Shown in pieces: positions 1 through 64,000 of a stretch of 64,000 bases of DNA. Within the stretch, counting starts at the first letter, position 1, and the number at the start of each line of letters is the position of its first letter. Source of the DNA: Eubacteriales bacterium (lineage in GTDB: Bacteria; Bacillota; Clostridia; Christensenellales; Aristaeellaceae); NCBI GenBank assembly GCA_031554475.1, contig JAVBVF010000022.1, positions 21,767 to 85,766 on the forward strand, written 5' to 3'. Position numbers and translations under genes: made by a program. Below the pieces are notes generated by a model. The model made no database searches. It saw only the letters and a program-made list of their open reading frames with translations, and was not told where the DNA came from.

Positions 1-302
1 TACCCGCAGCCGAAGCCCGAGGCCAGACAGCCGGTACCATACCAAGGCATGAAGTAAGGGATGAAGTCATCATGGACCCGGCGCAGGTGCTCCAGCGCGC
101 CTTCGGTTTGGATTTTCAGCATGACCGCGGGGTCAGAAAAATAGGAGAGGGGACGGCTGGAACCAAAGCTGAAATACACGGGACAGTAGGCCACCACTGG
201 CAGATCCTCCGCACGCCGGATGGGTTTGTGCGCGAAGGCTGCCTCGAACTTCTCATAACGTCGCGTTAACTCAAAACCGCGCCATTCCGGTTGCCGATAC
301 AT
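1..302 (-). CDS. URO-D/MtaA-like (uroporphyrinogen decarboxylase family) protein, N-terminal part; gene runs off the window start
   Basis: Hand translation of the minus strand from ATG at 302-300 (GAGGTG RBS about 6 nt upstream) gives MYRQPEWRGFELTRRYEKFEAAFAHKPIRRAEDLPVVAYCPVYFSFGS...DDFIPYFMPWYGTGCLASGFGC, with no stop before the window edge. Not in the ORF track because it has no stop. The family call is tentative. Confidence 0.4.
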   Translation of the reverse strand, partial: MYRQPEWRGFELTRRYEKFEAAFAHKPIRRAEDLPVVAYCPVYFSFGSSRPLSYFSDPAVMLKIQTEGALEHLRRVHDDFIPYFMPWYGTGCLASGFGCG

Positions 303-364
303 TGCCAACACCTCACTGTTGCTACAAAATGGGTACCGCTGGCGGATGGCCGATGGGGCCGCCC

Positions 365-1759
365 TTAGACCGACTGCCCGCGAAGGGCCTTATGGATGCT
401 TTGGGCGGCGGTTTTCCCCGCCCCCATGGCCAGGATAACGGTGGCGGCTCCCGTGACCGCGTCTCCGCCGGCCCACACGCCCTCCTTGGTGGTCAGACCT
501 TCTTCATTCGCAATAAGGCATTCCCAGCGGTTTACGGAAAGGCCAGGGGTGGTGGAGGCGATCAGGGGATTGGGGGAGGTGCCAAGGGCCATGATCACCA
601 TGTCCACGGGCAAAGTGAAATCGGTGCCTTCCAGCGTCATCGGCCGCCGACGGCCCGAATCGTCCGGCTCGCCAAGACCCATGCGAATGCAGGTCATGCC
701 TGTTACCCAGCCCTTTTCGTCCACCAAAATTTCGGTGGGGTTGGTCAGGAATTCAAAATGGATCCCTTCCTCTTTGGCGTGGTGCACTTCCTCCACCCGG
801 GCAGGCAATTCCTTTTCGCTCCGCCGGTAGACAACGGTCACCTCCGCGCCGTTGCGCAGGGCCGTTCGAGCGGCGTCCATGGCCACGTTGCCGCCGCCCA
901 CCACCGCCACCCGCCTGCCGGTATGCAAAGGGGTATCCGCCCCGGGTTGACCGGCCCGCATGAGGTTGGCCCGGGTCAGGTACTCGTTGGCGGAAAATAC
1001 CCCGTTGGCGTTTTCCCCGGGGATGCCCATAAACTTGGGCAAGCCTGCGCCGCTGCCAATGAACACGGCGTCGAATTTCTCGTTGCGCATGAGTTCATCG
1101 ATGGTGACGGAGCGACCCACCACCGTATTGGTCTCGATCTCCACCCCCAGGCGCTTCACGCCTTCCACTTCGCTGGCCACCACCCGCTCCTTGGGGAGGC
1201 GGAACTCCGGAATGCCGTAGACCAGTACCCCGCCCGCTTCGTGGAGGGCTTCAAAGATTTTCACGGCATACCCTTTGCGCGCCAGTTCCCCGGCGCAGGT
1301 GAGCCCCGCGGGCCCGCTGCCGATGACCGCCACCCGCTTGCCGTTTGGAGGAATGGGCGCCGGCTTTGTAGGCTGAAGCTCCCGGGCGCTGTCGGCCACG
1401 AAGCGTTCCAGCTTGCCAATGCTCACCGGATCGCCCTTGTTGCTGAGCACGCAAAGTCCCTCACACTGGGTTTCCTGGGGGCACACGCGACCGCATACCG
1501 CAGGCAGGGCCGAGTCTTTGGCGATCACGGCGGCGGCACCCGCCACGTCCCCTTGTCGTAACTTGCCAATAAAGCCAGGAATATCAATCAATACTGGGCA
1601 GCCCTGCACGCATTTGGGCTTTTTGCAGTTGAGGCAGCGGGCCGCCTCCTGCAGCGCTTCCTCCAAATTGTAGCCCAGGCAAACCTCTTCAAAATTCGCT
1701 CTGCGCGATTGAGCGGGCTGCTCACGCACGGGTACGCGCTTGTACTCAAGCATGGACAT
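365..1759 (-). CDS. nfnB: NfnB/SudA/GltD-type NAD(P)H oxidoreductase large subunit (glutamate-synthase small-chain-like, 2x[4Fe-4S] + FAD)
   Basis: Within ORF 365-1966. ATG at 1759 (or 1753) follows GGAAGGAGGG. Cys clusters CLNCKKPKCVQGCP and CGRVCPQETQCEGLC; dinucleotide folds VAVIGSGPAGL and VAVVGGGNVAMD. Overlaps the upstream partner gene by 14 nt. Confidence 0.85.
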   Translation of the reverse strand: MSMLEYKRVPVREQPAQSRRANFEEVCLGYNLEEALQEAARCLNCKKPKCVQGCPVLIDIPGFIGKLRQGDVAGAAAVIAKDSALPAVCGRVCPQETQCEGLCVLSNKGDPVSIGKLERFVADSARELQPTKPAPIPPNGKRVAVIGSGPAGLTCAGELARKGYAVKIFEALHEAGGVLVYGIPEFRLPKERVVASEVEGVKRLGVEIETNTVVGRSVTIDELMRNEKFDAVFIGSGAGLPKFMGIPGENANGVFSANEYLTRANLMRAGQPGADTPLHTGRRVAVVGGGNVAMDAARTALRNGAEVTVVYRRSEKELPARVEEVHHAKEEGIHFEFLTNPTEILVDEKGWVTGMTCIRMGLGEPDDSGRRRPMTLEGTDFTLPVDMVIMALGTSPNPLIASTTPGLSVNRWECLIANEEGLTTKEGVWAGGDAVTGAATVILAMGAGKTAAQSIHKALRGQSV

Positions 1760-2639
1760 GGCCCTCCTTCCCGCAGCACCCGCCGTGGTGGGCGCCCTCT
1801 TGGAATGCCAGCATGGCGCGGCCTTCTGCAGTTTTGTAAACCGTCTGGCGGCTGAGCGCCTCGTCGAAATCCACCAGATGGGCGTCGAACTCCGGCCCAT
1901 CCACACAGGCGAACTTGGTTTGCCTGCCCACGGTAATGCGGCATGCGCCGCACATGCCCGTGCCATCCATCATGATGGGGTTGAGGCTGGCCACGGTGGG
2001 GATGCCCAGCTCCTTGGTCAACAGGGCGCAAAACTTCATCATGATCATGGGGCCGATGATGACGCAATGATCGTAGTGTTTTCCCTGGTGCTGCACCAGA
2101 TCCCTGAGCACGTCCGTCACCAGGCCCTGGACGCCTGCGGAGCCGTCGTTGGTGGCGATGTACACGTCGCCCGCCACGGCCCGGATTTCATCCGCCAGGA
2201 TCAAAAGCCCCGCTTCCCGTGCGCCGATGATGCAATCGCAGGTTATGCCCAGGTCGTGCAGATATTTGATTTGCGGGTATACGGGCGCTGCCCCCACGCC
2301 CCCCGCCACAAAGAGGATGTTTTTCTTGCGCAACGCTTCCACAGGCTCCTGGGTCAGCTCGCTAGGGAGGCCCAGAGGGCCTGTGACCGTGTCAAAGCTG
2401 TCGCCAACTTTCAATTCCGCCATTTTGGCCGTGGAGGCGCCCACCACCTGAAATACCAGGGTCACGGTTTGGGCGGCGCGGTCGTAGTCGCAGATGGTCA
2501 GGGGGATCCGCTCCCCTTTGTCCCCCAGGCGAACGATCAGGAACTGCCCGGGCAGGCAGTTGGAAGCCACTCGCGGCGCGAGAACGTCCATCAGCAGGGT
2601 GCCCGCCGTCAACTGGCGAACGGTTTGAATGGTATACAA
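1746..2639 (-). CDS. nfnA: NfnA/SudB/PyrK-type FAD/[2Fe-2S] electron-transfer subunit
   Basis: Within ORF 1746-2705. C-terminal DGTGMCGACRITVGRQTKFACVDGPEF 2Fe-2S motif and a ferredoxin-reductase-like body. The likely start is TTG at 2639, 9 nt after AAGGAG; the ORF-track start at 2705 has no RBS. Confidence 0.8.
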   Translation of the reverse strand: MYTIQTVRQLTAGTLLMDVLAPRVASNCLPGQFLIVRLGDKGERIPLTICDYDRAAQTVTLVFQVVGASTAKMAELKVGDSFDTVTGPLGLPSELTQEPVEALRKKNILFVAGGVGAAPVYPQIKYLHDLGITCDCIIGAREAGLLILADEIRAVAGDVYIATNDGSAGVQGLVTDVLRDLVQHQGKHYDHCVIIGPMIMMKFCALLTKELGIPTVASLNPIMMDGTGMCGACRITVGRQTKFACVDGPEFDAHLVDFDEALSRQTVYKTAEGRAMLAFQEGAHHGGCCGKEGHVHA

Positions 2640-2689
2640 GGGCAATCTCTCCTTATGTTCAGATGAAGGGGCATGAAGCGGAGGGAAAT

Positions 2690-3658
2690 TTACAGGGGAA
2701 AGCATGCGCTGTGCGCATCGCCGTGGCCTAAACTAACGGCCATTTGCCACTCATAAGAGCCTTTGGCGGGGATGGTGGAGACCTGCCCCCAAAGGCGTGC
2801 TGCGTCGGGGCGGTCAAAGGCGCAGGTGCAGGGTTCCAGAAAGATGTTATACAGCCCCCTGAAATCGCCCTCGTTATGGAGAATGCCGAGGTAGGGAACC
2901 GTTTTGGCGGTAAAGCTGAGCGCGAATACATCTCCGGCCGGATAGCTGACGGCGCACCAGCCTTTTTGCAGCTTATGTTCAAAATAATACTTTTCGCAGT
3001 TGCCCAGGCGCTCAGTCATTTGGCTCACATTACGCTGTATCCCATGGGAATCGGTGTACACGGGATAATCAAACCGGTTTCCATAGCCGCCGATGCGCCC
3101 CGTGTTGGTAAACACCGCCACGCCCCTTTGGCAGTCCGGCGGCACATGGAGCCTAAGCCCCGGCTCCGCCACCACCATGGTGTGGCCAGCCCAGAGAAAG
3201 TCCATGTCAAAGTGCGTGGGGTTTTCCGCCCGATAGGAAAGCAGGGCCACGTTTTCAGCGGGCATGGTGACTGTTTTATGCAGTACATAAGGAAGCCGCA
3301 CGCCATAACAGGAGAACTGAACACAGGCATCCGTCCGCTCCACACGGCAAGGCAGGTTCCACACCTCTCCGTGATCCGCAAGCATGGTTCCTGTCCAGGG
3401 GAAGCGCTCATAGGCGCAACGGTCGATGGTGGGGAACATATCATCCAAGCCGGAACATTCCCCGTCCACATACGCCCCGTCAAAAGGCTGCCGGAGATAG
3501 GCCGCCTCCGGCCGCTGCACCAGATACTCCTTATTAAGGGCCTTGCTGTAGGCGCTGACCATGCCCGCGCCCGTGTCGGGCACAAAGACGAACCGGGCTT
3601 GGTCGCTTTCCAACTGAATGGCCCGCTGATCCTTATAGGTGGTTTCCGAAATGCGCAT
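2690..3658 (-). CDS. aldose 1-epimerase (galactose mutarotase-like) family protein
   Basis: 322-aa ORF with AAGGAGGG RBS. HGEVW and LEPCT motifs and the overall beta-sandwich-type sequence resemble mutarotase-fold proteins. Confidence 0.6.
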   Translation of the reverse strand: MRISETTYKDQRAIQLESDQARFVFVPDTGAGMVSAYSKALNKEYLVQRPEAAYLRQPFDGAYVDGECSGLDDMFPTIDRCAYERFPWTGTMLADHGEVWNLPCRVERTDACVQFSCYGVRLPYVLHKTVTMPAENVALLSYRAENPTHFDMDFLWAGHTMVVAEPGLRLHVPPDCQRGVAVFTNTGRIGGYGNRFDYPVYTDSHGIQRNVSQMTERLGNCEKYYFEHKLQKGWCAVSYPAGDVFALSFTAKTVPYLGILHNEGDFRGLYNIFLEPCTCAFDRPDAARLWGQVSTIPAKGSYEWQMAVSLGHGDAHSACFPL

Positions 3659-3670
3659 GGGCAGCCCTCC

Positions 3671-4672
3671 TTATGTAGAGGCGTTTTCGTTGGGTTGCAG
3701 ATGGAGCAGCAGCAATCCCGCCAGGTCACCTAGGGGGTTTCCACTGTGTTTCACCCGCAGGCGGCTGATTGCCTCCCAGGTAAAGGCCAAGCCCGTCAAG
3801 GCTTTTTGCGCGATGACGGGAAGATCGGCGTCCATGGCATCGGTAAACAAGGCAACCTCTACCATAAGGTCGTCCTGTAACTGTATGCCAAGCCGCGCCT
3901 CGCCCCAGGGAAAGCGATCATGCACCTCCCTGGAAAATTCTAGGCTCCGCCCCAGCACCCAATCCCGGGAACGGTATTTCTCTTCATAGGCACGCAGCAC
4001 CGGATTCTCCGGCGAAACGTTGGGGGATGGCACTACCGGCGCGCCGTACACGCGGCCCAGCGCATGGGTCAGCGCGCCGCAAAGGGCCGCAACCGTGATG
4101 GAGGGGCAGACCTCCTGGAGATTGACAACCCGCGCGCCCACAGAGGCGATCCCCTTGCTTTGCAGCTTCAACTCCGAGGGCTTGAGGTAGCGGGTGAGCT
4201 TTTGCATGTCCACATTCAAAAGGAGCGTGCCATGGTGCAGGCAGTAGCCCTTTTCCTGCAAAAAGGCGTTGCCGGAAAATTTCAGCCCGCCCAAGAGAAT
4301 ATCGTTTCGGCCGCTGACCTCCGCGTTCAGGCCAAATTCTTTGAGCGCTTCCAGAATCACGGAAAGCTGACGGGGGACGTCGTACTCCCGCTCGGGCACC
4401 ACAAAGGAAAAATTCAAATTTCCAAGATCATGGTATACCGCGCCGCCGCCAGAGGGCCTGCGCACCAGTGCGCCGCCCTCCGCCTCCAGCTCGGCCACGC
4501 GGCATTCCCGCCAGGCGCTTTGGTTGCGGCCAATGACAACCGTATGTTGGTTCTGCCACAGGTACAGGACGCATACGCCCGGGCGGGCGGCTGACAAAAG
4601 GGTGGATTCCACCGCCAGGTTGTGGACAGGATCCAGGGAGGTTTCTTGCAGCAGCAAGCATTGGTCGATCAT
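3671..4672 (-). CDS. lplA: lipoate-protein ligase A
   Basis: Within ORF 3671-4735; ATG at 4672 gives MIDQCLLLQETSLDPVHNLAVES. Motifs RRPSGGGAVYHDLGNLNFSF and KFSGNA are typical of LplA. Confidence 0.88.
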   Translation of the reverse strand: MIDQCLLLQETSLDPVHNLAVESTLLSAARPGVCVLYLWQNQHTVVIGRNQSAWRECRVAELEAEGGALVRRPSGGGAVYHDLGNLNFSFVVPEREYDVPRQLSVILEALKEFGLNAEVSGRNDILLGGLKFSGNAFLQEKGYCLHHGTLLLNVDMQKLTRYLKPSELKLQSKGIASVGARVVNLQEVCPSITVAALCGALTHALGRVYGAPVVPSPNVSPENPVLRAYEEKYRSRDWVLGRSLEFSREVHDRFPWGEARLGIQLQDDLMVEVALFTDAMDADLPVIAQKALTGLAFTWEAISRLRVKHSGNPLGDLAGLLLLHLQPNENAST

Positions 4673-4811
4673 GGTGCATCGCCTGCCTGTCAAAAATGGG
4701 GTAGAGAAGGACGGGACCCAAAAGCGATGCCACAATGAGGAGAGGCTGCGAAACCCTGGGAGGGAAGGCGGAAGAGCAAGGGGTTCGCGCTCTGGTCTTT
4801 GAGCCGCGCGG

Positions 4812-5783
4812 TTACGATTTTCCTAGCAATTCATAGGCGCTTTGGAGAATGTTATCTGTGGTGAGCCCAAACATGGGGATCAGTTCCTCCAAAGGGCCGC
4901 TCCAGCCATACTGGTCGCGAACGCCGACCAGCCGCATGGGTACGGGGCATTTTTCACACAGGCACTCGGCCACAGCGCTGCCCACGCCGCCAAAAATATT
5001 ATGGTTTTCGCAAGTCACCACCCGCCCCGTTTTCTTCGCCGAGGCCACCAGGGTGGCCTCGTCTACAGGCTTGATGGCGGTCATGTTGACGACCTCGGCA
5101 CTGATACCTTCACGGCTAAGGATGTCCGCCGCCTCCAGCGCCCGAGCCACCATCATCCCGCTGGCCACCAGCGAGATATCCGTTCCTGGCCGAAGAACGG
5201 TGGAACGGTCCAGGGCGAAGCGGTGGTCTTTAGGGACCACAGGGCCATCGTATGGGGGGAGATCCCCGCGAATCATGCGGATATAGACGGGCCCCACATA
5301 AGCCATGGCCTGCTCGATGGCCTGTTCCAGCTCCGAGGGGTCGGCGCATTCCACCACGCGGATATTTGGGGTGGAACGCAAGATGGCAATATCGTTCATG
5401 CACTGATGGGTGGCGCCGGTGTTGGGGGTGGAGATGCCGGTATAGCAGCCGATCATCTTCACATTGGCTTTGGCGTACCCGATCTGCACATAGACCTGGT
5501 CGCAGGCCCGATGGGATAAAAAGCAGGAAAATAGCGGGACCACTGGGATCAAACCGCTGCGAGACAAGGCGAAAGCGAAGGAGACCGCCGCTTGCTCGGC
5601 AATGCCCATGGTCACATACCGCTGGGGAAAATGATCCCTGAAATCCAGCACATTGGTGGCGGTTCCGGTTTCCGCGTCTACCACCACCATGTTTTCGTAG
5701 CGCTGGCCCATGCGCACCAACGTATCGGCCAGCGCACTGCGAAAGCCCTTGAGGGATACGCCATACATCATTTTCTCACTCAT
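4812..5783 (-). CDS. transketolase, C-terminal (pyrimidine-binding) subunit of a split transketolase
   Basis: 323-aa ORF with FRDHFPQRYVTMGIAEQAAVSFAFALSRSG. ATGA overlap with the upstream N-terminal subunit gene. Confidence 0.88.
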   Translation of the reverse strand: MSEKMMYGVSLKGFRSALADTLVRMGQRYENMVVVDAETGTATNVLDFRDHFPQRYVTMGIAEQAAVSFAFALSRSGLIPVVPLFSCFLSHRACDQVYVQIGYAKANVKMIGCYTGISTPNTGATHQCMNDIAILRSTPNIRVVECADPSELEQAIEQAMAYVGPVYIRMIRGDLPPYDGPVVPKDHRFALDRSTVLRPGTDISLVASGMMVARALEAADILSREGISAEVVNMTAIKPVDEATLVASAKKTGRVVTCENHNIFGGVGSAVAECLCEKCPVPMRLVGVRDQYGWSGPLEELIPMFGLTTDNILQSAYELLGKS

Positions 5784-6682
5784 AGGCCTAACTCCTTCAT
5801 GCAGCGCTGGTAGCTGTTTTCATCCAAATGGCCCGCATGCCAATGGATGGCGTCTTCCTCCATAAAGGAGATGCCTGCGCCTTTTTTGGTGTCGCAAATG
5901 ATCACCCGGGGCTGGCCCGGCGCTGTTTCGGGCGCGCGGGCCAAATCGATGGCCTGGCGCAGGGCGGTCACGTCATGCCCATCCACCCGCTGCACATGCC
6001 AGCGGTAGGCCAGCCAGCGGGCCTGAAAGGGTTCCAGGTCCATCACCTGGGAGGTGGTGGAAGAGATGATGTATTTGTTGTAGTCCACCAGCGCCACCAA
6101 ATTGTCCAATTTCAGCTGTGCGCAAAGCGCTGCGCCCTCCCAGGTTTGGCCTTCGGTGCATTCGCCGTCGCCCAAGAGCACATATGCCCGCCGGTTCGCC
6201 TGATGGGCACGTTTGGCCGCCCAGGCATAGCCCGCGCCGTTAGAAAGGCCCATGCCCAGCGAACCGGTGGTGGCCTCCACGCCAGGAAGTTCCAAGTTGC
6301 AATGCTCCTGCAAAAGACCGCCCGCACGGTTAAATTCATTCCACAACATGTCCCGCTGAAAGAAGCCGCGCCAGGCCATGGCCGCGTAGAGAGCCGCAGA
6401 GCAATGCCCCTTGGACATGACAAAGATATCCCGCAGGGGCCATTCCGGTTCTTCAGGGCGCAGGTTCAAATGATGGCCGTACAATACGGCAAGGATCTCC
6501 GCGCAGGATAACTCGCCGCCCACATGGCTGGACTTGGTGCCGGAATAATAGGTGATTTCGATAATGTCCCGGCGAAGCTGCAGGGCAAAGGCCCGCAAGT
6601 CCTCGTCCGTCATGGGCGTATGATAATGGCTGATCACAGGAAGCGAGCTTTGGTTATGGTAGGTCGGTCTTGGGTGCGCCAA
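5780..6682 (-). CDS. transketolase, N-terminal (TPP-binding) subunit of a split transketolase
   Basis: Motifs SSHVGGELSCAEILAVLY and GDGECTEGQTWEGA. TTG at 6682 sits 6 nt after AAGGAGAGG; an alternative ATG at 6613 (MTDEDLRAF) has no RBS. Confidence 0.85.
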   Translation of the reverse strand: MAHPRPTYHNQSSLPVISHYHTPMTDEDLRAFALQLRRDIIEITYYSGTKSSHVGGELSCAEILAVLYGHHLNLRPEEPEWPLRDIFVMSKGHCSAALYAAMAWRGFFQRDMLWNEFNRAGGLLQEHCNLELPGVEATTGSLGMGLSNGAGYAWAAKRAHQANRRAYVLLGDGECTEGQTWEGAALCAQLKLDNLVALVDYNKYIISSTTSQVMDLEPFQARWLAYRWHVQRVDGHDVTALRQAIDLARAPETAPGQPRVIICDTKKGAGISFMEEDAIHWHAGHLDENSYQRCMKELGL

Positions 6683-6712
6683 TCAAATCCTCTCCTTATT
6701 CACCCTGCCGCG

Positions 6713-7690
6713 TTACCGCCAGAGGGTTTTACGCGCGGCGGCGGCAATCCGCTCCGCGGTAGGAACATTCAGGGTTTCCAGCTTGCGGGAGTAGGGCATG
6801 GGGACCTGGGCGGGGCTTATGCGCTCAATGGGCGCGTCCAGGTAGCGGAACGCCTGATTTTGCAGCTCGTAGGCGATTTCACCGCCAAAGGAACAGAAGG
6901 GGACCGCCTCCTGCGCGATCACGCACCGGCCGGTTTTTTGCACGGAGGCAATGATGGTGGCCATGTCCAGCGGTACCAGGGTGCGCGGATCGATGACCTC
7001 GGCCTGGATGCCCTCGGCTTCCAAAAGCGTGGCCGCATCCAGCGCCCGCTGCACCATGTAGGCTGTGGCCACGATGGTCACATCCGAGCCGGAACGCCGC
7101 ACATCCGCCACGCCGAAGGGCAGGGTGAAGTCCGGATCCTCCGGCACCTCGCCGCGCACCGCATAGAGCATTTTATGTTCACAAAAAACCACGGGGTTGT
7201 CGTCCCGAAGGGCGGTTTTCAAAAGCCCCTTGGCATCGGCTGGCGTGGCGGGGCAGGCTACCTTTAGCCCCGGGATTCCCGCGAACAGGCTCTCAAAGCA
7301 TTGAGCGTGCTGTGCGCCATTGCCGCGCCCGCAGCCCTGCTGCACCCGAAGGGTATAGGGCACATGGACCTTCCCGTCCGACATATAATGAATTTTGGCC
7401 ATTTGGTTCACTAGCTGATCCATGGCGCAGAGAATGAAATCCACGTACTGCATTTCCACCAGCGTATGGGTGCCCGTGATGGCGGCCCCAAGGCCAGCGC
7501 CCACAAAGGCGGCTTCCGAGATGGGCGTGGACAGAACCCGCCCGGGAAATTCCTCTGGAAGATCCAGCGAGCAACCGAATACGCCGCCAAATTTGGCGAT
7601 GTCTTCCCCCATGAAAAACAGCTTGGGATTTCGACGCATCTCCTCGGCGATGGCGTCGCGAATGGCGATAGAATACTTGATTACAGCCAT
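6713..7690 (-). CDS. TPP-dependent dehydrogenase E1 component beta subunit (AcoB/PdhB-like), copy 1, no adjacent E2/E3
   Basis: Within ORF 6713-7759; ATG at 7690 gives MAVIKYSIAIRDAIAEEMRRNPKLFFMGEDIAKFGGVFG. About 55-60% identical by eye to the second E1-beta at 28373. Confidence 0.88.
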   Translation of the reverse strand: MAVIKYSIAIRDAIAEEMRRNPKLFFMGEDIAKFGGVFGCSLDLPEEFPGRVLSTPISEAAFVGAGLGAAITGTHTLVEMQYVDFILCAMDQLVNQMAKIHYMSDGKVHVPYTLRVQQGCGRGNGAQHAQCFESLFAGIPGLKVACPATPADAKGLLKTALRDDNPVVFCEHKMLYAVRGEVPEDPDFTLPFGVADVRRSGSDVTIVATAYMVQRALDAATLLEAEGIQAEVIDPRTLVPLDMATIIASVQKTGRCVIAQEAVPFCSFGGEIAYELQNQAFRYLDAPIERISPAQVPMPYSRKLETLNVPTAERIAAAARKTLWR

Positions 7691-7700
7691 ATTTTTTTCC

Positions 7701-8666
7701 TCACGCAAACAAATTGGACAAAAGCGCCGAATCCTCCGGATCGGGGCTGGACTGGGCAAAGGCTACGCTCTCTTCCACCCGCTGGTCGATCTTGCGGGCC
7801 ATTTCCTCCAGTTCCGCGCCGGCAGCGTAGCCCTTTTCCAGGATGAATTGCTTAAGGCGCACAATGGGGCAGCGAGCTTTCCACTCGTCCACCTCTTCCC
7901 GGGTGCGGTATCCGCCATAGGAATAGGCATCGCCTGGCCAATGGCCGGACCAGCGGTAGGTTTTGGCTTCCAGCAGGGAGGGCCCACGGCCTTGGCGGGC
8001 ATGGTCGATGCATTCCCGATAGGCTTTTTCCAGGGCGAAAACATCGTTGCCGTCTACCGTCAGGCCTGGCATCCCATAGCCGGCGGCGCGCAGGGCGATA
8101 TCCTGCACCGAGCAGCTTTCCTGGGCGGTGGTGAACACCTCATACCCATTGTTCTCCACCACGAAGATGACCGGCAATTTCCACACCGCCGCCAGGTTCA
8201 TGCTTTCGTGGGTGACCCCTTCATTGGAAGCGCCTTCCCCAAGGAAACAAAACACCACGCGGTCCGTATGGTTCACAAGTTTCAGCGTGATGCCCGCCCC
8301 GCAGGCAAGAGACGTGCCGCCGCCCACAATGCCGTTGGTTCCCAATAGGCCGTTGGAGGCGTCAAACATATGCATGGAGCCGCCCTTTCCGCCGGAAAGA
8401 CCGGTGGCTTTTCCAAAGAGCTCGGCCATGACCCTGTTAATATCGCTGCCGCAAAGGATGGTGTGGCCTACGCCCCGATGGGTGCTGGTAAACAGGTCAC
8501 CCTCCTGGCGGAGCAGCATCGCTACCGCGCCCACGGCTTCTTCCCCGATATACAGGTGCAGCGACCCCGTGACCAGGCCCTCTTTGTAAAGCTCGTCAGA
8601 CCGTTCTTCAAAACGCCTGGAAAGCAGCATGTTTTGGTAAAGCGCTAGAATTTCTTTCTCGTTCAT
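7701..8666 (-). CDS. TPP-dependent dehydrogenase E1 component alpha subunit (AcoA/PdhA-like), copy 1
   Basis: 321-aa ORF with GGAGGAG RBS. Motifs HLYIGEEAVG, GGKGGSMHMF, GEGASNEG and YRWSGHWPGD. Confidence 0.88.
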   Translation of the reverse strand: MNEKEILALYQNMLLSRRFEERSDELYKEGLVTGSLHLYIGEEAVGAVAMLLRQEGDLFTSTHRGVGHTILCGSDINRVMAELFGKATGLSGGKGGSMHMFDASNGLLGTNGIVGGGTSLACGAGITLKLVNHTDRVVFCFLGEGASNEGVTHESMNLAAVWKLPVIFVVENNGYEVFTTAQESCSVQDIALRAAGYGMPGLTVDGNDVFALEKAYRECIDHARQGRGPSLLEAKTYRWSGHWPGDAYSYGGYRTREEVDEWKARCPIVRLKQFILEKGYAAGAELEEMARKIDQRVEESVAFAQSSPDPEDSALLSNLFA

Positions 8667-8687
8667 GGGTTCTCCTCCGCTTTGCGA

Positions 8688-9455
8688 TCAATCCATCACA
8701 AGACCGCCGTTGATATCCAAAATTTCGCCAGTAATATAGCGGGCGCGGCGATTGGAGGCCAGAAACAGCACCCCGTAAGCAATATCGTCAGGTTGGCCCA
8801 GACCTAGAGGGACCGCCTTGACGATGTTTTCCTTGCCGCTGCCCCCTGCCCCGGGCAAATGGGCCTGCTGTTCGATCATGTTGGTATCAATGGGGCCGGG
8901 GCAGATTCCGTTCACACGCACATTGTCCTTGGCAAGCTGTACGGCAAAATGGAAGGTCAGGGAGTTGATGGCTCCCTTGGAGGCCACATAGGCAGGGGAG
9001 GGGTTCATTCCGCCGGTTTTGGCCGCCCCTGCCGAGATGTTCACGATGGCGCCGCTGTGCTGCTTGCGCATGATCATTCCGGCAAAACGGCTGCAAAAAT
9101 AGGTGCCCCGGGTGTTGATGTTCATCACCAGGTCCCAACCCGCTTGCGCATGATCGGGGAATTTCTCAAAGGAAATAATACCCGCGCTGTTCACCAGCAC
9201 GTCCAGGCGGCCAAAGCGCTGCTGAATGGTTTCAAAAACCCGCTGCACGGCTGCCTCATCGGAAATGTCAAGTTTCATAGGGGTCACGGCCAGACCTTCC
9301 GCCGTCAGTTTGTCCGCCATGGCTTGCAGGGCGGTTTCATTCACGTCCAGCGCGATGACCGTGGCCGATTCCCGCGCGAACATGGCCGCGCAGGCTTCCC
9401 CGATGCCCGCTGCCGCGCCAGTGATCGCCACAATTTGCCCCTGATATTCGCCCAT
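8688..9455 (-). CDS. SDR-family oxidoreductase
   Basis: TGAAAGIG Rossmann motif and a YVASKGA (YxxxK) catalytic motif; AGGAGGG RBS. Confidence 0.85.
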   Translation of the reverse strand: MGEYQGQIVAITGAAAGIGEACAAMFARESATVIALDVNETALQAMADKLTAEGLAVTPMKLDISDEAAVQRVFETIQQRFGRLDVLVNSAGIISFEKFPDHAQAGWDLVMNINTRGTYFCSRFAGMIMRKQHSGAIVNISAGAAKTGGMNPSPAYVASKGAINSLTFHFAVQLAKDNVRVNGICPGPIDTNMIEQQAHLPGAGGSGKENIVKAVPLGLGQPDDIAYGVLFLASNRRARYITGEILDINGGLVMD

Positions 9456-9533
9456 GGATATCCCTCCTGATCGAAACGGCCGCGCAGCATCGCTTGACGC
9501 GATCCCGCACGACCGTTTGCTAAGCGATGGCGG

Positions 9534-9983
9534 TTACTTTTGCTGCATCCGCTTTTGGGTATAAAGCGCGTCCTTGTAGCGCACCGAGGTGCCCCAGGCC
9601 TTTTGCCGCTCAAAGAATACGCCGTTTTGCTCCTGCTTGGGCCAGAGGGTGAAAAGCACAAAGGGCTGGTCGCTCATGGTGTTGTCGATCCAATGGAACA
9701 CATGGGGAGGAATCACGATGATATCTCCGTTTTTGACGGGCAGGCAATCCTCGTCCAGCCAAACGCTGGTGCCAGGGGCCGCCGAGACAATGTAGTACAA
9801 TTCCGTATCATCATGGGCGCCCCCCTCGGTGCGGCAGTGGGGCTGAAGGGTGCCTTCATTGATGTTGATCACCTGCTGGCCGGCCATTTCATCCCCGGTG
9901 AGTATTTTGCTGGAATAGGTTTGATCGCAGACAAAGGATTCCACATTTTCTGCATTGACAAGTTTCCACGGCAGTTTGCTCAT
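9534..9983 (-). CDS. cupin-domain protein (possible sugar isomerase)
   Basis: 149-aa ORF with AAGGAAGGA RBS. GDIIVIPPHVFHW is a cupin motif-like segment. The function is not assignable. Confidence 0.6.
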   Translation of the reverse strand: MSKLPWKLVNAENVESFVCDQTYSSKILTGDEMAGQQVININEGTLQPHCRTEGGAHDDTELYYIVSAAPGTSVWLDEDCLPVKNGDIIVIPPHVFHWIDNTMSDQPFVLFTLWPKQEQNGVFFERQKAWGTSVRYKDALYTQKRMQQK

Positions 9984-10033
9984 GATGGGTTCCTTCCTTT
10001 CTTGACCGTAGCGGGGGATACCCCCGCCAACCG

Positions 10034-11083
10034 TTAGGCTTCAAATTCAACCATGACCTTCACACGGCTGTCATTGCGGGCGGTGACGGCGGCAAAGGCC
10101 TCCTCCACACGGCTGAAGGGGAAGCGGTCCGTAATCATGGGAGAGAGATCGATATGCCCGTTGGAGAGCAGATCCAAAATCTTGGGTCCCATGTTGGGCG
10201 TGCCCGCAGCGCCCACAAGCGTGCAGTTGCGCACAATGAGCCGGTCCAGCTTCACGTTTTTGAGATCCTGCTCGTAAAAACCCGGGATGACTAGATAGCC
10301 GCTGGGACGCAGCAGCATCAGCACATCGTTAAAGATCGAGGGGTCGCCGGTGGTGTCCAGCACCACATCCACCCCCAAGCCATTGGTTTCGCGCATCACC
10401 ACGTCGTACAGGTTTTCCTTCGTGGTGTTCACCAGGATGTCCGCGCCCAAGCGCTTGCCGATGGCCAATTTGGCATCCTTGCGCCCGGCAAGAATGGTTT
10501 TGCCCATGCCCATCCCCTTGGCGCAGGCCATACCGCCCATGCCGATGGGCCCAGTGCCCAGCACCAACAGATTGTTCCCAGGCCCCAGGGGCGCTCGGGT
10601 CAGCCCATACAGGCCAATGGCGGAGGGCTCGATCAGCGCGGCCTGATCCAGGGGGACGTTATCGGGGATCCGAAAAGCGGTCCGCTCCATCACCAGCATA
10701 TATTCGGCAAAGCTCCCGGGCCAGCATTCCCCAATGGTGCCGATGGCGGCCCCATGGACACAATTGTTGTATTCGCCTTTGAGGCAGAATTCGCACTCGC
10801 CGCAAGAATATTGCGTATCGGAGATGATGTTGTCACCCACTTTGATGCGCCTGGTTTCGCTGCCCACTTCCACCACCGTGCCGGACCATTCGTGCCCAAG
10901 GCGCACGGGGTAAATGGGCTCCATGCCCTCGCCTAAGGTGAGGGAGCCTTTCATGATGGAAACGTCGGTGGCGCAGACGCCGGAATAGCGAACCTTTGCC
11001 AGCACCTGACGGGGTCCCACTACGGGCTTGGGCATGTCGACCACACGCAGTTCACCGGGTTGATAGGCCAACAATACTTTCAT
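10034..11083 (-). CDS. Zn-dependent alcohol/polyol dehydrogenase (MDR family; sorbitol/threonine dehydrogenase-like)
   Basis: GHEWSGTVVEVG, a structural-Zn Cys cluster CGECEFCLKGEYNNC, and GTGPIGMG NAD fold. Confidence 0.88.
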   Translation of the reverse strand: MKVLLAYQPGELRVVDMPKPVVGPRQVLAKVRYSGVCATDVSIMKGSLTLGEGMEPIYPVRLGHEWSGTVVEVGSETRRIKVGDNIISDTQYSCGECEFCLKGEYNNCVHGAAIGTIGECWPGSFAEYMLVMERTAFRIPDNVPLDQAALIEPSAIGLYGLTRAPLGPGNNLLVLGTGPIGMGGMACAKGMGMGKTILAGRKDAKLAIGKRLGADILVNTTKENLYDVVMRETNGLGVDVVLDTTGDPSIFNDVLMLLRPSGYLVIPGFYEQDLKNVKLDRLIVRNCTLVGAAGTPNMGPKILDLLSNGHIDLSPMITDRFPFSRVEEAFAAVTARNDSRVKVMVEFEA

Positions 11084-11114
11084 ACTATTTGCTCCATTCC
11101 CAATCGATTATTTC

Positions 11115-11909
11115 TTAAAAGTCACGGGTGTAGCCGCAGATCCAGCCGCCGTCAATGGTGATGATGGCGCCTGTGGTGTACTTGGATTCCTCGCTGGCCA
11201 AAAATACCGTCATGCTGGCGATATCCTCCGGTTCGCCCGGCTTTCCCTGGGGGATGTGGGAGGTCAGCGCTTTGGCTCGTTCAGGGTCAGCATAGAAGAG
11301 CTTTTTGGTGCCTTCAAACAGGATGGAGCCAGGGGCGATCCCATTGACACGGATGTTTAGTTCCGCCAGTTCCAGGGCCATGGCCTTGGTCAGGTTGAAC
11401 ACGCCGGCCTTGGCGGCGGTGAAGGCGCATTGCAGCCGGAGGGGGGTAAGGCCCACGATGGAACCAATGTTGATGATATTGCCGCCCTCGCCCTGCTTTT
11501 GCATCTGCTTGATGGCGGGCTTGGAGCAGTAATAGACGCCGTTGAGATCGATGTTGATGATACGGGCCCACAGGTCGTCGTTGTATTCATGGATGGGTTT
11601 GCGATCCTCGACCCCGCCGTTGATGCCCGCGTTGTTTACCAGGCAATCCAAACGCCCATATAGCTCAACGGTTTTTTGGATCATTTCCTCCGCGCTCTTT
11701 TGATCGCTCACGTCCGTAATGACCGAAGAGCATTCGCCGCCTTCCGCGCGAATGGCGTCCACCACTTCGTTAAGGGTGGCGGCGGTACGGCCCGCTACCA
11801 CCACCTTGGCGCCGTTTCCTGCAAATTGTTTTGCCATGGCGCTTCCAATCGCTCCGCCACCGCCGGTAATAATCACAACTTTTCCCTTCAGATCGTCCAC
11901 TCTAACCAT
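11115..11909 (-). CDS. SDR-family oxidoreductase
   Basis: ITGGGGAIGSA and a FTAAKAG catalytic region; GGGAGG RBS. Confidence 0.85.
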   Translation of the reverse strand: MVRVDDLKGKVVIITGGGGAIGSAMAKQFAGNGAKVVVAGRTAATLNEVVDAIRAEGGECSSVITDVSDQKSAEEMIQKTVELYGRLDCLVNNAGINGGVEDRKPIHEYNDDLWARIINIDLNGVYYCSKPAIKQMQKQGEGGNIINIGSIVGLTPLRLQCAFTAAKAGVFNLTKAMALELAELNIRVNGIAPGSILFEGTKKLFYADPERAKALTSHIPQGKPGEPEDIASMTVFLASEESKYTTGAIITIDGGWICGYTRDF

Positions 11910-11946
11910 AACCAGTGCCTCCCATCAAACAGAATTGAAAATGGAA

Positions 11947-12942
11947 TCAAGCGGGAACCTTGCGCTTTTGCTTATAGATGTCAAACAGCACGGCGCCTGC
12001 CATCAGCGCGCCCTGCACCGCGATGCGCATGCTTGTGGGCAACCCCAAGAAGATGATGGCGTTTTCCGCCGCGAAGACCAAGAGCACACCGATCAAGATG
12101 CCTACAGGAGATCCCTTGCCGCCGCTGAGGCTTACACCGCCCACCACGCAGGCGGCAATGGCGCGGAACTCCCAACCGTCGCCGTTCTCGGGAAGCCCCA
12201 GAGCATAATCCAGGGTCAGCATAATGCCGGCCACGCCCGAAAGGAAGGAGGAAATGACATAAGCCGCCATTCGCATCCGTTTGGTGTTGATGCCGGCCAG
12301 TACCGCTACCTCGCGGTTGTCGCCTGTGGCCAGCATTCTGCGGCCCCAGAGGGTCTTTTTGATGACCACAAAGGCGATGGTGAAAAGGATCAGCATGATC
12401 CAAAAGGGTGGCAGCATGCCCAGGAAATGTCGGTCAAACAGTGCGGTGTAGGGGAACCCGGGAACCTGATCCAGCGCAAACTGGTATCCCTTGATAAACA
12501 AGTACCGGGCGCCGCCGATGATGTACATCGTACCCATGGTGGCCACGAAATCCGGTACGCCGAAGTGTACCACCAAGAGGCCATTGACCAGGCCAATCAC
12601 CACACAGCAAGCCAGGGAAAACAGAATGGCGCTTTCTCCCGACCAGCCGTAATCGCAGACAAAGGACGCGGTGATGATCCCGGCGAAGCCCGCCACACGG
12701 CCCGTGGAAATATCCACGTTGCCCGTCATGAGCGGGAAGGCCGCGCCCAGCGCGCACACGGCAATGAAGGGGATTTGGGTGAACATGGCGGAAAAGTTCT
12801 TGATGGTGAGGAAATCCGGCCGAATCAGCGTGGTCACGAAAATAATGGCCAATAGGGGAATGGTGACGCTGACTTCATCTGAACGCACAAAACGGCGGAG
12901 GAAGGATGCCTTGTTTTGCGCGGTACCTTGGCTATTTTGCAT
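11947..12942 (-). CDS. sugar ABC transporter permease (RbsC/AraH type)
   Basis: 331-aa hydrophobic ORF with a multi-TM profile and GAGGAG RBS, located in the operon with the ATPase. Confidence 0.85.
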   Translation of the reverse strand: MQNSQGTAQNKASFLRRFVRSDEVSVTIPLLAIIFVTTLIRPDFLTIKNFSAMFTQIPFIAVCALGAAFPLMTGNVDISTGRVAGFAGIITASFVCDYGWSGESAILFSLACCVVIGLVNGLLVVHFGVPDFVATMGTMYIIGGARYLFIKGYQFALDQVPGFPYTALFDRHFLGMLPPFWIMLILFTIAFVVIKKTLWGRRMLATGDNREVAVLAGINTKRMRMAAYVISSFLSGVAGIMLTLDYALGLPENGDGWEFRAIAACVVGGVSLSGGKGSPVGILIGVLLVFAAENAIIFLGLPTSMRIAVQGALMAGAVLFDIYKQKRKVPA

Positions 12943-12960
12943 GAATACTCCTCCTTCCCA

Positions 12961-13965
12961 TTATCTGGCGATACGCTTGGCTTCCATGCGCTTGCGTTGG
13001 ATATCTATCAGTACGGCCAGCACCAGAATGGCGCCGATGAGCACCAGCTGCAGGTTGGTATCCACCTTCAAAAGCCGCAGGCAATTCCACAGGACGTGGA
13101 AGAGCAGCACCCCTAAGCCCACGCCATAGATGGAGCCCTGGCCGCCCGCCATGGAGATACCGCCGATAGCACAACAGATAATGGCGCGAAATTCGCGGCC
13201 GGAGCCATAGACAGAGGACGCGTTTAGTGTGGTGAGCACATCAAACAGACCGCTGACCGCAGCCAAGCCGCCCGCTAGCATGAACACCAATAGCTTGACG
13301 CGGTTCACGTTGATCCCCGCCATTTGCGCGGCTTCCTTGTTGCCGCCTACCGCTCGCAGCCGGTAGCCAAAGGTGGTTTTGCGCACCACAAAGTCTAACA
13401 GCACAATGAGGCCGATGAAAATGAAGAACAACCAAGACAGCCCCAAGGGCTTGGGCCGGGTAAACACCTTGGTCCCCAACGTTTCAATGGGGATGGGAAG
13501 GCCTTCGCTGAAGGTTACGGCCAGGCCGTTACAGATAAACTGGGTCGCCAGGGTGGTGATCCAGGCGCTGAGGCCGAGCTTGGTGACCATCAGGCCGTTG
13601 ACCGCGCCCACCAGGACGCCAGTGCCCAGGGTAACCAGCAAAGTGGGGATCAACGGCCAGCCGAGCCTGTCGCAGACCATGCCGCCGACGATACCGGCCA
13701 GGCATCCGGACATACCTATGGACAGATCAATTTCACCTGCCATGAGCACCAGGGATTCCCCTAGGGCCGCCACGCCAATGAAGATGCTTCCCGTGAGAAT
13801 GGTAGAGAAATATTTCCAAGTCAGCAGGCTTTCATTGAGGCTTGCCGTAACCGCCATAATGATGATGATGGGGATCAGGATGCCAATTTCCGGAGTCATG
13901 AACAGCCGAAAGGCCATATCACCACTTCGCCGTTTCATCTCCTGTGTCGCCTGTATGTTACTCAC
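12961..13965 (-). CDS. sugar ABC transporter permease (RbsC/AraH type), second copy
   Basis: 334-aa hydrophobic ORF. GTG start at 13965, 6 nt after AAGGGGGA. Confidence 0.82.
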   Translation of the reverse strand: MSNIQATQEMKRRSGDMAFRLFMTPEIGILIPIIIIMAVTASLNESLLTWKYFSTILTGSIFIGVAALGESLVLMAGEIDLSIGMSGCLAGIVGGMVCDRLGWPLIPTLLVTLGTGVLVGAVNGLMVTKLGLSAWITTLATQFICNGLAVTFSEGLPIPIETLGTKVFTRPKPLGLSWLFFIFIGLIVLLDFVVRKTTFGYRLRAVGGNKEAAQMAGINVNRVKLLVFMLAGGLAAVSGLFDVLTTLNASSVYGSGREFRAIICCAIGGISMAGGQGSIYGVGLGVLLFHVLWNCLRLLKVDTNLQLVLIGAILVLAVLIDIQRKRMEAKRIAR

Positions 13966-13986
13966 AGTGGTTCCCCCTTCAGCGCC

Positions 13987-15546
13987 TTACGCGATGGTTT
14001 TGAACGTTTTGACAGCGAGCTCCATGATGGCCGTCTCGCTGGCGTTTCCTTCCAGCTCGCCTGCCAAGCGCCCTTCCGCCATGACGACGAACCGATCCGA
14101 CATGGCCATCAATTCGGGCAGCTCGGAGGAGATCATGATGATTGCCTTTCCTTGCTTAGCCATGTCATTGATATGCAAGTAAATTTCGTTTTTGGAGCCT
14201 ACGTCGATGCCCTTGGTGGGTTCGTCTAGGATCATGATGGCTGGCTCGGCGTTCAAAGACCGGGCGATAACCACCTTTTGCTGATTGCCGCCCGACAGGG
14301 TGTTGACCATGGTTTTGATGGACGGCGCTTTGATCCGGAGCTGCTCATAGTAGGCTTTGGCGCGGCGCCTGAGCTTTGCGTTGCTCACGATGGAGGCGTT
14401 GCTCACTTCGCCCAGATTGGAAATGCACACATTGTCTTTGATGTCCCAAACGAAATTGAGGCCGAATTTTTTCCGGTCCTCACTCACCATGCCAATGCCC
14501 TTGCGCACGGCCTGGTCTGAAGAGTGGATGCGGACCTTTTTACCGTTAATGTAGATGGAGCCGGAACGAATGGGCAACATGCCGTACAGCGCCATGCAGA
14601 CCTCGCTGCGCCCTGCGCCCACCAGGCCGGCCATGCCCAGCACCTCCCCTGCACGAACGGAGAAGGAGATATTTTCTACTAGGTTTTTGTGTGCGATATA
14701 GGGATGAGAGATGGTCAGGTTCTCTACCCGGAGAACCTCCTCTCCGATTTCCGCTTTTTCTTTCACATAGAGGCTCTTGAGCTCGCGGCCAATCATGTCA
14801 TGAATGATCGTGCTGGTATCGTATTGCTGGTGCTCAAAAGTCGATATGTTCCGGCCGTCCCGCAGGATGGTGACCCGATCGGTAAGCTCCATGATTTCCG
14901 CCAGTTTGTGGGTTACGAAAATGATGCTGGTGCCTTTATCCTTCAGCTTGCGAACCACTTCGAAGAGCTGTTGCACATCTTTGGCGGATAGGGAGGTGGT
15001 GGGTTCGTCCAAGATCAGCACCTTCGGGTCCGTGGCCAAAGCGCGGGCAATCATCAGCATTTGTTGCTGCCCGATGGACAGCTTGCGCACATCTGCCCGA
15101 GGGTCCAGGTTGATGTGGTTTTTGGCCAATAAATCCGAGGTGGCCTGGTACATTTCACGGAAATTGACAAAGGGGACTTTGCCCCTGAGGGCTTTGCCCG
15201 CATTGGCGCGGGGCTTATGCAATTTTAGGTCCGCCATGTAAATATTTTCAGCAACGGAGCTGTATTTGAGCACGTTGATTTCCTGGGGCACATATCCGAT
15301 CCCAAGGCGAATGGCATCATTGGGATTGGCGGGCTGGATTTCTTGCCCTTCGATTTTCAAAACACCCGAATAGGACCCATGTGGATAAATCCCGTTGAGC
15401 ACTTTGAGCAGCGTGGATTTCCCAGCGCCGTTTTCGCCAATGAGGCCCAACACCTCGCCCTGGCGGACGTCGATGCATACGTTATCGTTAGCCACCACGC
15501 CCGGGAACTTTTTGGTGATGTTGATCGCTTCCAGTACATAGTTCAT
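13987..15546 (-). CDS. sugar ABC transporter ATP-binding protein, duplicated ABC domains (RbsA/MglA type)
   Basis: Walker A GENGAGKST, signature LSIGQQQ and LSGGNQQK, Walker B ILDEPT twice. Confidence 0.92.
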   Translation of the reverse strand: MNYVLEAINITKKFPGVVANDNVCIDVRQGEVLGLIGENGAGKSTLLKVLNGIYPHGSYSGVLKIEGQEIQPANPNDAIRLGIGYVPQEINVLKYSSVAENIYMADLKLHKPRANAGKALRGKVPFVNFREMYQATSDLLAKNHINLDPRADVRKLSIGQQQMLMIARALATDPKVLILDEPTTSLSAKDVQQLFEVVRKLKDKGTSIIFVTHKLAEIMELTDRVTILRDGRNISTFEHQQYDTSTIIHDMIGRELKSLYVKEKAEIGEEVLRVENLTISHPYIAHKNLVENISFSVRAGEVLGMAGLVGAGRSEVCMALYGMLPIRSGSIYINGKKVRIHSSDQAVRKGIGMVSEDRKKFGLNFVWDIKDNVCISNLGEVSNASIVSNAKLRRRAKAYYEQLRIKAPSIKTMVNTLSGGNQQKVVIARSLNAEPAIMILDEPTKGIDVGSKNEIYLHINDMAKQGKAIIMISSELPELMAMSDRFVVMAEGRLAGELEGNASETAIMELAVKTFKTIA

Positions 15547-15596
15547 GATTTCATCTCACCTTACTTCTGTGCTCGCTTGGGCTTTTTGATAGAGGG

Positions 15597-15628
15597 GCGG
15601 GCGTGCCCTAAGGCTAAGGCAAGCCCGC
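15597..15628 (-). other. GC-rich intercistronic hairpin between the binding-protein gene and the ATPase gene
   Basis: GCGGGCGTGCC-N10-GGCAAGCCCGC (10 of 11 bp) with no U tract. The position is typical of mRNA-stabilising or attenuating hairpins after ABC binding-protein genes. Confidence 0.4.
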
Positions 15629-15671
15629 ACCCGCTCGGGTTGATGAATCGCGTTTGAGAAAATCTTGTGGA

Positions 15672-16688
15672 TTACTTGAAGAACGTGGCGACCTGGGCAG
15701 CGATGTCCTTATGGAAAGCAATGCCGTTCTCGCCTTCGCCGTCCTTGGTGACGATGGGAGCAGTCAAATCGGTCCAGGCGGGCACTTCCTCGCCACGGAA
15801 CACCTTATCCATGTATTCCATGGTCTTGTAGGCTTCCTGGTACAGGGGCTGAGCGACCAGCGCCAGCACCTTGCCGGATTCCAGAGCGTTCAGGTTGCCT
15901 TCGGTGGCGTCCATGCCGATGATGGCGATTTCGCCGTCAGCTTTGCCGGCCTTGGTGGCGGCATCGGACCAGGTGATGGGGGAGTTGCCGGTGGTGCCGA
16001 ACGCGCCGATGATGTCGGGGTGGGCCTGGATGATGGCCAGGTTCACAGCGGTGGCGGAATCAACCACAGCGCCCTCAAGCTCGGTATCCAGGAGGGCGAT
16101 GCCTTCCAGCTTCATGGTCTTGGCCAGTTCCGCCCAAGTGGCGCGGAAGCTATCGTTGGCAGCATTCTCGGTCACGTTGCGGGTGTTCTGGGTGATGGCG
16201 ATGGAGCCGGTTTTGCCTTCCAGGGTCTTAGCCAGAAGCTCGGCAGACTGCTTGCCGTAAAGAACGGGATCGCAGGCCATGTTGAACTACAGGCCTTCGG
16301 GGAGGGAGCCGTCCTCGCCGCGGAGATTGAAGTGAGCCACGCCCACCACAGCGCCGCCGGCGCCCGCGTTGGCAATGCACTCAAAACCGGTGGAATCGCC
16401 GACCCACGCCATGACGCCCTTGCCGCCCTCGGCAACGAAGGAGTCAATCGCGGCGAACACTTCGGCATTGTCGGTACCCTCGGTGCCAATGACCTTCGCG
16501 TTGGTGTAGCCCAGCTCCTGGGCGGCCTTCAGGAAGCCCAGCTGCACAATGCGGTGCACGGGATGGTTATACACCATCATTGCGATGGACACAGGATAGT
16601 CCGCCGGATTGAACTCCGTGGCCAGAGCGGTCGCAGCCACGGTGAACAGCATCGCCAGAGTGAGAACGAAAGCCAGGATCTTCTTCAT
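15672..16688 (-). pseudogene. ribose-type periplasmic sugar-binding protein interrupted by one in-frame TAG (16287-16289)
   Basis: ORFs 16287-16817 and 15672-16280 are in the same frame. Reading the minus strand gives CCC GAA GGC CTG TAG TTC AAC ATG GCC. The N-terminal half has a signal peptide, MKKILAFVLTLAMLFTVAATALA (ATG 16688, GAGGAGG RBS). The C-terminal half continues the binding-protein fold. Confidence 0.75.
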
Positions 16689-16769
16689 GATTTTTGCCTC
16701 CTCGTTTTTTATCTCCTTATACCCTGGACTGGCCAGGGGTATAATCATCCAAATGGCTACAGCAAAGAA

Positions 16770-16785
16770 GCGTAAGCGCTTACGC
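16770..16785. promoter_or_regulatory. LacI-type operator candidate O2, perfect 16-bp palindrome GCGTAAGCGCTTACGC
   Basis: Perfect inverted repeat 82 nt upstream of the binding-protein start codon. Related copies are at 16846 and 20517. Confidence 0.6.
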
Positions 16786-16845
16786 AACGAAAATAAAGAA
16801 AGAAGTTTCACTTCCATTGTGCATTGTCGTGAAAGTCATAGCCGT

Positions 16846-16863
16846 TGCGTAAACGCTTACGCA
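16846..16863. promoter_or_regulatory. LacI-type operator candidate O1, TGCGTAAACGCTTACGCA
   Basis: 18-bp near-perfect palindrome 6 nt downstream of the predicted -10 of the minus-strand ABC operon promoter. Confidence 0.6.
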
Positions 16864-16869
16864 TTGGGG

Positions 16870-16899
16870 GATATAAAAGTCGGTCAGTTCACATGTCAA
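16870..16899 (-). promoter_or_regulatory. sigma-70-type promoter candidate for the ABC/dehydrogenase operon
   Basis: Minus strand TTGACA (16899-16894), 18-nt spacer, TATATC (16875-16870). Confidence 0.5.
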
Positions 16900-17001
16900 A
16901 CGATCAATTATGCTTGACCACATCATACAATGCCGACGACTCCCTGTCAAGGGGTTTTCCAGGGAATGGATTGTTTATTTTTTATCAAGAACGTTTTGGG
17001 C

Positions 17002-17793
17002 TCAGCCGGTATACGCTTCTCCTTGGCAAAGCAAGTGGAGCCGTACGGCTGGAGCTTCCGTGGCCATGGCGTCGATCAGCTCCTGGGGATCGCCGTGATG
17101 GAGGGGAAAGGTCCAAAAGTGACAGGGGATGAGTACCTTACTGCAGAGCATGGCCGCATAGCGGGCCGCCAAAGCGCCGTTAAGATTGCCAAAGGCTCCG
17201 TTGATGGGCAAAAGCGAGACATCCGGCTTGGCTTTTAGGGCGGCGGCAAGGCGGCGGGGCGTGAGGGCGGTATCCCCCGCGAAATAGACGGTTTCAAAGC
17301 CGAAATCCAAGAGAAAACCCAGCGCTTCCGGCGCTAGCTCGCCATGGTCGCAATCCACCGCCGTCAGGCGGCATTCGGGCAGAATTTGGGCTTCTTCTCC
17401 CTTGCCTAGCACCGTTACCCGGGCGCTGTCCAGCCCCATGTCGCTGATCTGGGCTGCCACCAGGCCGCTGGTATACACGCGGGTCTGACCGTTAGCCATC
17501 AGGGACGCGATGGAATCCGTGTCGAAATGGTCGCCGTGTTCGTGGGAGATCAACAGCACATCCGGACAGATTTCTTCGGCCCGGCAGGGGGGGGGCGAAA
17601 GGCGCTTGAAGCCTGGAGCCATCTCGGGAAAGAGGCGCTCCACAGTATCGGACAGATACGGATCAATGACCAGGGTATGGCCCTGGTGGGTTTTGAGCAG
17701 AAAGCCTGCCTGCCCTAACCAAAAGATGGCCACCTGCTGGGGGGGGACCTGCGCCTGTTTCACCGATTGCATCCATTCCATGGTTCGTTCCAT
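17002..17793 (-). CDS. MBL-fold metallo-hydrolase (UlaG / L-ascorbate-6-phosphate lactonase-like)
   Basis: Within ORF 17002-17910. Start MERTMEWMQ at 17793 (17781 is also possible). Motif ISHEHGDHFD and a later CDHG. Confidence 0.75.
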   Translation of the reverse strand: MERTMEWMQSVKQAQVPPQQVAIFWLGQAGFLLKTHQGHTLVIDPYLSDTVERLFPEMAPGFKRLSPPPCRAEEICPDVLLISHEHGDHFDTDSIASLMANGQTRVYTSGLVAAQISDMGLDSARVTVLGKGEEAQILPECRLTAVDCDHGELAPEALGFLLDFGFETVYFAGDTALTPRRLAAALKAKPDVSLLPINGAFGNLNGALAARYAAMLCSKVLIPCHFWTFPLHHGDPQELIDAMATEAPAVRLHLLCQGEAYTG

Positions 17794-17842
17794 CCTTTCT
17801 GATCTGCCGCCTTCGGGAAACAACCGACCGAAGAGGGCATTG

Positions 17843-17871
17843 TTGATGATCCGGGGGAATGATGATATACT
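17843..17871 (+). promoter_or_regulatory. sigma-70-type promoter candidate for the LacI-family regulator gene
   Basis: TTGATG, 17-nt spacer, TATACT; located 67 nt upstream of the TTG start at 17938. Confidence 0.4.
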
Positions 17872-17937
17872 GAGGGCGAAAACAAAAGCATTTCCGGAGG
17901 GATGAGCCACCGGTCATCTGGTAAGGAAGGGATCTAC

Positions 17938-18972
17938 TTGAGCAAACGAGTCACAATTTACGATATTGCCGCAAAACTGGGGGTTTCCATCGCCACGGTG
18001 AACCGGGCGCTGACCAACAAACCCCGGGTGAGTGTGGAAACCAGGCAGCGCGTGCTGGCAACCGCCGAAGAGATGGGCTTTACCCCCAATGCCCTTGCGC
18101 GTTCCCTGTCACGGCAGCCCATTCGGTTGGCCGCGGTGGCGTTTACCAACTTTCCGCAATTTCACAACAGCTTTTTGGACGGTGTGCGCTCCGCGCTGGC
18201 GGAACTGCGGGATTTCAATGTACAGGTGGATTGCTTCAGTTATGATGACGGTTTGTCTAACTCTGAGCAGGGCACGGCCTTTTTGGTGGATACCTATTCC
18301 CACATCGCTGACGCCCATTACGATGGGGCGCTGGTTTGCGGAAAAACCACCGACCATACCCGCATCCTTAGTGAAAACGGCGTGATGGTTGCCACGGTGG
18401 TCAACGATACCGCCCCGTCCATGCGGAAGTTCTGCGTGAAATATAACGGGCGGGTGGCGGGCCGCGTGGCTGCCGAGCTGCTGTATCACTACGGGGACCA
18501 GGAACGGTGTGTGTACATTGCCTCGGGCGGAGAGCCGTTATACAGCATCCATACCGAAATGGTCAACGGGTTTCGGGAGCAGCTGGCGGTGACGCCGCTG
18601 CGCCTGGCGGGGGTATACAGCCATTACGACGATCCGCACCTGGCCTATGAGGAGACCCTGCGCGTTTTGGAGGAATGCCCGGACCTGGGAGGCATCTACG
18701 TAAACTCCTTCAATTCTATGGGCGTGATCAAGGCGGTGGTGGAGCGCTCTTTGGCGGGCAAGGTTTGCCTGATCACCTCTGATATCTATCCGGAATTGCG
18801 TCCTTATATTCGGGAGGGCGTGGTATCCGCCTCCCTCTTTCAAAATCAGTATCATCAAGGGAGAAAGGCGCTTCAATTGCTATACCACAGCATCGCCGAT
18901 GGCATCAAAGTGCCCGATACCACCATGGTGGAGCCGAAAATCATTCTGCGCAGCAACCTGGAGTTGTTTTAA
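17938..18972 (+). CDS. LacI-family transcriptional regulator
   Basis: Within ORF 17902-18972. TTG at 17938 after AAGGAAGG gives (M)SKRVTIYDIAAKLGVSIATVNRALTNKP, a helix-turn-helix, followed by a periplasmic-binding-fold body. Confidence 0.9.
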   Translation: MSKRVTIYDIAAKLGVSIATVNRALTNKPRVSVETRQRVLATAEEMGFTPNALARSLSRQPIRLAAVAFTNFPQFHNSFLDGVRSALAELRDFNVQVDCFSYDDGLSNSEQGTAFLVDTYSHIADAHYDGALVCGKTTDHTRILSENGVMVATVVNDTAPSMRKFCVKYNGRVAGRVAAELLYHYGDQERCVYIASGGEPLYSIHTEMVNGFREQLAVTPLRLAGVYSHYDDPHLAYEETLRVLEECPDLGGIYVNSFNSMGVIKAVVERSLAGKVCLITSDIYPELRPYIREGVVSASLFQNQYHQGRKALQLLYHSIADGIKVPDTTMVEPKIILRSNLELF

Positions 18973-20420
18973 CCCTGGGCGGACAGGAGCGTTTCCACCA
19001 CCTGGCGCAGCGTGGCATCTTCTCCCACATTGCCGGGAAAAATCACATAGGGAATCCCGGGGAACTTGCTTTCCGGTCCGGTTTTCCACACCGGCACCCC
19101 TGGAGCGGCCTGCCCCAGCACAGTGGCCCGCCGCACCCGAAGGGCCAAAACGCCTACGTCGCTGGACGTGATGCCGCCCTTGGCCACGATGAAGCGCGGG
19201 CGAATGGTGAGCCGTGCCGCCACGTCGGTAAGGGCGGCGGAAATGCGCACGGAGATCAGCAGCTGGCGCTCGCTATCGGCTCCGTCTAGGTCCAGCCGGT
19301 CGCGGCGGGTATAGACCACCACGGTGCGGCCGTCCAGGATGCGGGCGTTGGCCTCCTGGGCCACGCGATCCACCTCGCCCTCCAAGCCGCCTTCCCGTAG
19401 CGCCAGGTGTTGGTCAAACTCAATAAAATCCATAGGGAGCGCGCTTTGGCGCAAGGCCTCCAATTGCCGGGTGGTTTTGGCCACATGGGAGCCGATGATT
19501 ACCAATCCGCCGTGGGATTCCCCTGGAGCGACCAGCTCTTCGGGGGTCAAAAGCGCTTTATCGGGTATGCCGCTAAGCGCCTTTGGAAGTGCCGCAGCGC
19601 TGCGAAAGAGGTATTCCCCGCCACGGGAAAGGGCGCGGCACAGGGCTACGCAAAAGGATTCCACATCTACGGTGTCGGTCGCGTTCACGATGATTTTGCC
19701 AAAGCCCTTGGCCTGGAGCATGCGCTCCGCTAGCCGGTCCCAGTCCATGGCGCGCAATTCCGCCAGGGGAAGATAGACCATGTCCTGCGCGCGGTGCTTG
19801 CCTGCGGTTTTTTCTTCGCACCACAGGCCCAGATGAGACGCGTGATAGCCAAAGGTGCGATCCTTGGCAAATTCCGTTTGTCCTGCGGGAGTCAGCTGCC
19901 CGCCCTCCCGCACATAGTGGACATTGCCCAGCGTAAACCGGCCGCCTTCCTGAAAAAAAGGAACGATCACCTCGCCCTGGTAGCGCTTGCCCGTCTCTGC
20001 TTCCAGCACCCGGCGCAGGGTTTCGGTCTCCAGGGGATAGTGCCCCCTGAGCGTGGAATCGCTCCGGCTTAACAAAAGGAAATCCTTGCCCGTTTTCCGT
20101 GAGGCCAGGGCAATGTTCACGGCGATCTGTTCATGGACGCGTTGTGTTTGTTCTTCGGTGAAAGCCCGGGAGTTGGTCAGGAGAAAAAACAGGGGCGATT
20201 CTTCCAAAAAACCGGAAAGAATCGTTTCCTCGTCCCAGGCGGTATAGACGGACACGTTGTGTACGGTTTGGGTACCTGTGGGGTCGTCGTCCAGGACTAT
20301 GATTTTTCGGTTCAGGCGGGCAAGCTCTTGGGCAAGCCCATGGCAGACCGCCCCGCGATCCGTGGGAGGAAGATGCTCTAAAGCGTCCAGACTCAAGGCT
20401 TTTGCCACGTCCGTTATCAT
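18969..20420 (-). CDS. four-carbon acid-sugar kinase family protein (DUF1537; OtnK/OiaK-like)
   Basis: Within ORF 18969-20480. IIVLDDDPTGTQTVHNVSVYTAW is the characteristic N-terminal motif. The start is uncertain (20420 or 20441). Confidence 0.8.
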   Translation of the reverse strand: MITDVAKALSLDALEHLPPTDRGAVCHGLAQELARLNRKIIVLDDDPTGTQTVHNVSVYTAWDEETILSGFLEESPLFFLLTNSRAFTEEQTQRVHEQIAVNIALASRKTGKDFLLLSRSDSTLRGHYPLETETLRRVLEAETGKRYQGEVIVPFFQEGGRFTLGNVHYVREGGQLTPAGQTEFAKDRTFGYHASHLGLWCEEKTAGKHRAQDMVYLPLAELRAMDWDRLAERMLQAKGFGKIIVNATDTVDVESFCVALCRALSRGGEYLFRSAAALPKALSGIPDKALLTPEELVAPGESHGGLVIIGSHVAKTTRQLEALRQSALPMDFIEFDQHLALREGGLEGEVDRVAQEANARILDGRTVVVYTRRDRLDLDGADSERQLLISVRISAALTDVAARLTIRPRFIVAKGGITSSDVGVLALRVRRATVLGQAAPGVPVWKTGPESKFPGIPYVIFPGNVGEDATLRQVVETLLSAQG

Positions 20421-20451
20421 TGTTACGCCCTGCCATTTCATATTTTTACCG

Positions 20452-20480
20452 AGAATATCATATTTTTTGCTCGTTGACAA
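20452..20480 (-). promoter_or_regulatory. promoter candidate for the DUF1537 kinase gene; its -35 overlaps the divergent plus-strand -35
   Basis: Minus strand TTGTCA (20480-20475), 17-nt spacer, TATTCT (20457-20452). Confidence 0.4.
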
Positions 20481-20502
20481 GCAACAAAAAAAGCGATAAA
20501 AT
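20474..20502 (+). promoter_or_regulatory. near-consensus sigma-70-type promoter for the ROK / malic enzyme / SSADH / SucCD-like operon
   Basis: TTGACA (20474-20479), 17-nt spacer, TAAAAT (20497-20502). Confidence 0.6.
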
Positions 20503-20516
20503 GAAATTACAAGAAA

Positions 20517-20532
20517 GCGTAACCGCTTACGC
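20517..20532. promoter_or_regulatory. LacI-type operator candidate O3, GCGTAACCGCTTACGC
   Basis: 16-bp palindrome with mismatch only at the centre, 14 nt downstream of the -10 at 20497-20502. Same half-sites as the 16770 and 16846 copies. Confidence 0.6.
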
Positions 20533-20726
20533 GCTTTGAGACAAGGGAAAATGCAATGATCGCAAATGCTTCTGGAATCCAGATGTGACGGGCATATGAC
20601 CTTTTCGTACCCTTAGAAAAGATGCTCCACCATAGCGTCGCCGCCGGACGCCGCCACGCGTCCGGCATACCGATGGAATATCGCCTGCCGCAGCATGCGG
20701 GTGCGGCAGCCAACGGGGGAACAAGT

Positions 20727-21671
20727 ATGGAAAAGTACCGGTTGGGCGTAGACATTGGGGGGACCAAGGTAGGGTTGGGGCTGCTGACGGAGGAGGGCAA
20801 GCTCCTTCGTCGAGACGTGATCCAAACGCCGGCTTACACGGCGGGGGCCGAGGCCTTTGCAAACGCGCTGTGCGGCCCGCTTTGTTCGTTTTTGGAGCGC
20901 GCCGGCATGGGCTGGCGGGATCTGGACGGTTTTGGGGTGGGCATTCCTGGCACGGCGGACTGCAGGCGCGGAGTGGCGCGGTATTGCCCCAATCTGTTTG
21001 GGGCGGCTGAACTTCCACTGGCCGATCTGCTGGAGGCGCGCTTGGGCGTGCGTCCCCATCTGGTGCAGGACAGCTGGGCCGCCGCTTATGCCGAGTTTGT
21101 TTTTGGAAGGCAGCGCACGACCCCCAACATGCTGTGCGTGACCGTGGGCACGGGTATCGGGTGCGGGGTCATCCTCAACGGGCGGGTGTTTGGCGGAGCC
21201 TTGGGCACGGCGGGGGAATTGGGCCATGTACCCATCGTGTTTGACGGGCGGCCCTGCGCTTGCGGGCGGCGGGGTTGCTTGGAGCGTTATGTAAGCGGAA
21301 CGGCCATCCTGGCCCAAGCCATGGAAGCCTTTCCCCAAAAGCTGGCCGGATTGCCCCCCAAAGCGGAGTCGGTGTTTTCCCTGGCCTATGAGGGGGACGC
21401 TGACGCGTTGGCGCTGATTGCGCAATGCGCGGATAAGCTCGCCTATGGATTGGCCTTGGCCATTGACCTGTTGGCGGTGGATACGGTGATTCTCTCCGGC
21501 GGGGTATCCGCGCATAAGGAGCTGCTCATCGATCCCCTGGAGAAAAGGATTCGCGGATACGCCTATCCGCCTTGGGCCGACAGCCAACGGCTGCAAGTGC
21601 TTCCCGCGGCCTTGGGCGCGGACGCGCCGCTGGTGGGAGCGGCATTCCTGACCCCGGATCAGATCTGGTGA
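20727..21671 (+). CDS. ROK-family sugar kinase (glucokinase-like)
   Basis: Within ORF 20622-21671. ATG 20727 gives MEKYRLGVDIGGTKVGLGLL. Zn motif CACGRRGCLERY. Confidence 0.88.
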   Translation: MEKYRLGVDIGGTKVGLGLLTEEGKLLRRDVIQTPAYTAGAEAFANALCGPLCSFLERAGMGWRDLDGFGVGIPGTADCRRGVARYCPNLFGAAELPLADLLEARLGVRPHLVQDSWAAAYAEFVFGRQRTTPNMLCVTVGTGIGCGVILNGRVFGGALGTAGELGHVPIVFDGRPCACGRRGCLERYVSGTAILAQAMEAFPQKLAGLPPKAESVFSLAYEGDADALALIAQCADKLAYGLALAIDLLAVDTVILSGGVSAHKELLIDPLEKRIRGYAYPPWADSQRLQVLPAALGADAPLVGAAFLTPDQIW

Positions 21672-21732
21672 GGGAAGGGATGGCATAGATCGCAAGGGGC
21701 TTATGAGGGGCGAAGCCCTGGCAGGGGCTGGA

Positions 21733-21751
21733 ATGGTTTATTATAAACCAT
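21733..21751. promoter_or_regulatory. 19-bp perfect AT-rich palindrome ATGGTTTAT-T-ATAAACCAT (transcription-factor site candidate)
   Basis: Perfect 9-bp arms in a GC-rich background, sitting in the 155-nt gap between the ROK and malic enzyme genes. Confidence 0.45.
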
Positions 21752-21762
21752 GGCCAAATCCC

Positions 21763-21791
21763 TTGCGCCCTTCTCACAACGATGATAAGAT
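21763..21791 (+). promoter_or_regulatory. internal promoter candidate upstream of the malic enzyme gene
   Basis: TTGCGC, 17-nt spacer, TAAGAT; 35 nt upstream of ATG 21827. Confidence 0.35.
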
Positions 21792-21826
21792 GTGGCCATC
21801 AAGGCTACTGAGCTGGAGGTGTACCA

Positions 21827-22999
21827 ATGGATTATCGAGCGGAAAGTCTGCGCAAACACTATGAGTGGAAAGGCAAAATGGAGGTTGTGACCCGGGTACC
21901 GGTACAATCGAAGGATGACTTGTCCCTGGCCTATACCCCTGGCGTGGCTGAACCTTGCCTGGAGATTCAAAAGGATGTTTTCAAAAGCTATGAATTAACG
22001 CGCCGATGGAATACCGTGGCCGTGGTGACGGACGGAACGGCGGTGCTGGGGCTGGGCGACATCGGCCCCGAGGCGGGCATGCCCGTCATGGAAGGAAAGT
22101 GCGTGCTGTTTAAGGCCTTCGGCGATGTGGACGCCATTCCCCTTTGCGTGAAGTCCAAGAGCGTTGAGGATATTGTGCGCACCGTATACCTCATCAGCGG
22201 AAGCCTGGGGGGCGTGAACCTGGAGGATATCTCCGCGCCCCGTTGCTTTGAGATTGAAGCGAAGCTGAAAGAGCTTTGTGATATTCCCATTTTTCACGAC
22301 GATCAGCACGGTACCGCCGTGGTGACGGCCGCCGCCATGATCAACGCCATGAAGCTGACCGGCCGCGATATTGCCCAGCAGGAATGCGTGATCGCGGGCG
22401 CGGGGGCGGCGGGTGTGGCTTGTACAAAATTGCTCATGAGCATGGGGCTCAAAAACGTGATTCTCTGCGACCGCCAGGGCGCGATTTGGGAAGGCAGGGA
22501 CGGCCTGAACCCCGCCAAGGAAGAGATGGCCAAAATCTCCAACCGCCGGATGAAAAAGGGCAGCCTTGCCGATGTGCTCAAGGATGCGGATGTGTTCATC
22601 GGCGTATCCGAACCGGGGATCGTAACCCAGGACATGATTCGCACCATGCATAAGGATCCCATCATTTTTGCCATGAGCAATCCTACTCCCGAAATCATGC
22701 CGGACCTGGCACTGGAGGCAGGCGCTTTTGTGGTGGGTACGGGGCGGTCCGATTTTGCCAATCAGATCAACAACGTGCTGGCTTTCCCCGGGATTTTCCG
22801 CGGAACGTTGGATGTGCGCGCCAGCGATATCAATGATGAGATGAAAATTGCGGCGGCTTATGCGATTGCAGGACTCATTGACGAAAAAGAACTGAAACCG
22901 GAATACGTGATTCCCGCGCCCTTTGATTCGCGCGTTCGGGATGCGGTGGCCAAAGCGGTGGCGGAGGCGGCCCGAAAAAGCGGCGTAGCCCGTATTTGA
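21827..22999 (+). CDS. NAD(P)-dependent malic enzyme (short, 390-aa form)
   Basis: LSLAYTPGVAEPC, DGTAVLGLGDIGPEAGMPVMEGKCVLFKAF and GAGAAGVA; GGAGGTG RBS. Confidence 0.92.
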   Translation: MDYRAESLRKHYEWKGKMEVVTRVPVQSKDDLSLAYTPGVAEPCLEIQKDVFKSYELTRRWNTVAVVTDGTAVLGLGDIGPEAGMPVMEGKCVLFKAFGDVDAIPLCVKSKSVEDIVRTVYLISGSLGGVNLEDISAPRCFEIEAKLKELCDIPIFHDDQHGTAVVTAAAMINAMKLTGRDIAQQECVIAGAGAAGVACTKLLMSMGLKNVILCDRQGAIWEGRDGLNPAKEEMAKISNRRMKKGSLADVLKDADVFIGVSEPGIVTQDMIRTMHKDPIIFAMSNPTPEIMPDLALEAGAFVVGTGRSDFANQINNVLAFPGIFRGTLDVRASDINDEMKIAAAYAIAGLIDEKELKPEYVIPAPFDSRVRDAVAKAVAEAARKSGVARI

Positions 23000-23131
23000 T
23001 TCCGGCGGACCGGAGCGTTCCCTGGCGGAGCGCTTCGGTTCGCGCCCATTGGATGGTTGCCGGCAGGGGGAAGCGAATCCTCTTGCTCTATTTTGTGATC
23101 CTTCCATTTTTCAGAGTGAGGAGTGACGCCC

Positions 23132-24499
23132 ATGGAAGCCAAGGAAATGATCCAGGAATTGGTGGTTCGCAGCCGAAAGGCGCAGGCGGTATTGGAAGGT
23201 TATTCCCAGCGGCAGCTGGATGCGGTTGTGCGCGCCATGGCCAAGGTGGTTTACGACAATGCGGAACCGCTGGCGAAAATGGCAGCGGAAGAAACCCGCA
23301 TGGGCGTCTACGAGCATAAGATCGCCAAAAACAAGGGCAAGAGTCGCATTCTCTGGAATGGGCTGAAGGGAAAGACCACGGTGGGGGTGCTGCGAGAAAT
23401 TCCGGAGGAAGGGCTGGTGGAGATTGCCAAGCCCATGGGCGTGGTCTGCGCGGTGCTTCCCTGCACCAACCCCATCGTGACCCCCATGTGCAACGCCATG
23501 TTTGCCCTCAAATCCGGAAATTCCATCATCGTAGCGCCGCACCCCAGAGCGGTTCAGTGCACAGCTCGCATCAAGGAGCTCTTTGATGCGGAGTTTGAAA
23601 AGCTGGGATGCCCCAAGGACGTGTTTTTGGTGCTGGAGGAGTCCTCTGTGGAAAAGACCCAGCTATTGATGAGCGCCTGCGACATCGTGGTGGCCACCGG
23701 CGGCGGCGCCATGGTCAAAAGCGCCTATTCCTCGGGCAAGCCCAGCTATGGCGTGGGGCCTGGCAACGTGCAGGGCCTTTATGATACGGATATCGACATC
23801 GGGGCGGCCGTTCCCAAAGCCGTGGCCTCCCGCATTTTTGACAACGGCATCATTTGTTCTGGCGACCAAACCATCATCGCGCCCCGCTCCACCTATAAGG
23901 CGATCATGGCGGAGTTTGTGAAAAACGGGGCGTACTATACCGAGGATCCGGCCGAGGTGGAGTTGTGGCGAAAGGCCGTGTTCCCCGACGGGGTCATGAA
24001 CAAGCATTTGGTGGGCCAGGGCGTGGAAAAGCTGGCCGCCGCCGCCAATGTGAAGGTGCCGGAGGGGACGAAGCTGATCATTGTGAAGGCTGCGGAGGCG
24101 GGGAAGCAGGATGTGCTCAGCAAGGAAAAAATGTGCCCCTTTATGAGCGCTTACGCATACGACACCTGGGAAGAAGGGGTGGAGATCGCCCGTAAGAACC
24201 TTTTGTGCGAAGGCGCGGGGCACTCGGTTTCCATCCAGTCCCATAACCGTGAGCACCTGGTGTACGCGGGGCTGCACCTGCCCGTATCCCGGGTGCTGGT
24301 GAACCAAAGCTGTGCCACCATGAACGGAGGCGCCTTCGCCAACGGCCTCAGCCCCACCACCACGTTGGGCTGCGGCAGCTGGGGCAACAACTCCATCAGC
24401 GAGAATCTCTCCTACAAACATTTTTATAACACCCAGCGCATTGCTTTTGAAAAGCCGGATTGGCGGCAGCCCTCGGACGAGGAGATTTGGGGAGAGTAA
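23132..24499 (+). CDS. CoA-acylating aldehyde dehydrogenase, closest by eye to clostridial succinate-semialdehyde dehydrogenase (acetylating)
   Basis: Within ORF 23123-24499; ATG 23132 is 8 nt after GAGGAG. Long colinear similarity to my recollection of Clostridium kluyveri SucD: VVYDNAEP, TNPIVTPMCNAMFALK, DNGIICS, TTTLGCGSWGNNSISENL and a C-terminal EEIWG. Confidence 0.8.
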   Translation: MEAKEMIQELVVRSRKAQAVLEGYSQRQLDAVVRAMAKVVYDNAEPLAKMAAEETRMGVYEHKIAKNKGKSRILWNGLKGKTTVGVLREIPEEGLVEIAKPMGVVCAVLPCTNPIVTPMCNAMFALKSGNSIIVAPHPRAVQCTARIKELFDAEFEKLGCPKDVFLVLEESSVEKTQLLMSACDIVVATGGGAMVKSAYSSGKPSYGVGPGNVQGLYDTDIDIGAAVPKAVASRIFDNGIICSGDQTIIAPRSTYKAIMAEFVKNGAYYTEDPAEVELWRKAVFPDGVMNKHLVGQGVEKLAAAANVKVPEGTKLIIVKAAEAGKQDVLSKEKMCPFMSAYAYDTWEEGVEIARKNLLCEGAGHSVSIQSHNREHLVYAGLHLPVSRVLVNQSCATMNGGAFANGLSPTTTLGCGSWGNNSISENLSYKHFYNTQRIAFEKPDWRQPSDEEIWGE

Positions 24500-24532
24500 G
24501 AGAATCGCCTTGGCAAAAAGGAGGGATGAGCC

Positions 24533-25687
24533 TTGAAACTTTTGGAATATCAGGCGCAGGAGCTGTTTGAAAAGCATGGGTTGCCAGTGAAAAAGGGCTG
24601 TGTGGTAGACGAATCCGCCACCCTTCCAGCGAAAATCAAAGCCGCGGGGCTGCAATATCCGGTGGTGATCAAGGCCCAGGTCCAGATTGGCGGGCGGGGC
24701 AAGGCCGGAGGGATTCAATTTGCCCAGAACGAGGCCGAAGCCATCGCCCAAGCGAAGGAGCTCCTATTTAAAGACATTCGCGGATTGATCGCCAAAGAGC
24801 TCTTGATTGTGGAAAAAGCGCAGGTGAGACGGGAGTGGTACCTGTCCATCCTGCTGGATCGCGGGGCCAAATCGCCGCTGATCATCTTCTCCCCCAAGGG
24901 CGGCATGGACATTGAAGAAACCGCCAAAACCCATCCCGAGGCCATTGGGCGGGTGATTGTCAACCCCTTTGTGGGGGTACAGGACTATCACATCGATTAC
25001 CTGCTGGACGTGACCGGCGCGGACCACAGTTGCCGTAAGGCCTTTGGGGAGATCGTGCGCAAGCTCTACCGGCTCTTTTTGGAAGGCAACGCGCTGCTGG
25101 TGGAAATCAATCCCCTGGCCACCGACGAGGCGGGGAACCTCATCGCGTTGGACGGAAAGATCGACGTGGATGATTCCGCGCTTTATAAACTTCCGGCTGT
25201 GGAGGCCTACCGCGATCACTTGCAAGAGGAGGCTTTGGTGCTGGAAGCGCGAAAATTCAACTTTCTGTATATCCCTGTGGAGGCGGAAGGGGATATTGCG
25301 GTCATGAGCAACGGATCCGGTCTTTTGATGAGCTGTATCGACCTGCTGGCCAAGAAAGGGCTGCCGGTGGCCGCCGCGCTGGATTTGGGCGGCGGAGCGA
25401 CCGCGGAGCGCATCAAAGAGGCGGTTCGCATTCTTTTGAGCACAGGGCGTGTTCATACGCTGCTCATCAGCATTTTCGGCGGCATCACCCGTTGCGACGA
25501 GGTGGTGGAGGGCGTTCGGCTGGCCTTGGGGGAGCAAAAGGAGAAAAAAACAGTGGTCATCCGCATGGAGGGGACCAACAAAGAAAAGGCCATGGAGATC
25601 GTACAGAGTGTTGCCGACCAGGTGACCACTGCCCAAAGTATCCCGGACGCCGTGGAAATCTTGGCTGGGAAGCGCGAAGGATGGTGA
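24533..25687 (+). CDS. sucC: succinate-CoA ligase (ADP-forming) beta subunit-like protein
   Basis: TTG start after AAAGGAGGG. MKLLEYQAQELFEKHGLPV, an ATP-grasp body and DLGGGA. The acid substrate is not established. Confidence 0.8.
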   Translation: MKLLEYQAQELFEKHGLPVKKGCVVDESATLPAKIKAAGLQYPVVIKAQVQIGGRGKAGGIQFAQNEAEAIAQAKELLFKDIRGLIAKELLIVEKAQVRREWYLSILLDRGAKSPLIIFSPKGGMDIEETAKTHPEAIGRVIVNPFVGVQDYHIDYLLDVTGADHSCRKAFGEIVRKLYRLFLEGNALLVEINPLATDEAGNLIALDGKIDVDDSALYKLPAVEAYRDHLQEEALVLEARKFNFLYIPVEAEGDIAVMSNGSGLLMSCIDLLAKKGLPVAAALDLGGGATAERIKEAVRILLSTGRVHTLLISIFGGITRCDEVVEGVRLALGEQKEKKTVVIRMEGTNKEKAMEIVQSVADQVTTAQSIPDAVEILAGKREGW

Positions 25688-25691
25688 AAGC

Positions 25692-26567
25692 ATGAGTATC
25701 TTGATTGATCGGGACACCCGCTTGATCGTGCAGGGCATCACGGGGCGTGAGGGAACCTTTCATACCGAGCAGATGCTGGCCTACGGCGTCAACGTGGTGG
25801 CGGGAGTCACCCCTGGAAAAGGCGGGCAGGAGGTGCTGGGCGTTCCGGTTTTCAACACCGTAAAGGAAGCCATGGAAGCCAAGAATGCCAACGCCACTGT
25901 CATTTTTGTGCCGGCAAAGTTCACGGCGGCAGGCGTGTACGAGGCCTGTGACGCGGGGGTTCCGCTCATTGTGACCATCGCCGAGCATGTGCCCGTCCAT
26001 GACATGATGTTTTGTTACGCCATCGCCCGCCAAAAAGGGCTGCGGCTGTTTGGCCCCAATTCCTTTGGCATCATCTCTCCGGGAAAATCCAAGGCGGGCT
26101 TCATGGCCCACAGGATTTTCACAGAGGGCGGCGTGGGGTTGATGACCCGAAGCGCCACCAACGGCTATGAAACCGCCTTTCGGCTGACGGAGCTGGGCAT
26201 CGGCATTTCCACAGCCGTGGGCGTGGGCGGGGATATGATCCCGGGCTCCACCTTCATCGACCTGCTGCCTGATTTTGAGGCGGATCCGGAAACCAAGGCC
26301 ATCGTGATGATCGGCGAAATCGGCGGCGGCGAGGAAGAGGCGGCGGCGGAGTATATCAAAGCACGGGTCCAAAAACCCGTGGTGGCGTTTATCGCGGGAA
26401 AAAATGCGCCCAAGGGAAAATCCATGGGGCATGCGGGCGCGATTGTGGCGGCGGACGGAACGGGAAGCGCCCAGAACAAGGAGGCCGCCTTGCGAGCCGC
26501 AGGCGCGCATATCGCCGAGAGCACCTTTCAGATCGGAGACATCCTGCGGGACATGGGCATCCGGTGA
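25692..26567 (+). CDS. sucD: succinate-CoA ligase alpha subunit-like protein
   Basis: [24 protein letters not shown]; phosphohistidine loop SMGHAGAIV. Confidence 0.85.
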
Positions 26568-26584
26568 GGGCCGGGCGGAAGCAC

Positions 26585-27286
26585 TCAGGCGTCGGGTTCC
26601 TGGTACTCGCAAAGCACCGTGTGGGCGCGGATGAGGTGCTCCCGCATCCGGTCTGCGGCCAGCTCGGCGTCGCCGGCGGCAATGGCCTGGCAGATGGCAT
26701 AATGATCCTGTACGGTTTGCTCCCGTTGCTCGGGCACGCGCAGCGTGGCCAGGCGGGTATCCGAAAGCAGATCCGAGCACATTTCATTGATCAGTTGCAT
26801 GGCGCTGTTCTGGGCCAGCTCAGCGATATAGCTGTGAAAGCGGTTGTCGGCGGTAAGACCGGTTTTTCCGTCGCGGATGCTCCGGTCAAAATGCTCGGCA
26901 TAGGTGCGAAGCCTCTCGGCAGCCGCAGGGGTGATGTGGCGGGCGGCGTCCCGGGCCATTTCCACTTCTAGCAGCTTGCGCACCCCCAGCAAATCGGACA
27001 GGAGATGCCCATCTGCGCTCAGCGTTTCGCTGACGAAGCCCAGGAGATTGCCAAAGGTGACGTCGCACACGATGGTGCCGCCATCGGCGCACTGCATGAG
27101 CACGCCCTTGCCTTCCAATTGGGCAATGGCCTCGCGGATAGCGGTGCGGCTCACGCTCAGTTGCTCGGCAAGCTCTCTCTCGGCGGGCAGGCGGTCCCCC
27201 GCGTTCCATTCGCCGGACAGGATGAGGGTGAGGATCTGCTTGGAAATTTTTTCGTGGAGCTTGGTTTTCTTCAGTGGTATCAGCAT
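26585..27286 (-). CDS. GntR-family (FadR/FCD subfamily) transcriptional regulator
   Basis: N-terminal winged HTH (LPAERELAEQLSVSRTAIREAIAQLEGKGVL) plus a helical C-terminal domain. Divergent from the E1-alpha gene at 27389. Confidence 0.88.
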   Translation of the reverse strand: MLIPLKKTKLHEKISKQILTLILSGEWNAGDRLPAERELAEQLSVSRTAIREAIAQLEGKGVLMQCADGGTIVCDVTFGNLLGFVSETLSADGHLLSDLLGVRKLLEVEMARDAARHITPAAAERLRTYAEHFDRSIRDGKTGLTADNRFHSYIAELAQNSAMQLINEMCSDLLSDTRLATLRVPEQREQTVQDHYAICQAIAAGDAELAADRMREHLIRAHTVLCEYQEPDA

Positions 27287-27308
27287 GGCAAAACCTCGTT
27301 GGGCTTTT

Positions 27309-27322
27309 TGGTGATCATACCA
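27309..27322. promoter_or_regulatory. GntR/FadR-type operator candidate TGGTGATCATACCA
   Basis: Outer TGGT...ACCA symmetry matching the general GntR-family GT-Nx-AC pattern. It lies in the 102-nt divergent region between the regulator and the E1-alpha gene. Confidence 0.35.
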
Positions 27323-27388
27323 TAAAGCGTGCAGGTGTTCAATGAGGGTTAGAAACGGGCGGCAAACCCCTTAGGAAATACGGGAGGA

Positions 27389-28357
27389 ATGATGGCAGTG
27401 GATCAAAAGCGGGCGTTGTGGATTTACACAACCATGAACAGAATCCGGAAGTTTGAGGAAAAAGCCGTGCAGCTGTTTGAAAGCAACAAGCTGCGCGGTT
27501 CCGTGCACCTTTACATTGGCGAGGAGGCCATCGCGGCCACCGTGTGCTCTTCTATGAGCGACCTGGATTACATCACCAGCACCCATCGCGGCCACGGCCA
27601 CGCCATTGCCAAAGGCGCGGCGCTGGACCGCGCCCTGGCGGAGTTGATGGGCAAAGCCACGGGATATTGCAAGGGGCGTGGCGGCTCCATGCATATCGCG
27701 GATTTGGAAAAGGGCAATCTGGGCGCAAACGCCATTGTGGGCGGCGGGATTCCCATTGCGGTGGGCGGCGCTTTGGCCCAAAAGATGAAGGGACAAAAGA
27801 ACTTTACCGTCAGCTTTTTTGGGGACGGGGGCTCGAACCAAGGCACGGCCCATGAATCCATGAACCTTGCCTCCCTGTGGAAGCTGCCCATCATTTTCAT
27901 TTGTGAAAACAACGGCTTTGGCATCTCGGTACCCACTTGGCAGTCCACCAGTGTCAAAGACATTGCCGTGCGCGCGGCGGGCTATGACATGCCTGGGGAA
28001 ACCGTGGACGGAAACGATGTGATGGCCATTGACGCGGCTATGGCCCGGGCCAAGGAACGGGCCGTAAGCGGCCAAGGCCCCACCCTGATCGAGTGTAAGA
28101 CCTACCGCTGGAAGGGCCACTGGACGGGGGATCCCGAGCCCTACCGCACCCGGGAAGAGGTGGCGGCCTGGATGGAACGCTGCCCCATCAAGCAGTTTCG
28201 CGCCCATTTGCTCAAAAGCGGCCTGGCTACGGAAAAAGAGCTGGACAAGATCGAAGCGGCGGCTGCATTGGAAATGGAAAAGGCCACGGAGTTCGCGCTG
28301 GAAAGTCCGGAGCCGGATCCCGCCCATGTCATGGACGATGTCTTTTTTGTAGGGTAA
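27389..28357 (+). CDS. acetoin/2-oxoacid dehydrogenase E1 alpha subunit (AcoA-like), copy 2
   Basis: HLYIGEEAIA, GRGGSMHIA, GDGGSNQG and YRWKGHWTGD. Confidence 0.9.
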   Translation: MMAVDQKRALWIYTTMNRIRKFEEKAVQLFESNKLRGSVHLYIGEEAIAATVCSSMSDLDYITSTHRGHGHAIAKGAALDRALAELMGKATGYCKGRGGSMHIADLEKGNLGANAIVGGGIPIAVGGALAQKMKGQKNFTVSFFGDGGSNQGTAHESMNLASLWKLPIIFICENNGFGISVPTWQSTSVKDIAVRAAGYDMPGETVDGNDVMAIDAAMARAKERAVSGQGPTLIECKTYRWKGHWTGDPEPYRTREEVAAWMERCPIKQFRAHLLKSGLATEKELDKIEAAAALEMEKATEFALESPEPDPAHVMDDVFFVG

Positions 28358-28372
28358 GGGGGGAGAACCACA

Positions 28373-29353
28373 ATGAGTGTAAAGACTTATGCCGTCGCCA
28401 TCCGCGACACCATTGCCCAGGAAATGCGCCGCGATGAGAACGTGTTTATCATGGGCGAGGATATCGAAGTATTGGGTGGTATTTTTGGATGTACAAGGGA
28501 CCTGGCCAAGGAATTTGGCACCGAACGCGTTCGCAATACGCCGATTTCGGAAGCTACGTTTGTGGGTGCGGGCGTAGGCGCGGCTTCCGCAGGCATGCGG
28601 CCCATCGTGGAGCTCATGTACATGGATTTCACCTATGTGGCCATGGATCAGATTCTCAATCAAGCGGCGAAAATCCGCTATATGTTTGGCGGAAAGGCAA
28701 AAGTACCGCTGGTCATCCGCGGCCAGCAGGGCATCGGGCGGGGCAACGCGGGGCAGCACAGCCAGAGCGTGGAATCTCTGTTTATGCATATTCCAGGCAT
28801 CAAGGTGGCGTGCCCCTCCACGCCGGCGGAGGCGGCCGGCCTTTTGCGCACCGCCATCCGCGACGATAATCCGGTGATGTTCTTTGAACATAAGGCGCTA
28901 TACGCCACAAAGGGCGAGGTGCCGGATGATCCGGAGTTCGCCATTCCCTTTGGGCAGGCGGCCGTGAAGCGGGAGGGGGCGGACGTGACCCTTGTGGCCA
29001 ACCTGCTGTATGTTTCCAAAGCGCTGGAAGCTGCGGAAATCCTGGAAAAGGAAGGCATTCATGCCGAGGTGATCGATATTCGCACGCTGGTGCCACTGGA
29101 CATGGATACCATCGTGAAGAGCGTGCAAAAAACCGGCCGCATCATCACGGTGCATGAGGCCCACCACGACGGGGGCTGGGGGGCGGAGGTGGCCGCCCAG
29201 GTGACGGAGAAAGCCTTCCGCTATCTGGACGGGCCGCCCATTCGCCTGGGTGCGAAGATGTGCACCCTTCCTTTCAACCTGGGGCTGGAAAACGCGGTTG
29301 TGCCGCAGGTGAGCGAGATCGTAGCGGCTGCCAAGCGGTCGTTGTATAGGTAA
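28373..29353 (+). CDS. acetoin/2-oxoacid dehydrogenase E1 beta subunit (AcoB-like), copy 2
   Basis: MSVKTYAVAIRDTIAQEMRRDENVFIMGEDI; colinear with copy 1. Confidence 0.9.
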   Translation: MSVKTYAVAIRDTIAQEMRRDENVFIMGEDIEVLGGIFGCTRDLAKEFGTERVRNTPISEATFVGAGVGAASAGMRPIVELMYMDFTYVAMDQILNQAAKIRYMFGGKAKVPLVIRGQQGIGRGNAGQHSQSVESLFMHIPGIKVACPSTPAEAAGLLRTAIRDDNPVMFFEHKALYATKGEVPDDPEFAIPFGQAAVKREGADVTLVANLLYVSKALEAAEILEKEGIHAEVIDIRTLVPLDMDTIVKSVQKTGRIITVHEAHHDGGWGAEVAAQVTEKAFRYLDGPPIRLGAKMCTLPFNLGLENAVVPQVSEIVAAAKRSLYR

Positions 29354-29366
29354 GGAGGCGCAACCG

Positions 29367-30668
29367 ATGGCGGAGAGAGTTATCATGCCCAAGCAAGGGC
29401 TTCAAATGACGGAAGGCACCATCACCCAGTGGCTTGTGAAGGAGGGTGGGGATTGCGTCAGCGGGCAACCGCTTTTTGAGATGGAGACGGATAAGCTGGT
29501 GATCACCATCGACGCCAACGTGACGGGCAAGCTGCTGAAAATCATTGCCCCCGAGGGAACCACTGTCCCCATTACCGAAACCATTGCCGTGATTGGGAGC
29601 GAAGGGGAGGATATTTCCGCCCTGCTAAGCATTGCCACAGCGGCAGCAAATCCCGAGCCGCCCCAAGCGGCGTCGGCGGCCGCGCGCCAGGCGGCGCCAG
29701 CAGAGGCCCATAGCGCCAAAGCCGGCGGACCGGTGTACGCAACGCCGAGGGCCAAATGGCGGGCGGAGGAAAAGGGCGTTTCCGTGGAGCAAGTGGCGGG
29801 GACAGGGCCGGAGGGCTTGGTGGTGGAACGGGACGTGCTGGCCTACACGCCGGTACGAGCCACCCCGCTGGCCAAGGCAGTCGCCCGGGAAGAAAAAGTC
29901 AATCTGGAAGACGTAACGGGCAGCGGCGTTCATGGGAAAATCACCCGAGCGGATGTGGAGGCGTTGGTTGCCGCCCGCAAGAGCGGGTACGAACGCAGCG
30001 CCACGTTGGTTCCTTACGACGGCAAGCGCAAGATGATCGGCGACAAGATGCAGGCCTCCCTTCGCAATCACGCCCAGCTTTCCCACCAGATCAAGGTGGA
30101 CATGACCCGGGCAGCGGAGCTTCGGGAGAGCTTCAAGGCAAACGGCCAAAAGGTTTCCTACAACGATATCGTTTTGTTTGCCACCGCCCGTGCACTGGTG
30201 GATTTCCCCATGATGAACGCCGAGCTGACAGAGGAGGGGATCCTTCTCAAGGAGGCCGTGCACTTGGGGATGGCGGTGGATATACCCTCGGGGTTGATCG
30301 TTCCGGTGATTCGGGATGCGGACTTGCTTCGCCTGCCCGAATTGAGCGCCTGCGCCGCTGAACTGGCGCAAAAGGCCAAAAGCGGCCAGCTAAAGCCTGC
30401 CGAGTACACGGGCGGCAGCTTTACGGTATCAAACCTCGGCATGTTTGGGCTGGAGAGCTTCGTGCCGATCCTCAACACGCCGGAAACGGGCATTTTAGGC
30501 GTGGGACAAATCCAAAAGCAACCCGTTGTGGTGGAAGATGAAATCGTCATCCGGCCCATGGTGTGCCTGACGTTGACCTATGATCACCGTGTGATGGATG
30601 GCGCTCCGGCGGCCCAGTTCCTGGCCAGGGTGAAACAGTATTTGGAAAATCCCTGCCTGTTGTTGTGA
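29367..30668 (+). CDS. dihydrolipoamide acyltransferase E2 (lipoyl domain + subunit-binding domain + catalytic domain)
   Basis: Lipoyl-lysine motif EMETDKLV, an Ala/Pro linker, a PSBD-like ATPRAKWRAEEKGV segment and the catalytic DHRVMDG. Confidence 0.92.
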   Translation: MAERVIMPKQGLQMTEGTITQWLVKEGGDCVSGQPLFEMETDKLVITIDANVTGKLLKIIAPEGTTVPITETIAVIGSEGEDISALLSIATAAANPEPPQAASAAARQAAPAEAHSAKAGGPVYATPRAKWRAEEKGVSVEQVAGTGPEGLVVERDVLAYTPVRATPLAKAVAREEKVNLEDVTGSGVHGKITRADVEALVAARKSGYERSATLVPYDGKRKMIGDKMQASLRNHAQLSHQIKVDMTRAAELRESFKANGQKVSYNDIVLFATARALVDFPMMNAELTEEGILLKEAVHLGMAVDIPSGLIVPVIRDADLLRLPELSACAAELAQKAKSGQLKPAEYTGGSFTVSNLGMFGLESFVPILNTPETGILGVGQIQKQPVVVEDEIVIRPMVCLTLTYDHRVMDGAPAAQFLARVKQYLENPCLLL

Positions 30669-30750
30669 GATGGCGGCCAAAGGAGACGGGAAATAAGCGG
30701 ACCGCCCAATGCAAGCCGATGGTCCCAATACCAAGGGGGAGGGTTGATAG

Positions 30751-32112
30751 ATGGATTTATTTGATGTGGCCGTGCTGGGCGGGGGTCCTGGGGGCTATGT
30801 GGCCGCCATCCGCGCGGCGCAGTTGGGCAAAACCGTTGCGCTCATTGAAAAGCGCGAGTTGGGCGGCACATGCCTAAACCGCGGCTGTATCCCTACCAAG
30901 GCGCTTTTGCACAGCGCGGAGCTGTATGAAGAAATGAAGGAAGCCTCCAAGCTGGGGATCGTGGCCCGGGAGCTTTCCTTTGATTACGCGAAGATCGCCG
31001 CCCGCAGAGACGCCGTCGTCAAAAAGCTCCGCCTGGGCGTGGCGGGGCTGATGAAAGCCAATCGCATCACCGTATTTTCCGCTGAAGGGCGACTGAGCGA
31101 TCCGCATACCATCGTGACCGAACAGGAGACCCTCCGCGCGGATCAGGTGATTTTGGCCATGGGCTCCTGTCCGGCGGCGCTGCCCATTCCAGGAATCGAA
31201 TCGGCCTTGAATTCTGACGATGTGCTGGCCATGGACACGCTCCCCGCAAGCCTGGTGATCATTGGCGCGGGGGTGATTGGCGTGGAGTTTGCGACGCTTT
31301 TTTCCGCCCTGGGCGTGAAGGTGGCGCTGGTGGAAATGGCCAGCCAAATTCTGCCGGGAACGGACGAGGAAATCGCCGCCTTGATGCGCAAACGGCTGGA
31401 AAAGAAAAAGGTGACCATTCATACGGACGCCAAGGTGCTGGAAGTGAAAGACGGCAAGGAGTGCGTGTTTGAAGCGGCGGGCAAGCAGCAGCGCGAGGCG
31501 GGGGAGAAGGTCATCGTGGCCGTGGGTCGAAAGCCAGCCACGGAAGGCTTAGGGTTGGAAGCCCTTGGCATATCCCTGGAACGGGGCTTTGTGACAGTGG
31601 ATGAGGAGATGCGCACCAGCATCCCCGGGGTGTTCGCCATTGGCGACATTACGGGGAAAATGCAACTGGCCCATGTGGCCAGCGCCCAGGGGTGCGTGGC
31701 CGCAGAAAACGCTTGCGGCGGGTATCGAAAAATGCGCTATGACATTGTGCCCTCCTGCATCTATACCAGCCCTGAGATCGCCAGCGTGGGCTTGACCCAG
31801 GCGCAGGCCCTGGGCCTGGGCAAGGATGTGAAGATCGGGTCCTTCCCTGTGGCGGCCAATGGCCGCAGTTCCATCATGAACGTCAGCGAAGGGGTGGCCA
31901 AGATCGTCACCGATGCCCGAACGGGAGAGATTTTGGGGGCGCAGATCATGGCGCCCCGGGCCACCGATATGATTGCGGAAATCGCCGCGGTGATGCGCGC
32001 CGAAGGCACGGTGGAGGAACTGGCCGATACCATTCATCCGCATCCCACCGTTAGTGAAATCCTGATGGAAGCGGCCCACGACGTGCACCATCAATGCTGC
32101 CATAAGATATAG
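30751..32112 (+). CDS. lpdA: dihydrolipoyl dehydrogenase E3
   Basis: GGGPGGYVAAIRAAQLG; redox-active GGTCLNRGCIPTKALL. Ends with TAG. Confidence 0.93.
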   Translation: MDLFDVAVLGGGPGGYVAAIRAAQLGKTVALIEKRELGGTCLNRGCIPTKALLHSAELYEEMKEASKLGIVARELSFDYAKIAARRDAVVKKLRLGVAGLMKANRITVFSAEGRLSDPHTIVTEQETLRADQVILAMGSCPAALPIPGIESALNSDDVLAMDTLPASLVIIGAGVIGVEFATLFSALGVKVALVEMASQILPGTDEEIAALMRKRLEKKKVTIHTDAKVLEVKDGKECVFEAAGKQQREAGEKVIVAVGRKPATEGLGLEALGISLERGFVTVDEEMRTSIPGVFAIGDITGKMQLAHVASAQGCVAAENACGGYRKMRYDIVPSCIYTSPEIASVGLTQAQALGLGKDVKIGSFPVAANGRSSIMNVSEGVAKIVTDARTGEILGAQIMAPRATDMIAEIAAVMRAEGTVEELADTIHPHPTVSEILMEAAHDVHHQCCHKI

Positions 32113-32122
32113 GAGCAACCCT

Positions 32123-33376
32123 ATGCAAGTAACATTAGCCTATGCCAAGGGAGAACAGGAAGTAACGGTTCAGGAGGAGCAGGTGCTGCGGGTGCTGGCC
32201 CCTAACCCTGTGGACATTACGGGTCCCCGGGGGGAGGAAGCCGTGCGGAAGGCCCTGGCGAGTCCCATCGGAACCAAGCCCCTGGGGGAGATCCTGCGCC
32301 CGGGAGAGAGCGTTGTGATCGTCACCAGCGATGTGACCCGCCCTTTTCCCGCGTATCAGGTGCTGCCATCGTTGCTTAAGGAGTTGGCGGCAGCGGGGAT
32401 CGCCATGGACGATGTGCTCATTGTGTTTGCGTTGGGCTCCCATCGCAAGCACAGTGAGGCGGAAATGCGCCAGCTCGTGGGAGATAAGGTCTTTGAACGA
32501 GTGCGCTGCGTGGACCATGATCCGGCGGACTGCGTCCGCATGGGCGTTTCTTCCTATGGAACGCCCTACGATGTATTCCGGCCCGTGGCGGAGGCCAAAC
32601 GTCGAATTTGCTTGGGAAACATTGAATACCACTATTTTGCCGGTTATTCCGGCGGGGCGAAGGCCATTATGCCTGGCGTGTGCCAGCGGGAGGCGATCCA
32701 ATCCAACCATTCCATGATGGTGCGGGAGGAAGCCCATGCCGGACGGCTGGAGGGGAACCCCGTGCGGGCGGACATTGACGAGGTGCTTCGCTATTGCCCC
32801 GTGGATTTTATTGTGAACGTGGTGCTGGATGAGCACAAGGAGATCCTGTACGCGGTCAGCGGCGATCCTGTGTTGGCCCATCGGGAGGGTTGCGCCTTTC
32901 TGGATCGGCTTTACAAAACCCCTATACCGGCCAGGGCGGATATCGTGCTGGTGTCCCCAGGGGGGTACCCCAAGGACATCAACCTTTACCAGGCCCAAAA
33001 GGCGCTGGATAACGCCAAGCACGCCGTGCGTGACGGCGGGGTGATCGTGCTATGCGCCTCTTGCGCCGAAGGGCTGGGGGAAAAGGTGTTTGAGCGGTGG
33101 ATGACCACCGCGCCCGATACCCGACACCTGACCCTAGAGATCCAGCGAAATTTCGAGCTTGGGGGGCATAAGGCGGCGGCCATCGCCATGGTGATGGAAC
33201 GGTGCCAGGTGTTTTTGGTCAGCGATTTGCCGGAGGAGTTTGTGTCTCAAATCTTTTTCAAGCCTTATCCATCGCTGGAAGCGGCGTATCAGGCGGCGCA
33301 GCAACAATTGGGGGAGAATGCGAGCGTCATCGTGATGCCTTACGGCGGTTCCACCTTGCCCCAGGTTCGGGAATAA
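32123..33376 (+). CDS. larA: LarA-family nickel-pincer-cofactor-dependent 2-hydroxyacid racemase/epimerase homolog
   Basis: VTSDVTRPFP, ALGSHRKH, YHYFAGYSGGAKAIMPG (Lys in the position of the cofactor-tethering Lys) and QSNHSMM (His). Starts 10 nt after the E3 stop. Confidence 0.85.
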   Translation: MQVTLAYAKGEQEVTVQEEQVLRVLAPNPVDITGPRGEEAVRKALASPIGTKPLGEILRPGESVVIVTSDVTRPFPAYQVLPSLLKELAAAGIAMDDVLIVFALGSHRKHSEAEMRQLVGDKVFERVRCVDHDPADCVRMGVSSYGTPYDVFRPVAEAKRRICLGNIEYHYFAGYSGGAKAIMPGVCQREAIQSNHSMMVREEAHAGRLEGNPVRADIDEVLRYCPVDFIVNVVLDEHKEILYAVSGDPVLAHREGCAFLDRLYKTPIPARADIVLVSPGGYPKDINLYQAQKALDNAKHAVRDGGVIVLCASCAEGLGEKVFERWMTTAPDTRHLTLEIQRNFELGGHKAAAIAMVMERCQVFLVSDLPEEFVSQIFFKPYPSLEAAYQAAQQQLGENASVIVMPYGGSTLPQVRE

Positions 33377-33444
33377 CGCGCAAGGCAAAACCAGGGATTT
33401 TTGTCCGCTTGCGGGCGGGGCTGTCATGATCCGAGGAGGTGGGG

Positions 33445-34371
33445 ATGATGAAGATCGGCGTTGAGATTGGCGCCACAAAATTGCAAGTGATCGTAACGGA
33501 TGCCCAGGGAAACATCCATCAAACCCTTCGCCATGGGGTGGAGCGGGGCGAGGACGCCCAGGACATTCTCCAGTGGACGGCGCAGGCCATTGGCGCCCTT
33601 CGGGAGAAAAGCCCAAAACCCTTGGAGGGCATTGGGGTAGGATTTGGCGGGATTATTTCCCGCAGTTCCGGAGCCACACAGTTTTCCGTGCAGGTGAAAG
33701 GCTGGGAGCATTTCCCGTTGCGGGACTATTATCAGGCTACCTTCGGGCTTCCCTGCGTGGTGGAAAACGATACCGTATGCGGCGGCCTAGCCGAGTTTAA
33801 GCTGGGGAGCGGCAAAGGTACGAAAGGGTTCTTTTACACCAACATCGGCAGCGGCATCGGCGGTGCGCTTTTTGCGCAAGGACAGCTGCTTAAAGGGCAA
33901 GATTTGGGCTGCGCCTACTTTGGGCATACCTGGGTACCCTCCTGGGAATCGGCCAACGAACCCGAGAAAGTGGAAAATCTTTGTTCCGGCTTTGCCATTG
34001 AACGCAGACTCAACCGGCCAGGGTATGTACCCGTGTCTTCCGCTCTTTTACGGCTGAGCGGTGGAGGCAACCTTACCTGCAGGCACCTGGGGCAGGCTGC
34101 CCTGGAGGGGGATGCCTTTGCCCTGACGGAGATTGACCGAGTGGCCCGCAGCTTTGGCATCGGACTGGCCAACGTGCTCACGCTTTTGCATCCGGAGCGG
34201 ATTGCCATTGGCGGCGGCGTTTCCAACCTAGGAGAGGCGCTGCTTGCGCCCCTCAGGCGCTACGCTCGACAGTACGCTTTTGAACCCTGCAAGGAAGGGT
34301 TTGAGATTGTGCGCTGCACCTACACGGAAGAAGCGGTGCCGCTGGGGGCGGCCTTGCTCCTTTCCCAATAA
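33445..34371 (+). CDS. ROK-family kinase-like protein (no CxCGxxGC zinc motif seen)
   Basis: Within ORF 33439-34371; ATG 33445/33448 follows GAGGAGG. MMKIGVEIGATKL, GIGVGFGG, VENDTVCGGLAEF. Confidence 0.75.
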   Translation: MMKIGVEIGATKLQVIVTDAQGNIHQTLRHGVERGEDAQDILQWTAQAIGALREKSPKPLEGIGVGFGGIISRSSGATQFSVQVKGWEHFPLRDYYQATFGLPCVVENDTVCGGLAEFKLGSGKGTKGFFYTNIGSGIGGALFAQGQLLKGQDLGCAYFGHTWVPSWESANEPEKVENLCSGFAIERRLNRPGYVPVSSALLRLSGGGNLTCRHLGQAALEGDAFALTEIDRVARSFGIGLANVLTLLHPERIAIGGGVSNLGEALLAPLRRYARQYAFEPCKEGFEIVRCTYTEEAVPLGAALLLSQ

Positions 34372-34388
34372 AGAGGAGGTTTCACAGG

Positions 34389-35048
34389 ATGAAAAAAATG
34401 GCAATTATCCATACCAGCTTTGTATCCGTCAATGACCTGGGCGCCTTGTGCAAGGAACTGCTGCCTGGGGTATCGGTGGTCAACATTGTGGACGACAGCC
34501 TTTTGCCCGAGGTGCGGGAGCACGAGGGATTGACCCAAGATGTGACCCGGCGAATTTGCGCCTACGCCGTAGAAGCCCAGCAAATGGGCTGCGACGCGAT
34601 TCTCAACCAGTGCTCCTCCGTGGGCGAGGCGGTGGATGTGGCGCGAGGGTTGATCAATATTCCCTATGTGAAGGTGGATGAGCCTATGGCGGAAAAGGCC
34701 GCGGCGATGGGCGGACGGATTGCCGTGATGGCTACGGTACCCACCACCCTGGGCCCTAGCTGCCGCTTGGTGGAGCGCGCTGCCCAGAAGCTGGGCGTAC
34801 ACGCCGAGGTGGTTCCTGTGTATGTGGATGGGGCTTTTGATGTGCTGATTCGCCAGGGAAGCGAGGCTCACAACGCCATGGTATTGGACCGTGTGCGCGA
34901 AGAGGCGCATAGGTCCAGCTGCGTGGTGCTGGCCCAAGGCAGCATGCTCTGCCTGGCTCCCTTGGTGGCCGATATGCCTGTGCCCGTGCTGACCAGCCCA
35001 AGGCTTGGGGTGGAGCGTATGCAGAAGGTTTTGGGCATCACGGGCTGA
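34389..35048 (+). CDS. Asp/Glu/hydantoin racemase-family protein
   Basis: 219 aa. AILNQCSSVG and VVLAQGSM segments lie in the two half-domain positions typical of this fold. GAGGAGG RBS. Confidence 0.7.
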   Translation: MKKMAIIHTSFVSVNDLGALCKELLPGVSVVNIVDDSLLPEVREHEGLTQDVTRRICAYAVEAQQMGCDAILNQCSSVGEAVDVARGLINIPYVKVDEPMAEKAAAMGGRIAVMATVPTTLGPSCRLVERAAQKLGVHAEVVPVYVDGAFDVLIRQGSEAHNAMVLDRVREEAHRSSCVVLAQGSMLCLAPLVADMPVPVLTSPRLGVERMQKVLGITG

Positions 35049-35160
35049 GGGCCGGAAGGAACGGGGCGAAAAGGCCCCGTGCTGCGGAACATTCGGTTTG
35101 TTTAGGAATAGGCAAAAGGCATCTTTGGGTTGCCTCATATCAATAAGGAGGGATTCCCCA

Positions 35161-35862
35161 ATGGCATACGATCAGAAGTACGGCAAATACTGTGATCATA
35201 CGGTGCTCAGGGCTTATACCACCCAAGAAATGGTGGCGGTATTTTGCGACGAGGCCATCCACTATGAGGCTGCCAGCGTTTGCGTGAATCCAATTCACGT
35301 TGCGTATGTGCATGAACGCTTGAAAGGAACCGGCGTGGAAACCTGCTGCGTGATCGGATTTCCCCTGGGAGCCAACAAGCCGGAGACCAAGGCGTTTGAA
35401 GCCGCCCAAGCGGTAAAGGACGGCGCGGACGAACTGGATATGGTGATCAACGTAGGCGCGTTGAGGGATGGGAAAGTGGAGTTGGTGCGCAAGGACATCC
35501 GGGGCGTGGTAGAGGCGGCGGCAGGCCGTCCGGTCAAGGTGATCATTGAAACTTGCTATCTTACGGATGAGGAAAAGCGCACCGCCAGCCGCCTGAGCGA
35601 AGAGGCCGGCGCAGCCTATGTGAAAACCTCCAGCGGCTTTGGTACCCGGGGGGCAACGGTAGAGGATCTTCAACTGATTCGCGCAACCGTCAGCCCGCAC
35701 ATCAAGATCAAGGCTTCCACCGATATCAATACCCGGGCGGATGCTGAGCGGATGATTGCCGCCGGCGCGGTTCGCCTAGGCGTATCCCGCACGCCCCAAA
35801 TTGTGGAGGACGACACAACCCTTGTGACCGCCACGGTCCGCAACAAGCCGCCAGTGGGTTAA
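35161..35862 (+). CDS. deoC: deoxyribose-phosphate aldolase
   Basis: Within ORF 35005-35862; ATG 35161 follows AAGGAGGG. CVNP, GFPLG, ELDMVIN and the Schiff-base region YVKTSSGF. Confidence 0.9.
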   Translation: MAYDQKYGKYCDHTVLRAYTTQEMVAVFCDEAIHYEAASVCVNPIHVAYVHERLKGTGVETCCVIGFPLGANKPETKAFEAAQAVKDGADELDMVINVGALRDGKVELVRKDIRGVVEAAAGRPVKVIIETCYLTDEEKRTASRLSEEAGAAYVKTSSGFGTRGATVEDLQLIRATVSPHIKIKASTDINTRADAERMIAAGAVRLGVSRTPQIVEDDTTLVTATVRNKPPVG

Positions 35863-35885
35863 GGCCTTGGAAAGGAGAAGCGGAT

Positions 35886-36950
35886 ATGAATCAATCCAAC
35901 CAGGATCGGCTTCGCTACCTTGGAAATTTGAGGCAGTTGTGTGGGATTAACCGGGTAACGTACAGCGAGGGCAAGCCGGACGGCGTTCGGGCGTACGAGC
36001 TGTATAACGCGGCAGGCCTATCCTTTACCTGCATGGACAGCCGCTGCATGGATATTTATCGGCTGTCCTACAAAGGCGTTAACCTTCCCTTTTTCTCCAA
36101 ACCGGGCCTTTGCGGACCGGCCCATACGGATCTACATGGGGTCAACTTCCTGCGCAGCATTGGAGGCGGGCTATTGTATACCTGCGGGCTTTCCAATGTG
36201 GGAAATGCCTTTGTGAGTGCGGAGGAGGGCATAGACGATATCTTCCATGGCAGGCTGCGCTTTGCCCCGGCGGAGAACACCGGCAGCTTTACCCGCTGGG
36301 AAAATGACGAGTATGTGATTGGCGTGCATGGGGAAATGCGGGACGCGTCCTTGTTCAAGGACAACCTGGTTTTGGCCCGTACCGTTACCACAAGCCTGGA
36401 CAGCAAGAGCATTCGTCTGGAAGATGTGGTGGAAAACCAGGGCTTTGAGTCCCAGGAGCTGATGTTAACATACCATATCAACTTAGGCCACCCGCTGGTG
36501 GCGGAGGGCTGCGAGGTGGGCATCCCTTCGGCGGGCGTAACCCCCATGAATGCTGCTGCGGAGAAGGGCGTGGGCGAGTGGGACCGCGTTTCCGGCCCCA
36601 TTGATGGATACGACGAGAACGTGTTTGTTCATAAGCTCCGCCAAAATGCCCAGGGCAAGGTGGTGGCAGGGCTATACAATCACAAGTTGGAGCTGGGCGT
36701 GCAGTTGACCTTCGACCATGAAACCATGGAATATATGGTACAATGGAAGTGCATGAGGTCCGGCGACTATGTGATGGGCATGTTCCCCTCCAACAACCAC
36801 GCGGCGGGGCGCGGATACGAGCGCGCCCAGGGAACCCTGAAGCGCATCGCGCCCTTTGAGCGCATCCAAACGGGCTTTACCCTCACCGTGCTGGACGGCC
36901 GGGCGGATTATCAGGTGTTTCGCAAGGCCTTGCAAGCCTGTGACCGCTAG
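35886..36950 (+). CDS. aldose 1-epimerase family protein (DUF4432-like)
   Basis: 354 aa with AAAGGAGAAG RBS. YTCGLSNVG...HGRLRF motif region. Ends with TAG. Confidence 0.7.
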   Translation: MNQSNQDRLRYLGNLRQLCGINRVTYSEGKPDGVRAYELYNAAGLSFTCMDSRCMDIYRLSYKGVNLPFFSKPGLCGPAHTDLHGVNFLRSIGGGLLYTCGLSNVGNAFVSAEEGIDDIFHGRLRFAPAENTGSFTRWENDEYVIGVHGEMRDASLFKDNLVLARTVTTSLDSKSIRLEDVVENQGFESQELMLTYHINLGHPLVAEGCEVGIPSAGVTPMNAAAEKGVGEWDRVSGPIDGYDENVFVHKLRQNAQGKVVAGLYNHKLELGVQLTFDHETMEYMVQWKCMRSGDYVMGMFPSNNHAAGRGYERAQGTLKRIAPFERIQTGFTLTVLDGRADYQVFRKALQACDR

Positions 36951-37124
36951 TGTGCCGCCACCGTTGGCTTTTCGTTTTTGGCTGGCTATTTTTCCGCCGG
37001 ACTATGCCGCGCTTCGTTCAACGCAGCGGCCGGCTACGCGACGTTTCGGCTCCTTGCTTGGCGAAAACATCGCTCCACCACCATCTTAAAACCGAATGGC
37101 GTCAGAACACGAGGAGGTGCTGCC

Positions 37125-37532
37125 ATGCAAATCATTGAGTTATACTCTCTGCCTTTTGAGCCTTTTGGCGATCCTGCCATGGAACAGCGGGAGATCCGGC
37201 TGCCGTTTTCTCCGCAAACCACGGGGGGCGAGATCACCATTGTTTCTTGCAAACTTCCCCCTCATGGCATCTCGGAAGCCCATATCCATGAGGATTGCGA
37301 CGAGTACATCCTCTTTCCCCGGGAGGCGGAGGTCATGATCGACGGGAAAACCTATCCGGTGAAAGCGAACACCGTGGTTCGGGCCCAGCGGGGGGAAAGC
37401 CATGAATGCCGGAATCTTTCCGATGAGACCATGTACCTGTACTGCGTGTTTTCTCCTGCCCTTACGCCCTATGGGGCGTATCCCTCGCTGATTGCAAAGA
37501 CCAATGCGTACCTCCAAGAAAAGGGCGTGTGA
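37125..37532 (+). CDS. cupin-domain protein
   Basis: Within ORF 36978-37532; ATG 37125 follows GAGGAGG. PPHGISEAHIHEDCDEYILF is a cupin motif. Confidence 0.65.
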   Translation: MQIIELYSLPFEPFGDPAMEQREIRLPFSPQTTGGEITIVSCKLPPHGISEAHIHEDCDEYILFPREAEVMIDGKTYPVKANTVVRAQRGESHECRNLSDETMYLYCVFSPALTPYGAYPSLIAKTNAYLQEKGV

Positions 37533-37609
37533 TCGCTCCTCGGTCGGCTCTTCGGTTTTTTGCCTTTCGGTCTGGCACATCCCATGAAAAGTGAAAGATA
37601 TGAGGGTAA

Positions 37610-38542
37610 ATGGACATGAAGGAAAAAATCACAGTGTTCGGCAGCTTTGTGGTGGATCTCATGGGCAGAACGCCGCATCTTCCGGTGCCGGGCGAGACGG
37701 TGAAGGGAAGTTTCTTTAAACAGGGCCCAGGCGGAAAAGGCTTCAATCAGGGGATCGCGGCCCACAAGGCTGGCGGCGATGTGGCCCTGGTCACCAAGCT
37801 GGGGCGGGATTCCATGGCCAATGTGGCCCTGGATGCCATGGACGCTGTGGGGATGCCAAAGAATTTCTTGTTCTTCAATGAGACGGTGGCTACCGGCATT
37901 GCGCTCATCATCGTGGATGAGAACACCAGCCAAAACGAGATCGTCATCGTACCCGGAGCCTGCGCCACCATTACGCAGCAAGATATCGCATCCGTGGAGA
38001 ACCGCATCAAGGATTCCGCCTATGTGCTGCTCCAGTTGGAGGTCAACCAGGATGCCAATGAAAAGGTGGCCAAGTTGGCCAAGGAAAGCGGCGTGCGCGT
38101 GATTATCAACACCGCTCCCTATCAGCCGGTGAGCGACCCGTTCCTTTGCGGCGCGTATCTGGTGACGCCCAACGAGGTGGAAGCGGAAGAACTCACGGGC
38201 ATACGCGTATCCGACTTGCCAAGCGCGGATCTCGCGGCCCAAGTCTTTTTGGGCAAGGGCGTGCACAACGTGCTGATCACTTTGGGCAGTCAAGGCGTTT
38301 ACATCCATACGGAAGGCCATTCTGAGATCATCCCCGCCTATCAGGTGGACGCCATCGATACCACCGGCGCGGGCGATGCCTTCAATGGCGGCCTGGTGAC
38401 GGCCCTGGCTGAGGGCAAAAGCCTGCGTGAGGCTGCGCAATTCGCCAATGCGGTGGCGGCGATCTCCGTGCAGCGGATCGGCACAGCGCCAGCAATGCCC
38501 ACCAGGGAAGAAATTGACGCGTTTTTGAGGGAGCGTGACTAG
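37610..38542 (+). CDS. rbsK: ribokinase / PfkB-family sugar kinase
   Basis: GGKGFNQGIAA, the anion-hole motif TTGAGDAFNGG and AISVQRIGTAPAMP. Alternative ATG at 37616. Ends with TAG. Confidence 0.88.
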   Translation: MDMKEKITVFGSFVVDLMGRTPHLPVPGETVKGSFFKQGPGGKGFNQGIAAHKAGGDVALVTKLGRDSMANVALDAMDAVGMPKNFLFFNETVATGIALIIVDENTSQNEIVIVPGACATITQQDIASVENRIKDSAYVLLQLEVNQDANEKVAKLAKESGVRVIINTAPYQPVSDPFLCGAYLVTPNEVEAEELTGIRVSDLPSADLAAQVFLGKGVHNVLITLGSQGVYIHTEGHSEIIPAYQVDAIDTTGAGDAFNGGLVTALAEGKSLREAAQFANAVAAISVQRIGTAPAMPTREEIDAFLRERD

Positions 38543-38627
38543 TGAACTGCCGGCTCCCATGGAATCAACACCCCCCACAAAAGCACCGGCGCGGCATCCT
38601 TGCAAATTTTGATACCCTGATACCGAC

Positions 38628-38657
38628 AAACCGTCTGCAAAAGGACGGTTTTGTTGG
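38628..38657 (+). terminator. rho-independent terminator after the ribokinase gene
   Basis: AAACCGTC-N8-GACGGTTT followed by TGTTGG. Confidence 0.6.
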
Positions 38658-38797
38658 CTTGTCCCGCCCGCTGCGGGGAATGAGAAGGGGAGGACTGGTT
38701 TTCATTTGAGCATACCTTTGGTATACTGATCAATATTCCATCGGCAGACCCAGGGATCGCGCTTGCGGGAGAATGACAAAAGCGGAGGGAATCAGCT

Positions 38798-39445
38798 ATG
38801 GACAAGTATGTGTATGTAAAAGATTTGTGGGACTATCTTTACTTGGAGCATCCTCTTGCGCATGCGGACGGGATCATTGGGTTTGGCAGCCACGATCAAA
38901 CCATTGCCAGCCGCACCGCTGAACTGTACAAAGCGGGATGGGCGCCTTGGGTGTTGTTCACGGGATATTTGGGCAAAGGCACATTGGGGATTTTTGAAAA
39001 GCCCGAGGCAGAGCTTTATGCTGAAATTGCCATGAAAGAGGGGGTTCCGCCGGAAGCGATTTTGGTGGAAAATAAGGCCACCAATACAGGGGAGAATATT
39101 CAATTCGCCAAAGCGCTGTTGGAAAGCCGAGGCATGGCCCCAAAGAAAATCATCGTCGTCCACAAGCCCTATATGACCCGGCGGGTCTGGGCGGCTCTTC
39201 AAAAGCAGTGGCCGGAGGTAGAGGTCATTGTGGCCCCGGGAAATCCCGATCTTAACGCCTATGTGACAGGCATGCTTGCGGCCGGCGTGGAGGAAAAGGA
39301 GATCCTCAACAGCTTGGTGGGGGATTTTCAGCGCATGGATCAGTTTGCCAAATTGGGTTATCAAATTCCGCAAGAGATCCCTGCCCAGGCCATGGCGTCT
39401 TACGATGCGCTCATCAAGCTGGGATACGATCAATATGTGGTTTGA
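38798..39445 (+). CDS. DUF218 / YdcF-family protein
   Basis: 215 aa with GGAGGG RBS. GIIGFGSHD...TNTGENIQFAK...IIVVHKPYMTRR is typical of the YdcF/SanA/ElyC fold. Confidence 0.7.
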   Translation: MDKYVYVKDLWDYLYLEHPLAHADGIIGFGSHDQTIASRTAELYKAGWAPWVLFTGYLGKGTLGIFEKPEAELYAEIAMKEGVPPEAILVENKATNTGENIQFAKALLESRGMAPKKIIVVHKPYMTRRVWAALQKQWPEVEVIVAPGNPDLNAYVTGMLAAGVEEKEILNSLVGDFQRMDQFAKLGYQIPQEIPAQAMASYDALIKLGYDQYVV

Positions 39446-39502
39446 GGCTAATGCGCGTGTGTTGGGGGACGTGCGCCAAAAAACGGCTGTTACCCTTGCG
39501 AA

Positions 39503-40678
39503 CTATCTGTAAACTAGGTTTTGATTGCCGCAGAGCGGCTCCACGCCCTCTTTGGAGATCAGGTATCCATTCTCCGTGCGCGAGCCGAAAAACGGCGCGC
39601 CAAACAGCGGAATATCAATGGAGACCACCATTTGGTCCCGTAGCTTTTCAGGGCTGGAGGGCCCGAAGATAGGCGCTTCAAATTCGATGACCCCTACGCT
39701 GTGAATGCCCGAATACAAAAAATACTTTCCATACCCGTGGGCCGCCATGATATCGCGGCCCACTTTTTCCACTTCCCATCCGGTGATGCCGCAACGCAGG
39801 GCTTTGGCGCTTTCCTCATGGGCATGGATACCGGTTTGGATGGACTGTAAGGATTCCGCATCCACGTTCCCTAAAATCACCGTGCGGGCAATGGCGGCAT
39901 GGTACCCCAGCACCCGGGGCGTTACGGTGAGAATTACCACGTCGTTCCCGCTCAACTTCCGTGAGGAAGGCCTGGCCAGGATCGTGCGGGTATGTTCGCC
40001 GGAGGCTACCGCGTTGTCGATGCCAAGGCCATCGGCGCCGGCCTTGCGCATCACATATTCCATTTCCGCGGAGATGTCGCGTTCACAAACGTTTGGGCGG
40101 ATCATTTCGATGCCGGCGCTGATCCCCAGTTGCGCCACTTCATAGGCGCGCCGGATCAGCTTGATTTCACCCTCGCTTTTTTGTGCGCGAAGCAAGGTGA
40201 GAGAATAGTCCACATCCAAAAGCTGAGCGCCTGGAAAAAGGCCGGTGATACGCTCGTACAGCATTGCCCCCATGATCTCTTTTCCCGCAAGGCCAATGCG
40301 GCCTATTTTTTTTGCTGGGGCAGCGGAAAGGGCGATGTCCTTGAGCGAAAAGATCTCGATGGAAAGATAATCCTCATTGGGGTGGACAAACTCTTCCAGC
40401 GCGAAAATCTCCTGGATCCTGCTCACCAGCTGGGCATGCCCCACGGTTTCCGGACCGCAGAGAAATTTTGGCTTTAGCCCCCGCGCAAACAGCAAAAGCA
40501 CCGGCTCGAAGTGCGGGGGGAAATCGGCGAGCCACCTTGCATGGGCGGGGCCAAAGGTCTGCCGGTCATCCGCATAGGCCAGCAGGATATCCAGTTCCTG
40601 TTCTTCCATCAAATGTTCTACGCAGCGCCAGCGGCGGGCGAACTCATCATCGGGCAATCGAAGGGATTCATTCATCAT
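39503..40678 (-). CDS. M24-fold (Xaa-Pro peptidase/creatinase-like) protein, divergent active site
   Basis: 391 aa with GGGAGGAAG RBS. A creatinase-like N-terminal domain is followed by a pita-bread domain. By eye alignment the two canonical Asp metal ligands are replaced. Confidence 0.7.
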   Translation of the reverse strand: MMNESLRLPDDEFARRWRCVEHLMEEQELDILLAYADDRQTFGPAHARWLADFPPHFEPVLLLFARGLKPKFLCGPETVGHAQLVSRIQEIFALEEFVHPNEDYLSIEIFSLKDIALSAAPAKKIGRIGLAGKEIMGAMLYERITGLFPGAQLLDVDYSLTLLRAQKSEGEIKLIRRAYEVAQLGISAGIEMIRPNVCERDISAEMEYVMRKAGADGLGIDNAVASGEHTRTILARPSSRKLSGNDVVILTVTPRVLGYHAAIARTVILGNVDAESLQSIQTGIHAHEESAKALRCGITGWEVEKVGRDIMAAHGYGKYFLYSGIHSVGVIEFEAPIFGPSSPEKLRDQMVVSIDIPLFGAPFFGSRTENGYLISKEGVEPLCGNQNLVYR

Positions 40679-40786
40679 GAGGCTTCCTCCCAGGTTCTTC
40701 TATTGGATTTTTTTGGAGATTCTTGCAAAGTTGGTTCCACGTTTCCCTATTATACCATAAAAATTCCATAAAGCACAAAGAGAGCT

Positions 40787-40819
40787 CATGCTTTGCTTGG
40801 GTGTTCACGCTTTGCTTGG
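40787..40819 (+). repeat. 14-bp direct repeat CAYGCTTTGCTTGG x2 with 19-bp period, upstream of the Ig/GLUG gene
   Basis: Copies at 40787-40800 and 40806-40819, 13 of 14 identical. Confidence 0.5.
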
Positions 40820-40950
40820 TGTGGGCTTCTACGGCAGTGGGTAGACGGAATACCCTATGCAATCAACGGCGAGCCAAGTGGGCGCGCCAGCGCCACAGAA
40901 CCCCCAACGTTTGCTGGCATAGAATGCAATGTGAAAAGGAGGCGTCTCAC

Positions 40951-43900
40951 ATGCCGATAGGGAAGGGCAACCAACCAGTTTATGTATTCCACAGAAACCC
41001 CGTCCGCTGTACATCCGGCAGGCCGACTTCCGATCGTTTACCTTCAGCGCCATGGGTTTGCGAAAGATATCCTTTGAGAAACTCCGGTTGCGGCGCCAGC
41101 CCTTCGCGCGGATGCTGCCGCCCAAGTTGTTGCTGTAGTTGCCAAACCATTCAAATCACAGGGCCGCGCAACGGCGGCGCCGCTACGCCAGGGGATCCCA
41201 TCACGGGCAAAGGAACGCCTTTGTGCCAAGTGGAGCTGTATATCGACGGCGTGTTTGTGGGCTATGTACCCATCGATGCCAATGGCAACTGGATCTATCA
41301 GCCCGCCACGCCTTGGACTCCCGGGCGCCACTGCGTGCGGGCCATTTTGCGTTGCGCGAACGACACGGCCGCTCAGCCGCCAGAGGATACGTCTTGCTTT
41401 GAAGTGCCTGGCGAGCCTGAAATTGAGATCACGGGACCGGAGGATGGGGGAAGCGCCGATCCGGAGGATCCTGTGACGGGTACCGGTGAGCCTGGCTGCG
41501 AGGCCGAGCTTTATGTGGATGGCGTGCTGGTGGGCAGAGTGCCCATTGATGAAAACGGCAATTGGATTTATCAACCGCCAACGCCCTGGACCAACGGGCA
41601 GCACTGTGTGCGTGCGATTCTGCGCTGCCCTAACGACACGCGCCCCAACCCTCCTGAGGACAACACTTGCTTTGAGGTGCCTGGGGTCGTGATTGACGGC
41701 CCGACCAACGGCGGCGAGGCGGATCCTGGCGATCCGGTCATCGGTACCGGCGAACCCGGCTGCGAAGTGGAGCTGTTTATTGACGGCGTGTCCGTGGGCC
41801 GCGTGCCCGTAGACGCCAATGGCCATTGGATTTATCAGCCGCCCATTCCTTGGACCGGCGGGCCGCACTGCGTGGTGGCCGTGCTACGTTGCCCGGATTC
41901 CCCAAACCCCAACCCGCCCAGGGATACCTCCTGCTTTGATGTGGTGGTGCCGCCTTGCCGGATCCCGGATATCGATACGCCCCAGAATTTAGAGGTGGTG
42001 CCCACCAACCAGCCTTCCATTACGGGACGGGGAATCCCCAATTCCACGATCAGAGTCTGTTTGCAGGATGACCAGGGAGCGACGTTGTTTTGCCAAAACG
42101 CGCATGTGTTTGACGACGGCGAATGGGGCATCCAAGTGCCTTCTGTGTTGCCGGACGGCGCCTATACGGTGGTTGCCACCCAGCTGGGGATCAATTGCGT
42201 TCCCTCGGACGCGTTCCGCGCGTTTTCCGTCTTTACCGTGGACACCAGCTTTTTTGAGGTCAACCTGATTTCCCTCAAGCGGGGGGCGGTGTTCCGCACT
42301 GTGGATGTGGTCATGACCACCGACACCTTCGTGCCGCGCACGCTGGACATTTATTATGTGCTACTGGTTCCGGGCTTGCCCATCCCCACCGCCGCAGAGA
42401 TTGTGGCCTATAACGACGCTGGCGACCTGACCAATGGCGACGCGGTGCGGGGGCGGTTTACCGTGCCCCTGAATCCTGGCCCCACCACGTTGCCCTTTGC
42501 CCTGCAGGGCAAGGAAAACATCGCGGCATTGCCCTTGGAGACCGGCGTGATGGACGGCTTTAACTACGACATCTATGTGACGGTCTCCATCGATGGCGGA
42601 ACCAACGTAAGCGGCGTGATGTCACTGTTTGAATCGGCCATCGGCATGCCCTTCGCCTCCGGCAACGGAACGGCGGGCGATCCCTTTGTGGTGCGCATGT
42701 GTACTCCGGCGGAGATGGCATTCTATCCGGACCTGACCCAGGGCAACCCGGGCAACCGCGCGGGCGTTACCGAGAACGCGCGGATTCTGGATAATATCGA
42801 GGGGATGCAAGCGCTGTATGATCAAACGGCGGGTGTGCACGGTATGCCGGATAGCCTGGCGCTCATGTACAGCCTGGATAGCGCCTTTGATCTATCCAAC
42901 TACTCCGCGGCCTGGAACCAGAACGGCTGGCGGCCCATCGGCAATGTGGACGCAGGGTTGATTGCCCCGCCTCTTTCCGGCGCCCATGTGTTCACCGGCG
43001 TCATTCAAAGTGCGCCAGGCGGAACCACCATCAACAATCTGCCGATCAACGCCATCGCTACGGCATCGGATCCGGTATTGGTACGGGGGTTGTTCGGGCA
43101 GACGCAGAGCGTGACATTGTCGGGATTCACACTCACCAACGCGCTTGTGGATGCCTCGGTTACCGGTTCCACAAACGCCGCGCAAACCGGCAAAATCGGC
43201 TCTCTGGTGGGGTACGCCGTAGGTGGGCAAATCACGGATGTTTCGCTGAACGCCGCATCCGTCAGCGCGGGGCGGGCCACAACCGGCAGCAACATGATTG
43301 ATGTGGGCGGCCTGGTTGGCATTGCCCAGGGGCTTAGCAATATCAGAAACATCACCGCCAGCCTGATTAGCGCCACAGAGCTGACCGCCACCGCCACCGT
43401 CATGGGTGGGCTGATTGGCAGGCTGGACCAGTCAGGCATGAACACCCTGGTGCAAAACGTGCAGATGACCCAGGTCAGTGTGAACGCCTACCAGACCCTA
43501 GGCGGAGTGGTGGGGGAAATCGCCAATGGCGTCTCCCTGATGGATATAGTGGCCGTGGTGGGGGTTTCCCTTACCCATGGCGGTTTCCGCGTGGGCGGTA
43601 TTGCGGGGAATCTAACTGCGGACAGCGCCTCCGTCTTGCAAAACCTGACGGTTACCGGTATCCAGGTGGGGCCGGTGAATCCGCCCACCACCACCGGCTA
43701 CTGCGGCGGGCTGATCGGTCTGATTACGCAGACCGCGCCTTGTACCATCCGGGACTCCCAGGTGACCAGCGGCGCCATCAACTCTGGCGGGCGCGTGGGC
43801 GGCGCGTTTGGTTCGATGAGTGTTGGCGCGGCCGGATTCGTGATCCGCAACGTACGCACTGCCGCCGATACACTGCCCAACAACGGACCGGCGGGCGGCT

Positions 43901-44967
43901 TTATCGGCCGGATCGACGCCAACACTAGAATCGAGTCCGCATTGCTTGTGGATAACTGCCGTGTGACCGCCGCGTCGCTCACCGTTACCAGTTCCAACCC
44001 GTCAAGCGCCTTTGTGGGCGGGTTTGTGGGGCTGTTGTCGGCTGCCGCCGGGGCATCGGGCGCCACGACGATGGTGCTGTTCTTCGTAGATTGCTTTACC
44101 TCCGCCTTGACGTCGCACCCCGTGGGGATGAACACCGGCGGGTTTGTGGGCTCGGCATTGCTTTCCTATTATCTGCGCTGCCAAGCCACCGGCAATGTGG
44201 TTTCCTCCCAAAACGTTGGCGGATTCTGTGGAAACGGTTCAGGGAACACGGCCATTGCCGATCCCACCCAGGCTACCCTGCAATTTGTGCTGTGCCAAGC
44301 GCGTGGCGATGTGAGCGCCACCGACACCCGCGTCTTTGCCAATACCGCCACAGGCGGGTTCGCGGGCGCTGTTGCCTATGCGCTCATCGATCGCTGCTTC
44401 GCCAGCGGAAATGTAACCACCGCCGGCGATGATAACGTAGCTGGACTGGTTGGCCAAAGCGCAAACCGTCTCCTGATTCGAAACAGCTACGCCACTGGCG
44501 GAGCGACCAATACCAGCAGCACCGCAGGCGGGCTCATGGGTTCCGGCTCCGGTACGCGAGCGGAAAACTGTTATGCCACGGGTGTTGTTTCCACGGGCAA
44601 CGGCGCGGCAGGGCTTATCGCAAGCCTGGCCAACAATGGAAGCGATACGGGCCGACTGGCCACTTCCTTCGCGCTGAATCCCTCTGTGATCGCTACAAAC
44701 CCGGGAAGCCGTGCCCACCGCGTATGCGCCACGCTGGGCAGCGGCGCGCAGCTCGTATCCAACTATGCATTGGACACGATGATCCTGATGGCCGGCGGCG
44801 TACCAGTGATTCCGGTGGATGACCCCAATGGCCTGGATGGCCAGGGTATGAGCCAATCCAATCTGTCTGCCCTGATTTCCTCCTTGGGTTGGGATACGAT
44901 GATCGTATGGGATATCTCCACCATTGCGACGCTGGGCAGACCGACATTGTTCGGCAATCCGGAGTAA
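40951..44967 (+). CDS. 1338-aa protein: Cys-rich N-terminus, 3 tandem Ig-like repeats + a 4th Ig-like domain, central unknown region, C-terminal GLUG-motif repeat region
   Basis: Within ORF 40723-44967; ATG 40951 is 8 nt after AAAGGAGG. Repeats share the G-x-G-E-P-G-C-E-x-E-L-x-x-D-G...N-G-x-W-I-Y-Q-P pattern. There are more than 10 GG(L/F/I/V)(V/I/A)G motifs between residues about 700 and 1270. No signal peptide, TM segment, LPXTG or SLH motif seen. Confidence 0.8.
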   Translation: MPIGKGNQPVYVFHRNPVRCTSGRPTSDRLPSAPWVCERYPLRNSGCGASPSRGCCRPSCCCSCQTIQITGPRNGGAATPGDPITGKGTPLCQVELYIDGVFVGYVPIDANGNWIYQPATPWTPGRHCVRAILRCANDTAAQPPEDTSCFEVPGEPEIEITGPEDGGSADPEDPVTGTGEPGCEAELYVDGVLVGRVPIDENGNWIYQPPTPWTNGQHCVRAILRCPNDTRPNPPEDNTCFEVPGVVIDGPTNGGEADPGDPVIGTGEPGCEVELFIDGVSVGRVPVDANGHWIYQPPIPWTGGPHCVVAVLRCPDSPNPNPPRDTSCFDVVVPPCRIPDIDTPQNLEVVPTNQPSITGRGIPNSTIRVCLQDDQGATLFCQNAHVFDDGEWGIQVPSVLPDGAYTVVATQLGINCVPSDAFRAFSVFTVDTSFFEVNLISLKRGAVFRTVDVVMTTDTFVPRTLDIYYVLLVPGLPIPTAAEIVAYNDAGDLTNGDAVRGRFTVPLNPGPTTLPFALQGKENIAALPLETGVMDGFNYDIYVTVSIDGGTNVSGVMSLFESAIGMPFASGNGTAGDPFVVRMCTPAEMAFYPDLTQGNPGNRAGVTENARILDNIEGMQALYDQTAGVHGMPDSLALMYSLDSAFDLSNYSAAWNQNGWRPIGNVDAGLIAPPLSGAHVFTGVIQSAPGGTTINNLPINAIATASDPVLVRGLFGQTQSVTLSGFTLTNALVDASVTGSTNAAQTGKIGSLVGYAVGGQITDVSLNAASVSAGRATTGSNMIDVGGLVGIAQGLSNIRNITASLISATELTATATVMGGLIGRLDQSGMNTLVQNVQMTQVSVNAYQTLGGVVGEIANGVSLMDIVAVVGVSLTHGGFRVGGIAGNLTADSASVLQNLTVTGIQVGPVNPPTTTGYCGGLIGLITQTAPCTIRDSQVTSGAINSGGRVGGAFGSMSVGAAGFVIRNVRTAADTLPNNGPAGGFIGRIDANTRIESALLVDNCRVTAASLTVTSSNPSSAFVGGFVGLLSAAAGASGATTMVLFFVDCFTSALTSHPVGMNTGGFVGSALLSYYLRCQATGNVVSSQNVGGFCGNGSGNTAIADPTQATLQFVLCQARGDVSATDTRVFANTATGGFAGAVAYALIDRCFASGNVTTAGDDNVAGLVGQSANRLLIRNSYATGGATNTSSTAGGLMGSGSGTRAENCYATGVVSTGNGAAGLIASLANNGSDTGRLATSFALNPSVIATNPGSRAHRVCATLGSGAQLVSNYALDTMILMAGGVPVIPVDDPNGLDGQGMSQSNLSALISSLGWDTMIVWDISTIATLGRPTLFGNPE
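41149..41949 (+). repeat. three tandem in-frame coding repeats of about 264-273 nt (Ig-like modules, each with 4 conserved Cys)
   Basis: Protein segments ITGPRNGG...CFEVPG, ITGPEDGG...CFEVPG and IDGPTNGG...CFDVV are colinear with identical Cys spacing. Confidence 0.85.
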
Positions 44968-44985
44968 GCGCGTCGAAATGAATTT

Positions 44986-45040
44986 GCCTCCAAGTCACCG
45001 GGCCGTCCAAAAAGACGGCCTGGAGGCTTGGAGGCGTTTT
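44986..45040 (+). terminator. compound rho-independent terminator after the Ig/GLUG gene
   Basis: Outer stem GCCTCCAAG/CTTGGAGGC encloses inner stem GGCCGTC/GACGGCC, followed by GTTTTGG. Confidence 0.7.
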
Positions 45041-45066
45041 GGCGTTCATCCGGAAAGGGAAAACGA

Positions 45067-46083
45067 TTAGATGGATTCTCTCACAATCAATTGCGTTGGC
45101 AAGAGCACCCGGCGAGGCAAGGGGAACTCCCCTTGCAGACGGTCGTGGATCAGGTCCACCGCTTGTAAGCCAATCTCAAAAGAAGGAATTTGGTAAGTGG
45201 TTAGTGGAGGGCTCGAAAATTTGGAAAGCTCAATATTGCTGATCCCAATGACGGCAAACTGATGAGGTACGCTGATTCCCATAGAATACAGCGCACTCAG
45301 GGCGGCGATGGCCATCAGATCGCTGGCGGCAAACAGGGCGGAGGGCCTTTCGGGCTGTTCCATGATTTCATGAACTTGCGCCATACAAGTGAGCTCATCC
45401 CAACGGCAATTGCGAACCCAGGCGGCGGGCATTGGCAAACCGGCGGCCTCCATGGCATAGCGGTAACCGATATAGCGGCCGCTTCCTGAAAAGTCGTCGC
45501 TGGGAGCTCCGCCAATAAAGGCGATCTTTCGATGTCCGCGGGCGATGAGGGTTTCCACGGCCCGTTTGGCGGTGTCGAATTGGTCATACCCCACGTTGTC
45601 AATGTCGTCGTGAAGCGTGTCCACCCCCACACATATGGGGATTTTGGCACGGAAAGCCTGGTAAAAGGAAGGCTCCAGGGTTTCCATCAGAATAAGGCCG
45701 GCCGGCGGGTTGTCTAGTATTTCATGAAAAATAAAGGGATCCTTGAGCTCGGCCAGGGTATGCAAAAACCCCAGCGAGTAGCCATGCTGGGCAAAACGCG
45801 CCTCAATGCCGGAGAGCACGTTCATAAAGTAGGGGTCACGGTATTTTTCTTTCACAATGCTGAGCAAACAGCCGATCCGCTTGCTTTTGAGCAACGCTCT
45901 TCGCGGGGCGTCCACTTGGGGAGGCGGCACTTGATAGCCAGTATCGGCAATGGCTTTCCAAACGCGGTCACGGGTTTCCTGCCGCATGCGGTAGGTTTGA
46001 TCATTGTTGACCACCCGAGACACGGTGGCCAGCGAAACACCCGCAAGTCGCGCGATATCGCGCATGGTACTCATTTTCATCAT
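45067..46083 (-). CDS. LacI-family transcriptional regulator
   Basis: MMKMSTMRDIARLAGVSLATVSRVVNND helix-turn-helix plus a sugar-binding fold. The start may be at 46074. Confidence 0.9.
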   Translation of the reverse strand: MMKMSTMRDIARLAGVSLATVSRVVNNDQTYRMRQETRDRVWKAIADTGYQVPPPQVDAPRRALLKSKRIGCLLSIVKEKYRDPYFMNVLSGIEARFAQHGYSLGFLHTLAELKDPFIFHEILDNPPAGLILMETLEPSFYQAFRAKIPICVGVDTLHDDIDNVGYDQFDTAKRAVETLIARGHRKIAFIGGAPSDDFSGSGRYIGYRYAMEAAGLPMPAAWVRNCRWDELTCMAQVHEIMEQPERPSALFAASDLMAIAALSALYSMGISVPHQFAVIGISNIELSKFSSPPLTTYQIPSFEIGLQAVDLIHDRLQGEFPLPRRVLLPTQLIVRESI

Positions 46084-46247
46084 CTCCGCAAGCTAGTATA
46101 GCACACAACGTAACACAAGAGCAACGAAAACGAAAACAAGAACGAAACATTTGCGAAACTCGTTGAGGTATCCAAGGGCTGCATGCTATACTATAAAAAA
46201 CAGAGAAGTCTAAGTGAATCACTGTACACACATGGAGGAACACGGCC

Positions 46248-47504
46248 ATGCGAGTTGTTTTAATTGGCGCCGGCCAGCGCGGCAGAATTTATTCGGATTA
46301 TATGGCGGACTCGAAAAAGGCTGAGATCGTTGCGGTGGTGGAGCCGGATGCGGGGCGGAGGGAAGCCGCCGCCCAAAAGTTTACCCTCCCCACAGCCTTC
46401 TGTTTCCAAACAGTGGAGGAACTGTGGAAGCAACAAAAGATCGCGGATGTCGCGATTATCGCTTCCATGGACCGCGACCATTATGCCCAAGTGATGTCCG
46501 CGCTGGAGCTTGGGTATGATATTTTGCTGGAAAAGCCGGTTTCGCCTTCGCTTGCGGAGTGCCTAGCGATTCAAAAGAAAGCCAGAGAGACCGGGCGGCG
46601 GGTGGTGGTATGCCACGTGCTTCGTTATACCCCTTTTTTTGCCGCCATCAAAAAACTGCTGGATGAGAATACCTTGGGGCGCGTGGTGTCGATTCAGCAT
46701 GAGGAAAATATTGGTAACTGGCATATGGCCCATAGCTTTGTGCGGGGCAACTGGGCTAGGCAGGAAAAATCCAGCCCCATCATTTTGCAAAAATCCAGCC
46801 ATGACATGGACATTTTGGTGTGGCTGATCGGCAGCCGCGTGAAGGCTCTCTCCTCGGTGGGGGATTTGCGCTACTTTGTTCCGGCCAACGCGCCCCAGGG
46901 AAGCGCGGAGCGCTGCACAGACTGCCAAGTGCGGGAAACGTGCCGATTTGATGCGGAAAAGTCCTATTTGCCAGTGCTGGGAGAGTGGCCGGCATTGGTC
47001 GTAACCCCCAACCAGACGCTGGAAGGCCTGCGGGAAGCGTTAAAGACCAGCCCTTATGGAAGGTGTGTATACCGCTGCGGCAATAACGTTTGCGATAGCC
47101 AATCTACTCTTTTGGAGTTTGAAAACGGCGTAGCGGTGAACTTCACCATGTCCGCCTTCACAAGCCGCATGTGCCGGACCATTCGCATTCTCTGCGAACA
47201 TGGGGAAATCAGTGGAAACGATGACCAACGGCGCATCACGATTGCCCGCTTCCCCTCCAACGCAGTGGAGACCTATACGGTGGAAGAACGCTATACCAGC
47301 GCCACCCGCAGCGGGCATGGTGGCGGAGACAGCGGGCTGGTGGACGATTTTTTGCGCATGCTGGCGGGAGAGCAAACACAAAGTTCCTCCTCTATTGACG
47401 AGTCGATTGAGAGCCATTTGATGGCCTTTGCGGCGGAAGAGAGCCGCCTTACAGGGGGAGAACGGATCGCACTGGATGCGCTTCGCAAAGGAGGCGTGCA
47501 GTAA
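46248..47504 (+). CDS. Gfo/Idh/MocA-family NAD(P)-dependent oxidoreductase
   Basis: MRVVLIGAGQRGRIY Rossmann N-terminus and LEKP motif; GGAGGA RBS. Confidence 0.88.
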   Translation: MRVVLIGAGQRGRIYSDYMADSKKAEIVAVVEPDAGRREAAAQKFTLPTAFCFQTVEELWKQQKIADVAIIASMDRDHYAQVMSALELGYDILLEKPVSPSLAECLAIQKKARETGRRVVVCHVLRYTPFFAAIKKLLDENTLGRVVSIQHEENIGNWHMAHSFVRGNWARQEKSSPIILQKSSHDMDILVWLIGSRVKALSSVGDLRYFVPANAPQGSAERCTDCQVRETCRFDAEKSYLPVLGEWPALVVTPNQTLEGLREALKTSPYGRCVYRCGNNVCDSQSTLLEFENGVAVNFTMSAFTSRMCRTIRILCEHGEISGNDDQRRITIARFPSNAVETYTVEERYTSATRSGHGGGDSGLVDDFLRMLAGEQTQSSSSIDESIESHLMAFAAEESRLTGGERIALDALRKGGVQ

Positions 47505-48847
47505 TGCTCACGGTTTTCCCCAAAGTGACAGACCGCCTATTGGTCAACCCGGGAATCGGCTTTGTGGCCGCCCAAGGGCTGATGGGCGATGCGGAGCAGG
47601 TCAAGGACAGCCGGGGCAATCCGGTGGCGGCGTACCGCTTTACCCCCGAAAGCCGCACCTGGAACCATCCCGATTCCGGCCTCTCCTTTGCCAGCTTTCG
47701 CTGGAAGGATTTGGAGCCGGAAGAAGGAAGGTACGATTGGACCCAGGTGGAGGCGCGGCTGGCCGCCGTCAAGGCATTGGGCTGTATTGCCGTGGTTCGC
47801 GTAGCCCCCTATGCCTTGGCCAAGGAAGAGGACATTCCCGCCTGGCTTCGGGTCCGTTACCCGGAAACGCCGGAATACCCTTTTTGGCGGATTGACCCCA
47901 ACACGACGGAGTACCCGGCGCTTTGGGCTCGTTTTGTGGAGGCCTTTGCGGCCCGCTATGACGGGCACCCGTTAATCAGCGCTGTGGATATCGCCATCGT
48001 GGGGGCCTGGGGCGAGGGCGCGGGCACCGAATGGATGAACCAGGATGGCCTGGAGACCGTCGTGCGGGCGTATATGCATGGATTTCTCCGCACGCCGCTC
48101 CATGCCCAGGTTCATGATTTGCGCAGTGTGGCCTGCATTCAAAGCTATAGGCGGGATGTGGGGCTGCGCATGGATTGCCTGGGGGATATGGGCGGGTTTC
48201 ACCCGGGAAAATGGAGCCATATGCTGGATTTTTACCCGCAAAACATTGCGAATTTTCATATGACGGATGCCTGGAAGCATGGGCCGGTGATGTTTGAAGC
48301 CTGTTGGCATATGAACGATTGGTACTTGCAGGGCTGGGATATCGAATATATTATTTCGGAGTCACTCAAATGGCACATTTCGGCCTATGCCAGCAAGGGA
48401 ACCAATGTGCCGGAGCCCTGGCGGGACCGTGTGGCGGATTGGGTTCGCCGTATGGGCTTCCGCTTTGAAATCCACCGTTGCCGCTTCTCATCCCAGGGAA
48501 ATCCTGGCGGCGCGCTGGATTTTGAGATGTTGCTCAGCAACAGCGGCGTAGCCCCAGCCTATCACAATTATGCGCCGGTGCTGCATTTGACGGGCGCTGG
48601 ACGTATGGTGGAGCTTGGGCTTGATGTGGATATCCGAACCTGGCTGCCAGGAGAAGATCATCAAATCACGCAACGCATAAAATTGCCCAAGGAAGTTCCC
48701 CAGGGCGATTATGAATTGTCACTGGGCTTTCCAGTGCCGGAATACAAGGGTAAAACCTTGGAATTGGCCATTGAGGGCCGCAATGCGGAGGGATTTTATC
48801 CCTTGGGAACCGTGAGTATCATTACGGCAGAGGAGGAAGGCGTATGA
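47504..48847 (+). CDS. DUF4832-type putative glycoside hydrolase (TIM-barrel-like + C-terminal beta-sandwich), cytoplasmic
   Basis: 447 aa with no signal peptide. Colinear with the C-terminal 440 aa of the 54682 protein (W-x-D-L-E-P-E-E-G-x-Y-D-W, GAWGEG, C-terminal LPxxxPxGxYxL). TAATG overlap with the upstream gene. Confidence 0.6.
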   Translation: MLTVFPKVTDRLLVNPGIGFVAAQGLMGDAEQVKDSRGNPVAAYRFTPESRTWNHPDSGLSFASFRWKDLEPEEGRYDWTQVEARLAAVKALGCIAVVRVAPYALAKEEDIPAWLRVRYPETPEYPFWRIDPNTTEYPALWARFVEAFAARYDGHPLISAVDIAIVGAWGEGAGTEWMNQDGLETVVRAYMHGFLRTPLHAQVHDLRSVACIQSYRRDVGLRMDCLGDMGGFHPGKWSHMLDFYPQNIANFHMTDAWKHGPVMFEACWHMNDWYLQGWDIEYIISESLKWHISAYASKGTNVPEPWRDRVADWVRRMGFRFEIHRCRFSSQGNPGGALDFEMLLSNSGVAPAYHNYAPVLHLTGAGRMVELGLDVDIRTWLPGEDHQITQRIKLPKEVPQGDYELSLGFPVPEYKGKTLELAIEGRNAEGFYPLGTVSIITAEEEGV

Positions 48848-50154
48848 AAAAGGGGCATGAATTTGTGGAAGCGGCCAAGGACTATGGCTTGACGGCCTAT
48901 CCCCAGGGCGTGGAAGCCTTCTATCCGGATTTTGCCAGCAGATACGTCCCCAAGCCTTTGATCCGCCGTGCGTTTTTGCAAGACCTGTGCCGGCGCCATC
49001 AAGTAGGCGGGGAGCAGGTGGGCCGCCTGATGGCCGCGCTGGACGACATTGAGGCAGACGACACGTTGCTTCGGGCGTCCCACTTTTTGGTGGAGGACAT
49101 GCGGGCCGTTGCCGCGCGGCTGGAAATGGATGAGTATAACGCGATGATGCCGCGAAAGGGAATGCGCGATCCGTCCCTTTATTCGCTTTTGTTGCTGCTG
49201 GCCTGCCTGGAACCCTCCATTCAGGTCCGCCGCGACATGGGTATGGCGGATGAGTTGTTTTTGCCTACCGCGCTGACGCCGGCGGGGCGACAGCTGGAAA
49301 AATTGCGGGATACAGGCGACGGCGCCGTGGCGGACTTTCCCTGGGATCGCAGCTTTTACACCTGCGATATCTTCCGCATTGGCCGCTTTTACGTGAAGGG
49401 CGAGAGGGTGGAGTACCCCATCGCAGTGTACCGGAATGGCGATCAGACCGTTGCTTTTTTCTCCGAACCCACGCGCGTGCGCAGGGATGGCGAGCTGGAC
49501 GGCGTGAATGGACAGACCGATAGGGAAGCCTTCACCACCGTATGGGAAGAAAAGGCAACCGTGGTGACCGGCCATCCCATTCATCCGGCGGGGGTGGTAA
49601 GCCAGGAACCCCTCACCTTGGACACCACCCAATGGCGCTGTGTGCTCCGGCAAAATGATATCAAGCTGGGGCTGCATATCCCTGGCGGCCCGGGCTATGA
49701 TCCCCGGGGGCTTAAGCAGAGCACCTTGGATGCCTATGCCTTTTTCCGCCGTTGGTTCCCAGCCTATGATATCCGCGCTTTTGGCAACGAGAGCTGGCTC
49801 AATGATCCGCACCTGCCTCTGCTTTGCAAACCCGGCGCGAACATTCCTGCCATGCAAAAGGAAATGTACCTATACCCTTGCGATTCCGGAGAGGGTATGA
49901 TGAAATCTGAGCTGTTTGGCAACAAACCCATGCCTAAGGATGACGAACCTGCCAGCAGTTTGCAGCGGAGCGTGGCCGAGTATGTGCGCCGTGGCGGCCG
50001 TATGACCTCCAGCTGCATGTTCATCCTTGTGGAGGATTTGGAACGGCTGGGCCGCGAGCCTTATGCATCAGGTGAGTCTTATGAGGCGATTTGGGAACGG
50101 TTTCGCGATCCCCAAGCCTATTCCTTTGACCAAGGGGAGGAGGAGAGCGTGTGA
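48844..50154 (+). CDS. hypothetical protein (possibly NAT_N/GNAT_C-type acyltransferase-like fold; unverified)
   Basis: 436-aa ORF, ATGA-coupled to the upstream gene. The NESWLNDP segment recalls the C-terminal GNAT-like domain family. No confident assignment. Confidence 0.55.
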   Translation: MKKGHEFVEAAKDYGLTAYPQGVEAFYPDFASRYVPKPLIRRAFLQDLCRRHQVGGEQVGRLMAALDDIEADDTLLRASHFLVEDMRAVAARLEMDEYNAMMPRKGMRDPSLYSLLLLLACLEPSIQVRRDMGMADELFLPTALTPAGRQLEKLRDTGDGAVADFPWDRSFYTCDIFRIGRFYVKGERVEYPIAVYRNGDQTVAFFSEPTRVRRDGELDGVNGQTDREAFTTVWEEKATVVTGHPIHPAGVVSQEPLTLDTTQWRCVLRQNDIKLGLHIPGGPGYDPRGLKQSTLDAYAFFRRWFPAYDIRAFGNESWLNDPHLPLLCKPGANIPAMQKEMYLYPCDSGEGMMKSELFGNKPMPKDDEPASSLQRSVAEYVRRGGRMTSSCMFILVEDLERLGREPYASGESYEAIWERFRDPQAYSFDQGEEESV

Positions 50155-51248
50155 AGGTCAACGCATACGCGCTGGAGCATTCCCTGGAGCTTTACGAGCA
50201 GTATCCAACAGTTCGGTGCCGTCCGGTTTGTACGGGCGCGGCCCTGGCCGAGGCCATGGAGATCCGTTGCCTCCACTTTGCCGAGCTTGCGCCGGAAAAG
50301 GGAGTGTTTCATTTTGACCGCGTGCCGCCTGCCGGCAAGCCTGGGGGGACCACGCTGCTCTCTTTGGATGTAACGCCGCCCGCCTGGGCCAGCCACTTTG
50401 AGGATGCCGCCGCTTTTGTGCGCCTGTTGGGCGCTTTCCTGCAAGGAGGCGCATCCTATACGGGTGTGCTGGTGGAGCTGGCGGATGTGCCGGTAGAGGC
50501 TCGCCCCGCGATGGGTAGGGCATTCCGTGCGGGCTTTGACAAAGCGGCACTCATCGCGCTTGCGGAGGATGAGGTAACCTTGTCGTTTTTCCGACGGGAA
50601 AACATTCCCTTTGGTTTATTGTTAGACGCCTCCCAGGGGATTTTGGCTGTTCGGGAAGCGTTGGCCACGCGCCATTTGCAAAGGGTTTGGGAAACCGCGC
50701 CCGTTTTGCTTTTGGCCAAGAACCACCCGGAATTGCCGCAAGCCCTGCGAAAAGCCGCCGAAGGCTGGCACGTGGCGGCTGCGGATATCCAGGGGATCAA
50801 ACCAGGGCGGATGGCTTTGCGCCGAGTGACCTATCCAGCCGCGGTGGCCGCCGATGGCGCGTTGCCCATCCGGTTTTGGTGGCAAGTGGTGGGCCAAAGC
50901 CCGCTATACGGTTGGACCAAGGTGGTGGCAAAACTGGTGCATGCGGGCGGAGACGCCGCATTGGCCCTGGACGATGAGAAGCCCATTCGCATGCTGGGAG
51001 ACGCGACCCATAACCAGATTGTGAAGCTGCCCAAGCTGCCTATGGGAGAGTATGCGCTATGGGTAGGTGTACAGGGGCAGGATGGCAGGCTTTTACCGTT
51101 GGCAATGGACGCGCCGGTGAAAGAAGGCTTCTACGAAATTGGTAAGGTCACGCTGGATGATGTTCCCCGCCCTGAACTTTTTGCCGCTTGGGATCATTAT
51201 TATCCCGAAGGTTACTACCCGCTGGAGGATCCGAAATTGCCTTATTAA
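50151..51248 (+). CDS. hypothetical protein with a DUF4832-like C-terminal beta-sandwich
   Basis: 365 aa with a GTGA-coupled GTG start. The C-terminal 110 aa (IRFWWQVVGQSP...LPKLPMGEYALWVGV...FYEIGKVTL) parallel the C-termini of the 47504 and 54682 proteins. Confidence 0.55.
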   Translation: MKVNAYALEHSLELYEQYPTVRCRPVCTGAALAEAMEIRCLHFAELAPEKGVFHFDRVPPAGKPGGTTLLSLDVTPPAWASHFEDAAAFVRLLGAFLQGGASYTGVLVELADVPVEARPAMGRAFRAGFDKAALIALAEDEVTLSFFRRENIPFGLLLDASQGILAVREALATRHLQRVWETAPVLLLAKNHPELPQALRKAAEGWHVAAADIQGIKPGRMALRRVTYPAAVAADGALPIRFWWQVVGQSPLYGWTKVVAKLVHAGGDAALALDDEKPIRMLGDATHNQIVKLPKLPMGEYALWVGVQGQDGRLLPLAMDAPVKEGFYEIGKVTLDDVPRPELFAAWDHYYPEGYYPLEDPKLPY

Positions 51249-51292
51249 GGGCAGGTACCCCGTTGGGAAAGAGCATGGGAGGAGGAGAGGAA

Positions 51293-52219
51293 ATGCAGAT
51301 AGAGCCGAAATCGAAATTTATGCAGGAAATCTACCGCCACAGAACGCTGTATTTGATGTGCTTGCCCGCGTTGCTTTTGCTATTGGTATTATGCTACATT
51401 CCCTTCGGCGGCACATGGATGGCCTTTACGGACTTTAATGTGGTGGATGGGATTTTTGGGAGCCCTTTTAAGGGCCTGGCAAATTTCCGCATGTTTTTTG
51501 AATTGGGGTCCGCAACTCGCGTGATTGTGAACACCTTGCTGATTAACCTATGGGGCTTGTTGTTGGGGCTGGTGTTCCCCATTGCTCTTGCCATAGCCCT
51601 CAATGAACTGAAAATGAGCGTGTTCAAACGGGTGACGCAGGGCGTGATGTTTTTTCCTTACTTCCTTTCTTGGGTGGTGGTGGGCGCTATTGCTTATGGC
51701 CTGTTTGCCACGGATGTGGGGGTGGTCAACGCGCTGCTGAAATCCATTGGGCTCAAGTCCGTTCGCTGGTATGCGGAGCCTCAGTATTGGAAGGGCTTCC
51801 TCATTGCTTTCAATGTGTGGAAGTGGAGCGGCTATAGCAGCATCGTTTATCTGGCGGCCATGGCCAATTTTGATCCGAACCTATTTGAGGCGGCCGAGGT
51901 TGATGGCGCTTCCAAATGGCAGCGCATCACCCGCTTGACCATTCCCATGCTCAAGCCCACGGCGGTGGTTTTGACGCTGATGAGCGTTGGCCGGATTTTT
52001 TATGGGGATTTCGGCATGGTGTACGGCATCGTCGGAACCAATCCAGTGCTCAGCGACGAAGTGACGGTCATCGATACCTATGTGTATACAAGCATGCGGA
52101 CGCTTGGCTTTTCCTATGCTACGGCGGTGGGCCTGATGCAATCGGTGATGGGCCTGCTGATGGTTTCTTTTGCCAACCGCGCCGCCAAAAAGATGAACGA
52201 CGGAGAGGGGCTGTTTTGA
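51293..52219 (+). CDS. carbohydrate ABC transporter permease (LplB/MsmF type)
   Basis: Within ORF 51188-52219; ATG 51293 follows GGAGGAGGAGAGG. Multi-TM protein with an EAAEVDGASKWQ EAA loop. Confidence 0.88.
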   Translation: MQIEPKSKFMQEIYRHRTLYLMCLPALLLLLVLCYIPFGGTWMAFTDFNVVDGIFGSPFKGLANFRMFFELGSATRVIVNTLLINLWGLLLGLVFPIALAIALNELKMSVFKRVTQGVMFFPYFLSWVVVGAIAYGLFATDVGVVNALLKSIGLKSVRWYAEPQYWKGFLIAFNVWKWSGYSSIVYLAAMANFDPNLFEAAEVDGASKWQRITRLTIPMLKPTAVVLTLMSVGRIFYGDFGMVYGIVGTNPVLSDEVTVIDTYVYTSMRTLGFSYATAVGLMQSVMGLLMVSFANRAAKKMNDGEGLF

Positions 52220-53103
52220 TGAGAAAAACAACCAGCGACCGCGTCTTTCGGGGGATTTGCATTGCTTTTGTGGTGCTGTTCGCGGTTTTGTGCCTGTATC
52301 CGCTTTTGTTGGTGCTGGCTGTTTCGTTTTCCGATGAGACGGAGGTTTTGCGCCATGGCTATGCAATTTGGCCGCGTCAGTTTTCGTTGGATACCTATAA
52401 GTATATCTTTCAGCGGAGCGGGGAGAGGATTTTGACCAGCTATCAGGTGACCTTGATCACGACTGTTTTGGGCACCTTTTTATCGCTCTTGATTACCAGC
52501 ATGATTGCCTTCGCCCTGTCCATTAAGCAGCTTCGTTACCGCAATGTGATTGCGTTTCTTTGCAATTTTACCATTATCTTTAGTGCTGGCTTGATTCCCT
52601 GGTACATGGTGTGCGTGAATATCCTGGGGCTCAAAAACAACCTGGCGGGACTGATCGTTCCCAGTTTGTTTAGCGTTTGGAATATGTTCCTGCTTCGAAC
52701 GTATTTTTCGGACATCCCCCCATCCTTATATGAATCGGCCACGCTGGATGGCGCAGGGTATTTTACGATTTTCATCCGAATCGCCTTGCCCCTTTCCAAA
52801 ACCGCGTTGCTGACCGTGGGCATGATGTATGCGCTCTCCTATTGGAATGATTGGTGGAATGCGCTCATGTTCGTGGAGCGCAAGGAGCTATTCCCGCTGC
52901 AATACCTTTTGTACAATGTGCTCAGCAATGTGAACGCGATCAGCGCCGGAAAGGTGCCAAGGGGCGTTACCAGCATCAAACTCCCTTCGGAAACGGTGAA
53001 GATGGGCCTGACCGTGGTCACCATCGGCCCCATCATTCTTTTATACCCCTTTATCCAGAAGTATTTTGTCAGTGGCATTATGAGCGGCGCCGTGAAAGAG
53101 TAA
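52219..53103 (+). CDS. carbohydrate ABC transporter permease (LplC/MsmG type)
   Basis: Within ORF 51916-53103; ATG 52219 overlaps the upstream TGA. ESATLDGAGYF EAA loop. Confidence 0.88.
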   Translation: MRKTTSDRVFRGICIAFVVLFAVLCLYPLLLVLAVSFSDETEVLRHGYAIWPRQFSLDTYKYIFQRSGERILTSYQVTLITTVLGTFLSLLITSMIAFALSIKQLRYRNVIAFLCNFTIIFSAGLIPWYMVCVNILGLKNNLAGLIVPSLFSVWNMFLLRTYFSDIPPSLYESATLDGAGYFTIFIRIALPLSKTALLTVGMMYALSYWNDWWNALMFVERKELFPLQYLLYNVLSNVNAISAGKVPRGVTSIKLPSETVKMGLTVVTIGPIILLYPFIQKYFVSGIMSGAVKE

Positions 53104-53152
53104 GACGGCCCTGAAGGGCTGCAAATATAACATTTCAGAGGAGGAACAAACC

Positions 53153-54586
53153 ATGAAGCGCATCTTGACACTAGCCCTGGCGGTACTCACGCTCATGACG
53201 ATGTTCGCGATCCCCGCGAGCGCGGCAAACGAGAAGATCACCATTCTCTACCCCGGTGAAGAATCTGACCGCATGACCGAGTTTCTCAATGGCGAGTTTG
53301 CCGAGAAAATGCTGGCAGACTTAAATATGGAAGTGGAAATGATCTTTGTTCCCTGGGATCTCTACTGGGACAAAAAAGATGTGATGCTGGCCAGCCAGGA
53401 ACCCATCGACCTGTATTGGGACGGCCTGCCGGACCTTTCTACAATGGTAAACAAAAAGCAAGCCCAACCCCTGGATGAGCTGGTGGCCCAACATGGCCAG
53501 GATCTGCTCAAGGCGCTGCCCATGGAATATCTCCAAGGTGCCACGGTGGACGGCAAGATCTATGGCATCCCCTCCGCTGCCAATGCTCCCTCAGCTGGAA
53601 TGTTCCAATTCGTGTGCTTGCGCCAGGACTTGCTGGAACAAACCGGCAAGGAAAAGGTGGAACCCGCCCAGGATCTGTTTGATTTCGCAAAGGCCATCAA
53701 AGAGAAGGATCCCAGCATCAAGGGCGGCGGAGATCCCCTGCTCAAGCCCCTCACTCGCTATTTTGCCGAGGAACAGTACACCTGGATCGCGCTGGCGGAA
53801 CTGGTGGTCTTTGGCGAAGAGAGCCATAAGGCGTACAGCTATTTTGAGACGCAGGCCTTCCAAGACCTGGCGAAGTTCAACGGCGAAATGGGCAAGGCTG
53901 CTCTGTATTCCGACGATGAGACCCTGAAGTACAATGAGCGCGACAGCCGCATGCAAACAGGCAACTATCTGTGGGTAGAAGGCTCTTTGGGCAAGGACCA
54001 GGAAATTCTCCCCGCGGTTCGCGATAACGCCCCTGACGCGGTGCTGCACAACTACCTGCTGGCACCTGAAAAACCCAAGTACATCACCTCCGCCGGCGGC
54101 GAAGTGCTGTGCATTCCGTATTCCGCGCCCAACCCCGCTGGCGCTATGAAGTTCATCAACTGGTTGTACGCGAGCCAGGAGAACTACACGCTGGCTATCT
54201 ATGGCGTGGAAGGCAAGGATTATGAAATGGCGGATGGACGCATCAACAAGCTCGTGCCCGATGAGTTCTTCTATGAGTGGATGTTCCGCAACAAGAACTA
54301 CCAGATGTTCCTTCCCGAAGTGCCCCAGGAGTACATCGATGTCCTCAAGACCTGGGACGATGACGCGCAGGTGAGCAAGTCTTTTGGTTTCCGTTTCAAC
54401 AATGAGAAGGTGAAGGAACAAGAAGTAAAGCTCATGGAAGCCATGAAACTATTGGTGCCCATCTACACGGGCTTTGTGGATTTCGATACCGAGTATCCCA
54501 AGGCCGTCCAAATGCTGAAGGATGCGGGCATTGACGCGTATGTGGCCGAAGTGCAAAGCCAGCTGGATGCGTTCTTAACAGAATAA
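53153..54586 (+). CDS. extracellular solute-binding protein (family 1, large LplA-type)
   Basis: 477 aa. Signal peptide MKRILTLALAVLTLMTMFAIPASA with no lipobox Cys. GAGGAGGA RBS. Confidence 0.85.
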   Translation: MKRILTLALAVLTLMTMFAIPASAANEKITILYPGEESDRMTEFLNGEFAEKMLADLNMEVEMIFVPWDLYWDKKDVMLASQEPIDLYWDGLPDLSTMVNKKQAQPLDELVAQHGQDLLKALPMEYLQGATVDGKIYGIPSAANAPSAGMFQFVCLRQDLLEQTGKEKVEPAQDLFDFAKAIKEKDPSIKGGGDPLLKPLTRYFAEEQYTWIALAELVVFGEESHKAYSYFETQAFQDLAKFNGEMGKAALYSDDETLKYNERDSRMQTGNYLWVEGSLGKDQEILPAVRDNAPDAVLHNYLLAPEKPKYITSAGGEVLCIPYSAPNPAGAMKFINWLYASQENYTLAIYGVEGKDYEMADGRINKLVPDEFFYEWMFRNKNYQMFLPEVPQEYIDVLKTWDDDAQVSKSFGFRFNNEKVKEQEVKLMEAMKLLVPIYTGFVDFDTEYPKAVQMLKDAGIDAYVAEVQSQLDAFLTE

Positions 54587-54611
54587 TTGGATCACGGATG
54601 GATGTAGGGAC

Positions 54612-54637
54612 AAAAGGCCGGGTAAAACCGGCCTTTT
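54612..54637 (+). terminator. rho-independent terminator after the solute-binding protein gene
   Basis: Perfect 10-bp stem AAAAGGCCGG/CCGGCCTTTT with a 6-nt loop. Confidence 0.7.
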
Positions 54638-54681
54638 GTACACGATTCTGGTTGCTCCAGCCTATGAAGCGGAGGTATGAC

Positions 54682-57600
54682 ATGAAAAAATTCGTTTGCT
54701 GGCTCGCAGTGGTATTGTGCGTGCTTTTCAGCGCCGCGGCGCTGGCGGAGGAAGCGCCTCCCGCCATTACGGTAGACGGCGATTTGAGTGATTGGGCAGG
54801 AATTTACAGCCTCTCGGAGGGCGATGAGAAAATTGCGATCCTGTATGCGTTCAAAACGGATGATATGGTGTATGCAGCCTTTCAGGCGCCGGATTTGACC
54901 AATATCAGCGTTTATGACGTGATGTTTGATACGGATAACAATCCGGCTACAGGCTATCAATGCGATGGCCGCCATAAAACCGCCGGAGCGGACTTTTTGG
55001 TGGAAACCTGGACCGCCGGAACCTATGCCGGGGCCACGGGAAGCGAGTGGGAGTGGAATGAAGCCTCCTACGATATTCAACGCGCCGCCTCCCGGGACAA
55101 CACCACGGTGGAGATCGGCGTGCCCTTGAGCATTTTGGGCAACCCCGAAATGCTGCGTATAACCGCCTGGTCCATGAATTCGGATTGGGTGGCCTCGGGC
55201 TTTGCGCCCAAATTGGGCGAACCCTTTGCGGAGGTACCCTACTACAAAGAAGTCATCGGAGCGCCCATCACTGATCCGTTGACGGAGATCGGCCTTGCGG
55301 CGGAGGCCCCTGTCCAGGCGCTTACAGAGAATGCGCTGCCAGGGGGAACGGTGGGGAACTTGACAGCCAAGGGCGGCGATGGCAAGACCTATGATTTTAC
55401 CTTCCGCCAGGATGCCAACAAGGGCCGGGATAACAGCCGCTTTGTCATCAAGGGCAACGTGCTGATGGTGGGCGAGGCTTCGCTGTCGCCAGGCACCTAC
55501 AAGGTGGCGGTGCAGTGCCAGAGCCTGATTCGTAAAGAGACCGCCAACCTGGTGGTGGAGGTGTTGCCCCAGGATCCCGCTACAGCCATCACCACCGAGG
55601 TGTTTGATGGCGCGGATGGCGAGTGGTATGCTGTGCCCCATGCGGCCGCGTACAAGCTGCCCAACGTGACTGCCCTCAAGGCGCAAACCGATGGGAGAAG
55701 CGTTTTCTTCTTCGCCGAAGCCCAACGGCTTGGGGAGGACTATGCCTTCTATATTGGCAACGAAATCACCACGGGGCAGGACATGGCCGAAACCTGGGCC
55801 GGAGCCGCCCCCGCCAACCGGATCGATCCGGATGGCTCTGTCTGGGTTTGGCAGGATGGGGAATATGTAAAGACCGACAATAAGGCCCAGCTTCATAAAA
55901 CCGAAAAGGGCGTGGAAGGGTTGGTGGCCATTGGGGCGCTCCATTCTTCCGCCAAAGCGTTCACCTTCGGGTTCTCCGATGGGGAAGGCTGCTTTTTGCC
56001 GGACGCGGGCGCGCCCATGCTGAAAGCTACTGCCCCCGAACGGCTCTTTAGCCCCGGCATTCGGGGAGACGGCACGGAGGAGGACTGGACCTATGTGCAG
56101 CCCCTATGCCAGGGCTCCGGCGTGGTGGGGGAGGTGTACGCCGCTCGCACGGATGAGTTCCTGTATGTGATGACCACGGTTTCCGGTGTGACGGATCCGG
56201 AAAGCGACACCGCGTTTTCCCTGAATATTTTGGTTGATGCTGACGGTAATCCCGTCAATGGCTACCGTCATCCAGGATATTCCGCCCATAGCGGCATGGA
56301 TGTGTTGGTGCAGGACTGGCATTCCTTGAACCTGGAATTCTTTGTGTATGAAAAGCCGAGCGATGAGTGGTTTAGCTGTGTGGGCCGCCCGCCGGAAGGC
56401 ATCAAGAAATTCGTGGAAGAGCAGGGCGACGGCGTATATAAGCTAAAGTACGCCATCCCTGTCAAGTTGGTCAGCGAATATCTGCCAGAGGTATCGGATG
56501 ATTGGTACATTGCGGTGGACCGCCAGCAGGACATGCAGGAGGGTACTACCGTGGGTACTGCGCCGGAAGCATATCAGGAGGGGAGCGGGCTATTGCTGGT
56601 TCCCAAGTACCGCACTCGGGTAGCCCATTTGGATGTGGCGGACGATACCTTTGCCGACTGGGACGCGGTGGGCAATAAGGTTACGCCCTCCAGCCAAGCG
56701 GCTACGCAGAACTTGCGGGGTACCCTGTCTGAAGAGCGGCTCTATTTGCTGGCAAATGGGCAAAAGCTGGATACCACGGCCATCTGGCTGTTGTCCACAG
56801 GCAAAGGCTTCGCCTATGCGGGGTATTCGGATGTGACCCATCTGGTCAAGGGCGGTAAGCTGTATGCTGTAACGGCAGACGACACCCTTGGGGCAGAAGG
56901 CCTGCCCATCTATACCCAGTACTATGCCGATAGCGCGGAGGTACAGGTGTACTTGGAGGATTTGGGCTGGCCGGAGCAAGTCTTTGTGGCCTACCAGTGC
57001 AAGGACACTCAGTTGCCTGCCGAGGGCATGATGGCAGTTACGCAGCGCTTTGCCCTGGCGCGGCCGGAAGGCGCCTATTTCCCCAGAGAGGATTTCGGGG
57101 CGTTCCCTAATCCCTATCATGGCTGGATGGCTTGGGCCAGCACGTCTCCCGAGGAACCCATCCGGCACGCCTTTGACACGGTGTTCCTGGATGTGAAATG
57201 GGCGGAGTTTGAGCCGGAAAAAGGCAAATATGACTTTGAAATTCTAGAAAAGAAGTATCATTTGGATACCTGGAAGGAGCGCGGCGTGCGCGTGATCCTG
57301 CGCTTTGTGATCGACGACGTGATCGATAACGGCGGCGCGGACCGCATGGATATCCCCGCTTGGCTTTATGAGGAACTGGTGGCGGAGAATGCGGGCGGGA
57401 AAGGCGCGGGTACCTTCTACTATGAAGCGGAAGCCCTGGGCGGCGGCGGATTCTCGCCCAATTATGACAGCCCGCTACTCATCGGATATCATGCCAAGGC
57501 CATTGCCGCCTTGGCCGAACGCTTTGACGATCCGGCCATCACCGCCTATGTGCAGGTGGGAAGCCTGGGCCATTGGGCGGAAATGCACTGCTGGCCGGAG

Positions 57601-58431
57601 GGTACGGGAGAATTCCCCAATCCGGACTTGGTCGGCGCCTACATGCAGGCCTATACCGAGGCATTCCACCGTGTAAAGCTGGCGGCGAGAAAACCCTATC
57701 CCTATGCCAGCGCACAGAACTGGGGCCTTTACAACGACATGTTTGGGGATGTGGGGGCCAGCGATACCTGGGTGGACTACTATCGGCAGGGCTGCACCGA
57801 TATGCCCAGCGCTACCTCGGAGCATGTGGCGGCATCGGCCATGCCGGAGTTTTGGCTTCACGGGTATTCCGGCGGCGAATTTGCCGAGGGCAATGTGCGC
57901 AAATGGATCAGCGACGACGCGATCGTGGAGACCCTCCGGCTCATTCGGGAAGCCCATTCCTCACTCATTGGCCCCTGTGCGCCCACAGACTTGCTGACCA
58001 CCGAGGCGGATACGCCGGAGTACGATGTGAATGTGGAAGCCATGAGTAGGATCATCGGTTGGCGGTATGCCCTGGAAAGCATAACCCAAATCAGTACTGC
58101 CAAGGCAGGGGATCGCCTTGTGCTGGAGTTGGTGTGGAATAACCGCGGTGTGTCGCCCTTCTACTATCCATGGCCGTTGGAATGGTCACTGGTGGATGAG
58201 GCGGGCAAGGTGGTCTATGCGCAGCGGGGAGAACTGGATATCCGCACTCTGCTGCCTGGCCGGAAACGGACGGGGGAGACGCTCCTTCTTCCTTCTGACT
58301 TGCCGCAGGGTACTTATCGCCTATGTGTAGCGGTGCTGGATGTGGATACGGGTGTACCCAGCATGCGCTTGGCGCTTGCGGGCGGCGGTGAGGATCTCCG
58401 TTATCCGCTGTATCCATTGACAATCCAATAA
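54682..58431 (+). CDS. secreted 1249-aa multidomain protein: signal peptide, repeated CBM-like beta-sandwich modules, C-terminal DUF4832-type putative glycoside hydrolase
   Basis: Within ORF 54598-58431; ATG 54682 follows GGAGG. Signal peptide MKKFVCWLAVVLCVLFSAAALA. Three D-G/D-x-x-x-DW modules. The C-terminal region from about 57103 is colinear with the 47504 protein. Confidence 0.8.
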   Translation: MKKFVCWLAVVLCVLFSAAALAEEAPPAITVDGDLSDWAGIYSLSEGDEKIAILYAFKTDDMVYAAFQAPDLTNISVYDVMFDTDNNPATGYQCDGRHKTAGADFLVETWTAGTYAGATGSEWEWNEASYDIQRAASRDNTTVEIGVPLSILGNPEMLRITAWSMNSDWVASGFAPKLGEPFAEVPYYKEVIGAPITDPLTEIGLAAEAPVQALTENALPGGTVGNLTAKGGDGKTYDFTFRQDANKGRDNSRFVIKGNVLMVGEASLSPGTYKVAVQCQSLIRKETANLVVEVLPQDPATAITTEVFDGADGEWYAVPHAAAYKLPNVTALKAQTDGRSVFFFAEAQRLGEDYAFYIGNEITTGQDMAETWAGAAPANRIDPDGSVWVWQDGEYVKTDNKAQLHKTEKGVEGLVAIGALHSSAKAFTFGFSDGEGCFLPDAGAPMLKATAPERLFSPGIRGDGTEEDWTYVQPLCQGSGVVGEVYAARTDEFLYVMTTVSGVTDPESDTAFSLNILVDADGNPVNGYRHPGYSAHSGMDVLVQDWHSLNLEFFVYEKPSDEWFSCVGRPPEGIKKFVEEQGDGVYKLKYAIPVKLVSEYLPEVSDDWYIAVDRQQDMQEGTTVGTAPEAYQEGSGLLLVPKYRTRVAHLDVADDTFADWDAVGNKVTPSSQAATQNLRGTLSEERLYLLANGQKLDTTAIWLLSTGKGFAYAGYSDVTHLVKGGKLYAVTADDTLGAEGLPIYTQYYADSAEVQVYLEDLGWPEQVFVAYQCKDTQLPAEGMMAVTQRFALARPEGAYFPREDFGAFPNPYHGWMAWASTSPEEPIRHAFDTVFLDVKWAEFEPEKGKYDFEILEKKYHLDTWKERGVRVILRFVIDDVIDNGGADRMDIPAWLYEELVAENAGGKGAGTFYYEAEALGGGGFSPNYDSPLLIGYHAKAIAALAERFDDPAITAYVQVGSLGHWAEMHCWPEGTGEFPNPDLVGAYMQAYTEAFHRVKLAARKPYPYASAQNWGLYNDMFGDVGASDTWVDYYRQGCTDMPSATSEHVAASAMPEFWLHGYSGGEFAEGNVRKWISDDAIVETLRLIREAHSSLIGPCAPTDLLTTEADTPEYDVNVEAMSRIIGWRYALESITQISTAKAGDRLVLELVWNNRGVSPFYYPWPLEWSLVDEAGKVVYAQRGELDIRTLLPGRKRTGETLLLPSDLPQGTYRLCVAVLDVDTGVPSMRLALAGGGEDLRYPLYPLTIQ

Positions 58432-58445
58432 AGAAAAAAGGAAAA

Positions 58446-58482
58446 GGGAGGCGCCGAGCGACATGTGCGCGAGGCGCCTCCC
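58446..58482. terminator. bidirectional terminator hairpin between convergent genes
   Basis: GGGAGGCGCC-N17-GGCGCCTCCC, flanked by an A-tract on the left and a T-containing tail on the right. Confidence 0.65.
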
Positions 58483-58529
58483 AATTCCCTTTGGGTGGAG
58501 GCAGGGAAAGAAGGGCGGAGCTTGCGTTT

Positions 58530-60521
58530 CTATTCAAACCGTACCATTTTGTAGTACGTCTTTGTGGTCTTGGCATAGAAGACAAAGTAGAACATCGCCA
58601 CAAAAGCGGCCGCCAAGAACACGTTGAGGGTGATGTAGGGGGTGTTGGACAGGCCCAGAGCCCGCAGCATCAGCGTGACCATTTTCAGCGAGCCAGCCAC
58701 GTGGCAGACGGCTACCAAAAGCGGCAAGAAAAACACGATCAGCACTTGAGTCGCCACTGTTTTGCGGACTTCTTGGGGACTCATGCCCACCTTTTGGAGA
58801 ATGATGAAGCGGTCATGATCCTGATAGCCCTCGCTGATTTGTTTGAAGTAGAGAATCAGGGCGGTAGCCATGAGGAACAAAACGCCCAGGAATAGGCCCA
58901 CGAACAGGAAGCCGCCGTAGAGGCTGTACAGTTCGGTTCGCAAGCGGTTTTTGTTAAAGAAGGAATGATAGGGAACGGTAAGCTGGCTGCGGAAGGCGGC
59001 AGCAAACGCATCCTGCCTTTCGGGAGCCTCGGGGATGTCCATTTGCAAAAGAAAGACCGGCAGGATGGCGCCTGTTTGATCGTCGATGGCGGAGAAAAGG
59101 GCCTGGAGGGCAGCCGCATCCTTCACAACAAAATAGACGCTGTTGGTTGCGGCGGAATAGCTAAACGCGGGTGTAAAGTGAAGCGTATCCAGCGCCCGCA
59201 GGGCAAAGTGCGCCTCCCCCCAAACGATGGACGAAGGGGCGGGCGTACTTAAGGAATAAAAGGCCGCCTCACCGTCAGCCAGATCCAGGGAGATGCCCTG
59301 CAAATCCTCAAAGGTTTGTTCGGTCAGCACGCACATATCCAGCAATTGGCTATAGTCAGCAGTGCTTTGCAGGGTAGAGGCAAGGGGGCCGGGCAGGGTC
59401 AAAAGCTCGTTGCCGGCGCGCTTTACAAGGATTTCATGGCTCTGGAAGGCATGCAGATTCGAAAGCGCAATCCCCATTTCCTGGGCGCAGGCTTGGGCGG
59501 TATCCCGCGCGGTTTCCATATCCACGGCAGAGCTTACGTTTAGCTTGAGATCGCTGGGGTAGAGCTGGTTTAGGGTTTGATCCGCGCCGCGGTAGAGCGC
59601 CACGGTGGTGCCGATGGTCACCATGGCCATGGTGCAAAGGATGGCGATGCTGGCAAGGCCCGCGGCGTTTTGCTTCATGCGGTACAGCATGCCGGACAGG
59701 GTGATGAAGTGTTGGGGATGGTAAAAGATGCGGTTGTTTCTTTTGAGGAGCTTAAGAATGGAAAGCGTGCCTGCCATAAACAAGCAGTAGGTGCCCAGGA
59801 TCACCAACAGCACAGCCACAAAAAACAGCATGATGGCCGAGATGGAATCGCTGACGGTGCAAGCGATCCAGTATCCCGCCGCCAGGAGAACGACGCCAAG
59901 GATACCGAAAAACCAGCGGGCCTTGGGCTCCTTTTCGCCTACTTGGGAGCCTCGCAAAAGGTCGATGGGGCTGACGGAGCGAACCTGCCAGGAGTTATAA
60001 ATGACCAGGCACAGGAAGAGAAGCGCAAAAAGGATGGGGGTAACGATCAGGGCCAGGGGGCTGATGCTGGGGGTGAGTGGGAATTGCACCTGTAAAATGA
60101 TGCGAATCAGCAAGAAAAGCAAGCGGTTCAACACCATGCCTAAGCCCAAGCCAATGGCCATTGTGAGTACATAGCCCAAAAAGAGCTCATGGCGAACCAC
60201 TCGGGCAATATGCTTTTTTTCCATTCCCAGAATGCTGTATAGCCCCATTTCCCGTTTCCGCCGCTTGATGAGAAAGCCATTGGCGTAAAACAAGAAGATA
60301 GCGGAAAATACGCCTACAATGACCAGCCCTAGGGAGAGCATCAGCAAAAAGGCGGTATAACCAGGAACCTCCCGCAGGCCTGGATTGGCGGTTAAACTTA
60401 AAAAGCTGAAAAAGGTAAAGGTGAGCATCACCGCAGCCAGCAAGAATGGGGCGTAGGTTTGGCGGTTTTTCCACAGATTGCCCAAGGCTAGGCGAAGATA
60501 CAGGAAGTTACGCATCCTCAT
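58530..60521 (-). CDS. BceB-type ABC transporter permease (FtsX-domain, 10 TM, large extracellular loop)
   Basis: Within ORF 58530-60659; ATG 60521 follows AAGGAGG and gives MRMRNFLYLRLALGNLWKNRQTY. About 663 aa, with a hydrophilic central region of about 200 aa. Confidence 0.85.
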   Translation of the reverse strand: MRMRNFLYLRLALGNLWKNRQTYAPFLLAAVMLTFTFFSFLSLTANPGLREVPGYTAFLLMLSLGLVIVGVFSAIFLFYANGFLIKRRKREMGLYSILGMEKKHIARVVRHELFLGYVLTMAIGLGLGMVLNRLLFLLIRIILQVQFPLTPSISPLALIVTPILFALLFLCLVIYNSWQVRSVSPIDLLRGSQVGEKEPKARWFFGILGVVLLAAGYWIACTVSDSISAIMLFFVAVLLVILGTYCLFMAGTLSILKLLKRNNRIFYHPQHFITLSGMLYRMKQNAAGLASIAILCTMAMVTIGTTVALYRGADQTLNQLYPSDLKLNVSSAVDMETARDTAQACAQEMGIALSNLHAFQSHEILVKRAGNELLTLPGPLASTLQSTADYSQLLDMCVLTEQTFEDLQGISLDLADGEAAFYSLSTPAPSSIVWGEAHFALRALDTLHFTPAFSYSAATNSVYFVVKDAAALQALFSAIDDQTGAILPVFLLQMDIPEAPERQDAFAAAFRSQLTVPYHSFFNKNRLRTELYSLYGGFLFVGLFLGVLFLMATALILYFKQISEGYQDHDRFIILQKVGMSPQEVRKTVATQVLIVFFLPLLVAVCHVAGSLKMVTLMLRALGLSNTPYITLNVFLAAAFVAMFYFVFYAKTTKTYYKMVRFE

Positions 60522-61275
60522 CGCCTCCTTGGGTGAGCACGGTGAGGGTGGAGAGGATTTTTTGATAAAATTGCTCCCGTGTGTTCTCGCCGGCATAGAG
60601 CTGGTTAAAGACTTGTCCGTCTTTGATGAACAGGCAGCGGGTGGCGTAGCTGGCGGCATGGGCGCTGTGGGTGACCATGAGCAGCGTTTGCCCTTCTTGA
60701 TGAACGTTTGCGAACATGCGCATGAGCTTGGTGGCCGCCTTGCTGTCCAAAGCGCCGGTGGGCTCGTCCGCCAATACCATACGGGGATTGGTAATCAAGG
60801 CCCGGGCAACGGCGGTGCGTTGCTTTTGGCCGCCGGAGATTTCATAGGGGAATTTGTTGAGCAAGCCTTGAAGGGAGAGCCGTTCCAAAAGCGGCTGCAG
60901 GCGCTGCATCATCTCCGCATAAGGGCGGTTTTGCAGCACCAGGGGCAAGAGAATATTGTCTTTCACGGAAAAGGTATCCAGCAGGTTAAAATCCTGAAAC
61001 ACAAAGCCTAGATGATCCCGCCGGAAAGCGGCCTTGGCTTTTTCGGGCACATCGGCAAGATTTTTCCCCTCTAAAAACACCGCGCCGCCGGTGGGTTGGT
61101 CCAGCGCGGCCAAAATGTTAAGCAGTGTGGTTTTGCCGCTGCCGCTCTCGCCCATGATGGCCACAAATTCTCCGCCCTCCACCAAAAAGCTCACATCGGT
61201 CAAGGCCTGAACCTTTTGCATGCCAAAACGGGTGGTGTATACTTTTTTCAGATTTTTCACTTCTAACAATGTCAT
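60508..61275 (-). CDS. BceA-type ABC transporter ATP-binding protein
   Basis: Within ORF 60508-61314; start MTLLEVKNLKKVY. Walker A GESGSGKTT, signature ISGGQKQR, Walker B LADEPTG. Confidence 0.9.
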   Translation of the reverse strand: MTLLEVKNLKKVYTTRFGMQKVQALTDVSFLVEGGEFVAIMGESGSGKTTLLNILAALDQPTGGAVFLEGKNLADVPEKAKAAFRRDHLGFVFQDFNLLDTFSVKDNILLPLVLQNRPYAEMMQRLQPLLERLSLQGLLNKFPYEISGGQKQRTAVARALITNPRMVLADEPTGALDSKAATKLMRMFANVHQEGQTLLMVTHSAHAASYATRCLFIKDGQVFNQLYAGENTREQFYQKILSTLTVLTQGGDEDA

Positions 61276-61367
61276 AGCATTTTCGTCCTCTCTGTCCCCA
61301 TGGGGTACGGGCATAGCATAACAGGAACGCCTTCAAACCGCCTTGGTTTTGGCTTACAAAGCGTCCC

Positions 61368-61379
61368 TGTAATCTTACA
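61368..61379. promoter_or_regulatory. inverted repeat TGTAA-N2-TTACA upstream of the BceAB-like genes (candidate BceR-type response-regulator box)
   Basis: TGTAATCTTACA, with an extra TTACA half-site at 61354-61358. About 95 nt upstream of the ATPase start. Confidence 0.35.
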
Positions 61380-61385
61380 ATTTTG

Positions 61386-62402
61386 TCATTCTTCATGAGG
61401 CGCTTCCCTCCGGTGAAGATCAAAGGTGACGCAGGTCCCCTTGCCAAGCTCAGAACAGAGGGATACCTTGTGTCCCAGCAAATCGCAGGCTTGCTTGCAA
61501 AGGTACAGGCCGATCCCTGTGCTTTTTTCTTCACTGCGACCCGCGTAGCCGGTAAAGCCACGGTGAAAGACCCGCGGCACGTCCTCTGGCCGGATGCCGA
61601 TCCCCGTATCGGAAATGGTGAGCACCTGCGGCGGCATAAGCGCGATTTCGATCTGCCCGCCCTCGGGAGTGTATTTGAGGGCGTTGGTAAGCACCTGTTC
61701 CAGCGCCATGCCCAGCCATTTTTCATCCGTAAGTGCGGAACCATCAAAGGGCTCCAGCCGCAAGAGGATGTTGCGGTATTGAAACAGTGGCCGCAGTTTG
61801 CGGACGATTTTACAGCAAAGGGGATAGAGTGGGATCATTTCCAGGGCTAGATCTTCGCGGATGCTGGAAAGGCGCTGGAAGGTAAGCGCCGCCTCGGCAT
61901 AGCGTTCCACCTTGAAAAGCTCTTGGCGAAGCTGCTTTCGGTCAATGGGCGTTTCGCTTTGGGCAATCAGGTTCATGGCGGCGATGGGTGTTTTGATTTG
62001 ATGGATCCAAAGGGTGTAATAGTCCGTGCGGGTGAGTTCCGCTGTGGCGGCTTCATCCGCCTGCTGGCGGGCTTCGCGGCTGTAGGCCAGTGCCAGTTTT
62101 CGATAGTCGTTTTCCGTAGGCGTGCGCGCGGGAGGGAGGCGGGAAGGGTCGGAAGGGAGCCTTTCCAGCGCCTTCCACAAGGCCAACTGATGGATCACGA
62201 AACGGCAAAAGGTGAACAGGAATCCGGCCAAAAGAAGCATCACAGACAAGAACAGGGCATAGCCGAGCTCACGCAGCTGCCCAAAGCCCAACAGATGCAC
62301 CATCGGAAAAAGGGCGAAAAGGCCCAGGCAAAACAAAAGAGTAGGCCAGTAGGCGTGAAGATACCGCCCAAGCAAACGGAAGCCAAGCCGGACAGTGTTC
62401 AT
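61386..62402 (-). CDS. BceS-type intramembrane-sensing histidine kinase
   Basis: Two N-terminal TM helices with almost no extracellular loop; H-box WIHQIKTPIAAM; ATPase domain with GIGLYLCK. Confidence 0.88.
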   Translation of the reverse strand: MNTVRLGFRLLGRYLHAYWPTLLFCLGLFALFPMVHLLGFGQLRELGYALFLSVMLLLAGFLFTFCRFVIHQLALWKALERLPSDPSRLPPARTPTENDYRKLALAYSREARQQADEAATAELTRTDYYTLWIHQIKTPIAAMNLIAQSETPIDRKQLRQELFKVERYAEAALTFQRLSSIREDLALEMIPLYPLCCKIVRKLRPLFQYRNILLRLEPFDGSALTDEKWLGMALEQVLTNALKYTPEGGQIEIALMPPQVLTISDTGIGIRPEDVPRVFHRGFTGYAGRSEEKSTGIGLYLCKQACDLLGHKVSLCSELGKGTCVTFDLHRREAPHEE

Positions 62403-63076
62403 GGCGCTTGCACCCGATAGCCTTCACCCCGCTGGGTCAGGATCCAATCCGAAAGCCCGATATCCTCCAGCTTTTTCCGCAGCCTGGTGATGTTGACCGT
62501 TAAGGTATTGTCATCCACAAACAGATCGCTATCCCACAAGCGGGTCATGAGCGCGTCGCGGCTGACGGTGGCGCCTTTGTTTTCCAAAAGCATTTGCAAA
62601 ATCCGGTTTTCATTCTTGGTCAGTTCCAGGCGGTAATCGCCGTAGAGCAGAACACTCTGGCCAATATCCAATACCGCGCCGCGACACTCCAGGGTGCTTT
62701 TACTCCCGGCAAAATCATAGGTACGGCGAAGGACCGCGCCTATTTTGGCCACCGCCACCTCCAGGTCAAAGGGTTTGGTAATAAAGTCGTCGCCGCCCAT
62801 GCTCATGGCCATCACAATGTCCATGCTGCCGGTATGGGAAGAGATAAAAATGATGGGGGCAGTAGACAGCTGCCGGATTTTTTCGCACCAATAGTAGCCG
62901 TTGAAAAAAGGGAGGGAGACATCCATTAAAACCAGGTGGGGAGAGGCGCTTTGAAAGGCCTCCAGCACATCATCCAGCCTTTGGCAGCAAAACACGTCAT
63001 ACCCCCAGCGGCACAAATGGGCGGCCAGCAGTTCAGCGATGGTTTGGTCGTCTTCCACGATCATGATTTTGAACAT
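62399..63076 (-). CDS. OmpR-family response regulator (BceR-like)
   Basis: Within ORF 62399-63169; ATG 63076 follows GGGAGGAG and gives MFKIMIVEDDQTIAELL. Winged-helix C-terminus GEGYRV. ATGA overlap with the kinase gene. Confidence 0.9.
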   Translation of the reverse strand: MFKIMIVEDDQTIAELLAAHLCRWGYDVFCCQRLDDVLEAFQSASPHLVLMDVSLPFFNGYYWCEKIRQLSTAPIIFISSHTGSMDIVMAMSMGGDDFITKPFDLEVAVAKIGAVLRRTYDFAGSKSTLECRGAVLDIGQSVLLYGDYRLELTKNENRILQMLLENKGATVSRDALMTRLWDSDLFVDDNTLTVNITRLRKKLEDIGLSDWILTQRGEGYRVQAP

Positions 63077-63360
63077 AGGCTCCTCCCTTTGCGCGCATGC
63101 TCCCAGGATCAGACCGCGATCGATGGGCATTCTTCTGTCATTGTAGTAGAACCTCTCCGTTTTGTCCATGCGGCTGGCAGAAAAAATCTCCGCCAGCCCC
63201 CTGCGTTCCTGTGTGAGGAGGAAACAAAGCGAGCAGGATTTGGGAAGAACGGAAGCGAAATGGGCACAGTATAGACGTAGTGCGGCACGCCTTTGGGGGA
63301 TAGAAGAACGGGCTTTTCCGCAAAGCGGGCCGGCGCCGACAGTGGGTACGGAGGGAAAGT

Positions 63361-64000
63361 ATGGACGAAGGCCAGTATCAAAAGCGGATAGAGTGGTTTC
63401 AGCACGACCGGTTGGGCATGTTCATCCATTGGGGGCTATACTCGGTGGCGGCCCGGGGTGAATGGGTGCGGAACATTGAGCGGATCAGCAACGAGGACTA
63501 TCAGGTCTATTTTGACCAGTTTGATGCCTCGGGCTATGATCCCAGGGCCTGGGCACGGTTGGCGAAAAAAGCGGGAATGAAGTACGCGGTTCTGACGGCC
63601 AAGCATCATGATGGGTTTTGTCTGTTTGATTCGCAGTTGACGGACTATAAAGCCACCAATACCCAGGCGGGGCGCGATTTGGTGCGGGAATATGTGGAGG
63701 CCTTTCGCGCCGAAGGGATCAAGGTGGGGCTGTATTACTCGCTCATCGATTGGCGCCATCCCGATTATCCCCACTACGGGGATTTGCACCATCCCTTGCG
63801 GGAGGATGAACGCCAGAAGGAACAGGAAGGGAAGCGCGATTTTAACCGGTACCTGGATTATCTGCATGGCCAGGTGCGGGAGCTGTGTACCCACTATGGC
63901 AAAATCGATCTGTTTTGGTTCGATTTTTCTTATGGTCAGCTCCGCGGGGAAGCCTGGCGCGCTACGGAGTTTGTACAGATGATCCGCTCCCTGCAGCCGG
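63361..64000 (+). CDS. GH29 alpha-L-fucosidase, N-terminal part (runs off the window end)
   Basis: Hand translation from ATG 63361 (GGAGGG RBS) gives MDEGQYQKRIEWFQHDRLGMFIHWGLYSVAARGEW...AVLTAKHHDGFCLFDS...GLYYSLIDW, with no stop before 64000. Confidence 0.85.
   Translation, partial: MDEGQYQKRIEWFQHDRLGMFIHWGLYSVAARGEWVRNIERISNEDYQVYFDQFDASGYDPRAWARLAKKAGMKYAVLTAKHHDGFCLFDSQLTDYKATNTQAGRDLVREYVEAFRAEGIKVGLYYSLIDWRHPDYPHYGDLHHPLREDERQKEQEGKRDFNRYLDYLHGQVRELCTHYGKIDLFWFDFSYGQLRGEAWRATEFVQMIRSLQP

Follow-up and report, generated by a model that had tools for sequence, protein, structure and literature searches.

Mar2, a characterised nickel-pincer-dependent racemase of the LarA family, is malate-specific with a Km of 0.38 mM (PMC7583248). 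A gene for a LarA homolog of this type lies in the window, the whole stretch of 64,000 nucleotides from a Eubacteriales bacterium (contig JAVBVF010000022.1) that was analysed here. The encoded protein passes the LarAH6 malate-racemase equivalog (NF052593; 556 bits, cutoff 500) and matches the Mar2 structure (PDB 6D6Z) with E=7e-124; residues D70, R73, H107, H170, K180, H196 and K293 (LarA numbering), which we take to be the catalytic and cofactor-binding positions of LarA, are invariant in the alignment. Judged by sequence, the homolog is a Mar2-type malate racemase. This overturns the preliminary description, which had treated it as an unassigned stereo-inverter of sugar acids, and a sugar-acid epimerase identity was dropped on the same two matches. 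For the surrounding gene cluster and its route, no published description was found in the searchable literature, which supports the earlier claim that no catabolic pathway matches it.

The cluster and its borders comprise the following features.

20474..20502, + strand: candidate sigma-70-like promoter (TTGACA-17-TAAAAT, 11 of 12 consensus positions, a consensus match only) before the upstream transcription unit
20622..21671, + strand: ROK-family sugar kinase, ROK1 (PF00480, 2e-62; CxCGxxGC zinc motif)
21827..22999, + strand: short-type NAD(P) malic enzyme (malic and Malic_M domains)
23123..24499, + strand: CoA-acylating aldehyde dehydrogenase (ALDH) of SucD type (succinate-semialdehyde dehydrogenase / succinyl-CoA reductase)
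24533..25687, + strand: SucC-like beta subunit of an ADP-forming acyl-CoA ligase (NF001913, 367.2 bits, just below the succinate cutoff of 370)
25692..26567, + strand: SucD-like ligase alpha subunit (TIGR01019, 382 bits, cutoff 353; GHAGA phosphohistidine motif)
26585..27286, - strand: GntR/FCD regulator, FadR subfamily (PF00392, PF07729), divergent from E1-alpha
27309..27322, no strand: inverted repeat TGGTGATCATACCA in the divergent promoter region, candidate GntR operator
27389..28357, + strand: E1-alpha, thiamine-diphosphate subunit of a lipoate-dependent complex (PF00676, E1_dh, 1.5e-87; GDG...NN thiamine-diphosphate motif)
28373..29353, + strand: E1-beta (Transket_pyr and Transketolase_C)
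29367..30668, + strand: E2 dihydrolipoyl acyltransferase (lipoyl domain with its lysine, two E3-binding stretches, catalytic domain with DHRVMDG motif)
30751..32112, + strand: E3 dihydrolipoyl dehydrogenase (TIGR01350, 552.6 bits, cutoff 408.8)
32123..33376, + strand: LarAH6/Mar2-type nickel-pincer-dependent malate racemase
33439..34371, + strand: ROK-family sugar kinase, ROK2 (PF00480, 2.2e-39)
34389..35048, + strand: Asp/Glu-racemase-superfamily protein, Race (PF01177, 3.5e-15)
35161..35862, + strand: DeoC', deoxyribose-phosphate-aldolase subfamily (TIGR00126, 259 bits, cutoff 117)
35886..36950, + strand: DUF4432, aldose-1-epimerase-like (mutarotase-like) protein (PF14486, 1.4e-83; PDB 3TY1, 2.5e-23)
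37125..37532, + strand: small cupin of 135 aa (Cupin_2), final conserved gene of the block
37610..38542, + strand: ribokinase-family kinase (TIGR02152, 312 bits, cutoff 300; GGKGFNQ and DTTGAGD motifs)
38628..38657, + strand: intrinsic terminator (ACCGTC-loop-GACGGT, then TTTTGTTGG)

The preliminary description had taken the eleven same-strand genes between 27389 and 38542 as the unit. All eleven open reading frames were found there, Pfam and NCBIfam bear out the identity given for every member, and both the divergent GntR gene and the canonical terminator hairpin with its T-run were recovered. The start codons of DeoC' and the cupin were reset by homolog support, to 35161 (233 aa, the length found in relatives) and 37125 (135-139 aa in relatives). 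After this correction two of the gaps, said to be about 10-90 nt throughout, exceed that range: Race lies 112 nt from DeoC', a space that holds a GC hairpin (35061-35080) with no T-run adjacent, and DUF4432 lies 174 nt from the cupin. The order from E1-alpha to the cupin (E1a-E1b-E2-E3-LarA-ROK-Race-DeoC-DUF4432-cupin) is retained in four distinct relatives with 75-84% LarA identity; therefore the arrangement is not due to chance, and the idea of one conserved co-oriented block is supported. Real and conserved as the eleven genes are, they form just one section of a larger cluster centred on the nickel-dependent malate racemase. The proposed 5' limit cuts the unit in half, with malic enzyme, ALDH and the SucCD-like ligase directly upstream (21827-26567). 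These genes are contiguous with E1-alpha in the relative L001, which is without the GntR gene, and they co-vary with LarA/E1 across phyla; SucD-E1a adjacency is also seen in the metagenome locus L096. In L001 a ROK1 counterpart precedes the malic enzyme gene; the Pfam match of ROK1 starts at residue 41, and its true start may be downstream of the annotated one. The GntR/FCD gene holds the same position in L002, L004 and L006 and lies 5' of ALDH in L011. Three relatives share, without change, the right half (ATACCA) of the candidate operator and the T-run flanking it; the count of the pattern within the window has no statistical significance.

About 90 other genomes were compared overall. Among 80 species-level LarAH6 loci (the best 80 of at least 586, all selected on LarA, with gene presence scored by tblastn thresholds and many contigs incomplete), malic enzyme adjoins LarAH6 in 39, and the other partners are a PGK-like gene (39), archaeal type-II GAPDH or GAPDH2 (33), split transketolase (24), E1/E2/E3 (12) and at least two iol genes (15). 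E1-E3/LarA linkage occurs in 8 of the same 80 and in further metagenome loci, which upholds the co-occurrence expected beforehand, and LarA was present in none of 80 control loci seeded on more distant E1-alpha proteins (47-55% identity). LarAH6 is accompanied by four partners: malic enzyme; a pair turning an aldehyde into acid and ATP, either archaeal-type GAPDH with PGK-like or ALDH with SucCD; one C-C-cleaving thiamine enzyme; and often iolG/E/D/B. The aldehyde-oxidising pair is associated with the thiamine enzyme (counts 20/4/2/11; Fisher P=9e-5). None of 36 loci has both transketolase and E1-E3 (P=0.009 overall, 0.0016 among module-positive loci), and the two fill the same slot beside the same partners, as in L024 (transketolase) and L010/L048 (E1-E3); in L027 an HpcH aldolase stands in this aldehyde-generator slot. 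In Acetobacterium, Zhaonella and C. magnum, the ALDH and SucCD that adjoin this same E1-E3 elsewhere are replaced by GAPDH2 and PGK-like. In the window, the ALDH matches PDB 8CEI, a C4-dicarboxylate-semialdehyde enzyme, over its full length with 524 bits, against about 322 bits for the next-best AdhE/EutE types. It adjoins SucCD-E1-E3-LarA in L008, L011 and L063 and LarA-malic enzyme in L016, L021 and L066. L011 and L063 contain only (ME)-ALDH-SucCD-E1-E3-LarA, and E1-E3 is therefore the sole possible aldehyde generator encoded there.

Our best reading, to which we give a probability of roughly 0.45, is that the conserved core turns a sugar-derived keto-acid into pyruvate via D-malate, with ATP made, and that the region belongs to an island of catabolic genes spanning some 18 kb (20.6-38.5 kb), for which the genes at 3.7-20.5 kb are probable feeders. 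We infer what each step acts on, and which way the flux runs, as follows. Sugar dehydrogenases, a lactonase, the mutarotase-like protein and cupin isomerases would yield a 2-ketose-type sugar acid (ketol), which E1-E2-E3 would cleave oxidatively, much as acetoin dehydrogenase acts, into a short acyl-CoA and the C4 acid-aldehyde D-malate semialdehyde. The ALDH, proposed to be a D-malate semialdehyde dehydrogenase, would form D-malyl-CoA, the SucCD-like ligase would release D-malate with ATP, LarA would racemise it to L-malate, and malic enzyme would produce pyruvate and CO2. The likeness of the ALDH to a C4-semialdehyde enzyme, its pairing with a ligase just under the succinate cutoff, and E1-alpha and E2 scores under the PDH equivalog cutoffs are consistent with this scheme. 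As first suggested, the best general reading is still a route for a sugar or sugar acid that leads to CoA esters; the part of that suggestion which made LarA a sugar-acid epimerase does not stand.

The stereochemistry can be derived from the transketolase type, to which the iol genes are restricted (13 of 15 loci); clusters with E1-E3 have none. In L014, GAPDH2-PGKl-TktN-TktC-IolB-IolD-IolE-IolG-LarA form one operon that lacks iolC/J/A. The IolB product 2-deoxy-5-keto-D-gluconate would carry the D-threo ketol needed by transketolase; its C4-C5 cleavage would give (3R)-3-hydroxy-4-oxobutanoate, and oxidation of this (R)-malate, i.e. D-malate, so that a racemase would be required ahead of an L-specific malic enzyme. 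Since iol genes never accompany E1-E3, this link does not name the ketol of the E1-type clusters, a point against our best reading.

The genes at 3671..20480 (- strand), identified by domain assignment, are probably a linked feeder island.

3671-4735, - strand: lipoate-protein ligase
4812-6682, - strand: split transketolase
6713-8666, - strand: second E1-beta/E1-alpha pair, without E2/E3
8688-9455, - strand: SDR
9534-9983, - strand: small cupin
10034-11083, - strand: Zn-ADH
11115-11909, - strand: SDR
11947-16817, - strand: sugar ABC transporter
17002-17910, - strand: MBL-fold hydrolase
17902-18972, + strand: LacI
18969-20480, - strand: DUF1537-type kinase

One operon in L043 unites E1-E3-LarA-SucCD with homologs of SDR2 (75%), Zn-ADH (66%), Cupin2 (61%) and MBL (59%), and in L008 LarA is followed by Cupin2 and SDR2 homologs.

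Downstream of LarA, linkage up to the cupin is kept in close relatives and is lineage-specific: DUF4432, cupin and ROK2 occur in 0 of the 80 distant LarAH6 loci (best 80 of at least 586), ROK2 is conserved in close relatives only, and what recurs in distant genomes is E1-E2-E3 with LarA (and ALDH/SucCD/malic enzyme). The claimed extension to the ribokinase does not hold in relatives; no ribokinase follows the cupin gene in L001, L002, L004 or L006, its position is specific to this genome, and a weak hairpin with T-run (37529-37562) follows the cupin gene at the exact end of the block conserved in relatives. Also, four stereo-inverting folds were too many. DUF4432 is mutarotase-like and elsewhere adjoins PfkB-DeoC' (L092) or a Lyx_isomer cupin (L094); because a lyxose-isomerase cupin follows it there, the cupin of the window is probably a sugar isomerase. 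Race has one of two catalytic cysteines (Cys75, NQCSS, invariant; the second site is QGSM in 7 of 7 homologs), and its homologs lie between PGK-like and malic enzyme genes in L027 and L036 and adjoin TK-E1ab in L107. DeoC' carries KTSSGF, presumably with the DERA Schiff-base lysine, but differs from canonical DERA in its loops (KASTDIN for KASGG[VI]R, GVSRT for G[TA]SSG); these altered phosphate-binding loops and a 20-aa C-terminal tail are conserved in L001-L007 and L092. Within the best reading, ROK2-Race-DeoC'-DUF4432-cupin would be a lineage-specific free-sugar module grafted onto the core, which may supply the ketol (mutarotase and isomerase) plus a deoxy-sugar branch (kinase and aldolase).

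The main alternative, which we consider less likely, is ordinary D,L-malate utilisation: LarA would racemise external or internal D-malate, malic enzyme, present in the same unit, would form pyruvate, and E1-E2-E3 would be a genuine PDH yielding acetyl-CoA, with ALDH and SucCD serving a C4 semialdehyde made elsewhere or redox/ATP balance, and the downstream sugar genes an unrelated co-transcribed module. PDH models are indeed the best matches for E1-alpha, E1-beta and E2, E1-beta passes the PDH subfamily model NF006667, and the closest solved homolog of E1-alpha is human PDH E1-alpha (208 bits). The curated cutoffs, however, are missed by E1-alpha (TIGR03182, 369/394 bits) and E1-beta (equivalog NF008854, 372/454), and E2 falls under every NCBIfam equivalog cutoff (PDH 322/445). 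Clusters with GAPDH2/PGK-like genes hold no enzyme for an unusual E2 product; those of Acetobacterium and Zhaonella lack a ligase for the E2 product, which argues that this product is acetyl-CoA, as from ordinary PDH. A second, non-orthologous E1-E3 lineage also adjoins ALDH-LarA-ME (L016, L066) and, although its E1-alpha has no solved homolog at E<=1e-30, is easier to explain by generic pyruvate oxidation than by our best reading, against which it also counts that ALDH and SucCD could act on succinate semialdehyde and succinyl-CoA, like their closest characterised homologs. A plain PDH, in turn, would leave L011, L063 and L016 without an enzyme making the aldehyde for their ALDH, does not account for the mutual exclusion with transketolase, and fits poorly with L011 and L043, where no malic enzyme lies within 10 kb.

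Two further explanations appear improbable. 2-Oxoglutarate dehydrogenase decarboxylates 4-hydroxy-2-oxoglutarate oxidatively to malyl-CoA, according to older literature, and E1-E2-E3 might similarly oxidise 4-hydroxy- or 3-hydroxy-2-oxoglutarate, a hydroxylated C5 dicarboxylate, directly to malyl-CoA, with the SucCD-like ligase turning this into malate and ATP, LarA correcting the stereochemistry, and ALDH working reductively or on a side product. SucCD-like genes directly 5' of E1-alpha in the window, L008, L011, L063 and L096, and a secondary match of the beta subunit to the malate-CoA ligase model (253 bits), speak for this; yet the swap of ALDH and SucCD for GAPDH2 and PGK-like (aldehyde to acyl-phosphate to acid) is left unexplained, and dicarboxylic 2-oxoacids are not known as substrates of heterotetrameric PDH/Aco-type E1 enzymes. 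Equally improbable is the chance fusion of a deoxyribose/deoxynucleoside sugar operon with an acetoin/organic-acid operon, in which mutarotase-like protein, kinase and DeoC would give glyceraldehyde-3-phosphate and acetaldehyde, ALDH acetyl-CoA, and E1-E3 would cleave acetoin. DeoC and ribokinase both score above the cutoffs of their equivalogs, PfkB-DeoC'-DUF4432 is met again in L092, there without LarA, RbsK-DeoC adjoins E1-E3-LarA in L043, and SDRs of the window match butanediol dehydrogenase below threshold. Against it stand an ALDH far nearer to succinate-semialdehyde than to acetaldehyde dehydrogenases (524 and about 300 bits), the altered loops of DeoC', the non-conserved ribokinase and the absence of AcoR/AcoX among scanned ORFs; LarA, malic enzyme and SucCD would have no role.

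Also in favour of our best reading, Ser/Asp stands in the PGK-like proteins at the position of a Lys in archaeal PGK (2CUN), whose equivalent in eukaryotic PGK we take to be Arg65, binding the 3-PG phosphate. Our comparison with about 90 genomes suggests that the route from a sugar-derived keto-acid through D-malate to pyruvate is an undescribed one, in which D-malate semialdehyde, D-malyl phosphate and D-malate would be the carboxylate isosteres of G3P, 1,3-BPG and 3-PG.

The window cluster can be described as a catabolic operon of known enzyme families in an undescribed combination, and the unit is larger than the eleven genes of the preliminary description. Profile searches upheld all eleven plus-strand open reading frames between 27389 and 38542 with their proposed identities (E1-alpha, E1-beta, E2, E3, LarA, ROK kinase, Asp/Glu-racemase-family protein, DeoC, DUF4432, cupin and ribokinase). 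The regulator with GntR and FCD domains (26585-27286, minus strand) diverges from E1-alpha and a clean intrinsic terminator is located at 38628-38657, both as claimed. Of the claimed spacing with gaps of about 10-90 nt, two gaps are longer, i.e. 112 nt (racemase family to DeoC) and 174 nt (DUF4432 to cupin), because start codons supported by homologs shift DeoC to 35161 and cupin to 37125. Directly 5' of the eleven-gene block, behind a strong promoter-like site at 20474-20502, profile searches identified five further genes:

20622-21671, plus strand, ROK kinase (ROK1)
21827-22999, plus strand, malic enzyme
23123-24499, plus strand, CoA-acylating aldehyde dehydrogenase (ALDH)
24533-25687, plus strand, SucC-like subunit
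25692-26567, plus strand, SucD-like subunit

The order malic enzyme-ALDH-SucC-SucD-(GntR)-E1-alpha-E1-beta-E2-E3-LarA-ROK-racemase family-DeoC-DUF4432-cupin is found in four of four close relatives, all of them uncultured Eubacteriales-type MAGs. In L001 (LarA 84% identical) the upstream genes run into E1-alpha without a regulator between them; in L002, L004 and L006 (LarA 80-75% identical) the GntR gene is placed as in the window. The ribokinase gene is absent from all four relatives, and the genes 3' of cupin are unrelated there (URO-D methyltransferases, MatE). Genes for a URO-D-family (MtaA/CmuA-like) methyltransferase, a corrinoid protein and a PocR/AraC regulator were seen in or beside the cluster in L006 (11254-12489 and 16886-20995), L002 (15186-16352) and the comparison locus L036 (10-849), and one such inserted gene of L006 sits between LarA and the ROK gene. 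These insertions hint at O-methylated substrates, e.g. methyl-inositols or 4-O-methyl-glucuronate.

Judged by its sequence, the window LarA is a predicted malate racemase. It passes the NCBIfam equivalog NF052593 for LarAH6 malate racemases (556.4 bits, cutoff 500) and matches the structure of Mar2 over its full length (PDB 6D6Z, E=7e-124). Residues H107, H170, K180, H196, D70, R73 and K293, which we take to be catalytic or cofactor positions in LarA numbering (among them the catalytic His pair, the Lys that tethers the cofactor and the Ni-binding His), are invariant in the alignment. The GntE and hexonate families score far below the malate-racemase model, so that a sugar-acid epimerase identity was rejected and the initial view of LarA as a stereo-inverter of sugar acids had to be given up. 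No larB, larC or larE gene (nickel-pincer cofactor biosynthesis) was found among the window ORFs scanned against Pfam; these genes may lie elsewhere in the genome. Malate racemases form the largest group in the nickel-pincer LarA superfamily (PMC11770544), and Mar2 is malate-specific with minor tartrate epimerase activity (PMC7583248, PMC11770544). The in vivo role of LarAH6 malate racemases has explicitly been called open, and the one published survey of LarAH6 gene contexts, which covered 41 sequences and +/-3 genes, gave malic enzyme as the sole partner, at 15% (PMC7583248, Table S1).

The ALDH is a putative SucD-type homolog of acylating succinate-semialdehyde dehydrogenase, not of the acetaldehyde dehydrogenase type. 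Its closest solved homolog is the acylating succinate-semialdehyde dehydrogenase PDB 8CEI (524 bits, residues 9-457), AdhE/EutE-type enzymes reach about 300 bits, and the DNGIICS motif in the catalytic Cys region is conserved. Acetaldehyde is an unlikely substrate given the 8CEI match, and the score against the SauS model is below threshold (389 bits, cutoff 600). The SucD-like alpha subunit passes its equivalog cutoff (382 bits, cutoff 336) and carries the GHAGA motif, while the SucC-like beta subunit stays narrowly under (367.2 bits, cutoff 370).

The E1-E2-E3 architecture is complete, with the thiamine-diphosphate motif GDG...NN in E1-alpha and the lipoyl lysine and DHRVMDG acyltransferase motif in E2. 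The closest family models for E1-alpha, E1-beta and E2 are those of pyruvate dehydrogenase (PDH); cutoffs were missed by E1-alpha (369.1 bits, PDH equivalog cutoff 393.85), E1-beta (371.7 bits against NF008854, cutoff 454) and E2 (321.6 bits against TIGR01349, cutoff 445), and cutoffs were passed only by E1-beta, in a subfamily model, and by E3. All components fall in the PDH-'y'/Aco clade, within which the models and structures used do not separate Aco from PDH. Neither AcoR nor AcoX is among the scanned window ORFs, and two SDRs (8688-9455 and 11115-11909) score 181 and 212 bits against the BudC model, both under its cutoff of 270.

For the linkage survey, species-representative genomes were scanned using a LarAH6 alignment as seed, and the best 80 of at least 586 loci (LarA 54-66% identical to the window LarA) were analyzed with 10-kb flanks. 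Neighbours were scored by tblastn thresholds and ORF clustering, with unnamed families identified afterwards. All comparison loci were selected on LarA or E1-alpha (best 80 each), ORF families derive from a simple caller, and many comparison contigs are truncated. The co-occurrence of E1-E3 with LarA, first noted in the window, extends to other genomes, as the following counts show.

Genes beside LarAH6 in the best 80 loci
Malic enzyme, 39/80
PGK-like protein, 39/80
Archaeal type-II GAPDH (GAPDH2), 33/80
Split transketolase, 24/80
Two or more of iolG/E/D/B, 15/80
E1/E2/E3 genes, 12/80 (8 clearly orthologous to those of the window)
SucD-type ALDH, 4/80
SucCD-like ligase, 3/80
DUF4432, cupin or the ROK kinase found after LarA (ROK2), 0/80

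In the 37 loci whose flanks reach 6 kb or more on each side, a thiamine enzyme (transketolase or E1-E3) accompanies the aldehyde-oxidising pair (GAPDH2 plus PGK-like protein, or ALDH), with counts of 20/4/2/11 and a Fisher P=9e-5. Not one of 36 loci holds both transketolase and E1-E3 (P=0.009), and restriction to module-positive loci gives P=0.0016. The control set of 80 metagenome loci was seeded on E1-alpha and consists almost entirely of loci at 47-55% identity; it contained no LarA among the matches listed, which argues that the LarA linkage is specific to the E1 clade of the window. Representative operons are listed below (ME, malic enzyme; PGKl, PGK-like protein; Race, Asp/Glu-racemase-family protein; RbsK, ribokinase).

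Operons at LarA-linked comparison loci
L014: GAPDH2-PGKl-TktN-TktC-IolB-IolD-IolE-IolG-LarA
L071: IolB-IolD-IolG-IolG-GAPDH2-PGKl-LarA-ME-TktN-TktC
L024 (Treponema): GAPDH2-PGKl-LarA-ME-TktN-TktC
L010 (Zhaonella): E1a-E1b-E2-E3-GAPDH2-PGKl-LarA-ME
L034/L048/L076 (Acetobacterium): MBL-3HCDH-E1a-E1b-E2-E3-GAPDH2-PGKl-ME-LarA
L011: ALDH-SucC-SucD-E1a-E1b-E2-E3-LarA, no other genes
L063: ME, then ALDH-SucC-SucD-E1a-E1b-E2-E3-LarA
L027: HpcH aldolase-2HADH-AFOR-KduI-GAPDH2-PGKl-Race-ME-LarA
L043: SDR-ZnADH-cupin-RbsK-DeoC-MBL-E1a-E1b-E2-E3-LarA-GntR-TAL/FSA-like-x-SucC-SucD

In the LarA-linked locus of Clostridium magnum (L058) the E2-E3 genes are located a few kb upstream. Carriers of the iol/transketolase form include the culturable Clostridium sp. 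BSD9I1 (L078) and Treponema sp. HNW (L024), those of the E1 form Acetobacterium woodii and C. magnum. In C. magnum, Zhaonella (L010) and Acetobacterium (L048), all acetogen-type bacteria, the E1-E3/GAPDH2/PGK-like/malic enzyme/LarA clusters are flanked by genes for a xanthine-dehydrogenase-family molybdoenzyme or the molybdenum cofactor, and also by MBL-fold hydrolase and 3-hydroxyacyl-CoA-dehydrogenase-family genes; these neighbours suggest a quite different feeder, perhaps ring or heterocycle cleavage. The PGK-like proteins linked to LarA are of archaeal type with PDB 2CUN as closest PDB match (27 loci, e.g. L058 8571-9827). All 27 carry HQG[S/D], in contrast to HQGK in the closest archaeal PGK and HLGR in eukaryotic PGK. 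The missing basic residue is, judging from PGK structures, presumably part of the 3-PG phosphate site.

Four elements are constant in LarAH6 modules: a C-C-cleaving enzyme, a pair converting an aldehyde to an acid plus ATP, a malate racemase, and a malic enzyme decarboxylating L-malate. The first slot, able to release an aldehyde, is filled by transketolase or E1-E3, and at a single locus by an HpcH aldolase; the second by GAPDH and PGK paralogs (via an acyl phosphate) or by acylating ALDH and a SucCD-like ligase (via a CoA ester). According to our own derivation for the iol-linked form, 2-deoxy-5-keto-D-gluconate, the IolB product, would be (3R,4S) and thus D-threo from the keto end, as transketolase donors need; loss of C5-C6 would leave (3R)-3-hydroxy-4-oxobutanoate, and oxidation of this aldehyde would yield (R)-malate, i.e. 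D-malate. A racemase would be needed precisely because ketol cleavage plus oxidation ends at D-malate, and the resulting L-malate would be decarboxylated by malic enzyme. D-malate semialdehyde, D-malyl phosphate and D-malate would be analogues of G3P, 1,3-BPG and 3-PG that carry -CH2-COO- where those have -CH2-OPO3, a mimicry that could account for the recruitment of GAPDH and PGK, and the loss of one basic phosphate-site residue in HQG[S/D] is consistent with a carboxylate-isostere substrate. In the window, the aldehyde-to-acid slot would be taken by the succinate-semialdehyde-type ALDH and the SucCD-like ligase, natural choices for a C4 dicarboxylate semialdehyde, and it is for this reason that we propose E1-E2-E3 as an acetoin-dehydrogenase-like, oxidative ketol-cleaving complex. 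To this reading, ketol cleavage by E1-E2-E3 feeding a route from D-malate semialdehyde to D-malate, we assign a probability of roughly 0.45.

An ordinary PDH in the place of a ketol-cleaving complex would require no new chemistry at all, and the second, non-orthologous E1-E3 lineage beside ALDH-LarA-ME in L016 and L066 may reflect a general PDH function, although at E<=1e-30 no solved structure matches its E1-alpha. In Acetobacterium and Zhaonella, the clusters contain no gene for an unusual E2 product and hence point to acetyl-CoA, which would come from a methyl-ketol or, equally in line with PDH, from pyruvate. Since iol genes never accompany E1-type clusters, they do not tell the ketol of this type. 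However, a PDH accounts for fewer of the distribution facts, i.e. the complementarity with transketolase and the self-contained operons of L011 and L063, and we consider it the less likely reading. The ketol-cleavage reading can be extended, tentatively, to a possible wider scheme: D-malate semialdehyde and D-malate would be a so far unnoticed hub of catabolism among anaerobic Bacillota and spirochaetes, where ketol acids derived from sugars, with 2-deoxy-5-keto-D-gluconate of the inositol route among them, would be split by transketolase or, in the window, by the acetoin-dehydrogenase-like lipoate complex; the G3P-mimicking aldehyde would give ATP via recruited GAPDH/PGK paralogs or the SucD/SucCD-like pair, and the abundant LarAH6 racemases would return the obligatory D-malate to L-malate.

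The block ROK2-Race-DeoC'-DUF4432-cupin (DeoC' being the DeoC subfamily of the window) is conserved in close relatives only. Parts of it recur at loci without LarA, as PfkB-DeoC'(68%)-DUF4432(57%) in L092, together with genes for melibiase and a sugar ABC transporter, and as PfkB-RPE-x-DUF4432-lyxose-isomerase cupin in L094, which argues for a free-sugar module (mutarotase-like protein, isomerase, kinase, aldolase) grafted onto the core. Some functional coupling to the core is likely, as RbsK-DeoC also adjoins E1-E3-LarA in L043, and Race occurs within the core of L027 and L036 and next to transketolase-E1ab in L107. The DeoC of the window passes TIGR00126 (259 bits, cutoff 117) and has the VKTSSGF motif, which we take to be the site of the DERA Schiff-base lysine. 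The canonical loops KxxGG[VI]R and GxSSG, presumably phosphate-binding as in E. coli DERA structures, are not kept; at these places KASGGxR and G[AT]SSG stand in the solved DERAs (5DBU, 8QPS), KASTDIN and GVSRT in the window and its relatives. Throughout DeoC' (window 35161-35862, L001-L007, L092) we find KASTDIN/KASTGIN, G[VL]SRT, a 20-residue C-terminal extension and an adjoining DUF4432 gene, and the altered sequence may indicate a substrate other than deoxyribose 5-phosphate. Deoxyribonate was rejected as a malate source, as by our derivation C3 of 2-deoxy-D-ribose would give L-malate, not D-malate.

In Race (34389-35048) Cys75 is conserved and the second catalytic position is Ser, within QGSM, in 7/7 homologs, so that the two cysteines required by Asp/Glu two-base racemases are not both present. 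Arylmalonate decarboxylase is the mirror image of this Cys-first/Ser-second arrangement. Race genes occur in four unrelated contexts, each time next to genes of the malate module or of a thiamine enzyme (homologs in L027 7330-7992, L036 8089-8748 and L107 4271-4921). DUF4432 matches only a 'hypothetical aldose 1-epimerase' structure, and the ribokinase passes TIGR02152 (312.4 bits, cutoff 299.65) with GGKGFNQ and DTTGAGD present. A metagenomic protein of 400 aa (P0143) contains two Pfam domains, E1_dh and DUF4432, and matches the window DUF4432 at 80% identity over 65% of its length; it represents either a true fusion or a wrong gene call, the latter putting DUF4432 next to E1-alpha in another relative.

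The L043 operon also ties the upstream opposite-strand island of the window to the E1/LarA system, since its SDR, ZnADH, cupin and MBL hydrolase are 59-75% identical to island genes (9534-11909, 17002-17910) and are joined there with E1-E3-LarA. Other minus-strand genes of the window are:

365-2705, minus strand, GltD-like NADPH oxidoreductase gene adjoining a PyrK-like FeS flavoprotein gene; the pair resembles NfnAB-type electron-bifurcating transhydrogenase
3671-8666, minus strand, lipoate-protein ligase (LplA, 3671-4735), split transketolase and another E1-beta/E1-alpha pair, with 44-53% identity to the first
15672-16817, minus strand, ABC-transporter periplasmic sugar-binding gene broken into the ORFs 15672-16280 and 16287-16817, possibly a pseudogene (frameshift or stop) or else an artefact of sequencing
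18969-20480, minus strand, DUF1537-type (four-carbon acid-sugar) kinase of 503 aa with an N-terminal extension of ~60 residues, weakly similar to D-threonate and 3-oxo-tetronate kinases and divergent from the ROK1-malic enzyme-ALDH unit

The second E1 pair has neither E2 nor E3 of its own and presumably shares those of 29367-32112; split transketolase with E1ab (plus SDRs and cupin) is likewise seen in L107 and L144, both metagenome loci.

The long spacers (Race-DeoC, DUF4432-cupin, cupin-RbsK and E2-E3) have no repeat copies in the window or in related loci, so that mobile repeats were rejected. The 174-nt spacer between DUF4432 and cupin (36951-37124) is strongly structured (about -55 kcal/mol) and missing in the relatives, where the gap is ~13 nt, and a weak hairpin with a T-run is located 3' of cupin (37529-37562). 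The pattern TGGT-N6-ACCA occurs twice in the window, both times intergenic within this operon; 18% of shuffles reach this count and the exact pattern is not present in close relatives, so that it is a weak candidate only for a GntR operator. The second copy (30720-30733) lies inside the 82-nt E2-E3 spacer, a junction ranging from 33 to 524 nt in relatives, and an internal regulatory site there is possible.

Full-text literature searches found no description of the LarAH6 linkage or the wider module. With its links to malic enzyme, to an aldehyde-oxidising pair that yields ATP, to a C-C-cleaving enzyme dependent on thiamine and frequently to iolG/E/D/B, the malate racemase can now be placed in a concrete pathway hypothesis, each enzyme of which is open to assay. 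The hub, if real, would provide a physiological role for malate racemases and a new branch of inositol and sugar-acid catabolism. The ketol-cleavage model, if right, would mean that anaerobes of gut and sediment have another route in place of the IolC/IolJ/IolA half of inositol catabolism, that acetoin-dehydrogenase-type complexes accept a new class of substrates, and that glycolytic enzymes (archaeal-type GAPDH, PGK) have been re-tooled for a carboxylate isostere of their own substrates. It would also change the annotation of widespread genes now called 'lactate racemase', 'pyruvate dehydrogenase' and 'succinyl-CoA synthetase'.

Among known systems, Mar2 of Thermoanaerobacterium thermosaccharolyticum shares its NCBIfam equivalog family and its catalytic and nickel-pincer-binding residues with the window LarA, but linkages to E1-E3, transketolase, GAPDH/PGK, ALDH/SucCD and iol genes were not reported in its context analysis (PMC7583248). 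The PDH complex (PdhABCD, 'y'-type E1) is identical in the order of its four genes and in domain architecture, and among solved structures human PDH E1-alpha comes closest to the window E1-alpha; the window differs by E1-alpha, E1-beta (equivalog model) and E2 scoring under curated PDH cutoffs, and by a distribution of its E1-E3 type that is complementary to, not independent of, transketolase. With the acetoin dehydrogenase system (AcoA/AcoB/AcoC/AcoL) it shares a heterotetramer-type E1-alpha/beta with thiamine diphosphate, lipoylated E2, E3 and a strict-anaerobe-type genome, and the proposed chemistry would also be alike, an alpha-hydroxyketone being converted oxidatively to acyl-CoA plus an aldehyde that passes to an acylating dehydrogenase. 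In contrast to that system, an acoR/acoX context was not seen among the scanned window ORFs, the predicted partners are malate racemase, malic enzyme, C4-semialdehyde dehydrogenase and SucCD-like ligase, and the proposed substrate is a sugar-acid ketol instead of acetoin.

Deoxyribose catabolism (DeoK, DeoC, DeoM) is resembled by the adjacent kinase, DERA-family aldolase and mutarotase-like protein, a trio also found in L092; the aldolase of the window, however, has changed phosphate loops and a C-terminal extension, its mutarotase-like protein is DUF4432 and not of GalM/DeoM type, and its PfkB kinase is not conserved in relatives. The canonical Iol pathway (IolG-E-D-B-C-J-A) is related through iolG/E/D/B, in or beside the module in 15 of the best 80 LarAH6 loci, which in these related clusters would supply 2-deoxy-5-keto-D-gluconate, the model ketol; no iol genes were found in the window. 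Whereas IolC phosphorylates this compound, IolJ aldolase splits it and IolA oxidises malonate semialdehyde, the module would use transketolase (E1-E3 in the window type), a semialdehyde-oxidising pair, racemase and malic enzyme. In sulfoquinovose and taurine degradation, the acylating sulfoacetaldehyde dehydrogenase SauS/SqwD and an ADP-forming SucCD-like sulfoacetate-CoA ligase convert an anionic aldehyde via acyl-CoA to acid plus ATP, downstream of transketolase-type cleavage. ALDH and SucCD of the window share this two-enzyme logic, but the closest characterised homolog of the ALDH is a succinate-semialdehyde enzyme, and the window, which has no sulfonate genes, provides a context that points to malate.

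What the first reader, a model, noticed from the sequence alone, without database searches (positions are those of the whole stretch)
40951..44967. Orphan 1338-aa Ig-repeat / GLUG-repeat protein with no recognisable export, anchoring or partner genes
Seen: a single large gene with a strong RBS (AAAGGAGG-8-ATG) and its own strong terminator. It sits between a divergent M24-fold gene and a convergent LacI gene. The architecture is a Cys-rich N-terminus, three tandem Ig-like repeats plus a fourth Ig-like domain, about 280 aa of unassigned sequence, a GNGTAGDPFVV segment, and then about 560 aa rich in GG(L/F/I)(V/I)G turns that ends in LGWD..IVWDI. I see no signal peptide, TM helix, LPXTG, SLH, choline-binding or type VII-like motifs. 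No secretion or chaperone genes are adjacent. Established: GLUG motifs occur in extracellular beta-helical proteins such as IgA1-protease-related adhesins, and Ig-like modules of this G-x-G-E-P-G type are typical of surface proteins. Inference: an apparently extracellular architecture without an export signal suggests an unconventional route. Options include mother-cell deposition on a spore surface, lysis- or phage-like release, or an unrecognised N-terminal targeting signal.
Basis: partly seen in the sequence, partly recalled or inferred. Interest (0 to 1): 0.65.

Follow-up and report, generated by a model that had tools for sequence, protein, structure and literature searches.

The report
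Probable spore-surface fibre protein
This large gene most likely encodes a fibre that the mother cell deposits on the outside of a bacterial spore, which would explain why a protein built for the cell exterior has no export signal; this is inferred from sequence and not yet tested.

Summary
The ORF runs 40951-44967 (+) and encodes 1338 aa. It has a perfect RBS and a -52.5 kcal/mol terminator, and sits between a divergent M24 gene and a convergent LacI gene. It has no signal peptide, TM helix or anchor motif.

AlphaFold gives a disordered Cys-rich tail (aa 1-62), four Ig-like domains, a beta-sandwich mid domain and a GLUG beta-helix of about 650 aa.

The missing export signal is real. None of about 30 family representatives without an SLH domain has one, and in 9 of 17 loci the frame closes within 18 codons upstream of the start.

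Four lines of evidence point to mother-cell synthesis and spore-surface display:
1. A sigma-K-type promoter (AC-N16/17-CATAnnnT) lies just upstream of the RBS in 8 of 17 family genes and 0 of 138 background genes.
2. Two relatives replace the Cys tail with an A_ENA endospore-appendage domain, and one lies in an a-ena gene cluster.
3. Two relatives have a Cys tail followed by collagen, as in BclA.
4. A host MAG carries spoIIID.

Distant relatives that do have a signal peptide carry SLH-like domains instead.

The family is rare, unnamed and strikingly poor in lysine. I read it as a new variant of spore-surface fibre or appendage tip protein. Expression and location are untested.

The parts
40900..40926 (+). 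Sigma-K-type promoter-like element: -35 AC (40900-40901), 16-nt spacer, -10 CATAGAATG (40918-40926)
   Evidence: Read from the sequence. It is the only intergenic, correctly oriented hit of AC-N16/17-CATAnnnT in the window. The same element sits at the same distance from the start in 8 of 17 family genes and in 0 of 138 background genes. The consensus is taken from PMC3789822.
40935..40942 (+). Ribosome-binding site AAAGGAGG, 8 nt before the ATG
40951..44967 (+). Coding sequence of 1338 aa plus the stop codon
   Evidence: 12 full-length orthologs at 52-75% identity
40951..41148 (+). N-terminal tail, aa 1-66: disordered, basic, Cys/Pro-rich (9 Cys, including CC at 55-56 and CCC at 60-62). Proposed disulfide anchor.
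   Evidence: pLDDT is below 35 for aa 1-62. All orthologs have a comparable tail of 38-88 aa with 4-15 Cys and none has a signal peptide. A semi-conserved C-x-P-C-x-C-x-x-C-[RQ]-x-I-x-I motif precedes Ig domain 1.
41149..41949 (+). Three tandem Ig-like beta-sandwich repeats (aa 67-333), each with 4 invariant Cys. Proposed stalk.
   Evidence: DNA repeats. AF2 pLDDT 80-95. Invariant Cys columns. Copy number varies from 1 to 5 among orthologs.
41950..42240 (+). Fourth Ig-like domain (aa 334-430), Pfam Big_13
   Evidence: E 2e-16
42241..42645 (+). Mid beta-sandwich domain (aa 431-565), a family signature (RGxxFRTVD ... IYYLLLxPGxPxPT ... ETGVMDG)
   Evidence: AF2 model pLDDT 65-80. Foldseek matches Ig/FN3-like sandwiches. 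Conserved in all family members.
42646..43050 (+). Cap and entry of the beta-helix (aa 566-700), the most conserved stretch of the protein (GMPFASGNG..DPF.VR..YPDL..GNPGNRAGVTENARILDNIEGM..GWRPIGN)
   Evidence: The model is of low to moderate confidence here.
43051..44964 (+). Right-handed GLUG beta-helix (aa 701-1338) with 13 GG[LFIV]xG turns and a conserved C-terminal cap. Proposed distal head.
   Evidence: Pfam Glug 23.9 bits against a gathering threshold of 20.5. AF2 pLDDT above 90. Foldseek hit to 3n6z, prob 0.96. Motif count.
44986..45043 (.). Bidirectional intrinsic terminator: a nested G+C-rich hairpin followed by a U run, lying between this gene and the convergent LacI gene
   Evidence: (dG -52.5 kcal/mol, z -8.3)

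Best explanation
The gene encodes a modular fibre protein of the endospore surface: an exosporium 'nap' component or an appendage tip.

Proposed mechanism:
1. It is transcribed as a single gene late in sporulation from a sigma-K-type promoter in the mother cell.
2. It is made in the compartment that surrounds the forespore, so it needs no Sec signal.
3. Its disordered, basic, Cys/Pro-rich N-terminal tail of about 62 aa is the proximal end. It becomes covalently fixed by disulfides to a Cys-rich outer spore layer or appendage once the mother cell lyses and the surface oxidises.
4. Four Ig-like domains form a rigid stalk, stabilised by two predicted disulfides per tandem repeat. Stalk length varies between relatives (1-5 repeats).
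5. A beta-sandwich domain plus a GLUG beta-helix of about 650 aa form the distal head. The head probably binds a surface, a glycan or other spores.

Shown here: the anatomy, the absence of an export signal across the family, the promoter footprint, the domain swaps with A_ENA and collagen, and spoIIID in a host MAG. Inferred: the timing of expression, the location, the disulfide anchoring, and the ligand.
For: (1) No signal peptide.
- None is present in the window protein, in 16 related loci, or in about 30 family representatives. The highest 15-residue Kyte-Doolittle mean is at most 1.6.
- In 9 of 17 loci a stop codon closes the frame within 18 codons upstream of the RBS-linked start.

(2) The protein is built for an oxidising exterior.
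- The window protein has 36 Cys. Each tandem Ig repeat has four invariant Cys.
- Remote relatives of the mid/cap module that do have signal peptides carry SLH-like wall-binding segments (P0161, P0163).

(3) Promoter.
- aAC-N16/17-gCATAnnaTG lies 27-33 nt before the start codon in the window and in L005, L006, L008, L009, L010, L011 and L012. The -10 element alone is present in L001 and L014.
- The full motif occurs in 8 of 17 family genes and 0 of 138 RBS-preceded background genes in the same contigs (Fisher p = 3.5e-9).
- It matches the Clostridial sigma-K consensus, -35 AC and -10 CATA..., under which bclA1-3 and the cot genes are placed (PMC3789822).
- The same motif precedes both divergent a-ena genes in L026.

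(4) Domain swaps.
- P0143 and P0144 (the L017 gene) share the mid domain and beta-helix. In place of the Cys tail they have a Pfam PF26595 A_ENA domain. For the L017 gene this is 51% identical to a single-domain A_ENA protein, E 5e-27.
- P0143 lies 22 nt downstream of an 89-aa A_ENA subunit gene and beside another A_ENA fusion.
- A-ENA are alpha-helical endospore appendages. Their fusions are proposed to act as tip 'ruffles' (PMC13111695).

(5) P0100 and P0141 have a Cys-rich tail, then a collagen triple-helix region, then Ig, mid domain and helix. This is the BclA-like layout.

(6) Precedent for Cys-mediated N-terminal coupling of spore fibres: the S-ENA connector uses Cys10-Cys11, the L-ENA connector uses Cys8, and L-BclA has a CC motif.

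(7) EPI_MAG_00002 carries three family members and encodes SpoIIID beside mbl.

(8) The gene is monocistronic and has no conserved neighbours in more than 8 contexts. From general knowledge, scattered single genes are usual for coat and exosporium genes.
Against: - There is no expression or localisation data.
- No sporulation gene was found among the roughly 30 window ORFs scanned with Pfam. The sporulation capacity of this particular organism is inferred from relatives.
- The promoter would leave a leader of only about 17-20 nt, with the SD at its very 5' end. The -10 ends in TG rather than the canonical TA.
- Seven of 17 family genes lack the motif at that position.
- The orthologs are related, so the Fisher test overstates independence.
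- The window protein itself has neither an A_ENA domain nor collagen. The link to spore appendages is therefore by shared passenger module, not by direct membership.
- No partner such as an Ena, CotY-like or A_ENA gene was found in the window: tblastn found no A_ENA sequence and the ORFs scanned with Pfam gave no such hit.
- Codons 1-66 have atypical GC by codon position.45/.70/.53, although this fits their Cys/Pro/Arg/Gly bias.
Confidence: 0.6

Rival explanations
1. It is a vegetative cell-surface adhesin exported by an unrecognised route. In this reading the Cys-rich N-terminus is a novel targeting signal, or the protein is released by autolysis and re-binds the wall.
For: The Ig and GLUG beta-helix architecture is typical of surface adhesins. 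Remote relatives of the mid/cap module are classical signal-peptide plus SLH-like proteins. No sporulation gene was found among the window ORFs scanned.
Against: No secretion or chaperone genes are conserved next to any family member. The conserved upstream footprint is of the mother-cell sigma type, not sigma-A. The A_ENA and collagen swaps point to spores. The Cys tail varies in length and sequence and is predicted to be disordered, which is unlike a recognised secretion signal.
Confidence: 0.17
2. It is a phage- or tailocin-derived tailspike or fibre protein that is released by lysis.
For: It has a long beta-helix, Ig-like domains and no signal peptide. Foldseek against viral models finds GLUG-type beta-helices (best E 8e-9, but TM at most 0.4).
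Against: No phage genes flank the gene in the window or in more than 8 related loci. PHROGs gives 0 hits. tblastn against 50,697 phage genomes finds no match. The viral fold hits are generic beta-helix similarity.
Confidence: 0.05
3. It is made in the mother cell, but as a soluble or matrix component. Examples would be an enzyme acting on spore or mother-cell polysaccharide, or an extrasporal matrix protein. In this reading it is not an anchored fibre, and the Cys tail binds metal.
For: Right-handed beta-helices are common in glycan-active enzymes (general knowledge). The cap region, aa 566-700, is the most conserved part of the protein. Anchoring is untested.
Against: No catalytic family was detected by Pfam, NCBIfam, PDB sequence search or Foldseek. 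A variable number of Ig spacers and swappable N-terminal attachment modules (A_ENA, collagen) fit a tethered fibre better.
Confidence: 0.13
4. The puzzle is an annotation artefact: the true start lies upstream or a frameshift hides a normal signal peptide.
For: In the window the frame stays open for 76-90 codons upstream and encodes a hydrophobic patch, CFAWVFTLCLVWASTAVG.
Against: That stretch has no usable RBS and a GC3 of 0.54, and it would leave only 44 nt to the divergent gene. It is absent from orthologs, and in 9 of 17 of them the frame closes within 18 codons. The perfect SD precedes ATG 40951.
Confidence: 0.02

Closest known systems
A-ENA fusion ('ruffle') proteins of alpha-helical endospore appendages (Pfam PF26595 A_ENA; Sleutel, Sogues & Remaut 2026, PMC13111695)
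   Same: Two members of this protein's family, P0143 and P0144, are A_ENA fusions whose passenger is the same Ig, mid-domain and GLUG beta-helix module. P0143 lies in an a-ena cluster directly after a single-domain subunit gene. None has a signal peptide, and a sigma-K-type motif lies upstream of a-ena genes.
   Different: The window protein has no A_ENA domain and no a-ena gene nearby. Its N-terminus is a disordered Cys-rich tail, so any coupling would be by disulfides rather than by the isopeptide-bonded helical hairpin. The passenger types named in the section of the paper I read are collagen/C1q, SdrD_B/OmcB and 4Fe-4S. A GLUG beta-helix is not among them.
BclA-type collagen-like exosporium and appendage-tip proteins (BclA, L-BclA, F-BclA; C. 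difficile BclA1-3)
   Same: The overall logic is the same: an N-terminal attachment segment, an extended stalk, a C-terminal globular head, and no signal peptide. bclA1-3 are placed in the sigma-K regulon in C. difficile. L-BclA has an N-terminal CC motif proposed to couple it to the fibre. The relatives P0100 and P0141 do contain collagen repeats after the Cys tail.
   Different: In the window protein the stalk is made of Ig-like domains, not collagen. The head is a beta-helix of about 650 aa, not a C1q/TNF-like BclA_C domain. No sequence homology was detected.
Disulfide-linked spore structures: the S-/L-ENA N-terminal connectors and, from general knowledge, the Cys-rich exosporium/crust proteins ExsY/CotY, CdeC and CsxA
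   Same: Short N-terminal peptides bearing CC motifs covalently tether spore fibres by disulfides. The family N-termini carry CC, CxC or CCC motifs directly before the first folded domain.
   Different: There is no DUF3992 jellyroll and no CotY/Z domain. The tail here is longer (38-88 aa) and much richer in Cys. The partner is unknown.
GLUG-motif beta-helix surface proteins, for example the putative IgA1 protease BACOVA_03286 (PDB 3n6z) and the LPXTG protein 7uvl
   Same: The Glug Pfam match is above threshold. The fold is a right-handed beta-helix. Foldseek gives prob 0.96 to 3n6z, and there is a weak profile hit to 7uvl_P (E 0.075).
   Different: As their names indicate, those are LPXTG-anchored or secreted proteins. 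This protein has neither a signal peptide nor an anchor motif, and TM-scores are low (at most 0.35). No protease domain is present.

Membership tests
Pfam Glug (PF07581) beta-helix proteins | Glug motif HMM scoring above the gathering threshold | tested here: met
   23.9 bits against a cut-off of 20.5, in 3 stretches. There are 13 GG[LFIV]xG turns.
Pfam Glug (PF07581) beta-helix proteins | Right-handed beta-helix fold | tested here: met
   The AF2 model has pLDDT above 90 over aa 685-1338 and is all-beta with regular short strands. Foldseek hit to 3n6z: prob 0.96, TMt 0.35.
Bacterial Ig-like domain Big_13 (PF19077) | HMM match above the gathering threshold, and a beta-sandwich fold | tested here: met
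   60.7 bits against 27. Four beta-sandwich domains with pLDDT 80-95.
A-ENA fusion proteins (PF26595 plus passenger) | A_ENA alpha-helical hairpin domain in the protein | tested here: not met
   tblastn with six A_ENA sequences finds nothing in the window. The N-terminus is a disordered Cys-rich tail with no helices. The feature is met in the relatives P0143 and P0144.
A-ENA fusion proteins (PF26595 plus passenger) | Clustered with a single-domain a-ena subunit gene | tested here: not met
   There is no a-ena gene in the window or in the other Cys-tail loci. The feature is met for P0143.
BclA-type collagen-like exosporium proteins | Collagen GXY triple-helix region | tested here: not met
   No Collagen hit in the window protein at E up to 1. 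The feature is met in the relatives P0100 (32.6 bits) and P0141 (33.1 bits).
BclA-type collagen-like exosporium proteins | C-terminal C1q/TNF-like BclA_C domain | tested here: not met
   The C-terminal part is a GLUG beta-helix. No BclA_C hit was found.
BclA-type collagen-like exosporium proteins | B. cereus-group N-terminal exosporium leader motif | not tested
   I did not scan specifically for this motif. NCBIfam reported no exosporium-leader model for the protein.
S-/L-ENA subunits (DUF3992 Ena core) | Ena-core jellyroll domain | tested here: not met
   No such Pfam hit. The folds are Ig-like sandwiches and a beta-helix.
S-/L-ENA subunits (DUF3992 Ena core) | Flexible N-terminal connector with Cys-Cys that forms intermolecular disulfides | tested here: inconclusive
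   CC at aa 55-56 and CCC at aa 60-62 lie in a disordered tail. This resembles the connectors described, but disulfide formation and the partner cannot be tested here.
Sigma-K (late mother-cell) regulon | Promoter matching -35 AC, 16-17 nt spacer, -10 CATAnnnT(A) | tested here: met
   The element lies at 40900-40926. It is conserved in position in 8 of 17 family genes and 0 of 138 background genes. Consensus as in PMC3789822.
Sigma-K (late mother-cell) regulon | sigK-dependent transcription during sporulation | not testable with these tools
   This needs RNA from sporulating cultures or a sigK mutant.
Sec/Tat-exported wall-anchored surface proteins | N-terminal signal peptide | tested here: not met
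   The highest 15-residue Kyte-Doolittle mean is 0.57 in the first 70 aa. There is no RR-plus-hydrophobic segment or lipobox, and no conserved upstream extension.
Sec/Tat-exported wall-anchored surface proteins | LPXTG, SLH, choline-binding or LysM anchor | tested here: not met
   No such Pfam or NCBIfam hits. The C-terminus is ...GRPTLFGNPE.
Phage tailspike or tail-fibre proteins | Homology to phage proteins, or location in a phage structural module | tested here: not met
   PHROGs gives 0 families. tblastn against the phage collection gives no match. No phage neighbours were seen.

The most novel reading that the evidence does not exclude
The family would be a previously undescribed class of endospore-surface fibre in Clostridia (Oscillospiraceae and other Eubacteriales). 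A lysine-free passenger made of an Ig stalk and a GLUG beta-helix head would be mounted on interchangeable N-terminal attachment modules: a Cys-rich 'disulfide plug', the plug plus collagen, or an A_ENA hairpin. The Cys-rich tail would be a new, general way to graft large adhesins covalently onto spore layers or appendages. The near-absence of lysine would be an adaptation that keeps the passenger out of the isopeptide or transglutaminase cross-linking chemistry of the spore surface.
Probability: 0.3. Interest if true: 0.72.

Novelty: new variant of a known kind. Interest (0 to 1): 0.58.

Why it matters
- Spore-surface fibres (BclA naps and the S-, L-, F- and A-ENA appendages) govern spore adhesion, clumping and persistence. 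They are known almost only from Bacillus and a few pathogens.
- If the reading is right, this gene gives a candidate spore adhesin for uncultured Clostridia.
- It would add a new type of passenger, a GLUG beta-helix on an Ig stalk, to the modules that can be mounted on spore appendages.
- It points to a Cys-rich tail as a possible attachment device that can be swapped with A_ENA and collagen modules.
- There is a practical lesson. Extracellular-looking proteins without signal peptides in spore-forming Firmicutes should be checked for mother-cell promoters. Gene callers can also miss such N-termini: the public call for this gene starts 90 codons too late.
- The strong, family-wide avoidance of lysine is a testable clue to the chemistry of the spore surface.

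Tried and rejected
- **Hidden signal peptide.** I examined the upstream in-frame extension. It has no RBS, low GC3, and is not conserved. Rejected.
- **Conserved neighbours or secretion partners.** Ten or more contexts were inspected and nothing is shared.
- **Look-up of the public gene call P0001.** It is not on record.
- **Similarity to solved structures.** The PDB sequence-profile search gave only a weak GLUG hit. Foldseek against the PDB gave nothing below E 0.001.
- **Phage origin.** PHROGs, phage tblastn and viral Foldseek gave nothing specific. Rejected.
- **Sporulation genes in the window.** Three Pfam calls covering the target gene and 16 other window ORFs returned only metabolic or transport genes.
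- **Literature searches.** 'EPI_MAG' (to identify the MAG project), 'LNAEGEK' and 'PF26595' gave nothing useful. The local Pfam copy lacks PF26595. Its name came from the precomputed annotations.
- **JGI metagenome scan.** Only 2 loci were found, one of them already known.
- **The ATG inside the conserved CATAnnATG element as the true start.** It is in frame in only about half of the orthologs and has no SD. Rejected.
- **Sigma-A promoter.** The scan found none upstream on the + strand.

Full report
**1.

The ORF starts with ATG at 40951 and ends with its stop codon at 44967, giving 1338 aa. A perfect Shine-Dalgarno sequence, AAAGGAGG (40935-40942), lies 8 nt upstream.

Downstream is a nested G+C-rich hairpin with a U run. 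It folds at -52.5 kcal/mol (z = -8.3 against shuffles) and lies between this gene and the convergent LacI-family gene at 45067-46083. The divergent upstream gene, 39503-40678, is Peptidase_M24.

Pfam finds Big_13 (E 2e-16), Glug (above its gathering score) and sub-threshold Big_7. The three tandem repeats are also visible in the DNA, as 225-nt units about 70% identical.

No hydrophobic N-terminal segment, TM helix, LPXTG, SLH or choline-binding motif is present.

**2. Anatomy**

Two AlphaFold2 models built on ortholog alignments give the following picture.

| Residues | Feature | Confidence |
|---|---|---|
| 1-62 | disordered; 9 Cys, 9 Lys+Arg against 2 Asp+Glu, 9 Pro | pLDDT < 35 |
| 67-152, 159-243, 247-331 | three Ig-like beta-sandwiches | pLDDT 80-95 |
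| 348-430 | fourth, divergent sandwich (Big_13) | pLDDT about 80 |
| 431-565 | further beta-sandwich ('mid domain') | pLDDT 65-80 |
| 566-685 | partly helical cap | low to moderate |
| 685-1338 | long right-handed beta-helix | pLDDT > 90 |

- The second model has mean pLDDT 83.5 and pTM 0.80.
- The helix carries 13 GG[LFIV]xG turns, mostly spaced 27-45 residues apart.
- Foldseek finds no close solved structure. The relevant hits are the GLUG beta-helix of a putative IgA1 protease (3n6z, prob 0.96, TM 0.35) and generic Ig/FN3 sandwiches.
- Each tandem Ig repeat has four invariant cysteines. This fits a protein that folds in, or ends up in, an oxidising environment.

**3. The missing export signal is real and holds across the family**

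Only 12 full-length orthologs exist among 5.8 billion clustered proteins, at 52-75% identity. All are unnamed and all come from MAGs.

A scan of 185,579 species genomes returned 17 loci. All are from one MAG project (JAVB..., 'EPI_MAG'), labelled Eubacteriales, Oscillospiraceae or Syntrophomonadaceae. Genomes often carry 2-3 paralogs.

I anchored starts on the RBS. Every Ig-bearing relative then has a Cys-rich, basic, Pro-rich tail of 38-88 aa with 4-15 Cys, and none has a signal peptide. This includes three orthologs whose public gene calls were truncated.

In 9 of 17 loci a stop codon closes the frame within 18 codons upstream of the start, so a hidden signal peptide is impossible there.

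In the window the frame happens to stay open upstream and encodes a hydrophobic patch. That stretch has no RBS, its GC3 is 0.54 against 0.70 for the gene, and it is not conserved. The public gene call for this very gene (P0001) starts at an internal TTG, codon 91. That start would cut Ig domain 1 in half.

**4. A wider, rare family with swappable N-termini**

I searched a profile of the mid domain plus cap against 1.84 billion representative proteins. Only 29 scored below E 1e-30. A JGI metagenome scan found just 2 loci.

The full-length members again lack signal peptides. They usually carry CC, CxC or CCC motifs directly before the first folded domain, for example 'WNCCCLRIFYP' and 'RCFCRPRRKAKPRTCCCSPLTIYAP'.

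Three variants are informative:
- **Collagen.** P0100 (the L016 gene) and P0141 have the Cys-rich tail followed by a collagen triple-helix region, with Pfam Collagen above threshold. This is the layout of BclA-type spore filaments.
- **A_ENA.** P0143 and P0144 (the L017 gene) have no Cys tail. They have an alpha-helical hairpin domain instead. Its 120 listed database relatives are all annotated PF26595, whose name is A_ENA. The L017 domain is 51% identical to a single-domain A_ENA protein (E 5e-27), and the precomputed Pfam annotation agrees.
- **Signal peptide.** Remote relatives of the mid/cap module that do have signal peptides (P0161, P0163) carry SLH-like segments. Others have the mid domain alone after a signal peptide.

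The module is therefore an extracytoplasmic display module. What changes between variants is the way it is delivered and attached.

**5. The link to spores**

A-ENA are alpha-helical endospore appendages of Bacillus thuringiensis. They have homologs in Clostridia. Single-domain subunits polymerise into isopeptide-cross-linked fibres. 'A-ENA fusions' carrying passenger domains are proposed to dock on the fibre as tip 'ruffles' (PMC13111695).

P0143 lies 22 nt downstream of an 89-aa single-domain A_ENA gene and next to a divergent 348-aa A_ENA fusion. This is an a-ena cluster, and it is found in an assembly and a JGI metagenome unrelated to the EPI project. The module of Ig, mid domain and GLUG helix is thus a spore-appendage passenger in at least that lineage.

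One MAG with three family members (EPI_MAG_00002) encodes SpoIIID next to mbl, and the sequence checks out. That host is therefore very likely an endospore former. A small Mn-catalase/ferritin-like protein, which I read as CotJC-like from memory, lies near another member. Its Pfam match is weak and NCBIfam does not confirm it.

**6. Promoter footprint**

Immediately upstream of the RBS the window has AC (40900-40901), 16 nt, then CATAGAATG (40918-40926).

- The same element, aAC-N16/17-gCATAnnaTG, lies 27-33 nt before the start codon in L005, L006, L008, L009, L010, L011 and L012. The -10 element alone is present in L001 and L014. The surrounding intergenic sequence is otherwise diverged.
- The full motif occurs in 8 of 17 family genes and 0 of 138 RBS-preceded genes in the same contigs (p = 3.5e-9). 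The -10 element alone occurs in 10 of 17 against 5 of 138. The orthologs are not independent samples, so these p-values are optimistic.
- In the whole window the motif occurs 5 times on both strands, against 8.9 expected. Only this copy is intergenic and correctly oriented.
[quoted passage not shown] The bclA1-3 and cot genes are placed in the sigma-K regulon (PMC3789822).
- As a positive control, both divergent a-ena genes of L026 are preceded by the full motif, and the L017 gene has one 172 nt upstream.
- No sigma-70-like promoter was found upstream on the + strand.

Caveats: the leader would be only about 17-20 nt, the -10 ends in TG rather than TA, and 7 of 17 members lack the element at that position.

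**7. Proposed mechanism**

The steps that rest on evidence are these. The protein lacks any export signal. It is built for an oxidising exterior. It carries a mother-cell-type promoter footprint. Its relatives are attached to spore appendages or have a BclA-like layout.

The rest is inference. The gene would be transcribed late in the mother cell and the protein deposited on the forespore surface. The disordered Cys-rich tail would be the proximal anchor, fixed by disulfides to a Cys-rich layer or fibre.

There is precedent for this. The N-terminal connectors of S-ENA (Cys10-Cys11) and L-ENA (Cys8) tether subunits by disulfides, and L-BclA has a CC motif proposed to do the same.

The Ig repeats would act as a spacer. 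Their number varies from 1 to 5 among orthologs, as expected for a stalk. The mid domain and beta-helix would form the distal head. No catalytic family was detected by any method, so binding or adhesion is the default guess.

**8. Rivals**

- An unknown vegetative export route cannot be excluded without experiments. It does not explain the promoter footprint or the A_ENA and collagen swaps.
- A phage or tailocin origin lacks any support.
- A mother-cell-made but non-anchored matrix protein or enzyme remains possible.
- An annotation artefact is excluded.

**9. An unexplained extra**

The protein has 5 lysines in 1338 residues (0.4%). The mean for 24 other proteins of the window is 4.5%, and arginine is normal at 4.1%.

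The depletion is shared by most signal-peptide-less members sampled: 0.1-1.1% in 22 of 26. The collagen-bearing P0100 and P0141, together with P0144 and P0147, have 1.8-3.8%. The SLH-type relatives have 5.8-7.8%.

Because arginine is kept, avoidance of epsilon-amine chemistry is a more attractive explanation than protease resistance. Such chemistry would include transglutaminase or autocatalytic isopeptide cross-linking on spore surfaces. This is speculation.

**10. Verdict**

This is a genuine and rare family, and its puzzle has a coherent answer. It is most likely a spore-surface or appendage-tip fibre, a new variant of a known kind of system. I could not file it in any named family beyond its Ig and Glug domains.

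The main weakness is that everything about expression and location is inferred. In addition, the window itself holds no independent sign that its organism sporulates.

Noticed in passing
window 40951-44964 and family proteins P0002-P0013, P0101-P0107, P0143, P0145, P0149: Extreme lysine depletion: 0.4% here and 0.1-1.1% in 22 of the 26 signal-peptide-less relatives sampled, against a 4.5% mean in other window proteins. Arginine is normal. The signal-peptide plus SLH-type relatives P0161 and P0163 have 5.8-7.8% Lys.
   Followed up: partly
window 41221 (codon 91, TTG): The public gene call for this gene (P0001, 1248 aa) starts at an internal TTG. It omits the Cys-rich tail and the first strands of Ig domain 1. 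Three orthologs (P0007, P0009, P0013) were similarly called too short; RBS-anchored GTG starts restore their Cys-rich tails.
   Followed up: yes
window 40723-40950: The reading frame stays open for 76-90 codons upstream of the true start and encodes a signal-peptide-like hydrophobic patch (CFAWVFTLCLVWASTAVG). It has no RBS, low GC3, and is not conserved, so it is a chance feature that could mislead.
   Followed up: yes
L027 6436-7692 and L026 10805-12058: A serpin gene lies within a few kb of the a-ena (A_ENA) gene cluster in two unrelated contigs. Both clusters also have a divergent A_ENA fusion of about 346-348 aa. Only the L027 copy was translated: it has a Cys-rich N-terminal part and the A_ENA domain at its C-terminus.
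   Followed up: no
L031 13479-13748 (-) and 12376-13413 (-): A spoIIID-mbl pair lies 2 kb from the collagen-bearing family member P0141 in EPI_MAG_00002, a MAG that also carries two other family paralogs (L003, L015).
   Followed up: partly
L025 15546-16097 (-): A 183-aa protein that looks CotJC-like to me (recognised from memory; the Pfam Mn_catalase match is weak and NCBIfam gives only sub-threshold ferritin-like hits). It has a Cys-rich C-terminus (CPGSYCPAQFC) and lies 1.6 kb from family member P0107.
   Followed up: partly
window 47504-48847 and 54598-58431: Two proteins with DUF4832 lie downstream of the LacI gene, among GFO/IDH/MocA and GNAT-like genes and an ORF beginning with a hydrophobic N-terminus that I read as a substrate-binding protein (not scanned). 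One has a GH42-like N-terminus. The other is 1277 aa; its ORF has a hydrophobic, signal-like stretch (MKKFVCWLAVVL) beginning about 28 codons in. This is probably an uncharacterised glycan-utilisation cluster.
   Followed up: no
L001-L017, L021-L025, L029-L031: Almost all family members, including ones only 30-37% identical, come from a single MAG project (JAVB..., 'EPI_MAG', read set SRR23967709), with 2-3 paralogs per genome. I could not identify the habitat.
   Followed up: partly
window 27389-32112 and 3671-4735: From ORF layout and my reading of the translations, 27389-32112 looks like a 2-oxoacid dehydrogenase complex (E1 alpha, E1 beta, E2, E3); these ORFs were not scanned. A lipoate-protein ligase at 3671-4735 is confirmed by Pfam. 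These appear to be ordinary metabolic context.
   Followed up: no
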